Assembly: GCA_020201365.1 (NCBI GenBank)
Contig: JAIVGV010000277.1
Coordinates: 1 to 37,483, forward strand
From: Acidobacteriota bacterium
Lineage (GTDB): Bacteria > Acidobacteriota > Blastocatellia > Pyrinomonadales > Pyrinomonadaceae
Direction: 5' to 3'
DNA length: 37,483 nucleotides
Positions within the stretch are counted from its first letter, which is position 1. Each line of letters starts with the position of its first letter. The notes below the pieces were generated by a model. That model had not been told where the DNA came from. It ran no database searches and saw only the letters and a list, made by a program, of their open reading frames with translations. Of this stretch, positions 1 through 37,483 are shown piece by piece. Both the position numbers and the translations under genes were made by a program.

Positions 1-77
1 ATAGGGGCTAGGGGTTGGGGAAGAGAAAACTTCTGCGCCCTTAATCCCCAAACCCCCAGCCCCTAACCCCCAACCCC
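1..77. repeat. Heptad-built imperfect inverted repeat: TAGGGGN x3 (2-22) facing NNNCCCC x5 (43-77). The left arm is probably truncated by the window edge.
   Basis: Read directly: taggggc/taggggt/tggggaa, then a 20-nt spacer, then aatcccc/aaacccc/cagcccc/taacccc/caacccc. It ends 7 nt before the ATG at 84. Confidence 0.6.
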
Positions 78-83
78 TGACTC

Positions 84-1412
84 ATGTCAGCGCGCATCAT
101 CTCCGTCCGTCTGGACGCCGCGTGGCGGCGGGCGCTGCTCGTCGTGCCGGTCGCCTTCGTCGTCGTCGTCGCGTGGCTCGGCGTGCGCTGGTGCTTCGCC
201 GACGAGATCGCGCAGTGGGTTCCCGACCGCGACGCGGCGCTCTTGGCGGAGCGCTGGGCGCCCGACGATCCGCAGGCGCAGTACACGCTCGCCAAGATGA
301 GCGAGCTGACCTTCGAGCCCGACGCGCTCGCCGAAGCCGCCGCGCGCTACGAGCGCGCCGCCGCGCTCTCGCCCAACGACTACCGACTCTGGCTCGAGCT
401 CGGCCGCGCGCGCGGTCTCAACGGCGACTCGGCGGGCAGCGAAGCGGCGCTGCGGCGCGCCGTCGCCCTCGCGCCGACGTACCCCGAGCCGCGCTGGTAT
501 CTCGGAAACCTGCTGCTGCGCGAGGGGCGCGACGAGGAGGCGTTCGCCGAACTCAGGCGCGCGGGCGACGTGAGCCCGGACGTTTACCGCCCGCAGATGT
601 TCAACCTCGCGTGGACGGTCTTCGACGGCGACGTGCGCAAGGTGCTCGACACCGTGGGCGACTCCCCGTCGGCGCGCGGCGGCTTCATCGAATACCTCGT
701 CGGGCGCAAGTACCTCGACGACGCGCTCAAGCTCTGGCGCGCGCTCGGCGCGGACGCGCAGCGCGCGCAGTCAGCCTCCGGCGGCAGGCTCCTCGGCGCG
801 CTCGCCGAAGCGCGCCGCTATCACGACGCGCTCGCGGTCGAGCGCGATCTGCTCGCCGCGTCCGACGAGTCGCAGCTTCGTCCGTCGGACATCGCCGTCG
901 GTCAGATCACGAACGGCGGCTTCGAGTCGGGCGTCTCCGCGCCGGGCGCCGTCCTCTTCGACTGGCAGATCGCGCCTCTGCCCGGCGCGCAGATGAGCCT
1001 CGACACGCGCTCGCCCCACGACGGCGCGCGCTCGCTGCGCGTCTCCTTCGAGGCGTCCGACAACGTGAACTTCCGCAACGTCGGGCAGCTCGTCGCCGTC
1101 GAGCCGCAGTCGCGCTACCGCCTGGAGTTCTACGTCCGCACGCAGGACTTGAAGAGCGCCTCGACGGTCATGGTGGCCGTCGCCGACGCGGCAGACCCCG
1201 AACACCCGCTCGCCGCGACGCAGACGCTCCCGCTCGGCACGGCGGACTGGCGGCAGACCACTCTGGAATTTTCGACCGGCGCGAAGACCGAGGGCGTCGT
1301 CGTGAGCGTCGAGCGCCCGGCGTGCGACTCGCCGCTCTGTCCCATCTTCGGCAAAGTTTGGTATGACGACTTCAACCTCCAACGCCTCGGCGCCCCCGCG
1401 CCCAGCCGCTGA
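84..1412 (+). CDS. Membrane-anchored TPR-repeat protein with a C-terminal carbohydrate-binding (CBM4_9-like jelly-roll) domain
   Basis: N-terminal hydrophobic anchor (LLVVPVAFVVVVAWLGV). TPR-like helical repeats (AARYERAAALSPNDYRLWLELGRA...). The C-terminal ~150 aa starts ITNGGFESG and ends KVWYDDFNL, typical of CBM-like beta-sandwich modules. High GC3 in this frame. Confidence 0.6.
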   Translation: MSARIISVRLDAAWRRALLVVPVAFVVVVAWLGVRWCFADEIAQWVPDRDAALLAERWAPDDPQAQYTLAKMSELTFEPDALAEAAARYERAAALSPNDYRLWLELGRARGLNGDSAGSEAALRRAVALAPTYPEPRWYLGNLLLREGRDEEAFAELRRAGDVSPDVYRPQMFNLAWTVFDGDVRKVLDTVGDSPSARGGFIEYLVGRKYLDDALKLWRALGADAQRAQSASGGRLLGALAEARRYHDALAVERDLLAASDESQLRPSDIAVGQITNGGFESGVSAPGAVLFDWQIAPLPGAQMSLDTRSPHDGARSLRVSFEASDNVNFRNVGQLVAVEPQSRYRLEFYVRTQDLKSASTVMVAVADAADPEHPLAATQTLPLGTADWRQTTLEFSTGAKTEGVVVSVERPACDSPLCPIFGKVWYDDFNLQRLGAPAPSR

Positions 1413-1440
1413 CGACGCGACGCGCTCGAGCGCGGTTGTC

Positions 1441-2901
1441 ATGCCGCACGAGCCGACGCGCGCGAGCCGCCTCGTCATCCTCGTGCTGCTCGCGGCGGTC
1501 GTGCTCTCCGCACTCGCCTTCGGCACCGTCCACCCGTGGGCGATAGGCGTCTTCGCCGCGGGCGCGTGCCTCGTCGCCGTGCTGTGGGCGTGGGACGCCT
1601 TCGCGTCGCGCGCCTTGCGCGTCAGCCGCAGCCTCCTGCAACTGCCGCTCGCCGGGCTCTTCGTCGTCGGGCTCGTGCAGCTCACGTCTTGGGGGGCGAA
1701 CTCGACCGGCACGGACGCGGGCGGGCTCTCCGTCGCGCCCGCCCGGACGATCTCGCTCGACCCCTTCTCGACGCGCATCGCGCTCGTGCAGATCGGCGCG
1801 CTCCTCATCTACTTCGCCGCCGCGCTCGTCTTCATTGACTCGCCGAAGCGCCTGCGCGCGGTCGTGCGCGCGCTGATGATCTTCGGCGCGGCGCTCGCGC
1901 TCTTCAGCCTGCTGCAGTTCTTCCTCAACCCGACGCAGATCTACTGGGTGCGCCAGCCCGCGCAAGCCATGCCGTTCGGTCCCTTCGTCAACCGGCACCA
2001 CTTCGCGGGCTACATGGAGCTGATGATCGGTCTGCCGCTCGGACTCCTGCTGACCGGCGCGGTGAAAAAAGACTTGCTCCCGCTCTACCTCTTCGCCGCG
2101 CTCATCATGGCGATCGCGCTCGTCGCGACGGGCTCGCGCGGCGGCATGTTGAGCCTGACGGCGGAGGTCTTATTCCTGATCGCGGTCGCGGCGTTCGCGC
2201 GCGTGCGGCGGGCGGCGCGCAAGGACGCGGCGGCGGGCGAGTCTTCTTCGTCGTCGGGCGCGCGCGGCGCGCTGGCGCGCGCGGCGCTGCAGCTCGCGGT
2301 CGCGGCGGTGCTGCTCGTCGGCGTGCTGCTCTACATCGGCGAGGGCCTGCTGAGCCACACGCTGAGCGCGTTCCTCTCCGACAACGTGACGACGAACCGC
2401 GTCCTCTTCTGGCAGGGCGCGAAGGAGATCATCGCCGAGCACCCGTGGATCGGCGCGGGGCTCGGCTCGTTCGGCGTCGCCTTCACGCGCCACGACCCCT
2501 TGAACGGCGTGGCGCGCTTGGAGCAGGCGCACAACGACTACCTGCAGGTGCTCTCGGACGCCGGGGCGGTCGGAGGCCTCCTCGCGCTCGTCTTCCTCGT
2601 CGCCTTCCTGCGCGGCGCCTTCGCGCGCGTCACCTCCTACGACAAGTTCCGGCGCGGCGTCGCGGTCGGGGCGCTCGGCGGCTGCGCCGGGATTTTAGTG
2701 CACAGCTTCTTCGACTTCCCGCTGCACATGACCTCGACGGCGCTGCTCTTCCTCGTCTTCGCCGCGCTCGCCACGCTCGACTCGCGCGTCGAGGAGCACG
2801 CGGGGACGCGGCGCCGACGCCGACGCCGCTCGCACCGCACGCAGGACGCCGTCGCGGCGACCGCCGCGCACAAGGAGGCGAGGGAAGAAGTCGCCGCTTG
2901 A
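1441..2901 (+). CDS. O-antigen ligase / Wzy_C-family polytopic membrane protein (polymerase or ligase)
   Basis: Multiple TM helices, TGSRGG motif, WIGAGLGSF and [17 protein letters not shown] motifs typical of Wzy_C. Start is uncertain: ATG 1441 is preferred, while the alternative ATG 1363 would overlap the upstream gene by 50 nt. Confidence 0.75.
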
Positions 2902-2927
2902 CGATCTGGCTGAGACGAAGGAGGGGG

Positions 2928-3887
2928 ATGAGAGTTCTGGTCACCGGCGGCGCGGGCTTCATCGGCTCGCACCTGTGCGAGCGGCTGCTCGCGTCGGGGC
3001 ACGACGTGCTCTGCCTCGACAACTTCTTCACGGGGCGGCGCGAGAACGTCGCGCACCTGCTCAATGAGCCGCGCTTCGAGCTGCTGCGCCACGACGTGAT
3101 CGAGCCGATCCTCTTAGAGGTGGATCAAATCTACAACCTCGCCTGCCCCGCCTCGCCCGTCCACTACCAGTACAACCCCGTCAAGACCGTCAAGACGAGC
3201 GTCATGGGCATGATCAACATGCTCGGTCTCGCCAAGCGCGTCCGCGCGCGGATACTCCAAGCGTCAACGTCGGAAGTCTACGGCGATCCGGAAGTCCACC
3301 CGCAGACGGAAGACTACTGGGGTCACGTCAACTGCATCGGCATTCGTTCATGCTACGACGAGGGGAAGCGCATCGCCGAGACGCTGATGATGGACTACCA
3401 CCGGCAGAACCGCGTGGACATACGCATCGCGCGCATCTTCAACACCTACGGACCGCGGATGCTTGAGAACGACGGGCGCGTCGTCTCGAACTTCGTCGTG
3501 CAGGCGCTCAAAGGCGAAGAGCTGACGCTCTACGGGACGGGCGCGCAGACGCGCTCCTTCTGCTACGTGGACGATCTCGTCGAGGCGCTCGTGCGGCTGA
3601 TGAACGTCGCCGGCGCGCCCGAAGGCTTGAGCGTCAACGAGCCCGTGAACCTCGGCAACCCCGGCGAGTTCACCATCAAGCAGCTCGCCGAAGAGGTCGC
3701 GCGCCTCTGCGATCGCGAGGTCGAGATCAAATACTGCCCGCTCCCGCAGGACGATCCCAAGCAAAGACAGCCCGACATCACGCGCGCGCAGCGACTCCTC
3801 GGCTGGTCGCCCACCATCCCCCTGCGCGAAGGCTTGCGGAAGACGATTGACTACTTCGCCGAGCGCGTCAAAAGCAGTGACGAGTGA
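2928..3887 (+). CDS. uxs: UDP-glucuronate decarboxylase (UDP-xylose synthase), SDR family
   Basis: [20 protein letters not shown] Rossmann start, [65 protein letters not shown] catalytic region, NDGRVVSNF. Collinear with UXS enzymes as recalled. The ORF-track N-terminal extension (from 2445) overlaps the previous gene and is discarded. RBS-like GGAGGGGG lies upstream. Confidence 0.92.
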
Positions 3888-3952
3888 CGGGCGGCGGGTG
3901 ACAAGTAAGAGCAAGCGGTGTTGCTTGTCACTCGCCGCCCGTCACTCGTCAC
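3877..3952 (+). repeat. 29-bp near-perfect inverted repeat (18-nt loop) whose arms are heptads GTGACGA/GTGACGG/GCGGCGG/GTGACAA. Spans the uxs stop codon; a candidate stem-loop or terminator without a U-tract.
   Basis: Left arm 3877-3905, right arm 3924-3952. The single mismatch becomes a G-U pair in the plus-strand RNA. The mirror-image peptide [11 protein letters not shown] appears in ORFs on both strands. Confidence 0.7.
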
Positions 3953-3962
3953 TAACAAGAAG

Positions 3963-5816
3963 ATGTCTGAGCCTGCCTACTTCCCGCCCGGCGCGCCGCG
4001 GACGCTGCCCGCCCTGTGCCTGACGGCGCTCGCGCGCCACGCGAAGCCCGACGCGCTCAATCACAAGGAGGGCGGCGAGTGGCGGCACGTTTCGGGCGCG
4101 CAGTTCGTCGCGCGCGTGCGCGCGGTGGCGCGCGGGCTTGAGTCGCTCGGGGTCAGACGCGGCGACCGCGTCGCGCTGCTCTCGGAGAACCGCCCCGAAT
4201 GGTCTGTCGCAGACCTCGCCGTCCTCAGCCTCGGCGCGGCGAACGTCCCCATCTACACCACGCAGGCGGTCGAGCAGGTGCGCCACATCCTCGCCGACTC
4301 GCAGTCGCGCGTGCTGCTCGTCTCGAACCGCAAGGTCTTCCGCCACGCGCGCGCGGGGGTAGAGGGCGCGGGCGTCGTCGAGCGCGTCGTCTTCTTCGAC
4401 GCCGACTCCGCCGCCGAGGTCGAAGGCGCGACGACGCTCGCGGAGATCGAGCGCGCGGGCGCGGGCTTGGACGCCGAAGCGCCTGACGTCTTCGACGAGA
4501 GTGTCGCGGCGCTAGAGTCGGACGATCTCGCGACGATCATCTACACCTCAGGCACGACGGGCGAGCCCAAAGGGGTGATGCTCACGCACCACAGCTTCGT
4601 CTCGAACGTCTATGCGATCACGTCGGCGCTCCCCGTCCGCACGACCGACGTCACGCTCTCGGTGCTCCCGCTCTCGCACATCTTCGAGCGCGCCGCCTTC
4701 TACGTCTTCTGCTGGAACGGCATGGCTGTCCACTACGCGCCTTCGGTCGATCAGCTCGCGGAATGTTTACGCGAGGTGCGCCCGACCGTGATGACCGCCG
4801 TGCCGCGACTCTTCGAGAAGGTCTATCACCGCATCGTCAAGAAGGGGCAGTCGGCGCATGGCTGGCGGCGCAAACTCTTCTACTGGGCGATGGAGGTGGG
4901 GCGTCGCCACGCGGAAGTTTGTGATCGGCGCGAACAAGTCCCGCCGCTCCTCGAACTGCAGCACGACGTCGCGAGCCGCCTCGTCTTCTCGAAGTGGCGC
5001 GAGGGCGTGGGCGGTCGCCTGCGCTTCTTCGTCTCGGGCGGCGCGCCGCTCTCGCCCGCGCTCTCGTATGCGTTCACCGCCTCGGGCATCCCGATCCTGC
5101 AAGGCTACGGCATGACCGAGACGTGCATCACTTCGGCGAACCGACCGGAAGACAACAAGGTCGGCTCGGTCGGCGTGCCGTTCCCCGGCATCGAGATGAA
5201 GATCGGCGAGGGCGGCGAGATACTCGTCAAAGGTCCGAACGTGATGCGCGGCTACTACAACAAGCCCGGAGAGACGCGCGCCGCGTTCACCGAGGACGGA
5301 TGGTTCAAGACGGGCGACGTCGGCTACGAGGACGAGCGCGGGCACTTCTTCATCACCGACAGGATGAAGGAGCTGTTCAAACTCTCGAACGGCAAGTACG
5401 TCGCGCCGCAGCAGATCGAGAGTCTCATCAAGCAGAGCGGGCTCGTCAGTCAAGTCGTCGTCGTCGGCGCCGGTCGCAAAGCCCCGGCGGCGCTCGTCGT
5501 GCCCGAATGGGAGGCGCTGCGCGGCGCACTCGCGGCGGAAGGGAAGTCGGACGGCGGCGGCGGTCGCTTCGGCAGAGACGAGCGCGCGAAGCTGGCGCGC
5601 GACCCCGCGGCGTTGCGCGTGGTGCAGCGCGAGGTCGCGCAGTTGACCGCCGGGCTTCACGACTACGAGCGCGTGCGCCGCGTCGCGCTGCTCGCCGAGG
5701 AGTTCTCGATTGACGGCGGCGAGATGACGCCGACGCTCAAGATCAAGCGGCGCGTCGTGGACGAAAAGTTCGCCGCGCTGATCGAGGAGCTGTACGACGG
5801 CGCGGCGAAGGACTAG
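3963..5816 (+). CDS. Long-chain acyl-CoA synthetase (AMP-forming, FAA1/FadD-like)
   Basis: AMP-binding signature IIYTSGTTGEPKGVMLTH, GYGMTET, TGD...DRMKELFKLSNGKYVAP, and TPTLKIKRR near the C-terminus. Start moved to ATG 3963 because 3918-3962 lies in the right hairpin arm. Confidence 0.85.
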   Translation: MSEPAYFPPGAPRTLPALCLTALARHAKPDALNHKEGGEWRHVSGAQFVARVRAVARGLESLGVRRGDRVALLSENRPEWSVADLAVLSLGAANVPIYTTQAVEQVRHILADSQSRVLLVSNRKVFRHARAGVEGAGVVERVVFFDADSAAEVEGATTLAEIERAGAGLDAEAPDVFDESVAALESDDLATIIYTSGTTGEPKGVMLTHHSFVSNVYAITSALPVRTTDVTLSVLPLSHIFERAAFYVFCWNGMAVHYAPSVDQLAECLREVRPTVMTAVPRLFEKVYHRIVKKGQSAHGWRRKLFYWAMEVGRRHAEVCDRREQVPPLLELQHDVASRLVFSKWREGVGGRLRFFVSGGAPLSPALSYAFTASGIPILQGYGMTETCITSANRPEDNKVGSVGVPFPGIEMKIGEGGEILVKGPNVMRGYYNKPGETRAAFTEDGWFKTGDVGYEDERGHFFITDRMKELFKLSNGKYVAPQQIESLIKQSGLVSQVVVVGAGRKAPAALVVPEWEALRGALAAEGKSDGGGGRFGRDERAKLARDPAALRVVQREVAQLTAGLHDYERVRRVALLAEEFSIDGGEMTPTLKIKRRVVDEKFAALIEELYDGAAKD

Positions 5817-5964
5817 CGAAGAAGTTTCGCGGGCGTCGGCGGACGAGTTTCAGAGTCGTCGGGAGTGGGCGCGGGGATTAAGGGCGGGGGAGTTTTGCGA
5901 ACGGGCGGGTGAGTTTGGACAAGGCTCGTTCGGGCGTCGCGCGTCGCGTGCGAATCGGCGCGAG

Positions 5965-6288
5965 TCAGGCGTCGGTGAGCGTCAGATCGTGCGAGTCGTA
6001 GATCGTCTCGACGGCGCGCACGAAGTCGCTCGCGGAGAGCGCGAGCAGGTCTTTGGCGAGCCGATAGAGGTGCCAGGGCATGCGCGCGTGATGGAAGGCG
6101 GGCGCGCCGCGCGGCGGGAACTTCGAGAGTAGTTGTAGCTCCGCGCCGCAGAAGTCGCACGAGGCGAGGTGCTCGGCGACGAGCCGCTCGGCGCGGCGCG
6201 CGAGCGTCGCGCCGTGGTAGCCGAGCAGGACGCGCGAAGAGGGGCAGCTCCTTTGCTTGCGGAATGTAGCTGTGCTGAGCGAACGCAT
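5965..6288 (-). CDS. Small zf-HC2 (H-x3-C-x2-C) anti-sigma-factor-like protein with no TM segment
   Basis: LLGYHGATLARRAERLVAEHLASCDFCGAELQLL fits the putative-zinc-finger anti-sigma N-terminal domain. ATG at 6288 is preceded by GGGAGAAGAG. The ORF-track 5' extension to 6492 has poor coding character. Confidence 0.6.
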   Translation of the reverse strand: MRSLSTATFRKQRSCPSSRVLLGYHGATLARRAERLVAEHLASCDFCGAELQLLSKFPPRGAPAFHHARMPWHLYRLAKDLLALSASDFVRAVETIYDSHDLTLTDA

Positions 6289-6561
6289 GACTCTTCTCCC
6301 TAGAGGTCTCGATTCACGCGAGAGCCGCACGGTGAAGGGGCAACCCGCCGGAAGCGCCACATAACGCGGACAAAGCACAGCACGAAACCAGAGGCAAGCG
6401 CGCGGATGGAAAACGAGTGCGTTCGACTTCGGCTGATATTGGCGCTTCGCTGAACCAACGAAAATAAATCGCCAATACCGTCGCAGTTCCACAACTCGCG
6501 AGCCCCGCCGAAACTATTTTCTCCCGCTTTTTCACGGCTTTGCCGTCGGTGTAAAAAGATG

Positions 6562-6590
6562 TTGCTCAAACCGCGGCTAGTTGTTAATAT
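6562..6590 (+). promoter_or_regulatory. Weak sigma-70-like promoter candidate (TTGCTC-17 nt-TAATAT)
   Basis: Hexamers read directly, in the AT-richest part of the 6289-7164 intergenic region. It would give a ~570-nt leader for the 7165 gene. No other support. Confidence 0.25.
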
Positions 6591-7164
6591 CCTTCTTGGC
6601 GGGAAGCCTTCCGAGAAAGCCGCCCGCCCCCATCTGGTTGACCGCGCCTTTCCCTTCCGCGGTCGTCACAGGCACGGACACCCGGCTGAGACGTTGAAAC
6701 CCACGAACACGAGAGACGCGCGCCTCGCGCCCCACGTCCACCCGAGCGCCGCAATGGGGCAAGCGACTCGCACGGACTCGCCCCCGCACGCCCCTCCCCC
6801 TTAACGCCGCGACCGACGTTCGACCCCCGCATCGTCGCCGAGACAAGTGCACACCGAGCGAAGACAATTATTGCGTTCGACGCCGCTCCTAATGGATAAT
6901 GTGCCGCCACTCTCCCGGCACAGAGGACAGAGCGAGGTTCGTCTGCGAGGCTCGGTTGGTAGGCGAGGGGTACTTCTCACGCGCGCCGTCGCGCCGTTGC
7001 GGGACGTGTCAGTCGCCGCGACGCCGCGAGGTTTTGAGCCCGCTCACGGCGCGGAAAATCAGGAGCACAGAGCGACACCAGCACCCGACGCACCTTGAGT
7101 CAAGGCTCGTGTGCCACTAGCCGGGCGTGACCCGGCGGCTTGCGAGGCGAGCAAGGCGATTACA

Positions 7165-8361
7165 ATGGCTGCCACTTCCGCAGATCACAACCAGCAGACG
7201 AACCACGCGACCGACGCCCCCGACGGCTCGCGCCAACACTCCCGCGCCGCGCGCGCCGCACAGGCGCGCTGGGTCGAGTCCTTGCGCCGCTCCGACGTGA
7301 CCCGCCTCTGGTCGGAGCTTCACCGCCTCGTGTGCAACCACCCGCTCGTGCGCGCCTCGCACAGCGCGGGGCTGCTCGTCGAGGGGGCGGAGCGCGGCAA
7401 CGCCTACGTCGATCTCACGCAGGAGCTGTTCGTCACGCTGCTCGCCAAGGGTCGCTTCCAGCACTACATCGAGTCCGACATGTCGGACGCAGACATCGAG
7501 TGCGAGATCGGGCAGATCGAGCTGACGAATTTACTCACCGCCGAGCTGCGCAAGCGCCACCCCGAATCCTACCGACTCGCGCGCCGCATCTCGACGATCA
7601 TCCAGTCGAGCGCGAACTTCCGCCGCTTCGACTCACTCGGCACCATCGGCACGGACGACGAGCAGCACCGGCGGCTCGCGGATCGCGTCTATGGTCTCTC
7701 CGAGTGGGCTGACGCCAAACCACGCCGCGGCTTGCAGGAACTCGAACAGCGCATCCAGATGATCCCGGTACGCCAGCGCGACACGCGCATGGTCGGCTGC
7801 ACGGGCGACGCGCAGATCATCATCAGCAACTCCGACTTGGAAGATTTGATCGTCTCGGTGCTCGAAGCCTGCGACTCGCCGGTCGACGTGCGGAGCTTGC
7901 GAAGTCTCGTCATGTCGCGCCTGCCCGTGATGGACATCTACCTCGTCCCCTTGGGCGGCGACGACTCGGACGACGGGCGCGTCTTCGAGCCCGTCGACGG
8001 TCGCGAGAACCCGGAGCAGGACTTGCTGCGGCGCGAGTCGGAGAACGCCGCCGCCGGTTACGTTGACAGATTCCTGAAGGGGCTGCACGCGACCGTGCGC
8101 GGCAAGTCCAAGCAGTACGACCGCATCATCGGCGTGCTCTGGCACTGTTATCTGAGCCCCGATCACGTCACGCAGCTCGAAGCCGCCGCGCGGCTCGGCG
8201 TCTCGGACTCCCTGGTCTCAGACTACCGCCGCCGCATCGAGCAGGAGCTGCGCGCGCTCGCCTTCTCCGAGATCGAGCAGGCGCGCCGCTTCGAGATCAG
8301 CTTGCGTGAGCGCGTGCGCGCGCTCGTCGCCGTCGGCGACGAGGAGGGCGTCGCGGTGTGA
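7165..8361 (+). CDS. Hypothetical regulator with a sigma-70 region-4-like C-terminal HTH and a region-2-like N-terminal segment (atypical long sigma-like protein)
   Basis: The C-terminal segment VTQLEAAARLGVSDSLVSDYRRRIEQELRAL resembles a sigma region 4.2 HTH. The N-terminal YVDLTQELFVTLLAKGRF resembles region 2. They are separated by ~230 aa of unassigned sequence. Start set at ATG 7165 (MAATSADHN). Confidence 0.45.
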   Translation: MAATSADHNQQTNHATDAPDGSRQHSRAARAAQARWVESLRRSDVTRLWSELHRLVCNHPLVRASHSAGLLVEGAERGNAYVDLTQELFVTLLAKGRFQHYIESDMSDADIECEIGQIELTNLLTAELRKRHPESYRLARRISTIIQSSANFRRFDSLGTIGTDDEQHRRLADRVYGLSEWADAKPRRGLQELEQRIQMIPVRQRDTRMVGCTGDAQIIISNSDLEDLIVSVLEACDSPVDVRSLRSLVMSRLPVMDIYLVPLGGDDSDDGRVFEPVDGRENPEQDLLRRESENAAAGYVDRFLKGLHATVRGKSKQYDRIIGVLWHCYLSPDHVTQLEAAARLGVSDSLVSDYRRRIEQELRALAFSEIEQARRFEISLRERVRALVAVGDEEGVAV

Positions 8362-8458
8362 AGTTTTCGGCGCGCCGGGGGGCGCGACCGCGGATCGCTT
8401 CCGCCGGTCGCGTTCGACAAAGGCGCGCGCGTGTTGGAAAATACCTGAGCCGTCCGCG

Positions 8459-8499
8459 GGACGGAGGTGGGAGTTGCCCCCCGCCTCCGTCCGACTTTT
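8459..8499 (+). terminator. Rho-independent terminator candidate
   Basis: 13-bp stem GGACGGAGGTGGG (8459-8471) / CCCGCCTCCGTCC (8480-8492) with one G-U pair, followed by GACTTTTA. Confidence 0.6.
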
Positions 8500-8540
8500 A
8501 GTGAGCCGCTAGAGCGCGCGCCGCCGCGCCGAGTGCCGGG

Positions 8541-9890
8541 ATGCCTTCCAACAGCCACGTCACGGATTACGAGCCGTTGCACCCGCGTCGGCGCGGAGGC
8601 GGGCTCGATGAGCCCGACGCGCTCCGCCCGCGCGCCGTCGTGGTTGATGACGGGGGGCTGTTCGGCGAAGGCGACTCGTTCGCGTCGAGCCGCGCGCGTC
8701 GCGCTGACGGAAGAACTTTCGATCAAGGCGACCAAGTTTCCGATCAGCAGGACGGCGCGGACGCGAAGGATCGCGAGGACGCGCCCGCCCGCGCCGCGCT
8801 CAAGCACGGTCACGCGCTCGCCTACGCCGGGCTCTTCCTCTTCACCTTCGTCGTCTATTTCCGCCCCTACGAGCTCGTCCCCGCGCTCGCGTTCCTCGCG
8901 TCCTCGGTCGCCTTCTCCCTCGCGATCCTCACGCTCCTCATCTACTTCCCGACGCAGCTCGGGCTCGAAGGTAACCTCACCGCCCCCTTGCGCGAGGTGA
9001 AGCTCGCCGCCGCGCTCTGCGTGCTCGCGCTCGCCTCCGTGCCGCTCGCCATCAACCGCGGCGAGGCGTGGGACACTTGGGTTGACTACCTCAAAGTCGT
9101 CCTCATGTTCGTCGTGATGGTCAACGTCATGCGCACCGAGAAGCGGCTGCGTTGGCTTGTGCTGCTGCTGCTCGCGGCGAGCGTCTTCCTGAGCCTCGGC
9201 GCGATCTCCGACTACCGCGCCGGTCGCTTCAACACGGGCGGCGACCGCATCGCGGGCGCGGTCGGCGGCATGTTCGGCAACCCGAACGATCTCGCCATGC
9301 ACCTCGCGACGATGATCCCGCTCGCCTTCACGATGAGCCTCACCGCGCGACCGCTGAAAAAGATCATCTACCTCGCCGCCGCCCTGCTGATGGCGGCCGC
9401 GATCATCTTCACCTTCTCGCGCGGCGGCTTCCTCGGACTCGCCGCCGCCGCGCTCGTGCTCGCCTGGAAGCTCGGTCGCCGCCACCGCGCGGCGGTCGTC
9501 GTCGTCTCAATCGTCGCCGTCGCGTCATTCGTCCTCTTCATGCCGTCCGAGTATTCGGATCGGCTGACGACCATCGTTGACACGGCGCGCGACGTGACGG
9601 GCTCGGCGGGCGCGCGCGAGCAGATACTGATCGTGTCGCTCTCGAACATCGTGCGCCACCCGCTCTTCGGCGTCGGCATGGGCAACTTCCACATCGTCTC
9701 GCTGCACGAGCAGGTGAGCCACAACGCCTACACGCAGGTCGGCGCGGAACTCGGCGTGCCCGCGATGCTCGCCTACCTGCTGTTTCTCCTCGCGCCGTGG
9801 CGACGCCTGCGCCGCGTCGAGCGCGAGACGCTGCCGCTGCGGCGTTCGCGCGACTACTACTGGGCGGTCGGACTTCAAGCCCAACGATGA
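8541..9890 (+). CDS. Second O-antigen ligase / Wzy_C-like polytopic membrane protein
   Basis: About 10 TM helices, FSRGGFLGLAAAALVLAW, and FGVGMGNFH...HNAYTQVGAELGVPAM (Wzy_C signature). It has an ~85-aa charged, non-membrane N-terminal region, so the start is uncertain. Confidence 0.7.
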   Translation: MPSNSHVTDYEPLHPRRRGGGLDEPDALRPRAVVVDDGGLFGEGDSFASSRARRADGRTFDQGDQVSDQQDGADAKDREDAPARAALKHGHALAYAGLFLFTFVVYFRPYELVPALAFLASSVAFSLAILTLLIYFPTQLGLEGNLTAPLREVKLAAALCVLALASVPLAINRGEAWDTWVDYLKVVLMFVVMVNVMRTEKRLRWLVLLLLAASVFLSLGAISDYRAGRFNTGGDRIAGAVGGMFGNPNDLAMHLATMIPLAFTMSLTARPLKKIIYLAAALLMAAAIIFTFSRGGFLGLAAAALVLAWKLGRRHRAAVVVVSIVAVASFVLFMPSEYSDRLTTIVDTARDVTGSAGAREQILIVSLSNIVRHPLFGVGMGNFHIVSLHEQVSHNAYTQVGAELGVPAMLAYLLFLLAPWRRLRRVERETLPLRRSRDYYWAVGLQAQR

Positions 9891-12703
9891 GCGTCGAGAT
9901 CGCTGCCAACATAGTCTTCTGGCTGAGCGCGGCGGCGCTCGCCTACGCCTACCTCGGCTACCCCCTGCTCGTCGCCGCGGTCGCCTCCCTGCGCCCCCGC
10001 TGCGTCCGACGCGACGAAAAATTCTCGCCGCGCGTCTCCGTCGTCATCACCGCCTACAACGAGGAGCGCGACCTCGCCGCCAAACTCGAGAACACGCTCG
10101 CGCTCGACTACCCGAAAGATTTACTCGAAATCATCGTCGCCTCCGACTGCTCGTCCGACCGCACGGACGAGATCGCGCGCTCGTTCGCCGCGCGCGGCGT
10201 GCGACTGCACCGCCAAGCCGAGCGGCGCGGCAAAACGGCGGCGCAGAACGCCGCCGTCGAACTCGCGCGCGGCGACATCATCCTCTTCTCCGACGCCACC
10301 ACGCTCTACCGATCCGACGTGCTGCGCGCGATGCTCCCGAACTTCGCCGACTCGTCAATCGGCTGCGTCGCCGGCCGGCTCATCTACGTTGACCCCGCGC
10401 GGTCGAGCGTCGGGCAGGGCGCGCGCTCCTACTGGGGCTACGAAACTTTCTTGAAGCGCAACGAGAGTCGCGCCTCGTCGCTCATCGGCGTTTCGGGCTG
10501 CCTCTACGCCGTGCGCCGCGACGCATACGTCCCGCTCTACGAGGAGGCGTGCAGCGACTTCATCATCGCCACCAAGATGGTCGAGCAGAACCTGCGCGCC
10601 GTGTACGAGCCCGCAGCCGTCTGCACCGAGGAGACGAACCGGCGCAGCGACAGAGAGATGCGGATGCGCGTCCGCGTCATCACGCAGACCTTCACCGATC
10701 TCTGGCGTCACCGCGCGATGTTGAACCCCCTGCGCGGCGGCTTCTACTCCGTGCAGCTCCTCTCGCACAAAGTCCTGCGCTACCTCGTGCCCGTGTTGCT
10801 CGTCGCCGTCCTCAGCTCTTCCGCCGCGCTCGCGCCGCGCTCCGTCTTCTTCGCGCTCGTCGCCGCGTCGCAGTTACTCTTCTACGCGGCGGCGGTCGCG
10901 TCGCTCCTGCTCGAACGCGCCGGCGTCCACAGCCGACTGCTCGCGCTCCCGCAATACTTCGTCCTCGCCAACGCCGCCGCCCTCGCCGCCTGCTACAAGT
11001 TCGCGCGCGGCGAACGCTACGCCCGCTGGGAGCCGATCCGCGAACAAGCGCACGCGACTGCGAGCGCGACTGCGGACGAAGCGACAGACGACTCGACGCG
11101 CGCGACGACGTTCGACGCGACGGGGGAAACGTCCGTCGAGACGGCGGACGAAACGACGGTCGCCGCGGCGGGTGAGCCGGTTGGCAAGAAAGCGCTGTCG
11201 CTCACGGCGGGCGCGGCGTGGATGATGTTGGCGCGCTCGTTCGCCTTCGCGCTCACGTTCGCCGTGCCGCTGCTGCTCGTGCGCCGGCTGAGCCAGACCG
11301 AGTTCGGTCTCTACAAGCAGATCGTTTTGGTCGTCACGACCGGCGTCATGATCCTCCCGCTCGGCGTCTTCATGAGCGCCTACTACTTCCTGCCGCGCGA
11401 GCGCGAACGCCGACGCCAGATTGTCTGCAACATACTGCTGTTCAACCTCGCGGTCGGGCTCGTCGTCTGCCTGCCGCTCATCACACGTCCGCAACTGCTC
11501 GCCGCGCTCTTGCACAACCCGGAACTGGTCGCGCTCGCGCCGCTCGTCGGCGTCGCACTGCTGCTCTGGATCAACACCTCGACGCTCGAAGCCGTCGCCG
11601 TCGCCAACGGCGAGCTGAAACTCGCCACGCTCTTCATCGTCGCCGATCAGCTCGCCAAAGCCGTGCTGCTCCTCTCCGCCGCGATCCTCTTCGGCACGGT
11701 GCGCGCCGTCGTCCTCGCGATGATCGCGCACGGCGCGTTCGAGTGCGCGCTGCTCCTGGCTTACGTCCGCTCGCGCTTCGGCGCGTTCTGGCGCGGCTTC
11801 GAGTTCGAGACTTTGCGCGCGCAGCTCGCCTACGCGCTGCCGCTCGGCGTCGCGGCGGTCGTCGCCGGAATCTACCTCTACCTCGACAACTACTTCGTCT
11901 CCTACCGCTTCACTCCGGCGGAGTACGCCATCTACGCGACCGGCTGCTTCAACATCCCGCTCGTCGATCTGCTCGCCGCGTCGGTCAACTCCGTGATGAT
12001 CCCGCGCGTCAGCCAACTCCAGAGCGCGGGCGCGCGCCGCGAGATCGTCGTGCTCGTCGCGCGCATGACGCGCAAGCTCGCGGCGTTCAACCTGCCGCTC
12101 TACTTCTTCCTGCTCGTCATGGCGCGCGAATTCATCGTCACGCTCTTCACGACGAACTACCTCGCGAGCCTCCCCATCTTCGTCATCAACATCACGCTCA
12201 TCCCGCTGGGGCTCATCGGCGCGGCATACGATCCCGTCATTCGCGCCTACGCCGAGCACAGATATTTTCTCCTGCGCGTGCGCGTCGTCCTGCTCGCCGC
12301 GCTCGCCGCCGCGCTGTGGTACGTGACGAAAAATTACGGGCTCGTCGGCGCGATCACCGTGATGCTCGCCGTCAACGCGGCGGAGCGTTTCGTCGTCGGC
12401 TGGCGCGTGCGCGGCATCCTCGAAGTCTCCTGGCGTGATCTCCCGCTCTTCAAGGACGTGGGCAAGATCGCCGTCTGCTCGATCCTCGCCGCGAGTGCTG
12501 CGCTCGCCGCGCGCGCCGCGCTCTTCGGCGTCAAGCCGCTCTTCGTGCTCGCCGCGTGCGCCGCCGCGTTCGGCGTCGTTTACGCGGTCGCGCTTCTTCT
12601 GCTCGGCGTGCCTTCGGCGGAAGAGCGCGAAGCCGTCCTGCGCCGCGCGGCACGCCTGCTCAGGCTCGCGCCCACGCGCGGCGCGGTCGATCCCTTGTCG
12701 TGA
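9887..12703 (+). CDS. Fusion protein: N-terminal membrane GT2 glycosyltransferase plus C-terminal Wzx/MOP-type polysaccharide flippase domain
   Basis: ATG 9887 overlaps the upstream TGA (ATGA). GT2 motifs: VSVVITAYNEE, ASDCSSDRT, LFSDAT, VSGCLYAVRR, RMRVRVITQ. An acidic T/A/D/E linker follows (about 11040-11190). Then ~12 TM helices begin AAWMMLARSFAFALTFAVPLLLVRRLSQTEFGLY (polysaccharide-biosynthesis/Wzx-like). There is no stop, and no in-frame ATG/GTG/TTG in the ~40 linker codons read upstream of MM at 11221. Confidence 0.7.
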   Translation: MSVEIAANIVFWLSAAALAYAYLGYPLLVAAVASLRPRCVRRDEKFSPRVSVVITAYNEERDLAAKLENTLALDYPKDLLEIIVASDCSSDRTDEIARSFAARGVRLHRQAERRGKTAAQNAAVELARGDIILFSDATTLYRSDVLRAMLPNFADSSIGCVAGRLIYVDPARSSVGQGARSYWGYETFLKRNESRASSLIGVSGCLYAVRRDAYVPLYEEACSDFIIATKMVEQNLRAVYEPAAVCTEETNRRSDREMRMRVRVITQTFTDLWRHRAMLNPLRGGFYSVQLLSHKVLRYLVPVLLVAVLSSSAALAPRSVFFALVAASQLLFYAAAVASLLLERAGVHSRLLALPQYFVLANAAALAACYKFARGERYARWEPIREQAHATASATADEATDDSTRATTFDATGETSVETADETTVAAAGEPVGKKALSLTAGAAWMMLARSFAFALTFAVPLLLVRRLSQTEFGLYKQIVLVVTTGVMILPLGVFMSAYYFLPRERERRRQIVCNILLFNLAVGLVVCLPLITRPQLLAALLHNPELVALAPLVGVALLLWINTSTLEAVAVANGELKLATLFIVADQLAKAVLLLSAAILFGTVRAVVLAMIAHGAFECALLLAYVRSRFGAFWRGFEFETLRAQLAYALPLGVAAVVAGIYLYLDNYFVSYRFTPAEYAIYATGCFNIPLVDLLAASVNSVMIPRVSQLQSAGARREIVVLVARMTRKLAAFNLPLYFFLLVMAREFIVTLFTTNYLASLPIFVINITLIPLGLIGAAYDPVIRAYAEHRYFLLRVRVVLLAALAAALWYVTKNYGLVGAITVMLAVNAAERFVVGWRVRGILEVSWRDLPLFKDVGKIAVCSILAASAALAARAALFGVKPLFVLAACAAAFGVVYAVALLLLGVPSAEEREAVLRRAARLLRLAPTRGAVDPLS

Positions 12704-12718
12704 GGTGAACTGACCTAG

Positions 12719-14671
12719 ATGTGCGGCATCGCCGGATTCGTGGACGCGGGCGGGCGGCTCTGTGCGGAGGAGCGCGCCGCGCTCGTCGCGCGCATGTGCG
12801 AGGTGATCGCGCACCGCGGACCCGACGAGCAGGGGGCGGAGGTCGTCGGGCAGGCGGCGCTCGGAATGCGTCGGCTGTCGATCATAGACCTCGCCGGAGG
12901 TCACCAGCCGATGCGCGGCTGCGACCCGCGCGTCTCGCTCGTCTTCAACGGCGAGATTTACAACTTCCGCGAGCTGCAGCGCGACCTGGAAGCGCGCGGG
13001 CACAAATTCCACACCCACTCCGACACGGAGACCATCGCGCACGCCTACGAAGAGTACGGCAAGGCTTGCGTCGAACACCTGCGCGGCATGTTCGCCTTCG
13101 CCGTCTGGGACGACTCGAAGCGAGAGCTGTTCGCCGCGCGCGACCGCGCGGGGAAGAAGCCGCTCTATTATTCGTTGACGCCTTCGGGCGCGCTCGTCTT
13201 CGGCTCCGAGTTGAAGTCGCTGTTGCTCCACCCCGAAGTCACGCGCGAAACCAGCCTCGAAGCGCTCGACGCCTATCTCTCATTCGGCTACGTGCCCGAC
13301 CCGCTCTCGATCTTCGTCCGAATCAACAAACTCCCGCCCGGTCACGCGCTCACCTTCGACGGCGCGCGCGCGAGCGTCGAGCAGTATTGGGACTTTCCTT
13401 TCGCGTCCGAAGCGAAGCCGCGAAGCGAGGACGAGTACGTCGCCGAGCTGCGCGAGTTGCTCGACGAAGCCGTGCGCATCCGCCTCGTCGCCGACGTGCC
13501 GCTCGGCGCTTTTCTGTCCGGCGGCGTGGATTCGAGCACGGTCGTGGGCTTGATGGCGCGCCACACGCCACAGCCCGTCAAGACCTTCTCCATCGGCTTC
13601 CGCGAAGACAGCTTCGACGAGCTGAAATACGCGCGCGTCGCCGCCAAGCATTTCGCGACCGACCACCACGAGTTCATCGTCACGCCCGACATCTGCCGCG
13701 TCGTGGACGATCTCGTCTGGCACTTCGACGAGCCGTTCGCCGACTCCTCGTCAATCCCGACGCACGCCGTCTCGCGCCTCGCGCGCGAGCACGTCAAGGT
13801 CGCGCTTTCGGGCGACGGCGGCGACGAGCTGTTCGCGGGCTACACGCGCTACGTCGTTGACCGGCGGCGCGGCTTCTTCGACCGCGTGCCGCGCGCCGTG
13901 CGCGAAGGCTTGATGCTGCCCTTGAGCCGCCGGCTGCCGCACGGCGCGCGGGGGCGCAACTACCTCTACACGAACGCGCACGATCCCACGGGGCGCTACC
14001 TCAACAGCGTCGCCGTCTTCACGCCTCTCAACAAGCGCGCGCTCTACTCGCCGGATTTTCAAAGCGTGCTCGCCGGACGCGCCGACGCCTTCGAGAGCTT
14101 CCGCGAGATCGCGGCGCGCGCGCCCGCGACGGATCAGCTCGCCGCGATGCTCTACCTCGACAGCAAGACCTATCTGCCCGGCGACATCCTGACGAAAGTT
14201 GATCGCATGAGCATGGCGGTCTCGCTCGAAGCGCGCGTGCCGCTCCTCGATCACAAGCTGATGGAGTTCGCCGCGCGCCTGCCCTCGTCGCTGAAGATGC
14301 GCGGGCTCGAAACGAAGCACCTCTTCAAGCGCGCCGTGCGCGGTCTCGTCCCCGACGAGATACTCGACCGCGAGAAGCAGGGCTTCGGCGTCCCCGTCAA
14401 CCGCTGGATCAACGAGGAGCTGCGCGACTACACGCGCGACGTGCTCACCGGCGCGCGCACGCGCTCGCGCGGCTACTTCAACCCACGCTACCTCTCGCTG
14501 CTCTTCGCAGAGCACGAGCGCGGGCGGCGCGACCACTCGACGCAGCTCTGGGCGCTCTTCGTCCTCGAACTCTGGCAGCGCACGTTCATTGACTCCGCGC
14601 CGCCCGAACGCGCGCCCCTGTCCGACGCGCGCGCGCTCGCCGAAGAGACGACCGTCGGCGCGCTCCCGTAA
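12719..14671 (+). CDS. Asparagine synthase family glutamine amidotransferase, paralog 1
   Basis: N-terminal MCGIAGF (class-II GATase nucleophile Cys2), RGPD, RRLSIIDL..GHQPM, FNGEIYN, and PP-loop FLSGGVDSS. Confidence 0.9.
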   Translation: MCGIAGFVDAGGRLCAEERAALVARMCEVIAHRGPDEQGAEVVGQAALGMRRLSIIDLAGGHQPMRGCDPRVSLVFNGEIYNFRELQRDLEARGHKFHTHSDTETIAHAYEEYGKACVEHLRGMFAFAVWDDSKRELFAARDRAGKKPLYYSLTPSGALVFGSELKSLLLHPEVTRETSLEALDAYLSFGYVPDPLSIFVRINKLPPGHALTFDGARASVEQYWDFPFASEAKPRSEDEYVAELRELLDEAVRIRLVADVPLGAFLSGGVDSSTVVGLMARHTPQPVKTFSIGFREDSFDELKYARVAAKHFATDHHEFIVTPDICRVVDDLVWHFDEPFADSSSIPTHAVSRLAREHVKVALSGDGGDELFAGYTRYVVDRRRGFFDRVPRAVREGLMLPLSRRLPHGARGRNYLYTNAHDPTGRYLNSVAVFTPLNKRALYSPDFQSVLAGRADAFESFREIAARAPATDQLAAMLYLDSKTYLPGDILTKVDRMSMAVSLEARVPLLDHKLMEFAARLPSSLKMRGLETKHLFKRAVRGLVPDEILDREKQGFGVPVNRWINEELRDYTRDVLTGARTRSRGYFNPRYLSLLFAEHERGRRDHSTQLWALFVLELWQRTFIDSAPPERAPLSDARALAEETTVGALP

Positions 14672-14677
14672 GAAACC

Positions 14678-15856
14678 TTGAGCTTCAACGTCCTCCAACT
14701 CGTCGGCAGTTTTCACCAGGGCGGCTCCGAGCGGCAGGCTCTGCAACTGGCGCGCCTGCTCGCGGACGAAGCGCGCTGCCGCGTCCACCTCGCCGTGCTC
14801 GACCCCGCGGGCGCGCTGCGCGCCGAAGCCGAAGCGGTCGCGGGCGGCGAGATTCCGGCCTTCCCGCTCACGAGCTTCTACGACGCGAACGCCGCGCGGC
14901 AGCTCCGGCGCTTCGTGAGGCTCCTGCGCGAGCGGGAGATTGACTTGGTGCACACGCACGACTTCTACGGCAACGTCTTCGGCATGGCGGGCGCGGCGCT
15001 CGCCCGCACCCCCGCGCGCGTCGCCTCGAAGCGCGAGACGGCGGGGATGCGCACGCGCGCGCAAGTCGCGGTGCAGCGCGGCGCGTTCGCGCTCGCCGAC
15101 GCCGTCGTCGCCAACTCCGAAGCCGTCCGGCGCGATCTCGAACGCGGGGGCGTCGCCCCGACGAAGATCGTCACGGTTTACAACGGTCTCGATCCGCGCC
15201 GCGTCGCGCCGCCCGAAGGTCTCACGCGCGAGGACGCGCTGGCGTCGTTCGATCTGCCCCGCGACGAAGGTTTGCGCTTCGTCACCATCGTCGCCAACCT
15301 GCGCCATGAGGTGAAGGATCACCCGACGTTCTTGCGCGCCGCGCGCCGCGTCGCGGAGTGCGTGCCGTCGGCGCGCTTCGTCGTCGCGGGCGAGGGCGGG
15401 CTGCTCGAAGAGACGCGCGCTCTCGCCGCCTCGCTCGGTCTCGCGGAAAAAGTTTTCTTCACGGGCAGGTGCGAGCGCGTCGCGGAGCTGCTGTTGGCGT
15501 CGGACGTGTGCGCGCTCTCGTCGCGCGCCGAGGGCTTCTCGAACGCGATCCTCGAATACATGGCGGCGGCTCGCCCCGTCGTCGCGACCGATGTCGGCGG
15601 CGCGCGCGAGGCGATAGTTGAGGGCGAGACGGGCTACGTCGTCGCGGCGGGCGACGACCGCGCGCTGGCTGATCGCATCAGTGCGCTGCTCGAAGACGAC
15701 GAACTCGCGCGGCGTCTGGGCGAGCGCGGGCGCCAAGTCGTCGCCGAAAAATTTTCGTGCGCGGCGCAGGTCGAGCGCACCGGCGCGCTCTACGAGCGGC
15801 TGCTCGCGTCGCGGCGTCGCGCGGCGCGCGGCGTGCTCGCGGAAAAGTTGCGTTGA
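14678..15856 (+). CDS. GT4-family (GT-B) glycosyltransferase
   Basis: LQLVGSFHQGGSERQ N-terminus. C-terminal SSRAEGFSNAILEYMAAARPVVATDVGGAREAIVEGETGYVV (E-x7-E region). TTG start as in the ORF track, 6 nt after the upstream stop. Confidence 0.8.
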   Translation: MSFNVLQLVGSFHQGGSERQALQLARLLADEARCRVHLAVLDPAGALRAEAEAVAGGEIPAFPLTSFYDANAARQLRRFVRLLREREIDLVHTHDFYGNVFGMAGAALARTPARVASKRETAGMRTRAQVAVQRGAFALADAVVANSEAVRRDLERGGVAPTKIVTVYNGLDPRRVAPPEGLTREDALASFDLPRDEGLRFVTIVANLRHEVKDHPTFLRAARRVAECVPSARFVVAGEGGLLEETRALAASLGLAEKVFFTGRCERVAELLLASDVCALSSRAEGFSNAILEYMAAARPVVATDVGGAREAIVEGETGYVVAAGDDRALADRISALLEDDELARRLGERGRQVVAEKFSCAAQVERTGALYERLLASRRRAARGVLAEKLR

Positions 15857-15937
15857 GGCGCGCGCGCTCTAACGCGGCGCGAGGCGCGTTCGCAGGTCCG
15901 AGAACAAATTGAGCGCGGCACGTTCATTACAACTATA

Positions 15938-18472
15938 ATGAGTCTTGCGCGGCGGCGCGCGAGGGGGACGAGTTTGGCGGAGGCGCTCGACAAACTGAGG
16001 AAACTGCGCGGTCGCAGCCTCGCGGAACTGCGCGTGCGCGGCGCGCAGGCGCTCGCAGCCTTCGCCGAGCGCCGCGGCTTCTCAGCGCAGACGCGCCTCG
16101 CGACCGACGCGGAGTTCTTCAAGCAGATCGATCTCGACGCGAACGAAACCCGACGCGCGAACCGCGACTCGCCTGGCGACCCGCGCCGCCCGCGCTCCGC
16201 CGGGGAACTGCTCGCGCACTTCCGCGGGCGCACGAGCCCGCGCTTCTTCGCGTCGTTCGACGACGCGGGCGCGACAGTCGCCGCGTGGCGCGCGCGCTTC
16301 GGCGGCGGGTACGAAAAGTCTCTGGTCGAGCACGCCGAAAGGTTGGTCGCGGGCAGGTTCGATCTCCTCGGACTCCGCGATCTCTCTTTCGGCGATCCCG
16401 TGGACTGGCACGTCGAGCCCGTCTCGGGCAAACGCGCGCCGCTCGCGCACTGGAGCCGCATCAGCTACCTCGATCCGTCGGTCGCGGGCGACAAGAAGTT
16501 CACCTGGGAGCTGAACCGTCACCAGCACTTCCAGACGCTCGGTCGCGCGTACCTCGCGACCGAAGACGAGCGTTACGCCGCGACGTTCGCCGCGCACCTC
16601 GCTTCGTGGATGGACGCGAACCCGCCGAAGCAAGGCATCAACTGGGCGAGCAGCCTCGAAGTCGGCTTCCGCGCGATCTCTTGGCTCTGGGCGCTCCACT
16701 TCTTCCGCGAGTCGCCGCGCCTCACGCCGTCGCTCTTCACGCGCGCGCTCAAGTTCCTCTTCTTACACGCGCGCCATCTCGAAACGTACCTCTCGACCTA
16801 CTTCAGCCCGAACACGCACCTGACGGGCGAGGCGCTCGGACTCTTCTACCTCGGCACGCTCCTGCCCGAACTCGAAGGCGCGTCGCGCTGGCGCGAGACC
16901 GGCAGGCGCGTGCTCACAGAACAACTCGCCCGCCACGTCCGCGCCGACGGCACCTACTTCGAGCAGTCGAGCTACTACCACCGCTACACCGCCGACTTCT
17001 ACACGCACTTCCTCCTGCTCGCGCGCGCGAACGGCGAGGGGGCGGAGACTTACGTCGAGCAGAAACTCGTCGCGCTGCTCGATCACCTGATGCTCGCGAC
17101 GCGCCCCGACGGCACGACGCCGCTCTACGGCGACGACGACGGCGGACGCCTCTCGCAGCTCGAAGAGCTACGAGCGCCGGACGACTTCCGCGCCGCGCTC
17201 TCCGACGGAGCCGCGCTCTTCGCGCGCGCGGACTACAAGTTCGTCGCCGAACAACTTTCTGAAGAGACTCTGTGGCTGCAAGGCTCGCGCGGTGTCGAGA
17301 CCTTCGACTCGCTCGAAGCCGCGCCGCCCGCCCGCGCCTCGTCCGCCTTCGGCGACGGCGGCTACTACGTCATGCGCGACGGCTGGACGCGCCGCGCAAA
17401 CTTCATGCTCCTCGACTGCGGCGCGCACGGCGCGGACAACTGCGGACACGCGCACGCCGACGCGCTCTCCTTCGACGCCGCCGCGCGCGGGCGCACGCTC
17501 CTCGTTGACCCCGGAACCTACACCTACACCGGCGCGAGCGATCTGCGCGACCACTTCCGCTCGACCTCCGCGCACAACGCGCTCACGGTTGACGGCGAGT
17601 CGTCTTCCGTCCCGCGCGGCGCGTTCCACTGGTCGCACGTCGCGCGCGCCTCGGCGCGCCGCTGGACGAGTCGCCCGCGCTTCGACTACTTCGAGGGTGA
17701 GCACGACGGCTTCGCGCGCCTCGCGGGGCAAGAGCGCTACACGCGCGCCGTGCTCTTCGTCAAAAATGATTACTGGATCGTGCGCGACCGCGTGCGCTCT
17801 TCCGCGCCGCACCGCTACGATCTTAACTTCCACCTCGCCGCGGGCACGCGCGCGCGCGTCGAAGGGCGGGAAGGCGCGGACGCCGTGCGCGTCTCGGACT
17901 CAGGCGGCGAAGACTTGCTGACGCTCTGCGCGTTCGGCGGCGACAGCGGGAGTTGGGCGGTCGAGCGGGGTTGGGTCTCGCGCTGCTACGGCGCGCGCGA
18001 GCCCGCGCCCGTCTGCCGCTTCGCCGCGCGCGGCGCGGGCGCGCAGGAGTTCTTCACGTTCGTGCTGCCGCAGGGCGCGCGGAGTGAGAGCGCGACGACG
18101 GTGGAGGGCGTGCGACGCAAGAGCGATGAAGCGCGCGCGGGTGTCTTCGAGTTGCGCCGCGGCGCGGCGTTCGATCTACTGCTCACGCGCGATGGCGGCG
18201 AGATCGCCGGCGACGAAGGGAGTTGCGAAGATGACAGATTGACCTCCGATTTCGCGTGGACGTGGGCGCGCTTCGACGAGGCGGGCGCGCTCGCGGAGAT
18301 GATCTTGATCGAAGGCCGCCGCTGCTCGGTTGACGGGCTGACGATCTTCGAGAGCCGCGAACGGGTCGCGTGCGTCGTCGTCAGTCGAGACGGCGACGAG
18401 TTTGTGGTGGAGACCGACGACGGGCGGAAGAGGATCGCCGCGGGCGAAAGTCTCGCGGGCGTCGGGCGCTGA
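15938..18472 (+). CDS. Heparinase II/III-like / alginate-lyase-fold family protein (polysaccharide lyase or epimerase-like modifier)
   Basis: N-terminal alpha/alpha toroid-like region (KFTWELNRHQHF, INWASSLEVGFRAISWLW). C-terminal CGHAHADALSFD...HNALTVDG is typical of the Hepar_II_III domain. Confidence 0.7.
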   Translation: MSLARRRARGTSLAEALDKLRKLRGRSLAELRVRGAQALAAFAERRGFSAQTRLATDAEFFKQIDLDANETRRANRDSPGDPRRPRSAGELLAHFRGRTSPRFFASFDDAGATVAAWRARFGGGYEKSLVEHAERLVAGRFDLLGLRDLSFGDPVDWHVEPVSGKRAPLAHWSRISYLDPSVAGDKKFTWELNRHQHFQTLGRAYLATEDERYAATFAAHLASWMDANPPKQGINWASSLEVGFRAISWLWALHFFRESPRLTPSLFTRALKFLFLHARHLETYLSTYFSPNTHLTGEALGLFYLGTLLPELEGASRWRETGRRVLTEQLARHVRADGTYFEQSSYYHRYTADFYTHFLLLARANGEGAETYVEQKLVALLDHLMLATRPDGTTPLYGDDDGGRLSQLEELRAPDDFRAALSDGAALFARADYKFVAEQLSEETLWLQGSRGVETFDSLEAAPPARASSAFGDGGYYVMRDGWTRRANFMLLDCGAHGADNCGHAHADALSFDAAARGRTLLVDPGTYTYTGASDLRDHFRSTSAHNALTVDGESSSVPRGAFHWSHVARASARRWTSRPRFDYFEGEHDGFARLAGQERYTRAVLFVKNDYWIVRDRVRSSAPHRYDLNFHLAAGTRARVEGREGADAVRVSDSGGEDLLTLCAFGGDSGSWAVERGWVSRCYGAREPAPVCRFAARGAGAQEFFTFVLPQGARSESATTVEGVRRKSDEARAGVFELRRGAAFDLLLTRDGGEIAGDEGSCEDDRLTSDFAWTWARFDEAGALAEMILIEGRRCSVDGLTIFESRERVACVVVSRDGDEFVVETDDGRKRIAAGESLAGVGR

Positions 18473-18486
18473 AGGTCTAAGAGAGC

Positions 18487-20295
18487 ATGTGCGGGATTAG
18501 TGGCATCGCATTTTCGAGCCGGTCCGGGCGCAGCGTGGACGCCGCGGTGCTGCGGCGCATGTGCGACTCGATCCGCCACCGCGGTCCCGACGACGAGGGC
18601 TACTTCGTCCGAGGCGCGGTCGGTCTCGGCATGCGCCGCCTCTCCATCGTTGACGTGGCGGGCGGTCACCAGCCGATGACGAACGAGGACGGCACCGCCC
18701 GCATCGTCTATAACGGCGAAATCTACAACCACGCCGACTACCGCGAAGAACTCGAAGCGCGCGGGCACACGTACCGGACGCACTGCGACACCGAGACGAT
18801 CCTGCACCTCTACGAGGAGCACGGCGCGGGCGTCGTCGGGCGACTGCGCGGCATGTTCGCCTTCGCGATCTGGGACGAGCGGAAACGCGAGTTGTTCGTC
18901 GCGCGCGACCGCCTCGGCGTCAAGCCCCTGTACTACGTCCACGACGCGGCGGGCTCGCTCTTCTTCGGCTCGGAGATCAAGACGCTCCTCGAAGCCTCCG
19001 CCGTCAAGCCCTCGATCAACTTCGCCGCGCTGCCCGACTATCTCGCCAACCACGCGCCTTCGGGGGAAGAGACACTGTTCGCCGGCGTCAAGCGGCTGCT
19101 GCCCGGTCACACGCTCGTGTGGCGCGACGGCGAGATCAGGATCGAGAAATACTGGGACGTTCATTTCGCGCCGTCGCCGGAAGACGCTAACGGCGGGCGA
19201 CGAAAGAGCGACGAAGAGTACGTCGCCGAGTGGTCTGATCTGTTCCGCACGTCCGTGCGGCTGCGTCTGATGGCTGACGTGCCGCTCGGCATGTTCCTCT
19301 CCGGCGGCATCGACTCTTCGGCAATCGCCGCGACGATGAGCCGGATGGTCGCGGCGCCCGTCAAGACCTTCTCGGTCGCCTTCGCCGAGCGCGAGGCGAA
19401 CGAGTTGAGTTACGCGCGAATCGTCGCGCGCGCCTTCAAGACGGATCACCACGAGGTCGTCGTCTCGCCCGAAGACTTCTGGGGCGCGCTCCCCCAACTC
19501 ATCTGGCACGAGGACGAGCCGCTCGCGCATCCGAGCAGCGTCGCGCTCTACTTCGTCTCGCTGCTCGCCTCGCGCCACGTCAAAGTCGTCTTGACGGGCG
19601 AGGGCTCGGACGAGATGCTCGCGGGCTACGACCGTTACCGCAAGACGGTCTTCAACCTCGCGCTCGGCGCGCGCTACCACGCGGGCGTCCCCGTCTCCGT
19701 GCGGGGCGCCGTCGCGCGCACGGTCGCGCGTCTGCCCGCGTCGCGCGCGAAGCACAAGCTGCGCCGCACGTTCCTCGCGCTCACGCCCGACATCGAGACG
19801 ATCTACTTCGATAACTTCTCCGTCTTCTCGCGCGCGAGGCAGCGCGAACTGCTGACGCCCGAGGCGCGCGCGCGCACCGGCGCGGCGAACCCTTACGCGG
19901 AGGTGACGCGCTGCCTCGCCGAGACCGACGCCGAGACCCTGCTCGGGCGCTTGCTCTACGCCGACATCAAAACTTATCTGCACGAGCTGCTGATGAAGCA
20001 GGATCAGATGAGCATGGCGGCGTCGGTCGAGAGCCGCGTGCCGTTCCTCGATCACAAGCTCGTCGAGTACACGGCGCGCCTGCCCGAACGCCTGAAGCTG
20101 CGCGGGTGGACGACGAAATATATTTTGCGACGGAGCATGAAAGACTTTCTGCCCGAAGCGATCCTGCGGCGGCGCAAGATGGGCTTCCCCGTGCCCGTCG
20201 GCGCGTGGCTGCGCGGCGCGCACACCGGCGTGCTCGACGAGTACGTGCTCGGCGAACGCGCGCGCGCGCGGGGCTTGTTCGACGAGTCGTTCTGA
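18487..20295 (+). CDS. Asparagine synthase family glutamine amidotransferase, paralog 2
   Basis: MCGISGIAF, RGPDDEG, RRLSIVDVAGGHQPM, YNGEIYNH, PP-loop FLSGGIDSS. Confidence 0.9.
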   Translation: MCGISGIAFSSRSGRSVDAAVLRRMCDSIRHRGPDDEGYFVRGAVGLGMRRLSIVDVAGGHQPMTNEDGTARIVYNGEIYNHADYREELEARGHTYRTHCDTETILHLYEEHGAGVVGRLRGMFAFAIWDERKRELFVARDRLGVKPLYYVHDAAGSLFFGSEIKTLLEASAVKPSINFAALPDYLANHAPSGEETLFAGVKRLLPGHTLVWRDGEIRIEKYWDVHFAPSPEDANGGRRKSDEEYVAEWSDLFRTSVRLRLMADVPLGMFLSGGIDSSAIAATMSRMVAAPVKTFSVAFAEREANELSYARIVARAFKTDHHEVVVSPEDFWGALPQLIWHEDEPLAHPSSVALYFVSLLASRHVKVVLTGEGSDEMLAGYDRYRKTVFNLALGARYHAGVPVSVRGAVARTVARLPASRAKHKLRRTFLALTPDIETIYFDNFSVFSRARQRELLTPEARARTGAANPYAEVTRCLAETDAETLLGRLLYADIKTYLHELLMKQDQMSMAASVESRVPFLDHKLVEYTARLPERLKLRGWTTKYILRRSMKDFLPEAILRRRKMGFPVPVGAWLRGAHTGVLDEYVLGERARARGLFDESF

Positions 20296-20351
20296 CGACG
20301 GACGCGGCGTGCGCTCGTCGTGCGGCTGAATGAATCGGGTTTGAAGTGTCC

Positions 20352-21635
20352 ATGAAAATTCTGTGGGTCAAAGCAGGGAAGCTTCTTCCCGTTGATACGG
20401 GCGGCAAAATCCGCTCGTACAATTTGCTCCGCCAGCTCGCCGCGCGCCACGAGGTCACGCTGCTCACCTACCACGGCGGCGCGCGCGACGAAACTTACGA
20501 GCGCGAGATCGCCGAGCGCCTGCCCGGAGCCGAGGCGATCCACACCGCCGCGCCCGCCTCGACCTTCGCGCAGGCGCTCGACTACCTGCGGCGGCTCCCC
20601 GCGCGCGCGCCTTACGCCGTCGCGAAGTTCACCTCGCCGCGCGTCGCGCGCCGCGTCGGCGAGTTGCTCGACGCGCAGAGCTTCGACGCGGCCGTGTGCG
20701 ACTTCCTCTCCGCCTCGCTCAACTTCCCGCGCGAGCTGCGGACGCCGACCGCGCTCTTCCAGCACAACGTCGAATCCGCCTTGTGGCGCAGGCAGGCACG
20801 GCACGAGCCGCACCCGCTCAGGCGCGCGGCGTTCGAGATCGAGGCGGCGAAGATGTCTGCTTACGAGCGCGCGGCGGTCGCGCGCTTCCACCACGTCGTC
20901 GCCGTCTCCGAGCACGACCGCGCGCTCATGTCCGAGATGACAGACCCGTCGCGCATCACCGTCGTGCCCACGGGCGTTGACCTCGCGCAGTACCGCGCGA
21001 CTGACGCGGGCGAGGCGGCACGCGGCGATGCGGAGCAGCAGCCGCTCGTACTCTTCCTCGGCTCGATGGACTGGGAGGCGAACGTGGACGGCGTCGAGTG
21101 GTTCGTCCGCGAAGTCTGGGCTCAAATCTCGTCGGCGATTCCGGGCGCGCGCTTCCGCGTCGTCGGTCGCGATCCCGCGCCGCGCGTGCGCCGTCTCGCG
21201 TCCGCGTCGGTCGAGATCACGGGCACGGTGCCGTCGGTCGTCGAACACTTGCGCGAGGCGACCGTCTTCGTCGTGCCGCTCAGGGTCGGCGGCGGCACGC
21301 GCCTTAAAATCTTCGAGGCGATGGCGGCGGGCAAGGCTGTCGTCTCGACGACGGTCGGCGCGGAGGGCTTGGACGTGACCGACGGGCGCGACGTGATACT
21401 CGCCGACGACGCGCGCGCGTTCGCCGACTCTGTTGTCGGCTTGCTGCGCGACGGCGCGCGACGGCGCGAGTTCGAGCAAGCGGCGTCCGCGCTCGCCGCG
21501 CGCCACGACTGGTCCGCGGTCGTGCGCCGCTTCGAGGACGCGCTCGAAAGCGCGATCAGTTTTGCCTCGCAGGCGCGCGCGGGCGGCGAAGAAGAGAACA
21601 ACGAAGGGGCGGCGAGGTTGACCGCGAGAGTCTGA
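20352..21635 (+). CDS. GT4-type sugar transferase resembling the PEP-CTERM/EpsH1-associated sugar transferase family
   Basis: The N-terminus MKILWVKAGKLLPVDTGGKIRSYNLLRQLAARHEVTLL matches the characteristic ...GDKIRSYHLLRHLA... start of that family, as recalled. C-terminal GGGTRLKIFEAMAAGKAVVST. Confidence 0.75.
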   Translation: MKILWVKAGKLLPVDTGGKIRSYNLLRQLAARHEVTLLTYHGGARDETYEREIAERLPGAEAIHTAAPASTFAQALDYLRRLPARAPYAVAKFTSPRVARRVGELLDAQSFDAAVCDFLSASLNFPRELRTPTALFQHNVESALWRRQARHEPHPLRRAAFEIEAAKMSAYERAAVARFHHVVAVSEHDRALMSEMTDPSRITVVPTGVDLAQYRATDAGEAARGDAEQQPLVLFLGSMDWEANVDGVEWFVREVWAQISSAIPGARFRVVGRDPAPRVRRLASASVEITGTVPSVVEHLREATVFVVPLRVGGGTRLKIFEAMAAGKAVVSTTVGAEGLDVTDGRDVILADDARAFADSVVGLLRDGARRREFEQAASALAARHDWSAVVRRFEDALESAISFASQARAGGEEENNEGAARLTARV

Positions 21636-21654
21636 CGATGATGTTGAAAGTGCG

Positions 21655-22914
21655 ATGAGAGTTCTGGTCTTAGACGGCAACGAGAATCAGGCGGTCGCGT
21701 GCGTGCGTTCGCTCGCGCGCGCGGGGCACGCCGTCTCGGTCGGCGCGGACACCGGCTGGTCGAAAGCCGGTTGGTCGCGCCGTTGCCGCGAGACCTTCGT
21801 CTATCCCGCGCCGCAGCAAGACGCAGCGGCGTTCGTCGCGCGCGTTGCCGAAGAAGCCGCGCGCGCTTCCGGCACGCTCGTGCTGCCGCTCACGGAGCGC
21901 ACGACGCTGCCGCTCTCGGCGGCGCGCGCGCAAGTTCTCGAAGCGGGCGGTCGCATGGTCTTGCCGCCGCACGAGACGGTCTTGCGCGCCTTCGACAAGG
22001 AGCAGACCACGCGACTCGCAGCCTCGCTCGGCGTCGCCGTCCCGCGCACCGAGTTGATCGCGGACGGGGCGCAGGCGCGCGCCGCCGCCGCGTCGCTTCC
22101 CTTCCCGGTCGTGCTCAAGCCGCGCTCGTCCGAAGAAGTCTCCGCGGACGGAAAAGTGACCGCGACGGGCGCGCCCCTGTACGCGCGCGACGCGCGGGAG
22201 TTCCTGTCGGCTTACGCCGAAGTTTCAAGACGCGCGCGCGCGGTGCTCGCGCAGGAGTTCGTCGCGGGCGAGGGCGCGGGCTACTTCGCGCTGATGCGCG
22301 GGGGCGAGTTGCGCGCCGAGTTCGCGCACCGGCGCTTGCGCGACGTGCGACCGACGGGCTCGGGCAGCGCTGTGCGCGTCTCGGTCGAGCCGGACGCGCG
22401 CGTGCGCGAGGCGGCGCTCGCGATCCTCGGCGCGCTCGGTTGGCACGGCGTGGCGATGGTCGAGTTCCGCGTGCGCGCCGACGGCGTGCCGGTCTTCCTC
22501 GAAGTCAACGGTCGCTTCTGGAACTCGCTCGCGCTCGCGGTTTATGCTGGCGTTGACTTCCCCGCGCTCGTCGCGGAGATGGCGGAGCGCGGCGACGTGA
22601 GGCGCGTCGGCGGCTACCGCGCGGGCGTCCGCTGCCGCTGGCTGCTCGGTGACGCGCGCCACGCGGCGGAAGTCTTGCGCGGCGCGCCGCGCGGCTACCC
22701 CGTCGCGTTCCCGTCGCGGCTGCGAACATTAGTCAACTTATTCGTCCCAGTGCGCGGCACGTTTCACGACAACTTCGCGTCGGACGATCCGCTGCCCGAA
22801 CTCGGCGACTGGGTTGATTTCCTTTTCAGACGACTGCCCGCGGGCGCGCGACGCAAGCGACGCGACGCCGGGCGCGAAGGGCTCGATGCTCAGGGGAGTT
22901 ATTCACGCACATAG
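21655..22914 (+). CDS. ATP-grasp domain protein (COG3919-like predicted carboxylate-amine ligase)
   Basis: MRVLVLDGNENQAVACVRSLARAGH N-terminus, FPVVLKPRSS, QEFVAGEGAGYF, GVAMVEFR...FLEVNGRFWNSL. Confidence 0.7.
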   Translation: MRVLVLDGNENQAVACVRSLARAGHAVSVGADTGWSKAGWSRRCRETFVYPAPQQDAAAFVARVAEEAARASGTLVLPLTERTTLPLSAARAQVLEAGGRMVLPPHETVLRAFDKEQTTRLAASLGVAVPRTELIADGAQARAAAASLPFPVVLKPRSSEEVSADGKVTATGAPLYARDAREFLSAYAEVSRRARAVLAQEFVAGEGAGYFALMRGGELRAEFAHRRLRDVRPTGSGSAVRVSVEPDARVREAALAILGALGWHGVAMVEFRVRADGVPVFLEVNGRFWNSLALAVYAGVDFPALVAEMAERGDVRRVGGYRAGVRCRWLLGDARHAAEVLRGAPRGYPVAFPSRLRTLVNLFVPVRGTFHDNFASDDPLPELGDWVDFLFRRLPAGARRKRRDAGREGLDAQGSYSRT

Positions 22915-23683
22915 CACGTACTCGGACGGCGAGTACACGCTTGCGGAGCTGCGCGCGGCGCTCGTCGCCGCCGGGTGCCGCTTCGCCTGCATGACCGACC
23001 ACGCCGAATATTTCGACGCGGCGCGGCTCGCGACCTACGTCGCCGAGTGCGAGTCGCTCTCCGACGGAGAGTTTCGCTTCGTCGCCGGGCTCGAATACGA
23101 GTGCGAGCGCAGGATGCACGTGCTCGGCTACGGCGTCGCGACGCTCGCGGGGACTGTGAACCCGCAAGAGGTCATCGCGCACGTCGCGCGCGAGGGCGGC
23201 GTCTCGGTCATCGCGCACCCGGCGGACTCCATGTTCGAGTGGATCGAAAAGTTCGAGACACTGCCGCGCGGGATCGAAACTTGGAACACGAAGTACGACG
23301 GACAGCACGCGCCGCGACCGCGCACGTTCCGGCTGCTGCAAAGACTTCAGCAGCGCGATCCGGCGATGCTCGCCTACTACGGACAAGACTTACATTGGAA
23401 GAGACAGCCGCGCGTCCTCTTCAACGAGATCGACTCGGACTCGAACTCGCGCGGCGCCGTGATGTCCGCGCTCGCGCGCGGCGCGTACCGCGGGATCAAA
23501 GACGGGCGCGCGCTGCCTTCGTCCGGCGCGTTGCCGGACGATCTGCTCGCGAGCTTCGGCGCGGTGAGCGACCGCTACCTGCGCCGCCAGCGGCTCTTCC
23601 GGCGCGGCAAGAAGATGGCGGGGCGGCTCGGCAAGGGCTTGCCCGCGCCGATCAAGTCGCGCATCAGGAGGCTCTTCTCGTGA
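22886..23683 (+). CDS. PHP-domain metal-dependent phosphoesterase
   Basis: GVIHAHSTYSDGEYTLAEL (H-x-H...SDG), ACMTDHAEY, VIAHP. Start set at ATG 22886, a 29-nt overlap with the ATP-grasp gene. Confidence 0.7.
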   Translation: MLRGVIHAHSTYSDGEYTLAELRAALVAAGCRFACMTDHAEYFDAARLATYVAECESLSDGEFRFVAGLEYECERRMHVLGYGVATLAGTVNPQEVIAHVAREGGVSVIAHPADSMFEWIEKFETLPRGIETWNTKYDGQHAPRPRTFRLLQRLQQRDPAMLAYYGQDLHWKRQPRVLFNEIDSDSNSRGAVMSALARGAYRGIKDGRALPSSGALPDDLLASFGAVSDRYLRRQRLFRRGKKMAGRLGKGLPAPIKSRIRRLFS

Positions 23684-24525
23684 CGGCGGGCACAGTCTTT
23701 CTCATGTACCACGAGCTCGAGCGCGCGCCGCGACCGCTCGTCTCCGACGCGCCCGGCTACGTCCGCTACGCGCTCGCCGAGGCAGACTTCCGCGCGCACG
23801 TCGCCGCGCTCGGGGAGAACGGAATGCGCGGCGTGAGCGTCGGCGAGACGCTCGGCGCGGACGACGGAGACGATGTGGATCAAAGAGACGGCGCGACCGA
23901 AGGAGACGACGCACGCGAAGGGGACGACGTGCGCGAGGCGGGCTCGCGCGCGTGTCTCACGTTCGACGACGGTTGCGAGAGCGACTGCCTGTTCGCCGCG
24001 CCGATCTTGAAGGACGCGGGTTTCAACGCCACGTTCTACGTCGTCTCCGATTTCGTCGGTCGCCGCGGCCACCTCTCGGCGGCGCAACTGCGCGAGCTGT
24101 CGGACGCGGGCTTCGAGATCGGATCGCACTCGCGCACGCACCGCTACCTGGACGATCTCGACGGGGCGGGCTTGCGCGCCGAGATCGTCTGCTCGAAAGA
24201 GCGGCTCGAAGAGATCACGGGGCGGCGCGTCGAACACTTCTCGTGCCCCGGCGGTCGGCGCACGCGACGCGCCGCGGAGGTCGCGCGCGCGGCGGGCTAC
24301 CGCACGCTCGCGACGAGCAGCCCCGGCGTCAACGCGCGCGCGACCGATCCGTTCAACCTGCGTCGCGTCGCGGTGATGCGCGGGACGAGCGCGAAAGAGT
24401 TCTTGCGACTGTGCCGCGCCGAAGGGCTGCTGCGACTTCGCGCGCAGGAGGCGGTGCTCGCGGCGGCGAAGCGTGTGATGGGCAACGCGGTGTATGAGAA
24501 GATGCGCGGGGCTGTGCTGGGCTGA
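23680..24525 (+). CDS. Polysaccharide deacetylase (CE4 / NodB homology domain) with an acidic insertion
   Basis: TFDDGCESD (Asp-Asp motif) and GSHSRTHRYL (His motif). GTG 23680 overlaps the upstream TGA (GTGA); alternative start ATG 23704. The ORF-track N-terminus from 22975 is the out-of-frame shadow of the PHP gene. Confidence 0.75.
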   Translation: MTAGTVFLMYHELERAPRPLVSDAPGYVRYALAEADFRAHVAALGENGMRGVSVGETLGADDGDDVDQRDGATEGDDAREGDDVREAGSRACLTFDDGCESDCLFAAPILKDAGFNATFYVVSDFVGRRGHLSAAQLRELSDAGFEIGSHSRTHRYLDDLDGAGLRAEIVCSKERLEEITGRRVEHFSCPGGRRTRRAAEVARAAGYRTLATSSPGVNARATDPFNLRRVAVMRGTSAKEFLRLCRAEGLLRLRAQEAVLAAAKRVMGNAVYEKMRGAVLG

Positions 24526-24592
24526 AGCGTCGTTGCGATGAAGGGCTGCGCGCCGCATGCTTCGGGCAAGGCGCGCGTGCGAGAGGGGGCGG

Positions 24593-25906
24593 ATGAAGTT
24601 AAGCGTATTCGGACTGGGCTACGTCGGCTGCGTCTCGGCGGCGTGCTTCGCGCGCGAGGGGCACGACGTGACGGGCGTTGACGTGAACGCGACGAAGGTC
24701 GAGATCATCAACGCGGGGAAGAGCCCGATTGTCGAAGCCGGGATCGGCGAGCTGATCGGCGAGATGGTCGCGGGCGGCAAACTTCGCGCGACGACCGAGA
24801 CGCGCGGGGCGGTGCACTCGTCGGAGCTGTCGCTCGTCTGCGTCGGCACGCCTTCGAACGCGAACGGCTCGCTCGATCTCTCCTACGTCAAGCGCGTCTG
24901 CAAGGAGATCGGCGCGGCGTTGGAGACGAAGACCGCTCCGCACGTCGTCGTCATACGCAGCACGATGCTGCCGGGCACGATTGAGTCGGTCGTCGTGCCC
25001 GCGCTCGAAGTTTACTCGGGCAAGAAGGTTGGTGAAGGGATCGGCGTCTGCATCAACCCGGAGTTTTTGCGCGAGGGAACTTCGCTCAAGGACTTCTACG
25101 CGCCGCCGTTCACGCTGATCGGCGCGGACGACGAGGACGTTGCCGCTTCGGTGCGTCGTCTGTACAGCAAGATTGACGCGCCGCTCTACGTCACGTCCGT
25201 GAAGTCCGCCGAGATGGTGAAGTATGCGTGCAACTGTTTCCACGCGCTGAAAGTTTCGTTCGCGAACGAGATCGGGAACGTCTGCAAGGAGCTCGGGGTT
25301 GACAGCCACGAGGTGATGGAGGTCTTCTGCCGCGACACGAAGCTGAACCTGTCGCCTTACTACCTGAAGCCCGGCTTCGCGTTCGGCGGCTCGTGTCTGC
25401 CGAAGGACTTGCGCGCGTTGCAGTACAAGGCGAAGGAGTTGGACGTTGAAGTGCCCGTCTTGCGCGCCGCGCTCCAGAGCAACCGCTTGCAGGTCGAGCG
25501 CGCGGTCGAGATGGTCTTGCGGACGGGCAAGAAGCGCGTCGGGGTCTTGGGCTTCAGCTTCAAGGCGGGGACGGACGATCTGCGCGAGTCGCCGATGGTC
25601 GCCTTGATCGAGGCGCTCATCGGCAAGGGCTTGCAGCTCTCGATCTACGACCGCGACGTTTCGCTCGCGCGGCTCTTCGGCGCGAACAAGGAGTACATCG
25701 AGCGCGAGATTCCGCACATCTCGCAGTTGATGCGCGCGAGCGTCGAGGAGGTGTTGGAGTCGGCGGAGGTCGTCGTCGTCGGCAACAAGGCGGAGGAGTT
25801 CCGCGAGGTCGAGGGGAAGCTGCGAAGCGATCAGACTTTAATCGATCTCGTCCGCCTCTTCGAGACCAAACGGACGGGCGGCAACTACGAAGGCATCTGC
25901 TGGTGA
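24593..25906 (+). CDS. algD: GDP-mannose 6-dehydrogenase (AlgD-like nucleotide-sugar dehydrogenase)
   Basis: MKLSVFGLGYVGCVSAAC, INAGKSPIVE, VCVGTP, NPEFLREG, PGFAFGGSCLPKDLRAL (catalytic Cys), SFKAGTDDLRESP, GANKEYIEREIPH, and the C-terminal EGICW. Collinear with Pseudomonas AlgD as I recall it. RBS GAGAGGGGG before ATG 24593. Confidence 0.8.
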   Translation: MKLSVFGLGYVGCVSAACFAREGHDVTGVDVNATKVEIINAGKSPIVEAGIGELIGEMVAGGKLRATTETRGAVHSSELSLVCVGTPSNANGSLDLSYVKRVCKEIGAALETKTAPHVVVIRSTMLPGTIESVVVPALEVYSGKKVGEGIGVCINPEFLREGTSLKDFYAPPFTLIGADDEDVAASVRRLYSKIDAPLYVTSVKSAEMVKYACNCFHALKVSFANEIGNVCKELGVDSHEVMEVFCRDTKLNLSPYYLKPGFAFGGSCLPKDLRALQYKAKELDVEVPVLRAALQSNRLQVERAVEMVLRTGKKRVGVLGFSFKAGTDDLRESPMVALIEALIGKGLQLSIYDRDVSLARLFGANKEYIEREIPHISQLMRASVEEVLESAEVVVVGNKAEEFREVEGKLRSDQTLIDLVRLFETKRTGGNYEGICW

Positions 25907-25908
25907 AG

Positions 25909-25927
25909 CGACGTTTGCGAAACGTCG
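25909..25927 (+). terminator. Short perfect hairpin just after the algD stop (CGACGTTT-GCG-AAACGTCG); no U-tract
   Basis: 8-bp stem read directly, 3 nt after TGA 25904-25906. Confidence 0.3.
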
Positions 25928-25934
25928 GCGGCGC

Positions 25935-25991
25935 GAATGCGGAGTGCGGACGTGACGATTGCGGAATGCGGATTTCGGATTGCGGATCGGA
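25935..25991 (+). repeat. Direct tandem array of about 8 degenerate heptads GA(A/T/G)T(G/T)CG
   Basis: gaatgcg gagtgcg gacgtga cgattgcg gaatgcg gatttcg gattgcg gatcgga. A period of 7 is incompatible with coding. No inverted partner nearby. Confidence 0.6.
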
Positions 25992-26018
25992 GACGAGGGC
26001 GAGAGGCGGGAAGGCGAC

Positions 26019-26648
26019 GTGCGTCGCGGCGCGAGGCGCAAGTTCGTGCGCGCCGTGCGGGTCGCTCTCGTCGCTCTCGTCGCGTGGTCGCTCGTCGCGT
26101 GGGCGGCGGCGCGCGCGCTCGTCGTCTCGCCCGATCTCGGTCGCGCGGACGCGGTGGCGGTGATGGCTGGATCGGCGGCTTACCTTGAGCGCACGCACCA
26201 CGCCGCCGAGATTTATCGGGAGGGGCGCGCGGCGCGCGTGCTCTTGACGAACGACGGAGAGCTCGGCGGCTGGTCGAGCGCGGAGCAGCGCAACGTGCCG
26301 TTCGTCGAGATCGCGGCGAGGGAGTTGCAGGGGCGCGGCGTGCCCGCCGCGTCCGTCGAGTTCGTGCCGGGCTACGCGCTCGGCACTTACAGCGAGGCGC
26401 AGCTTCTGCGACGCGACGCCGAGTCGCGCGGCTTGCGCTCGCTCATCGTCGTCACTTCCGGCTACCACTCGCGGCGCGCTCTCTGGGCTTTGCAAAAGGC
26501 GTTCGCCGGAAGCGGCGTCGCGGTCGGCGTGGACGCCGCGCCGGGCGAAGAGTCGCCCGCGCCGTACCTGTGGTGGCTCACCGCGCGCGGCTGGCGCGAG
26601 GTCGCGGGCGAGTACGCGAAGCTCGTTTACTACCGCGCGCACTACTGA
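26019..26648 (+). CDS. DUF218 / YdcF-ElyC-like membrane-anchored protein
   Basis: N-terminal TM segment (VALVALVAWSLVAWAAA), then DAVAVMAGS...LLTNDG...VVTSGYHSRRALW, typical of DUF218. GTG 26019 is preceded by GGGAAGG. The ORF-track TTG 25959 lies inside the heptad array. Confidence 0.65.
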   Translation: MRRGARRKFVRAVRVALVALVAWSLVAWAAARALVVSPDLGRADAVAVMAGSAAYLERTHHAAEIYREGRAARVLLTNDGELGGWSSAEQRNVPFVEIAARELQGRGVPAASVEFVPGYALGTYSEAQLLRRDAESRGLRSLIVVTSGYHSRRALWALQKAFAGSGVAVGVDAAPGEESPAPYLWWLTARGWREVAGEYAKLVYYRAHY

Positions 26649-26656
26649 GCGAAAAT

Positions 26657-27532
26657 ATGGTTGCCGAAAATTCAGAGACGCGGATCGAGATGAGTTCGCA
26701 CGCCGAGGAGGTGGCGGGCGGCGCGCGGTTCACGTTCGGCGAGAACTGGCGCCGCTTCCTCGCGCTCTTGGACGAGCGGCGCATCGCGGAGGCGGAAGAC
26801 TCCTTGCGGCGGATGCTCGAAGTCGAAAGCCTCGCGGGGAAGAGTTTCCTCGACATCGGATCGGGGAGCGGCTTGTTCAGCCTCGCGGCGCGCAGGCTTG
26901 GTGCGCGCGTCCGCTCGTTCGACTACGATCCGCAGTCGGTCGCGTGCACGCGCGAGCTGCGCCGGCGCTATTTCCCGGAAGACGACCACTGGAAGGTCGG
27001 GGAGGGCTCGGCGCTCGACGAGAATTTTGTGAAGTCGCTCGGGCTATTCGATGTCGTCTATTCGTGGGGCGTGCTGCACCACACGGGCGAGATGTGGCGC
27101 GCGCTGGCGAACGCCGCCGTGCCGGTCGCGCCGGGCGGCAAGCTCTTCGTCGCCATCTACAACGACACGGGCACGCAGGCGGCGCGCTGGAAGTGGATCA
27201 AAAAGACTTACAACCGCCTGCCGAAACTTTTGCGCGCGCCTTACGCCGCGCTCGTCTCCGCGCCCGAAGAGGCGAAGGCGTTGGCGCGCTCTATCGTGCG
27301 TCTGAAGCCGGGCGAGTACGCGCGCACGTGGCGCGCTTACGAGCGCGGGAATCGCGGGATGAGCAAGTGGCGCGACATCGTTGACTGGGTGGGCGGCTAC
27401 CCCTACGAGGTCGCCACGCCCGACCAGATTTTCGACTTCTACCGCGCGCGCGGCTTCGCGCTCAACAAGCTCCACTGCGGCGGAGTGGGCTTGGGCTGCA
27501 ACGAGTTCGTGTTCGAGAAGACGGGCTCCTGA
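26657..27532 (+). CDS. Class I SAM-dependent methyltransferase
   Basis: Motif I FLDIGSGSGLFSLAARRLGA, then VRSFDYD and DVVYSWGVLHH. ATG 26657 lies 8 nt after the upstream stop. Confidence 0.8.
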   Translation: MVAENSETRIEMSSHAEEVAGGARFTFGENWRRFLALLDERRIAEAEDSLRRMLEVESLAGKSFLDIGSGSGLFSLAARRLGARVRSFDYDPQSVACTRELRRRYFPEDDHWKVGEGSALDENFVKSLGLFDVVYSWGVLHHTGEMWRALANAAVPVAPGGKLFVAIYNDTGTQAARWKWIKKTYNRLPKLLRAPYAALVSAPEEAKALARSIVRLKPGEYARTWRAYERGNRGMSKWRDIVDWVGGYPYEVATPDQIFDFYRARGFALNKLHCGGVGLGCNEFVFEKTGS

Positions 27533-27542
27533 AGTTCTCATC

Positions 27543-29117
27543 ATGAGGTCTAAGAGGGTTCTCGCAGTCGCGCTCTCGGTCGCCGCGCTCGGCGCGTGCC
27601 TGATCGTGGCGTTCGCGCAGATGACGCGACCGCGGCGCGCGACCGACGCGGGCGTGCGCGGCGAGATCGTCGTGCGCGCGGGCGGCGACTTGCAGCGCGC
27701 GTTAGATTCCGCGCGCGCTGGCGAAACGCTCGTCCTCGAAGCGGGCGCGACCTTCAAGGGCACGTTCACGCTGCCGAAGAAGGAGGGCGACGAGTTCATC
27801 ACCGTCCGCTCTTCGCGCGCCGGGGAGTTGCGCGAGGGCGCGCGCGTCTCGCCCGCGGACGCGCCGCTCATGCCGAAGCTGCTGGCTCCGGGTCGCGGCG
27901 CGGCGGCTTTGCAGACCGCGCCGGGCGCGCACCACTGGCGTCTCGTCGGTCTGGAGATCGCGCAGCCCGACGCCGCGACGGTCGTCTTCGATCTCGTCAA
28001 GCTCGGCGACGGGAGCAGCGCGCAAGACACGCTCGCGAAAGTCCCGCACCACATCACGGTTGATCGCTGCTACGTCCACGCGGCGGACGCGGGCGAGGCG
28101 AAGCGCGGCGTCTCCTTGCAGAGCGCGGACACGGAGATCACGAACAGCTACGTCGCGGGCTTCAAGGTGAAGGGGCAGGAGGCGCAGGCGGTCGCGGGCT
28201 GGAACGGACCCGGCCCCTACAACATCATCAACAACTATCTGGAAGGCGCGGGCGAGAACGTCATCTTCGGCGGCGCGGCTGCGTCCGTGCCCGGACTCGT
28301 CCCGACCGGCATCGAGATTCTACGCAACCACCTCGACAAGCCCGTGGCGTGGCGCGGCGTGTACACCGTCAAGAACTCGCTCGAACTCAAGAACGCGCGG
28401 CGCGTGCGCATCGAAGGCAACTTGATCGAGCACTGCTGGCTCGACGCGCAGCAGGGCTACGCGATCCTCTTCACGCCGCGACCGAACGACTCCGGCGCAT
28501 GGGCTGAAGTCTCCGACGTGACGTTCACGAACAACGTCGTGCGCCACGTCGCCGCCGCGTTCGACATCTCCGGCGAGGACTCGTTGTTCACGTCGAACCC
28601 GCGCGAGCGTCGTCTGCACCGCGTGAAAGTCTCGAACAACTTGTTCGAGGACGTTGACCTGACGGCGTGGGGCGGCGACGGCTGCTTCCTGAAACTTCTG
28701 AGCGGCGCGGACTCGGTCGCCTTCGAGCACAACACGATCCTCAGTCGCGGCTGGGCGCTCGTCAAACTCGACGGCGACCCTTCGACCGGCTTCGTCTTCC
28801 GCGACAACGTGGCGCGGCACAACGACTACGGCGTGACCGGCAACAGCGTCGGCTACGGCGCGCGCGCTCTCGAAACTTACGCGCCCGGCGCGGTCTTCAC
28901 CGGCAACGTGATCGCCAGAGAGTTCAACGCGCCTTGGAACACCGAGCAGGTCTATCCGCCCGGCAACAAGTTCCCCGCGAGCCTGAAAGAGGTGCTCGCG
29001 GGCGTGGACGCGGGCGACTACCGCGTGAAGCCCAACTCGAAATACAAGCGCTCAGCCAGCGACGGCAGAGACGCGGGCTGCGACTTCGATCAACTCGAAG
29101 CCGCGACGAAGAGTTGA
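27543..29117 (+). CDS. Secreted right-handed parallel beta-helix protein (putative polysaccharide lyase, epimerase or hydrolase); paralog of the N-terminal 520 aa of 33480-36272
   Basis: Signal peptide MRSKRVLAVALSVAALGACLIVAFAQ. Repetitive N-rich turn motifs (ITNSYV, IINNYLEGAGENVIFGG, FTNNVVRH, VSNNLFED, EHNTIL, FRDNVARHNDYGV). Collinear with the other paralog along its whole length. Confidence 0.7.
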   Translation: MRSKRVLAVALSVAALGACLIVAFAQMTRPRRATDAGVRGEIVVRAGGDLQRALDSARAGETLVLEAGATFKGTFTLPKKEGDEFITVRSSRAGELREGARVSPADAPLMPKLLAPGRGAAALQTAPGAHHWRLVGLEIAQPDAATVVFDLVKLGDGSSAQDTLAKVPHHITVDRCYVHAADAGEAKRGVSLQSADTEITNSYVAGFKVKGQEAQAVAGWNGPGPYNIINNYLEGAGENVIFGGAAASVPGLVPTGIEILRNHLDKPVAWRGVYTVKNSLELKNARRVRIEGNLIEHCWLDAQQGYAILFTPRPNDSGAWAEVSDVTFTNNVVRHVAAAFDISGEDSLFTSNPRERRLHRVKVSNNLFEDVDLTAWGGDGCFLKLLSGADSVAFEHNTILSRGWALVKLDGDPSTGFVFRDNVARHNDYGVTGNSVGYGARALETYAPGAVFTGNVIAREFNAPWNTEQVYPPGNKFPASLKEVLAGVDAGDYRVKPNSKYKRSASDGRDAGCDFDQLEAATKS

Positions 29118-29153
29118 GCTGAAAAATTTTTTGGCGACGCGACAAGCCATGTT

Positions 29154-29171
29154 GCGCCCCTCGCGGGGCGC
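29154..29171. terminator. GC-rich hairpin GCGCCCC-TCGC-GGGGCGC between convergent genes; possible bidirectional terminator, no U-tract
   Basis: Perfect 7-bp stem read directly. An A5T6 palindrome (29122-29132) lies just upstream. Confidence 0.35.
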
Positions 29172-29204
29172 GAAGTCGTGTGACGCGCGCGCCGCCGCCG
29201 TGCG

Positions 29205-30602
29205 CTACAACAACTCGCGCACGATCCCTTCAAACTTCCCAGCCAAGTGCGTCGCCTCGTACTCGCGCCTCACGTCGGCGTCGCCCCACGGCCGCGGGTC
29301 GCGGCATCGCGCGCGCAGGTATTCGAGAAAATTTTTCAGCGCGTCGGCTCCGGCGCGCGCGTCCGCCGGGTCAGCCGCCCAGCCGCCGAGACCCTCGATG
29401 AGCGCGCGCGCCGCGCCGCGAGGCGTGAAGCCGAAGACGGGTCGCGCCGCGCCGAGATAATCAATCAGCTTCGAGGGCAGGAAGACCGAGACGTCGGCGG
29501 GCGCGTCGATGATGAGCAGCCCGTCCGCCTCCGCCATCAGGCGCAGACTCTCGCGGTAGCCGACGGGCGGAGTCGTCACGACGAGACCCGCGCGCAGATC
29601 GCCGACGCCCGCGCGCGCGACGAGCGACGGATCGGTGACGCCGACGAGCGCGAACGTCACGCCGCGCAGCGACGATTCGTCGGTCGCGGTGAGCAACGCG
29701 AGCGAATCCAACAGGGGCGCGGGCGTGCGCGCGCCGTAAAAATTTCCGACGTGGCGGACGACGATGCGCGCGTCCTCGTCGCCGCGCGCCGCCCCGTTAA
29801 CAGCTTCGCGCGCCGCTTCGTGATCCTCGGCGCGCGCTCCCCCGCCGTGGCGTGCCCGTCCGTCATCGCTTCTCGCCGCGTCGTCATCTTCGCGCGCGGC
29901 GGGCGGCGGGTAGAGTCGCGGGTCGAAGCACTGCGGGAGCACGCGCGACTTCGCGCGCCAGCCGCGCGGGTACTTCGACATGACGAGCTCGACCGTCTCG
30001 GCTGAGGTGAAGATGAGTCGGTCGGCGGACTCGCAGACGGCGCGCTCGGCGGCGAGGTTGAAGTCGCGCGTGCGTGCGTCGGTCGAGTGGAAGGGATTGT
30101 CAACCCACGGATCGCTGAAGTGCGCGATCCACGGCGCGCGGAAAATTTTTTTTAGCTCGAGACCGACGAGGTGATCGGTCGTCGGTTGGCTGAAAGATAC
30201 GATTGCGTCGGGCGCGTACTGATTCGCGCGCGCGTAATGCTCGACCGCCCGCAGCGCGTCGCGCTTCCATGCGACGTACTGATCGGGTCGGCGATTCCAG
30301 CGATTCCACAGCGCGCGGCTGAAGCGATGCGCGGCGGCGTTGGCGTATGCGCGCGCGAGAGAGATGGAGAAGGGGACGCGCAAGATCGCTTCGAGGCGCG
30401 CGGCGGCGTCAGGCTCTAACGTCGCATCTTTGCGCGCGGCGCGCTCGTCGGCGCAGACGAGGACGGTGCTGAACGGGACGTACTTGAGCAGGCGCGCGAC
30501 CTGAATCGAGCGCGGGTAGGCGAGCGGCGGGAAGGCGAACGAGACCGCCAGCAGTTTTGTCGCCGAGTCTCGATCCGTCGGCGCGACGCTGTTCGACCGC
30601 AT
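29205..30602 (-). CDS. GT-B fold (GT4-like) glycosyltransferase with an acidic low-complexity insertion
   Basis: LLAVSFAFPPLAYPRSIQVARLLKY N-terminus. C-terminal half VRHVGNFYG...LVGV...SVFLPSKLIDYLGAARPVFGFTP is typical of the GT4 donor-binding domain. Start is ATG 30602 or 30644. The rest of the 848-aa track ORF is an antisense shadow of the asnB-like gene. Confidence 0.65.
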   Translation of the reverse strand: MRSNSVAPTDRDSATKLLAVSFAFPPLAYPRSIQVARLLKYVPFSTVLVCADERAARKDATLEPDAAARLEAILRVPFSISLARAYANAAAHRFSRALWNRWNRRPDQYVAWKRDALRAVEHYARANQYAPDAIVSFSQPTTDHLVGLELKKIFRAPWIAHFSDPWVDNPFHSTDARTRDFNLAAERAVCESADRLIFTSAETVELVMSKYPRGWRAKSRVLPQCFDPRLYPPPAAREDDDAARSDDGRARHGGGARAEDHEAAREAVNGAARGDEDARIVVRHVGNFYGARTPAPLLDSLALLTATDESSLRGVTFALVGVTDPSLVARAGVGDLRAGLVVTTPPVGYRESLRLMAEADGLLIIDAPADVSVFLPSKLIDYLGAARPVFGFTPRGAARALIEGLGGWAADPADARAGADALKNFLEYLRARCRDPRPWGDADVRREYEATHLAGKFEGIVRELL

Positions 30603-30779
30603 CGCGCAAGCAAAGCGCAGGCGCGCGTCGGCTGTCAAGAACATTCGTCGCGCGTCATCGCGCCGCGATGTGGTATGTTCGTCAGAAGCGGCGCGGGTCG
30701 TCGCGCGTCGTTCCAGAAGCCGCGCGGGTGCGGGTTCGTCGCAGCGGTCGGCGTTAGAGTCGGCAACAGAAATCGAAAG

Positions 30780-32690
30780 ATGTGCGGGATTGTCGGAATA
30801 GTCGGTGAGCTGCCGCGCGCGGAGGCGTCTGCGGTCGTGCGGCGCATGAACGAGTCGATCTTCCACCGCGGACCTGACGAGGGCGGCGAGTGGGCGGACG
30901 ACGGCTTCGCGTTCGGGATGCGCCGCCTCTCGATCATAGACCTCGCGGGCGGTCACCAGCCGATGTGGGACGAGCCGACGCGGACGGGCGTCGTCTTCAA
31001 CGGCGAGATCTACAACTACCGCGCTTTGCGCGAACGACTCGAAGCGCGCGGCGTCACGGGCTGGGCGACGCGCAGCGATACGGAAGTTGTGCTGCGGACT
31101 CTCGTCGAGGACGGCGAAGCGGGCATACACACCTGGAACGGCATGTTCGCCGTCGCCGCGTGGGACGCGCGCGCGAAAAAGTTGACGCTCGTGCGCGACC
31201 GGATGGGCGTCAAGCCGCTCTACTACTTTTGGGACGGGAAAAATTTTCTCTTCGCCTCGGAGATCAAGGCGCTGCTCGCGTCCGGGCTCGTCGCGCGGCG
31301 CGTGAATCGGCAAGCCGTGTGGGACTACCTGACGTTCCGCTACGTGCCGGAGCCCGAAACGGTCTGGGAGGACGTGCGCAAACTCCCGCCCGGACACCTG
31401 CTGCGCTTCGGGCGCGGCGGCGAGCCGCAGGTCGTCCGCTACTGGGAGAGCGATGTCGTGGCGGACGAGCGCGAGCCGCGCGACGACGCGGAAGTGGAGC
31501 GCGAGTTCGCCGCGCTGTTCGAGGACGCGGTGAATCTGCGGCTCGTCGCGTCGGACGTGCCGGTGGGAGTTTTCCTGAGCGGCGGTTTGGATTCGAGCGC
31601 GATCGCGGCGGCGGCGGTCGAGCAGGGGCACCAGAACTTTCACACCTTCTCGGTCGGCTTCGACGACGGCGGCGACGACGATGAGCTGCCCTTCGCGCGG
31701 CGCGTCGCCGAGCACGTCGGCGCGCGGCATCATGAAGTCGTCGTTAATCAAAAGCAGTTTCTCGACGAACTGCCGGAAGTCGTGCGCGCGGCTGACGAGC
31801 CGTTAGCCGATCTCACGCTCGTGCCGCTGCTCGCCGTCTCGCGGCTCGCGCGGCGTGACGTGAAGGTCGTGCTCTCCGGCGAGGGGAGCGACGAGATTCT
31901 GGCGGGCTACAACCTGGATCAGATGGAGCGCGAGTGGGATCGCGTGCGGGCGATTCAGGGGCGCGTGCCGCGCGCGGTGCTCGCGTCGGGCGCGGTGCTC
32001 TCGAAGATCGGTCGGGCGCGCGGCGTCGGTCAGAAGTTCGAGAAGCTCGCGGGCGTGCCGCTCGCCGAGTGGAACAGGCGCGCGCTGCCGCACATGACGC
32101 GCTACTTCGATCAGGGTGAGAAAGAGAACTTGTGGCGGGGCGAGTCGCACGCGGATTCGGATCGCATCCTCGAAGCGCAGTACGCGGCGGCGCGATCAAA
32201 CGATCCGCTGCAACAGTTGCTCGCCGTCTATCAGAAGTCCTGGCTCGTCGAAGACCTGTTGATGAAGGCTGACAAGATGACGATGGCGACCTCGCTCGAA
32301 GCGCGCACGCCGTTTCTGGACTTCCGCTTGGTCGAGTGGGCGAACCGACAGCCGAACCGCGTGAAGGTCAGGCGCGAGCGTTCCGGCCTCTACACGACGA
32401 AGAGCGTGCTGCGCCGCTTCTGCGCGACTCGTCTGCCGCGCGAAATCCTCACGCGCCCGAAAAAAGGTTTCCCCGTCCCCGCCTACCGCTGGCTGCGCGA
32501 GGGGCTCGACTCGTGGGCGCGCGACACGCTGCTCGGCGCGGAGAGCCGACTCGCGCGCGCGTTCGACCGCGAAGCCGTGAGCCGCACCGTCGAAGACGCG
32601 CGGCAGGGAATCGGCGACGCGAGACACCGCGTGTGGCTGCTCCTCATACTCGAAACTTGGCTGCGCGTTTGGGACGCACAACTCGCGTGA
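30780..32690 (+). CDS. Asparagine synthase family glutamine amidotransferase, paralog 3
   Basis: MCGIVGIVG at ATG 30780 (the catalytic Cys must be residue 2, so the track extension from 30675 is rejected). RGPDEGG, RRLSIIDLAGGHQPM, FNGEIYNY, PP-loop FLSGGLDSS. Confidence 0.9.
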   Translation: MCGIVGIVGELPRAEASAVVRRMNESIFHRGPDEGGEWADDGFAFGMRRLSIIDLAGGHQPMWDEPTRTGVVFNGEIYNYRALRERLEARGVTGWATRSDTEVVLRTLVEDGEAGIHTWNGMFAVAAWDARAKKLTLVRDRMGVKPLYYFWDGKNFLFASEIKALLASGLVARRVNRQAVWDYLTFRYVPEPETVWEDVRKLPPGHLLRFGRGGEPQVVRYWESDVVADEREPRDDAEVEREFAALFEDAVNLRLVASDVPVGVFLSGGLDSSAIAAAAVEQGHQNFHTFSVGFDDGGDDDELPFARRVAEHVGARHHEVVVNQKQFLDELPEVVRAADEPLADLTLVPLLAVSRLARRDVKVVLSGEGSDEILAGYNLDQMEREWDRVRAIQGRVPRAVLASGAVLSKIGRARGVGQKFEKLAGVPLAEWNRRALPHMTRYFDQGEKENLWRGESHADSDRILEAQYAAARSNDPLQQLLAVYQKSWLVEDLLMKADKMTMATSLEARTPFLDFRLVEWANRQPNRVKVRRERSGLYTTKSVLRRFCATRLPREILTRPKKGFPVPAYRWLREGLDSWARDTLLGAESRLARAFDREAVSRTVEDARQGIGDARHRVWLLLILETWLRVWDAQLA

Positions 32691-32800
32691 GTCGCCTTCC
32701 GAAAACTGCAAAAAACCTCAGCAATTTTCACAAAATAGGGGTGTGAGCGGATGCGCTTCCGGGCAGTCTGACCGATTAAAGAGTTTAACGGAGAGACCTA

Positions 32801-32829
32801 TTGACAAACAATCGGCGGAACGGTTAAAT
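32801..32829 (+). promoter_or_regulatory. Sigma-70-like promoter candidate: consensus TTGACA, 17-nt spacer, TTAAAT
   Basis: Hexamers and spacing counted directly, in the AT-richest stretch of the window. Located ~70-95 nt upstream of the first riboswitch-like element. Confidence 0.4.
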
Positions 32830-32896
32830 ACTTGTGGCAGTTGCTTGCGACGCCGTTCGTAGCAAGCGACGTGATCTTTCGCAAGGCGACGATTGT

Positions 32897-33008
32897 ACAC
32901 GATAAGGGCAAACCTGCCGCGAGGCAGGGACGCAAAGCCGTGAGTCTCCGTCGAAGGCGTGACGCATCATCCGCGCCGACGCACGCGAGACAGTCTGGTT
33001 GCCGAAGG
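32897..33008 (+). promoter_or_regulatory. c-di-GMP-I (GEMM-I) riboswitch aptamer candidate, copy 1
   Basis: AAGGGCAAACC-TGCC-GCGA-GGCA-GGGACGCAAAGCC (32904-32939), a 6-bp helix with a GNRA loop flanked by the two conserved junction strands. A second helix follows (GTCTC 32944-48 / GAGAC 32987-91), then GGTTGCCGAAGG (32997-33008). Confidence 0.75.
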
Positions 33009-33033
33009 CAGTCGGAGAAAGCCGCGACTTTAG

Positions 33034-33082
33034 AACCGTCGTGACGGCGCGCCAGAAGACGCGCCACCGCGAGAACGGTTTT
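33034..33082 (+). terminator. Interrupted 16-bp hairpin running into TTTT; candidate expression platform (attenuator) of riboswitch copy 1
   Basis: AACCGT/ACGGTT (6 bp), CGTG/CGCG (4 bp including one G-U) and GGCGCG/CGCGCC (6 bp) around the loop CCAGAAGA. T-run at 33079-33082. Confidence 0.5.
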
Positions 33083-33383
33083 CGAGTTCCTTTCCTCACG
33101 AACGTCAGCCCTACAGAGTCGGTACAGGAACTCGCCCGCTAGTCACGGCAGTAAGAGTCCGCACGCGACCCACGCCCGACCCCATCGGCGTCGAGCGCGC
33201 GGCTCATAGATTTTCCCTCCGAATCCCCTTCCATCAAACACGAGACTTTGCCGGTCATCCTTCCGCCTTCGTCCTGAAGGTTCGCCCGTCTCAGTGTCGC
33301 CGACACTCGCACAGGCTGTACGCGAAGACTCCTTGAGCTTCGTCACGCGCACGCTTCTCCCGCGCGCCGCAGCCGCCACCGAC

Positions 33384-33468
33384 TAAAGGCACCCCCGCAG
33401 CGATGCGGGTCCGCAAAGCCCAGGAGTCTCGCCCACCCCGTCAAGGCGAGATCGTCCGGCTACCGAAG
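33384..33468 (+). promoter_or_regulatory. Divergent c-di-GMP-I-like aptamer candidate, copy 2, abutting the Shine-Dalgarno of the 33480 gene
   Basis: AAAGGCACC-CCCGCA-GCGA-TGCGGG-TCCGCAAAGCC (33386-33420). Helix TCTCGCC (33427-33) / GGCGAGA (33445-51). GGCTACCGAAGAGG (33458-33471) with ATG at 33480. Confidence 0.55.
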
Positions 33469-33479
33469 AGGCAAGAACA

Positions 33480-36272
33480 ATGGTTAACACGCGGTCGTTC
33501 CGCCCCTCGCAAGCATCTTCCTTCCGTCTCAGCAGACTCACACGCACGCTCGTCGTACTCTTCGCGCTCCTCGCCTGCGCGCACGGCGCGGCGCGCGCCG
33601 CGACGATCACGGTGCCCGCGGGCGCGAGCCTTCAGGCGGTGCTTGACGCCGCGCAGCCCGGCGACACGATCCTGCTCGACGCGGGCGCGAGCTACGTCGG
33701 TCCCTTCACGCTGCGCAACAAGCAGGGCACGAACACCGACGCCGACTGGATCACGATCCGCACCAACGCGCCCGACTCTCAGTTGCCAGCCGCGGGCGTG
33801 CGCGTCACCCCCGACTACGCGCCCGTGCTCGCCAAGCTGCTCTCGCCCGGCCACGCCGAAGCCGCCGTGCAGACCGAGCCCGGCGCGCACCACTACCGCT
33901 TCGTCGCCGTCGAGTTCGCGCGCACGTCGCCCGACTCCATCGTTTACGATCTCGTCAAGCTTGGCGACGGCAGCCCCGCGCAGAACACCGCCGCGAGCGT
34001 GCCGCACCACTTTCAGCTCGACCGCTGCTACGTCCACGGCGACACGGGCGATCTCAAGCGCGGCATCTCTCTGCAAAGCGGCTCGACCGACATCACCAAC
34101 AGCTACGTCTCCGAGTTCCACGTCCACGGTCAGGAGGCGCAGGCGGTCGCGGGCTGGAACGGACCCGGCCCCTACAACATCATCAACAACTATCTGGAAG
34201 GCGCGGGCGAGAACGTCATCTTCGGCGGCGCCATGGCGTGCGTACCGAACCAGACGCCGACCGACATACGCATCCTGCGCAACTACCTCCGCAAGCCGCC
34301 GGAGTGGCGCGGCGTCTGGACGGTCAAGAACCTGCTCGAACTCAAGCACGCACGGCGCGTCACCATTGACGGCAACGTGATGGAAGGTAACTGGCCCGAC
34401 GCGCAGTCAGGGTTCTCCATCCTCTTCACGCCGCGCCCGAACGACAGCGGCGCGTGGGCTGTGGTCGAGGACGTGACGTTCACGAACAACGTCGTGCGCC
34501 ACATCTCGGCGGGGCTCAATTTTCTGGGCGAAGATTACCTCTACCAGCCAGCGCCGACGGAAAACCGCCTGCGCCGCGTCCGCGTTTACAACAACCTGTT
34601 CGAGGACGTGGGCGGGCAGTGGGGTGGCAACGGCGCGTTCGCCCAAATCCTCACCGGCTCCGACACCGTGACCATTGACCACAACACGGTGCTGCAAACC
34701 GGATCGATGATCCTCCTGGACGGCGACCCGAGCACGAACGTGCGGATCGCGAACAACATCGCGCGTCACAACGACTACGGCGTCTTCGGCAGCGGCGCCG
34801 GCTACGGCAACACCGCGCTCACCAAATACCTGCCCGGCGGCGTCTTCACGAGCAACGCCGTCGCCAAAGAGTTCAACGCGCCGTGGAACACCGAACTCGT
34901 CTATCCGGCGGGCAACTTCTTCCCCGCGACTTTGAACGACGCGGGCTTCGTCAACTTCGCGGGCGGCGACTATCACCTCGCGTCCTCCTCGCCCTATAAG
35001 CACGCCGCGACCGACGGCACAGACCTCGGCTGCGACGTTGACGCGATCAACGCCGCGATGGGCATCGCGCCCTCGCCGACGCCGACGCCGACGCCGACCG
35101 CGACGCCCACTCCTTCTCCGACACCGACTCCCAACCCGACGCCGACGCCGACTCCCGGCTCGCCCGTCTCGCTCACGCTCGTCGCGCAGGCGCAGACGCT
35201 CGCCGCCAGCCTCTCGAACGATCCTTCGAGCGGCGCGCAGCAGATCAGTCCGCTCGTCGCGTCGGTCGAGCAGGCGTACACGGTCTTCACGGGCGAGTCG
35301 AGCCGCTTCGCGAGCGCCGCGCAGATTGATACGTCCTTGCGCGCCGCGCTCTACTTCGCGCGCGCTTCATCGGCGCTCGCCTCGGCTGAGGGCGCATCGG
35401 GCGGCGTGCAGAGCCGACTTCAGATCGTCTCCGTGCAGCTCGCGCTCACGCGCGACTTGATGAGCGGCAACGCGAGCGGCGAGACCGTCGCGGGCGCGAA
35501 CCCCGCGTCCGTCACGCGCACGAACGTCATCGGCGCGGCGGCGACCGCCTCTTCGGCGAGCCTCGCGCCCGCGCTCGCGCCCGAAAGCCTCGGCGTCATC
35601 ACGGGCGATCCCGACCAGAGCCCGCTCGCCTTGCAGACTGCCGTGGCGACGTTCGACGACGCGAATCGCCCTCCGTTCGAGCTCGCGGGCGTGAGCGTCA
35701 CGGTCGGCGGGCGCGCCGCGCAGATTCTCTCCGTCTCGCCGTCGCGCGTCGGCTTCGTCGCGCCCGCGGGACTGCCGGCGGGCGACGCCGAAGTGATCGT
35801 CACGCTGCAACAGGGCTACGTCTCGCGCGGCACGGTCACGATCTCTCCGGTCGCGCCCGGCATCTTCACGTCGGACGGATCGGGCGCGGGCGGCGCGCTC
35901 GTCTTGAACGCCGCGACCTTCTCCGGCGGCTCGTTCGACGTCTGGACGCAGGGCAACTTCTCCGCCGACAAGCACACGCGCCTGATGATCTTCGCGACGG
36001 GCTTGCGCGGCGCGCCGAACTCTAACGCGACGAACGACGTGGCGGGCGCGGGCGCGAACCTCGCCGAGTCGGTCACGGTCGAGGCGCATTTGCAGAACAA
36101 CACCGTCTATCAGTTGCAGGTCGAGTACGCGGGCGCGGCGCAGAGCGGCGCGTCGGGCGTCGATCAAGTCAACGTCGTCCTCCCGCCCTTCCTGATGGGC
36201 GCGGGGCAGGTCGATCTCACGATCATCGTCAGCGGTCAGCGCAGCAACGCCGCGTCCGTCATCGTGCGCTGA
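33480..36272 (+). CDS. Secreted multidomain protein: right-handed beta-helix catalytic-type domain, Pro/Thr linker, middle region, and an Acidobacteria-type (Solibacter) Ig-like C-terminal domain
   Basis: Signal peptide (LVVLFALLACAHGAARAA). The beta-helix region is collinear with 27543-29117. Linker PSPTPTPTPTATPTPSPTPTPNPTPTPTP. The C-terminal part (GVSVTVGGRAAQILSVSPSRVGFVAP...PGIFT...GVDQVNVVLP...SNAASVIV) resembles the Soli_cterm-type domain as recalled. Confidence 0.75.
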   Translation: MVNTRSFRPSQASSFRLSRLTRTLVVLFALLACAHGAARAATITVPAGASLQAVLDAAQPGDTILLDAGASYVGPFTLRNKQGTNTDADWITIRTNAPDSQLPAAGVRVTPDYAPVLAKLLSPGHAEAAVQTEPGAHHYRFVAVEFARTSPDSIVYDLVKLGDGSPAQNTAASVPHHFQLDRCYVHGDTGDLKRGISLQSGSTDITNSYVSEFHVHGQEAQAVAGWNGPGPYNIINNYLEGAGENVIFGGAMACVPNQTPTDIRILRNYLRKPPEWRGVWTVKNLLELKHARRVTIDGNVMEGNWPDAQSGFSILFTPRPNDSGAWAVVEDVTFTNNVVRHISAGLNFLGEDYLYQPAPTENRLRRVRVYNNLFEDVGGQWGGNGAFAQILTGSDTVTIDHNTVLQTGSMILLDGDPSTNVRIANNIARHNDYGVFGSGAGYGNTALTKYLPGGVFTSNAVAKEFNAPWNTELVYPAGNFFPATLNDAGFVNFAGGDYHLASSSPYKHAATDGTDLGCDVDAINAAMGIAPSPTPTPTPTATPTPSPTPTPNPTPTPTPGSPVSLTLVAQAQTLAASLSNDPSSGAQQISPLVASVEQAYTVFTGESSRFASAAQIDTSLRAALYFARASSALASAEGASGGVQSRLQIVSVQLALTRDLMSGNASGETVAGANPASVTRTNVIGAAATASSASLAPALAPESLGVITGDPDQSPLALQTAVATFDDANRPPFELAGVSVTVGGRAAQILSVSPSRVGFVAPAGLPAGDAEVIVTLQQGYVSRGTVTISPVAPGIFTSDGSGAGGALVLNAATFSGGSFDVWTQGNFSADKHTRLMIFATGLRGAPNSNATNDVAGAGANLAESVTVEAHLQNNTVYQLQVEYAGAAQSGASGVDQVNVVLPPFLMGAGQVDLTIIVSGQRSNAASVIVR

Positions 36273-36293
36273 ACTCCCGACGGCGCGAGCTGC

Positions 36294-36377
36294 AAGGATG
36301 AAGGATGAAGGATGAACACTGATCGCCCGGCGTGATTGATCACACTTTCATCCCTCATCCTCCATCCTTCTATTTTT
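36294..36377 (+). terminator. Rho-independent terminator candidate whose 23-nt arms are heptads (AAGGATG x3 and its complement), followed by TATTTTT
   Basis: Left arm 36294-36316, right arm 36347-36369. There are two mismatches (A-C in plus-strand RNA, G-U in minus-strand RNA). T-run 36373-36377. Starts 22 nt after the stop at 36272. Confidence 0.65.
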
Positions 36378-36526
36378 GACAACCCGCCGACGCCCGTGCG
36401 ATGTTAATCTTCGTGCGGGCGCGTCGCGCGATAGTGCCGATGCGCGACCCGCCTCGACAATCTCCGACGAACAACTTTGAAGTCCGCGACCGTCCGGCGA
36501 GCCGACCCGCGCGCGCGCCCGGGAAG

Positions 36527-37483
36527 ATGAAACAGGTCATCCGCAAAGGTCTCAAAGAGATCATCGTTGACGAGGTGCCCGACCCCGTCGCCGCGCCGCA
36601 CCACGTCCTCGTCCGCCCGCACTACTCGCTCATCAGCAGCGGCACAGAGACCGCGAGCATCCACACCGAGAGCCTCGCGAAAGAGGTCGCCGGCAACCCC
36701 TCGCACGTCCGCAAGGTGCTCGACGTGATGCGGCAGGCGGGACCGTTGCGCACGCTCTCGGAGGTGCGCGCCAAGTTCAGCGAGTACGCCGTGCTCGGCT
36801 ACTCGGGCGCTGGGATAGTTGTCGAGAAGCACGAGACCGTGCGCGATCTTGAGATCGGCGCCCGCGTCGCCTACGGCGGCGAAGGGACTGGTCACGGCGA
36901 GACGATCCTCGCCGGGCGCAACCTCGTCGCGCGCGTGCCCGGCGCGGTTCCGTTCGAGCACGCCTGCTTCGCCACGCTCGGCAGCATCGCGATGAACGCC
37001 GTGCGCATCGCCGAGATCGCGCTCGGCGAGACGGTCGTCGTCGTCGGGCTCGGTCTCGTCGGTCAGCTCGTCGCGCAGCTCGCGCGCCTGCAAGGCGGCG
37101 TCGTCGTCGCGACCGACCTGAGACAGGAGCGCGTCGCGCTCGCGCGCGCGCTCGGCGCGGAGCACGCGACGGAGAACGCGCGCGACGCCGTCGCTTCAGC
37201 AACGAACGGTCGCGGCGCGGACGTGGTCGTCGTCGCGGCGGCGGCGAAGTCTTCGGCGCCGTGCCGCCTCGCTTTAGAGTTGTGTCGGGATCGCGGGCGC
37301 ATCGTCGTCGTCGGCGCGGTCGAGATGAGCTTCCCGTGGCAGGAGATGTACCTGAAGGAGATTCGGCTCCTCATGTCGCGCGCCTACGGACCCGGCAGCT
37401 ACGACGACGACTACGAGCGGCGCGGGCGCGACTACCCGCTCGCATACGTGCGCTGGACGGAGAACCGCAACATGGAGGAGTTC
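36527..37483 (+). CDS. Medium-chain dehydrogenase/reductase (alcohol dehydrogenase-like) oxidoreductase; 3'-partial, runs off the window
   Basis: Not in the supplied ORF track (no stop in the window). My translation from ATG 36527 (GGGAAG RBS) reads MKQVIRKGLKEIIVDEVPDP...HHVLVRPHYSLISSGTE (GroES-like) and VVVVGLGLVGQLVAQLARLQG (Rossmann GxGxxG). The frame is open for 319 codons to 37483. Confidence 0.7.
   Translation, partial: MKQVIRKGLKEIIVDEVPDPVAAPHHVLVRPHYSLISSGTETASIHTESLAKEVAGNPSHVRKVLDVMRQAGPLRTLSEVRAKFSEYAVLGYSGAGIVVEKHETVRDLEIGARVAYGGEGTGHGETILAGRNLVARVPGAVPFEHACFATLGSIAMNAVRIAEIALGETVVVVGLGLVGQLVAQLARLQGGVVVATDLRQERVALARALGAEHATENARDAVASATNGRGADVVVVAAAAKSSAPCRLALELCRDRGRIVVVGAVEMSFPWQEMYLKEIRLLMSRAYGPGSYDDDYERRGRDYPLAYVRWTENRNMEEF

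Follow-up and report, generated by a model that had tools for sequence, protein, structure and literature searches.

The region of interest lies within a 37,483-nt contig (the window; GCA_020201365.1, JAIVGV010000277.1) of an Acidobacteriota bacterium, where three genes follow each other on the plus strand: a gene for a 449-aa Wzy_C/O-antigen-ligase-like membrane protein at 8541–9890, a candidate polymerase (Pfam Wzy_C, 1.3e-19), a fused gene of 938 codons and a TGA stop at 9887–12703, and a gene for an AsnB-type amidotransferase at 12719–14671 (Pfam Asn_synthase, 3e-115), beginning 15 nt beyond the stop of the fused gene. The AsnB-type gene belongs to a conserved cassette, and the order Wzy, GT2, flippase, AsnB was kept in loci L009, L010 and L048. 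Scored against the models of the XrtA/PEP-CTERM-associated EPS locus, the neighbouring genes stayed below each of the following cut-offs: the AsnB-type protein reached 716 against 817 for TIGR03108 and the Wzy_C protein 103 (102.6) against 188 for TIGR03097, and the scores for TIGR03087 and TIGR03088 were 231 against 317 and 159 against 409, respectively. Neither an initiating phosphoglycosyl transferase nor a GT-C partner was found among the ORFs scanned, and orthologs of the soluble GT2 and of the methyltransferase domain described below were not found in the genome (86% complete). The nearest database proteins carry names pointing to Pyrinomonadaceae.

The plus-strand frame is stop-free from 9797 to 12703 and would give 968 aa if counted from a GTG. 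The ATG at 9887, which gives the 938-aa protein P0001, forms an ATGA overlap with the stop of the Wzy_C gene upstream. It also agrees with the start of homologous proteins, the BLAST alignments of which begin at residue 1. This confirmed the single 938-codon frame recognized in the first-pass annotation, with a GT2 glycosyltransferase, a linker and a flippase encoded in succession. The lack of an in-frame start noticed there for the linker was borne out across aa 370–445, where no ATG, GTG or TTG was found; the two Met codons placed there at 11221 do fall inside the first flippase helix, albeit one base further on (11222–11227). Both activities reside in one polypeptide, as had been proposed, with no usable internal start left for a separate flippase. 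A 785-aa ORF on the opposite strand (10874–13231) was read as a by-product of the approximately 68% G+C content.

The first module (aa 1–386) is a membrane GT2 resembling PcManGT of Pyrobaculum calidifontis (PDB 6yv7). It starts with a transmembrane helix at 9890–9991 (aa 2–35; AlphaFold2 helix H2-35, Wimley-White dG -8.4) that aligns with the N-terminal helix of PcManGT and would be oriented with its N-terminus outside and its C-end inside. The GT-A catalytic domain of family GT2 follows at 10028–10651 (aa 48–255; Pfam PF00535 and PF13641), with Glycos_transf_2 (PF00535) scoring 85.4 bits over aa 51–214 against a cut-off of 23.3. The 6yv7 structure was matched both by sequence (E 2.8e-23 over aa 15–327) and, as the best structural match, by Foldseek (E 1.4e-12, target TM-score 0.79). 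D87, D136 and D224 were invariant in a 22-sequence family alignment. At D136, where GT2 enzymes have the DxD metal/nucleotide motif, the family reads D-A-T instead, and D224, a candidate for the catalytic-base Asp, aligns with the Asp pair of PcManGT.

The interface and membrane helices of this module occupy 10646–11005 (aa 254–373, from AlphaFold2 helices and hydrophobicity): an amphipathic helix (hydrophobic moment 0.52 for aa 254–274) is followed by three hydrophobic ones at about aa 298–315, 320–344 and 353–373 (moments 0.11–0.22). The amphipathic helix carries an R-x-R-V-R-V...Q motif where QxxRW would stand, with R261, R263 and Q267 invariant in the same alignment. The module closes with a conserved Arg-rich end at 11006–11044 (aa 374–386; G375, R377, W381, E382 and R385 invariant), probably cytoplasmic, and stand-alone GT2 orthologs end a few to about 20 residues beyond this motif. 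P0001 shares with PcManGT the N-terminal helix, the GT-A fold, the amphipathic R-x-R...Q helix and the C-terminal membrane helices at 24% identity, and differs from it in one further hydrophobic helix (aa 353–373), in the conserved Arg-rich tail and in the fusion itself, PcManGT not being joined to a flippase. Three antiparallel membrane helices are described for PcManGT in PMC10569066, and its mannosyltransferase activity is presented in PMC8993221 as proposed and not experimentally confirmed.

The second module, at 11192–12664 (aa 436–926), is by profile and fold a member of the MOP superfamily, a PST/Wzx-type flippase with predicted translocation activity. Both Polysacc_synt_3 (PF13440; aa 463–762, 69.7 bits against 23) and Polysacc_synt (PF01943; aa 440–712, 62.8 bits against 28.2) exceeded their cut-offs. 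The score for NCBIfam NF007773 ("MOP flippase family protein") was 34.9 bits against 273, the model being an equivalog for one narrow group. In the model of the flippase, 14 predicted helices lie between aa 439 and 905, followed by a C-terminal amphipathic helix. Foldseek matched it to MurJ chains (9nu8, 9nu5, 7wax, 6nc6, 7waw, 9ukv, 6nc8 and 5t77) with target TM-scores of 0.56–0.77, six of the eight listed chains being at 0.72–0.77, and to WzxE chains with 0.63–0.74 (9g9p, 0.74). The likeness to WzxE (9g9p and related) and MurJ (5t77, 6nc6, 7wax) is one of fold, at 12–17% identity; the helix number is that of MurJ, compared with 12 for WzxE (PMC11706664). As with other Wzx/PST flippases, the locus contains Wzy-like genes, while the covalent junction of the N-terminus to a membrane glycosyltransferase sets P0001 apart from WzxE and MurJ. 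Stand-alone flippases of 515–530 aa were 50–57% identical to the module.

Both modules were intact and well modelled by AlphaFold2 (mean pLDDT 89.8), and pLDDT fell below 50 only at aa 389–433 and 929–938. The former stretch, at 11051–11185, is the acidic, disordered Thr/Ala/Asp/Glu linker, in good agreement with the approximate limits of 11040–11190 given earlier. Its third-position G+C is 0.80 compared with 0.91 in the domains. It is poorly conserved, 51 aa long in P0001 and 47 aa in its relative P0003, and the linker of another fused protein, P0004, is of a Gly/Ala/Asp type unrelated to that of P0001.

Whether the two modules fit the membrane together had been left undecided by the first-pass annotation and was approached by comparison with other fusions. 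In 20 of 21 tandem GT2-GT2 proteins, one extra hydrophobic 19-mer stood between the modules; it was absent from 9 of 11 proteins joining the membrane GT2 to a soluble GT2, the sole such segment in the other two being the strand that opens the second GT-A domain, and from all five direct or triple fusions. Since tandem GT2s need an extra helix and soluble-GT2 fusions none, the GT2 module would end in the cytoplasm, and an even number of its three C-terminal hydrophobic helices would cross the membrane. Soluble GT2-flippase and flippase-methyltransferase fusions put both flippase ends in the cytoplasm, so that the GT2 module probably ends on the side where the flippase begins, and the topology appears compatible. 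Hydrophobicity by itself permits four spanning helices, which would place the linker outside the cell, an arrangement that only the comparative argument excludes.

The survey set comprised 101 family genomes, 80 of which had a match. The fused form was present in one of the 101 (G000) and in none of 38 metagenome loci, and GT2 and flippase genes were adjacent but separate in 14 other family genomes, in line with the earlier statement that the two are normally separate polypeptides, which held for most relatives. On one contig, as in 47 of the 80, the two matches were always on the same strand, GT2 then flippase, with a gap below 250 nt in 12 of the 47. In G015 both ORFs share one frame divided by a single TAA, and in G003 the spacer is 108 nt long with five TGA. 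Of the 80 genomes with a match, 20 had a GT2 without flippase match (E<=1e-30) and five more had the flippase match on a different contig, indicating that the partnership is not obligatory. As to conservation of the fusion among relatives, P0002, P0003, P0004 and P0100 were fused as well, albeit with that single occurrence among the family genomes. In both trees P0001 and P0003 formed a clade (99* and 100*), and P0004 paired with the unfused G003 (87 and 100*), which suggests at least two independent fusions.

Judged by these comparisons, the fusion of the two neighbouring operon genes is rare and derived, a local variant of an ordinary pathway. The idea of a special design was thus weakened, the G015 ortholog differing by one in-frame TAA, and so was the element of surprise, because other GT2-flippase fusions are common in the family: a soluble GT2 is joined to the flippase in 28 of 87 flippase rows. 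In the soluble GT2-flippase(-methyltransferase) fusions of Blastocatellia (P0015, P0020–P0059), the flippase is of the same family, approximately 50% identical, and the glycosyltransferase is likewise N-terminal to it; their GT2, however, is soluble, a domain of about 320 aa with only 24–36% identity to that of P0001 over local stretches of about 100–230 residues, and a methyltransferase often follows the flippase, whereas the partner in P0001 is a membrane GT2. Triple fusions (P0005, 1274 aa; G018, G030, G043) have the same first and last modules in the same order as P0001, but retain a soluble GT2 between them, and P0005 is placed elsewhere in both trees. As a lead only, the protein atlas hints at such architectures in other phyla.

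The best reading of the locus, with a probability of about 0.7, is that a soil acidobacterium carries a genuine stop-loss fusion within an exopolysaccharide operon of the Wzx/Wzy type. Two adjacent co-directional genes, the first for an integral-membrane GT2 with the minimal cellulose-synthase-like (PcManGT-like) fold and the second for a MOP/Wzx flippase, would have come into one frame by loss of the intervening stop codon and spacer, the disordered linker of about 45 residues probably representing the former 3' tail, the intergenic spacer and the 5' end of the two genes. The GT2, whose N-terminus would lie outside and whose catalytic domain and C-end would be cytoplasmic, would add a sugar to an undecaprenyl-diphosphate-linked repeat unit at the inner membrane face; the tethered flippase, starting in the cytoplasm, would carry the finished unit to the periplasm, where it may be polymerized by the Wzy-like protein, the product of the translationally coupled gene immediately upstream. 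The fusion would hold transferase and exporter close together at a ratio of 1:1, with no new chemistry. A plausible benefit is that fewer dead-end lipid-linked intermediates would occupy the lipid carrier; glycosyltransferase activity in the absence of a flippase is reported in PMC11706664 to be probably lethal through und-P sequestration. The rarity of the fused form in genomes and metagenome loci indicates that it is not generally favoured by selection, so it may be neutral.

The first-pass annotation had gone further and suggested a hybrid of the Wzx/Wzy and synthase-dependent pathways. In such a composite machine, the GT2 helices, which resemble half a cellulose-synthase channel, would dock on the flippase, and either transfer and translocation would be coupled or a short processive product would be threaded through the MOP domain. 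Foldseek does place BcsA and hyaluronan synthases directly after PcManGT, and in BcsA, class I hyaluronan synthase, NodC and PgaC, as in the GT2 module, interface and membrane helices come after a GT-A core; the strict gene order in the 47 genomes, the repeated independent fusion of the same modules and a third hydrophobic helix and Arg-rich tail conserved beyond the need of a plain membrane anchor point the same way. Processive membrane synthases carry the motif Q(Q/R)xRW on the interface helix. Its tryptophan is absent from P0001, and the hydrophobic helices, one N-terminal and three C-terminal (3–4 in all), are too few for a channel of its own. The NCBIfam matches to PgaC_IcaA (61.6 bits against 422.3) and NodC (43.8 against 550) are weak and far below the equivalog cut-offs, and the best fold match, PcManGT, is no channel. 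Together with a translationally coupled Wzy-like polymerase gene upstream, the separate proteins of most relatives and the long, disordered, fast-evolving linker, this leaves the hybrid unsupported and the composite machine unlikely. The AlphaFold model, examined for a domain interface, gave a pTM of 0.62 with no confident interface and hence no evidence of a fixed contact between the modules.

Even less probable is a three-component decoration system, in which the GT2 would make an undecaprenyl-phosphate monosaccharide, as do GtrB, ArnC and DPMS, and the fused MOP module would flip it for decoration of the polymer in the periplasm. In favour of this, the GT2 has a membrane anchor and C-terminal helices, and DPMS, GtrB (sll0501) and ArnC were among the weak PDB matches, but these span only the first ~100 residues of GT-A, with E values of 1.6e-6 to 0.3 compared with 6e-26 for PcManGT, whose match spans almost all of the module. 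Full-length similarity to solved members of the GtrB/ArnC/DPMS type was lacking, the aligned part being limited to aa ~47–152 (E 1.6e-6 for 5mlz, 6e-5 to 1e-4 for sll0501 and 0.28–0.32 for ArnC). Also against it stand the lack of a GT-C partner among the scanned ORFs and the fusion of the same flippase clade to soluble GT2s of the repeat-unit type and to methyltransferases; the known flippases of three-component systems belong to the small GtrA or ArnE/F type and not to the MOP superfamily.

Two ordinary genes might also owe their joint frame to sequencing or assembly, with a stop lost or the frame shifted in error between them. The window does belong to a fragmented MAG (584 contigs, 86% complete), and the closest ortholog pattern (G015) differs by a single in-frame stop, but such an artefact is hardly credible with the same frame recovered in other sequences and no canonical start codon remaining for a separate flippase. 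In a search of sequencing runs for this exact stretch, the highest share of its words in any run was 0.12. Comparison with other sequences confirmed that the fusion is real and did not arise in assembly. P0002, encoded on a second NCBI contig (20.6 kb), is identical at 936 of 938 residues and throughout the linker; P0003 (JGI, 934 aa), with 85% full-length identity, has the same architecture and a linker four codons shorter; and P0004 and P0100 (945 aa, ENA and NCBI) show this architecture in a separate lineage. In two soil contigs from two other studies, approximately 90% identical, the stretch across the linker measures 109 and 136 nt compared with 142 nt, the differences of 33 and 6 nt each being a multiple of three.

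The fused gene lies on a contig which is the entire 37,483-bp contig C533 of a metagenome-assembled genome (G000; 4.1 Mb in 584 contigs, 86% complete), with a G+C content of ~62–72% along its length. A stop-free plus-strand frame spans positions 9797–12703 and codes, from the ATG at 9887, for a protein of 938 residues (P0001). This start codon shares bases with the stop codon of the Wzy_C gene just before it (ATGA), and the start residue is shared by the homologues. Pfam profiles recognized Glycos_transf_2 at aa 51–214 (85 bits) and Polysacc_synt_3 and Polysacc_synt at aa 440–762 (70 and 63 bits, respectively), all far over the cut-offs. Neither ATG, GTG nor TTG is present in frame within aa 370–445, and the first Met pair (11222–11227) already sits within the first flippase helix, so that a complete stand-alone flippase cannot be produced from this gene. 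The single GT2-linker-flippase frame without internal start described in the first-pass annotation was, thus, borne out by the ORF, the Pfam matches and the start-codon scan. On the opposite strand, an antisense 785-aa ORF (10874–13231, minus) is read as a high-G+C artefact.

The AlphaFold2 model of P0001, built from a 68-row alignment (mean pLDDT 89.8, pTM 0.62), was disordered only in the Thr/Ala/Asp/Glu linker (aa 389–433) and in the last ten residues. The N-terminal GT2 module was modeled as a long N-terminal helix, a GT-A domain and an amphipathic helix (aa 254–274), after which the model and the hydrophobicity placed three hydrophobic helices (aa ~298–315, 320–344 and 353–373), the module ending with a conserved Arg-rich motif. 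The C-terminal flippase module had 14 helices and a terminal amphipathic helix. The best Foldseek match of the GT2 module was the archaeal membrane GT2 PcManGT (PDB 6yv7; target TM-score 0.79), followed by cellulose and hyaluronan synthases, while the flippase module matched MurJ (target TM-score 0.56–0.77; 0.72–0.77 in six of the eight listed chains) and WzxE (0.63–0.74). By sequence, 6yv7 was the only solved protein matching almost the whole GT2 module (E 2.8e-23; profile E 6e-26), and a profile built from 22 stand-alone orthologs of the GT2 gave no other full-length match in the PDB. Both parts of P0001 belong to known families: GT2/GT-A enzymes closest to PcManGT and the Wzx-type flippases of the MOP/PST group.

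That the fused frame is a sequencing or assembly error is very improbable in view of independent contigs and proteins with like architecture, which confirmed the fusion as originally claimed. The 90% cluster of P0001 includes a second NCBI sequence from another, 20.6-kb contig, which is identical at 936 of 938 residues and throughout the linker. P0003, a 934-aa protein from a JGI metagenome, has the same architecture at 85% full-length identity, its diverged linker having 47 residues against 51 in P0001. Two further 945-aa proteins (P0004 and P0100, from ENA and an NCBI Pyrinomonadaceae MAG, respectively) are also fused, through an unrelated Gly/Ala/Asp-rich linker. Finally, in two contigs of ~90% identity that come from further soil studies the linker is bridged by 109 and 136 nt compared to 142 nt here; the differences are multiples of three, which weakly supports the open frame. 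A search of sequencing runs for this exact sequence gave a highest share of sampled words of 0.12, too small to name a habitat, and no run containing it. Alignment of four soil and rhizosphere runs at 85% likeness recovered relatives alone and left 11058–11151 uncovered.

Kyte-Doolittle and Wimley-White scans detected three hydrophobic segments downstream of the GT-A domain, the third with a low hydrophobic moment (0.11), and hydrophobicity by itself is ambiguous on the side of the linker. With all three segments crossing the membrane, the linker would lie in the periplasm, an arrangement incompatible with a flippase starting in the cytoplasm. This simple helix count, putting the linker outside the cell, was dropped on the evidence of natural fusion reporters, which were scored for a hydrophobic 19-mer with dG ≤ −2.5 between or after the modules. 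In the tandem membrane GT2-GT2 proteins (21 proteins from P0102–P0129, P0066, P0071 and others, ~800 aa) the N-terminal helix of the second module has to enter from the outer side for its catalytic domain to stay cytoplasmic; exactly one added hydrophobic 19-mer was present between the modules in 20 of the 21, including P0114, which is unreliable because of an incomplete first match, and the exception scored −1.7. The fusions of a membrane GT2 to a soluble GT2 had no such 19-mer within 60 residues past the module end in 9 of 11 cases, and the sole passing segment in the other two consisted of the second GT-A domain's first beta-strand and motif. It was also absent from all five direct and triple fusions. 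The tandem and soluble-GT2 patterns both require a cytoplasmic end of the membrane GT2 module; one of its three C-terminal hydrophobic helices probably does not span the membrane. The MOP flippases have both termini in the cytoplasm, and the fusions of the flippase to soluble GT2 and methyltransferase domains, together with this topology, place both its ends there. A cytoplasmic end of the GT2 module also agrees with the Arg-rich motif after its last helix and with PcManGT, for which PMC10569066 describes three antiparallel membrane helices. Judged by comparison with the natural fusions, the orientations of the two modules appear compatible and the P0001 fusion topologically workable, which settles the point on which the first-pass annotation had made its claim depend.

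The genes surrounding the fusion are all on the plus strand and encode two Wzy_C proteins, a NAD-dependent epimerase/dehydratase, an acyl-CoA-ligase-like enzyme, three AsnB-type glutamine amidotransferases, two GT4 enzymes, a heparinase II/III-like protein, an ATP-grasp protein, a polysaccharide deacetylase, UDP-glucose dehydrogenase, a methyltransferase and beta-helix proteins. Their best NCBIfam matches were to XrtA/PEP-CTERM-associated models, all under the curated cut-offs; this included TIGR03108 (XrtA/PEP-CTERM amidotransferase) for the AsnB paralogs at 12719–14671 and 18487–20295, the third paralog (30675–32690) being assigned from Pfam alone. A 416-aa ORF two genes upstream of the fusion (7111–8361, plus) had no Pfam or NCBIfam match. 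This is a Wzx/Wzy-type exopolysaccharide locus, and the upstream Wzy-like gene is translationally coupled to the fused gene.

In the GT2 module, D87, D136 and D224 are invariant and the R-x-R...Q helix is kept; the metal-binding motif in the GT2 family alignment A2 is an invariant D-A-T (aa 136–138; 10292–10300), not DxD. The Trp of QxxRW is missing, the scores are far under the cut-offs of the PgaC, NodC and MftF equivalog models, and polyprenyl-phosphate transferases matched the module only in the initial portion of its GT-A domain. On these grounds, the GT2 is read as a putative membrane-embedded transferase acting on a lipid-linked repeat unit and tethered to the exporting flippase. The fused flippase would then export the repeat unit that the tethered GT2 has modified, and the fusion provides transferase and flippase in equal amounts and keeps them close. 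A plausible gain would be avoidance of glycosyltransferase action without export, which, according to the WzxE paper, is probably lethal via und-P sequestration (PMC11706664). Since the fused state is rare, any benefit would be small or local. The same genome also has at least one other full MOP flippase gene, on another contig (C67; 506-aa frame), and partial matches on C350 and C554, so that P0001 is not its sole Wzx-type flippase.

A sample of 101 genomes from this family, G000 being one of them, gave a match (E ≤ 1e-30) in 80. The match was full-span in three (G000, G003 and G015), the GT2 and flippase matches were on one contig and strand, with GT2 before flippase, in 47 and on separate contigs in five, and 20 and five genomes had a GT2 or a flippase match alone, respectively. 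The gap between the two matches in the 47 one-contig genomes was below 250 nt in 12, 0.8–2.3 kb with separate frames in 26, ~1.1 kb within one open frame of 1283–1324 aa (triple fusions) in three and above 3 kb in six. The ORF lists and read-through ruled out G003 and G015 as full-span fusions, leaving the direct fusion in G000 only (1 of 101). In G015 the genes for a 452-aa GT2 and a 511-aa flippase (locus L009, contig C39, 1498–4410, minus) share one frame and are separated by 18 nt with one TAA dividing them, i.e., one mutation short of fusion, and in G003 the spacer of 108 nt contains five TGA. None of 38 metagenome loci, retrieved with peptide patterns biased to the GT2 end, was fused, and four of them had both modules as separate ORFs; a representative search gave no more direct fusions among the best 150 matches listed.

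G015, G003 and the locus L048 share the flanking genes, with a Wzy-like gene upstream and an AsnB-like gene downstream. The simplest history for the P0001 gene is that two adjacent operon genes would have become fused by losing the intervening stop and spacer. In quick maximum-likelihood trees (SH-aLRT support), P0001 paired with P0003 both for the GT2 module (99) and the flippase (100), and P0004 grouped with the unfused G003 genes (87 and 100), elsewhere in the flippase tree. This separation points to two or more independent origins of the direct fusion, as far as can be judged from such trees. In three other family genomes (G063:C62, G100:C193 and G085:C6) the flippase matches reach upstream as far as query residues 322–362, into the region of the last GT2 helices, and contain stops; these junctions may have decayed or been frameshifted. 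In two metagenome loci (L047, 3–945; L051, 4001–5859) membrane GT2 copies are split across two reading frames by frameshifts or assembly errors; L047 has an intact GT2 copy downstream.

The direct membrane GT2-flippase architecture is present in public databases, where its entries carry no more than the label 'glycosyltransferase' or double JGI names. A full-text literature search of the articles themselves turned up no publication on a GT2-Wzx fusion, although supplementary files might include such architectures, and the passages on fusions in PMC4973528 concern Alg13/Alg14. The direct fusion adds a new architecture to a known pathway and does not amount to a novel type of system. The fusion in one polypeptide reported in the first-pass annotation was confirmed as real, and its topology appears workable; the interpretation attached to it was supported in part, the special mechanism being weakened by the ordinary stop-loss origin and the rarity among relatives. 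Because it is rare even in close relatives, an ordinary stop-loss fusion, taken alone, shows no new mechanism; the mechanism of P0001 is ordinary and its origin simple. A composite conduit, in which addition of the last sugar would pass the lipid-linked unit straight into the joined flippase, was given a probability of about one in ten. The three GT2 membrane helices, resembling half a synthase channel, would in that case pack on the lateral gate of the MOP module. If true, this would be a natural 'glycosylation-gated' exporter, explaining the selection of complete repeat units by Wzx, and P0001 would offer structural biologists a protein ready for study. How Wzx proteins recognize exclusively finished repeat units, and whether they operate in contact with the last glycosyltransferase, is poorly understood, and P0001 is a single, well-predicted polypeptide that could be expressed to probe for a GT-Wzx interface.

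The same modules are joined in other ways as well, making the operon family a set of natural fusions of membrane GT2, soluble GT2, flippase and methyltransferase in several combinations, useful as a Rosetta stone and doubling as built-in topology reporters. A membrane GT2 is joined to a soluble GT2 in P0006–P0019 (~735–750 aa). A soluble GT2 precedes the flippase, which may in turn be followed by a methyltransferase, in 28 of 87 flippase rows, and the membrane GT2, soluble GT2 and flippase are combined in P0005 and in the genomes G018, G030 and G043. The 895-aa P0099 is another join of cassette neighbors, carrying a Wzy_C/O-antigen-ligase-like domain (Pfam match at aa 654–803) after the membrane GT2. 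A protein atlas queried with P0004 returned GT2 plus Polysacc_synt clusters in Ignavibacteriota and Actinomycetota (score 0.90), a lead to further GT2-flippase architectures.

Follow-up and report, generated by a model that had tools for sequence, protein, structure and literature searches.

Tandem c-di-GMP-I-class aptamers predicted in the leader of a secreted beta-helix protein gene of Acidobacteriota

Positions 32801-33482 of the window (the whole 37,483-nt stretch of DNA analysed) very probably form one promoter-proximal mRNA leader with two predicted c-di-GMP-I-class aptamers in tandem, upstream of a gene for a secreted beta-helix/Soli_cterm protein at the end of an acidobacterial exopolysaccharide (EPS) cluster. 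As judged from its sequence, the stretch 32897-33082 is a riboswitch of this well-known class, the first of two sensors in the same leader. Both aptamers retain the equivalents of G20, A47 and C92, which we take from crystal structures to be the ligand-contact bases (Vc2 numbering), so c-di-GMP is the expected ligand for each. Both lie on the + strand, with the promoter (32801-29) upstream and the ATG at 33480 downstream, the position of a sense-strand 5′ UTR. The main parts of the leader and its gene are the following.

32801..32829, + strand: promoter candidate, TTGACA (32801-06), 17-nt spacer and TTAAAT (32824-29), read from sequence
32890..33014, + strand: predicted aptamer 1, c-di-GMP-I class, type 2, without the 11-nt receptor, from Rfam and covariation
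33034..33082, + strand: terminator-like hairpin (stem region 33034-33078) and TTTT (T run 33079-82)
33083..33374, + strand: spacer between the aptamers, ~290 nt
33375..33472, + strand: predicted aptamer 2, c-di-GMP-I class; the Rfam match spans 33378-33467
33468..33482, + strand: Shine-Dalgarno GAGG (33468-71) and start codon ATG (33480-82), read from sequence
33480..36272, + strand: regulated gene, whose translation is a 930-aa secreted protein with signal peptide, right-handed beta-helix, Pro/Thr linker and Soli_cterm domain

The regulated gene and the tandem layout

The first-pass annotation had placed the element before a gene for a secreted beta-helix protein in an EPS locus, and this context was confirmed: the signal peptide, beta-helix, Soli_cterm domain and EPS cluster were all found. 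Matches of the protein to Pfam Beta_helix and NosD are near their thresholds, TIGR03437 matches at 1.6e-31, and a PDB sequence search with the protein returned only a match to its low-complexity linker.

Besides the window, at least 11 Acidobacteriota loci have the tandem layout, and each encodes a homologue of the beta-helix protein; two aptamers are present in L001, L003, L005, L016, L019, L026, L028, L045, L101, L106 and L122. Such a homologue adjoins ~40 of the ~120 metagenomic leaders retrieved. Four loci (L004, L006, L007 and L008) encode protein homologues yet gave no riboswitch even at E = 1, so the association of gene and riboswitch is not universal. The spacer 33083-33374 holds no + strand ORF of 60 aa or more in the ORF list, and in a 4-leader alignment it shows little conservation when the window and L001 are compared with L003 and L005.

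Aptamer 1

The helices of aptamer 1, its ligand-contact equivalents and a competing hairpin are placed as follows.

32890-95/33009-14, + strand: extended P1, 6 bp, from comparison with 75 related leaders
32898, 32900 and 32901 paired with 33007, 33004 and 33003, + strand: Rfam P1
32908-09/32932-33, + strand: P1a
32913-18/32923-28, + strand: P1b, with GCGA loop 32919-22
32936-47/32988-33000, + strand: P2, with variable distal insert 32948-87
G32907 (G20), A32934 (A47) and C33002 (C92), + strand: ligand-contact equivalents, by alignment to the model consensus
32995..33015, + strand: alternative hairpin CUGGUUGCC-GAA-GGCAGUCGG, from unconstrained MFE folds

The core AAGGGCAAACC-TGCC-GCGA-GGCA-GGGACGCAAAGCC (32904-32939) and the 3′ strand GGTTGCCGAAGG (32997-33008), given earlier as parts of a c-di-GMP-I aptamer, are read at exactly these positions, and the aptamer itself is borne out by a covariance-model match above the gathering score and by helix covariation. 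In Rfam cmscan the match is to RF03167, the c-di-GMP-I-GGC variant, at 32898-33007 (65.4 bits, E = 2e-13; gathering score 59); clan competition masked one further match of the same clan that also exceeded its own gathering score. The Rfam match foreseen in the first-pass annotation was thus obtained at the level of the clan, the best model for aptamer 1 being RF03167 and not the RF01051 that had been named. RF01051 is called, at 57.7 bits, for the near-identical aptamer 1 of L001.

Comparison of homologous leaders supports the proposed helices. Pairing reaches 94% over an alignment of 76 leaders, with compensatory changes at 8 pairs; none of 500 shuffles was as good. The closing helix P1, which could not be seen in the earlier reading, is now resolved as the Rfam P1 and its 6-bp extension; the extension alone is 93.6% paired over the 76 leaders. 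Two ORFs on the minus strand, 89 and 91 aa long (32798-33067 and 32824-33099), overlap the region and might suggest that the match arose by chance in GC-rich DNA, or that a minus-strand coding region lies here. Against this stand the Rfam E-value, the compensatory, helix-preserving changes and invariant loops of the 76 leaders, and the retention of the element together with promoter and downstream gene; the Rfam match and the covariation of both aptamers effectively refute it.

The alternative hairpin at 32995-33015 sequesters the 3′ strand of aptamer 1 with its C33002, and cannot form together with P1 or P2. ViennaRNA gives this state -106.0 kcal/mol, versus -99.5 kcal/mol with aptamer 1 enforced. 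The hairpin is 88.9% paired and compatible with all 76 leaders, yet shows no covariation beyond that of shuffles.

The RF03167 match raises the question of whether aptamer 1 is a true GGC variant, sensing a ligand other than c-di-GMP, which we consider quite unlikely. RF03167 is the best model for aptamer 1 and for its counterparts in L003, L005, L016, L019, L030, L045 and others, and has in common with it the P1 sequence and a receptor-less P2. The base that distinguishes the two consensuses (RF01051 GACGCAAAgCc; RF03167 GACGCGAAgCc) is, however, A32934 in the window. At this A47-equivalent RF03167 has G after ACGC (ACGCGAA); aptamer 1 reads ACGCAAA (32930-36), the match line of the alignment is blank at that column, and the variant-naming base is therefore missing. 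We take the meaning of "GGC" from the difference between the two consensuses; the variant was reportedly described by Weinberg et al. in PNAS in 2017. The G20 and C92 equivalents of aptamer 1 are also canonical, and the near-identical aptamer of L001 is called as RF01051. The higher RF03167 score is most likely due to the type-2 architecture and the P1 sequence that aptamer 1 has in common with this model. With the same model aptamer 2 reaches no more than 39.9 bits, below the gathering score of 59. The c-AMP-GMP (3′3′-cGAMP) riboswitch, GEMM-Ib, shares its fold and clan with both aptamers; its base at the G20 position is A (PMC9481103), whereas both aptamers have G there (32907 and 33388).

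Aptamer 2 and the ribosome-binding site

Aptamer 2 comprises the following helices and bases.

33375-79/33468-72, + strand: P1, outer part
33380-81/33464-65, + strand: P1, inner part
33389-90/33413-14, + strand: P1a
33394-99/33404-09, + strand: P1b, with GCGA loop
33417-28/33450-61, + strand: P2
G33388, A33415 and C33463, + strand: ligand-contact equivalents, by alignment to the model consensus

The RF01051 match here, at 42.2 bits, exceeds the gathering score of 35 and ends at 33467, 12 nt upstream of the ATG at 33480. The internal loop departs from the consensus, with ACC/UCC and not AAA/GAC. Pairing among 24 related second aptamers is 97.7% overall and 92% in P1, and 6 of 6 P1b pairs covary. 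This aptamer had been missed in the earlier reading of the sequence.

The Shine-Dalgarno GAGG sits within the 3′ strand of aptamer 2 P1. In relatives likewise the P1 3′ strand leads directly into GTGAGG or GTGGGG, 10-16 nt upstream of ATG. The Shine-Dalgarno is paired with early coding sequence in the free MFE of 14 of 21 second-aptamer leaders, with mixed partners, and this counts against a single clear direction for aptamer 2. On balance we favor a model in which aptamer 2 turns translation OFF at high c-di-GMP: the ligand would close P1, and the Shine-Dalgarno would thereby be occluded.

Promoter and conserved flanking elements

Three further elements flank aptamer 1.

32840..32870, + strand: 5′ leader hairpin, pairs 32840-48/32862-70 and 32850-52/32858-60, from the MFE fold
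32873..32880, + strand: conserved pyrimidine motif GATCTTTC, from conservation in relatives
33014..33021, + strand: conserved purine tract GGAGAAAG, directly 3′ of extended P1, from conservation in relatives

The TTGACA-17-TTAAAT promoter had been proposed at this place. A strict sigma-70 consensus scan (32500-33700) made no promoter call, the -10 hexamer being without A at position 2; the same scan found no second promoter between the aptamers. We retain the candidate despite this negative scan because it is conserved in relatives: both hexamers are invariant in the 4-leader alignment, and TTGACA-(16-18)-TT(T/A)AAT is found in 68 of 86 related leaders, with a spacing of 17 nt in 54 of these 68 and a median distance from motif to aptamer of 57 nt.

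The site of the 5′ hairpin is occupied in relatives by differing self-complementary sequences at the same place. The pyrimidine motif is kept as (T)GATCTTT(Y) in most of ~85 related leaders, and the purine tract reads GGAGAAAG, GGAAAGAG or similar. Pairing of GAUCUUUC with GGAGAAAG (33014-21) fits many leaders by eye; it was not counted as evidence, since G-U wobble lets such a pairing fit almost any register and the MAFFT alignment has gaps there. Related leaders also have further conserved blocks besides the promoter, 5′ hairpin, GAUCUUU, extended-P1 aptamer and purine tract.

The hairpin at 33034-33082 and the output of aptamer 1

The hairpin downstream of aptamer 1 is formed by the following pairs.

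33036-38/33076-78, 33039-43/33068-72 and 33046-51/33060-65, + strand: terminator-like hairpin pairs, from the fold

The first-pass annotation had described an interrupted hairpin running into TTTT and read it as a transcription attenuator. Hairpin and T run are present as described, and the fold is stable (-30.8 kcal/mol, z = -3.3 versus shuffles). The ligand control that an attenuator implies was not established: the hairpin is not conserved in relatives, and at equilibrium (ViennaRNA) its pair probability is ~1 whether aptamer 1 or the alternative hairpin is enforced. A strict terminator scan (32500-33700) did not call it, the T run being of four only. Two close relatives, L003 and L005, have lost the hairpin by deletion; in L001, the closest relative, only TT follows it, and a hairpin and then four U follow aptamer 1 in only 5 of 27 tandem leaders.

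Tentatively, aptamer 1 may act at the RNA level, with the hairpin and TTTT at 33034-82 as its most likely output, OFF with ligand. Without c-di-GMP, the free 5′ strand 32885-32907 would pair first with the 5′ arm of the hairpin (33036-53), and termination would be delayed; with c-di-GMP, P1 of aptamer 1 would lock the 5′ strand, the terminator would form and the gene would be OFF. When the transcript ends at 33058, the free MFE pairs 33036-53 with 32885-32907, a candidate antiterminator. At full length, the leader has -101.1 kcal/mol with this helix enforced, versus -106.0 kcal/mol in the terminator state. The antiterminator duplex has -22 kcal/mol, a value equalled or bettered by 16% of same-length windows in this GC-rich sequence, and its counterpart in L001 is not significant. 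L084, L090 and L119 have ON-type platforms, the P1 3′ strand being part of the terminator; as platforms differ in this way, the direction of the switch is not transferable from relatives. Taken together, the two aptamers would form a same-ligand tandem acting at two levels ("bi-mechanism"), with sharper repression.

Quite possibly the hairpin is instead a constitutive structure (a pause site, stabilizer or leaky terminator) and not the ligand-controlled output of aptamer 1, as its poor conservation, its predicted formation in both aptamer states and the other platforms used by relatives all suggest. Aptamer 1 would then act otherwise, for example as an ON-type switch like that of L084, through access of Rho or RNase, or through long-range pairing with 33109-33137. 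For the last of these, the 5′ strand of aptamer 1 has a 19-bp complement at ~33109-33137 (-22.5 kcal/mol), the aligned site in L001 being CCCTTA. Over 77 leaders the value for such downstream complementarity of the 5′ strand is -16.1 kcal/mol, versus -14.5 kcal/mol when shuffled (p ~1e-5, from non-independent sequences); this is a modest enrichment only, with no fixed-position partner across the 77. A constitutive role sits less well with the look of an intrinsic terminator, a GC-rich stem and TTTT after an A-rich tract, with a stem and then TTTTGAAGT carried at an equivalent place by several related leaders, and with the kinetic antiterminator available in 32885-32907/33036-53. It is highly unlikely that aptamer 1 and the terminator serve mainly as a stand-alone small RNA of ~245 nt (~32836-33082), a c-di-GMP buffer or reporter, with aptamer 2 alone controlling the gene. 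Promoter, aptamer and terminator-like hairpin would make a complete unit, and ~290 nt of poorly conserved spacer comes next, but the scan found no second promoter between the aptamers, and the tandem layout is kept beside the gene also in leaders that lack the hairpin.

Comparison with known riboswitches

Both aptamers resemble Vc2 of Vibrio cholerae, the RF01051 prototype, in their three-helix architecture and in a P1b with GNRA loop. Conservation extends to the junction strands GGCAAAC and ACGCAAAGCC, the G20, A47 and C92 equivalents are present, and the location is likewise the 5′ UTR of a gene with an extracellular or surface function. The RF01051 model is matched above its gathering score by aptamer 2 directly and by aptamer 1 via its near-identical L001 counterpart. 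The differences from Vc2 and RF01051 are that aptamer 1 is of type 2, with a GCGA or GYGA loop and without the 11-nt tetraloop receptor, and that in aptamer 2 the ACC/UCC internal loop replaces AAA/GAC. Aptamer 1 also adds to the Rfam model a lineage-specific 6-bp P1 extension, the 5′ hairpin and the flanking pyrimidine and purine tracts.

Same-ligand tandem riboswitches, both "pseudo-cooperative" and "bi-mechanism", have been described (Sherlock et al., 2022; PMC9481103); that work counted 347 c-di-GMP-I doublets and cites a validated triplet of Bacillus thuringiensis. As in those tandems, a pair of aptamers of one class shares a single UTR with no ORF between, and, as in the bi-mechanism type, a terminator-like stem follows aptamer 1 and aptamer 2 adjoins the ribosome-binding site. 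The present leader differs in its unusually long spacing (~370 nt between aptamers), in a first platform that is not conserved, in the different sub-types of its two aptamers, and in its host phylum, Acidobacteriota, a word absent from the main text of that paper (PMC9481103).

Significance

c-di-GMP-I riboswitches and their tandem forms are already well documented, and little about the present case is new in kind. What it adds is an acidobacterial version of the riboswitch with conserved parts beyond the Rfam model (extended P1, 5′ hairpin, flanking tracts and a divergent second aptamer), which could better annotation models, and a leader that is a natural case for the study of two-level control by a single ligand.

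It is rather improbable that the two aptamers are non-redundant parts of a band-pass leader or, more broadly, that these acidobacterial leaders are an unrecognized composite RNA whose non-aptamer parts have their own function. Observations that bear on non-redundancy are the ON-type first platform of some relatives, and an aptamer 2 with the ACC/UCC loop and the Shine-Dalgarno in P1. Were aptamer 1 ON and aptamer 2 OFF, with differing affinities, the leader would work as a natural band-pass filter and allow expression of the gene at intermediate c-di-GMP only. The parts of a composite RNA would be the promoter, 5′ hairpin, GAUCUUU, extended-P1 aptamer, purine tract and further conserved blocks.

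The predicted tandem ties a secreted beta-helix/Soli_cterm family of soil Acidobacteriota to c-di-GMP signaling, and this riboswitch link gives a practical lead on what the beta-helix/Soli_cterm protein and the adjacent EPS cluster do.

Identity of the first aptamer

A whole-window Rfam cmscan found a c-di-GMP-I-clan match at 32898-33007 (+), with 65.4 bits (gathering score, 59) and E = 2e-13; the resemblance of this element, aptamer 1, to c-di-GMP-I is not due to chance. The first-pass annotation had read its core as AAGGGCAAACC-TGCC-GCGA-GGCA-GGGACGCAAAGCC at 32904-32939 and its 3′ strand as GGTTGCCGAAGG at 32997-33008, and both are present. The top-scoring model was RF03167 (c-di-GMP-I-GGC), ahead of RF01051 (c-di-GMP-I). 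Clan competition in cmscan hides one more match from this clan that also exceeds its gathering score.

The two consensuses differ after ACGC (ACGCAAAgCc in RF01051 vs. ACGCGAAgCc in RF03167); aptamer 1 reads ACGCAAAGCC at this stretch, and the RF03167 match line is blank in that column. Because the window has A in the column where the consensuses differ, the equivalent of A47 in Vc2, the Vibrio cholerae c-di-GMP-I prototype, is the canonical A (A32934); the other contact-base equivalents are G32907 (G20) and C33002 (C92), in Vc2 numbering. The near-identical aptamer 1 of the closest relative, L001, is called RF01051 (57.7 bits). Aptamer 1 is like the RF03167 seed in architecture, lacking an 11-nt tetraloop receptor and having the P1 sequence in common with it, and neither aptamer 1 nor the second aptamer described below has the A20 of cGAMP-specific variants. 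We conclude that aptamer 1 is probably an ordinary c-di-GMP-I aptamer.

A tandem leader

The same cmscan found an element unnoticed in the first pass, aptamer 2, at 33378-33467 (RF01051, 42.2 bits against a gathering score of 35), which ends 12 nt upstream of ATG 33480, the start of a 930-aa ORF. The ORF list holds no plus-strand ORF of at least 60 aa between the aptamers. What was flagged thus makes up the first half of a tandem riboswitch leader of ~650 nt. The original observation is confirmed; its interpretation was right for the aptamer, promoter and context, incomplete for the architecture, and unproven for the attenuator.

To evaluate the structure of aptamer 1, 76 distinct leaders were aligned, counting the Rfam structure plus a 6-bp P1 extension, which in the window pairs CGAUUG (32890-95) with CAGUCG (33009-14) and resolves the P1 that could not be seen by eye. 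Pairing was 94.0% with both-side changes at 8 pairs, values matched in 0/500 shuffles, and slid controls dropped to 26-52%. The extension by itself is 93.6% paired, and its two strands vary in concert (for example CGGUUG/CAAUUG and CGAUUG/CGGUCG). The mutually exclusive pairings noted earlier are located in the P2 distal insert (32948-87), whose length and sequence vary among relatives. Three elements beyond the Rfam model are common to related leaders:

32840-70 (+), 5′ hairpin
32873-80 (+), GATCTTT(Y) motif
33014-21 (+), purine tract 3′ of P1

The proposed promoter, TTGACA (32801-06) and TTAAAT (32824-29) with 17-nt spacing, was not called by a strict promoter scan; it is nonetheless supported, because TTGACA-(16-18)-TT(T/A)AAT is kept in 68/86 family leaders, at a median of 57 nt upstream of the aptamer.

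Contact-base equivalents in aptamer 2 are G33388, A33415 and C33463, while its internal loop is ACC/UCC rather than the consensus AAA/GAC. In an alignment of 24 related second aptamers its structure is 97.7% paired, with covariation at 6/6 P1b pairs; P1, consisting of CG/CG and an outer helix, is 92% paired. Most relatives have UCAC/GUGA as the outer helix, where the window has GCC-C/G-GGC (33375-79/33468-72).

Proposed expression platforms

The Shine-Dalgarno directly continues the P1 3′ strand of aptamer 2 (GUGAGG, GUGGGG or GAGAGG in relatives; GAGG 33468-71 in the window), with the ATG 10-16 nt past the CCGAA motif of that strand. In the simplest reading, ligand would stabilise P1 and hide the Shine-Dalgarno, turning translation OFF. 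A firm OFF call is weakened because, in 14 of 21 related leaders, the free fold already has the Shine-Dalgarno paired to early coding sequence; in the predicted free fold of the window, 33466-72 pairs with CCCCTC at 33502-07 (ORF codons 8-9).

For aptamer 1, the interrupted hairpin proposed as attenuator is present at 33034-33078, followed by TTTT (33079-82), with a fold energy of -30.8 kcal/mol (z = -3.3). The aptamer 3′ strand can also form an alternative hairpin, CUGGUUGCC-GAA-GGCAGUCGG (32995-33015), which is the unconstrained minimum-energy state (-106.0 kcal/mol, vs. -99.5 with the aptamer enforced), a gap that ligand binding could overcome. Across the 76 leaders, 89% of cells fit this alternative hairpin, but they hold no covariation specific to it. 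The connection between aptamer 1 and hairpin 33034-82 is weak: the hairpin pairs have predicted probability ~1 with the aptamer or alternative state alike. Among relatives, L003 and L005 have lost the hairpin by deletion, its L001 counterpart is followed by no more than TT, and only 5/27 tandem leaders have a stem then four U after aptamer 1.

A kinetic route would connect them. When the transcript reaches 33058, its free fold joins 33036-53 to the P1 5′ strand (32885-32907); with P1 locked by ligand, this antiterminator would be lost and the switch would be OFF. In full-length RNA the enforced antiterminator helix lies just 4.9 kcal/mol above the terminator state. However, 16% of windows of the sequence, which is GC-rich, equal or better its duplex energy (-22 kcal/mol), and in L001 the corresponding duplex is not significant. 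In L084, L090 and L119, the P1/extended-P1 3′ strand is the 5′ arm of a terminator directly after aptamer 1 (GAAGGCGATCGGAGAA ... TTCTCCG ... ACGTCGTTTT), and enforcing extended P1 abolishes the terminator; this platform is predicted to be of ON type, unlike the window, and relatives do not settle the switch direction of aptamer 1. Given the weak link, the unremarkable duplex energy and this disagreement on direction, the attenuator is plausible but unproven.

Farther downstream, GCCCTACAGAGTCGGTACAGGAACTCGCC (33109-33137) could pair over ~19 bp with 32885-32908, the 5′ half of aptamer 1 (-22.5 kcal/mol), and may be a long-range anti-aptamer element. The aligned place has CCCTTA in L001, and in L003 GCCTTTATC, complementary to GATAAAGGC.

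Relatives

Homologues of the downstream protein were found at eight Acidobacteriota MAG loci, several from Pyrinomonadaceae. Both aptamers keep their relative positions in three of these, which have upstream sequence: L001 (82% identity), L003 and L005; no riboswitch was found in L004, L006, L007 or L008, even at E = 1. A metagenome scan with the 21-nt aptamer 1 core yielded at least 120 loci, ~40 of which encode a beta-helix protein homologue among the matches listed. An Rfam scan of 14 beta-helix-homologue loci found two aptamers in L016, L019, L026, L028, L045, L101, L106 and L122. We take the tandem leader before this beta-helix gene family to be a recurrent acidobacterial unit, because it is seen in L001, L003, L005 and these eight metagenome loci.

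Other arrangements were observed. L066 (metagenome contig Ga0074195_1000040, 5846-6382) has three copies of the aptamer-1 core with 258-nt period, a triplet c-di-GMP-I array with GAAA loop and CUAAAG-type P2 in each copy. In L034, ~413 nt downstream of the first aptamer, is a second aptamer-like element, GGTCCGCGAAGCC, with G, the RF03167-consensus mark, at the A47 equivalent; the Rfam scan did not report it at gathering score. Twelve loci (L022, L031, L043, L049, L053, L082, L096, L111, L113, L121, L123, L125) have an additional conserved leader in the 100-300 nt past aptamer 1, with these blocks: stem then TTTTGAAGT, CGGCTGGAATCATTC, hairpin, GATGATTCCTCTTCTTCC, ATTTCCTTCT and AAACCAGACAAC. 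It is covered by no Rfam family; the GGCCGGAACCATTC block is also common to L003 and L005.

c-di-GMP-I riboswitches are a validated class, within which the additions specific to this lineage and the ACC/UCC loop in aptamer 2 count as variations rather than a new kind. A search of the leader for other Rfam families at E up to 10 gave nothing beyond two chance-level hits. With 347 doublets and 12 triplets, c-di-GMP-I outnumbers every other tandem type reported, and a "bi-mechanism" layout, terminator first then ribosome-binding site, has been described for other classes (PMC9481103).

Gene context

An exopolysaccharide cluster makes up the window, encoding two Wzy-like proteins, several glycosyltransferases and a flippase-like domain, along with a polysaccharide deacetylase, UDP-glucose dehydrogenase and the following:

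12719-14671, 18487-20295 and 30675-32690, three glutamine-hydrolysing asparagine synthase (AsnB) paralogues
15938-18472, heparinase II/III-like gene
27381-29117, second beta-helix ORF

No gene is assigned to the ~1.5 kb (29118-30674) between the last of these and AsnB. An 848-aa minus-strand ORF (29205-31751), without Pfam match and overlapping the AsnB gene, is probably spurious.

The downstream 930-aa protein carries a signal peptide and a right-handed beta-helix, the latter by near-threshold Pfam matches, together with a Pro/Thr linker and a Soli_cterm domain (TIGR03437). As suggested in the first pass, c-di-GMP control of a secreted exopolysaccharide-cluster gene is biologically coherent; whether c-di-GMP would be expected to repress or activate it depends on the role of the protein.
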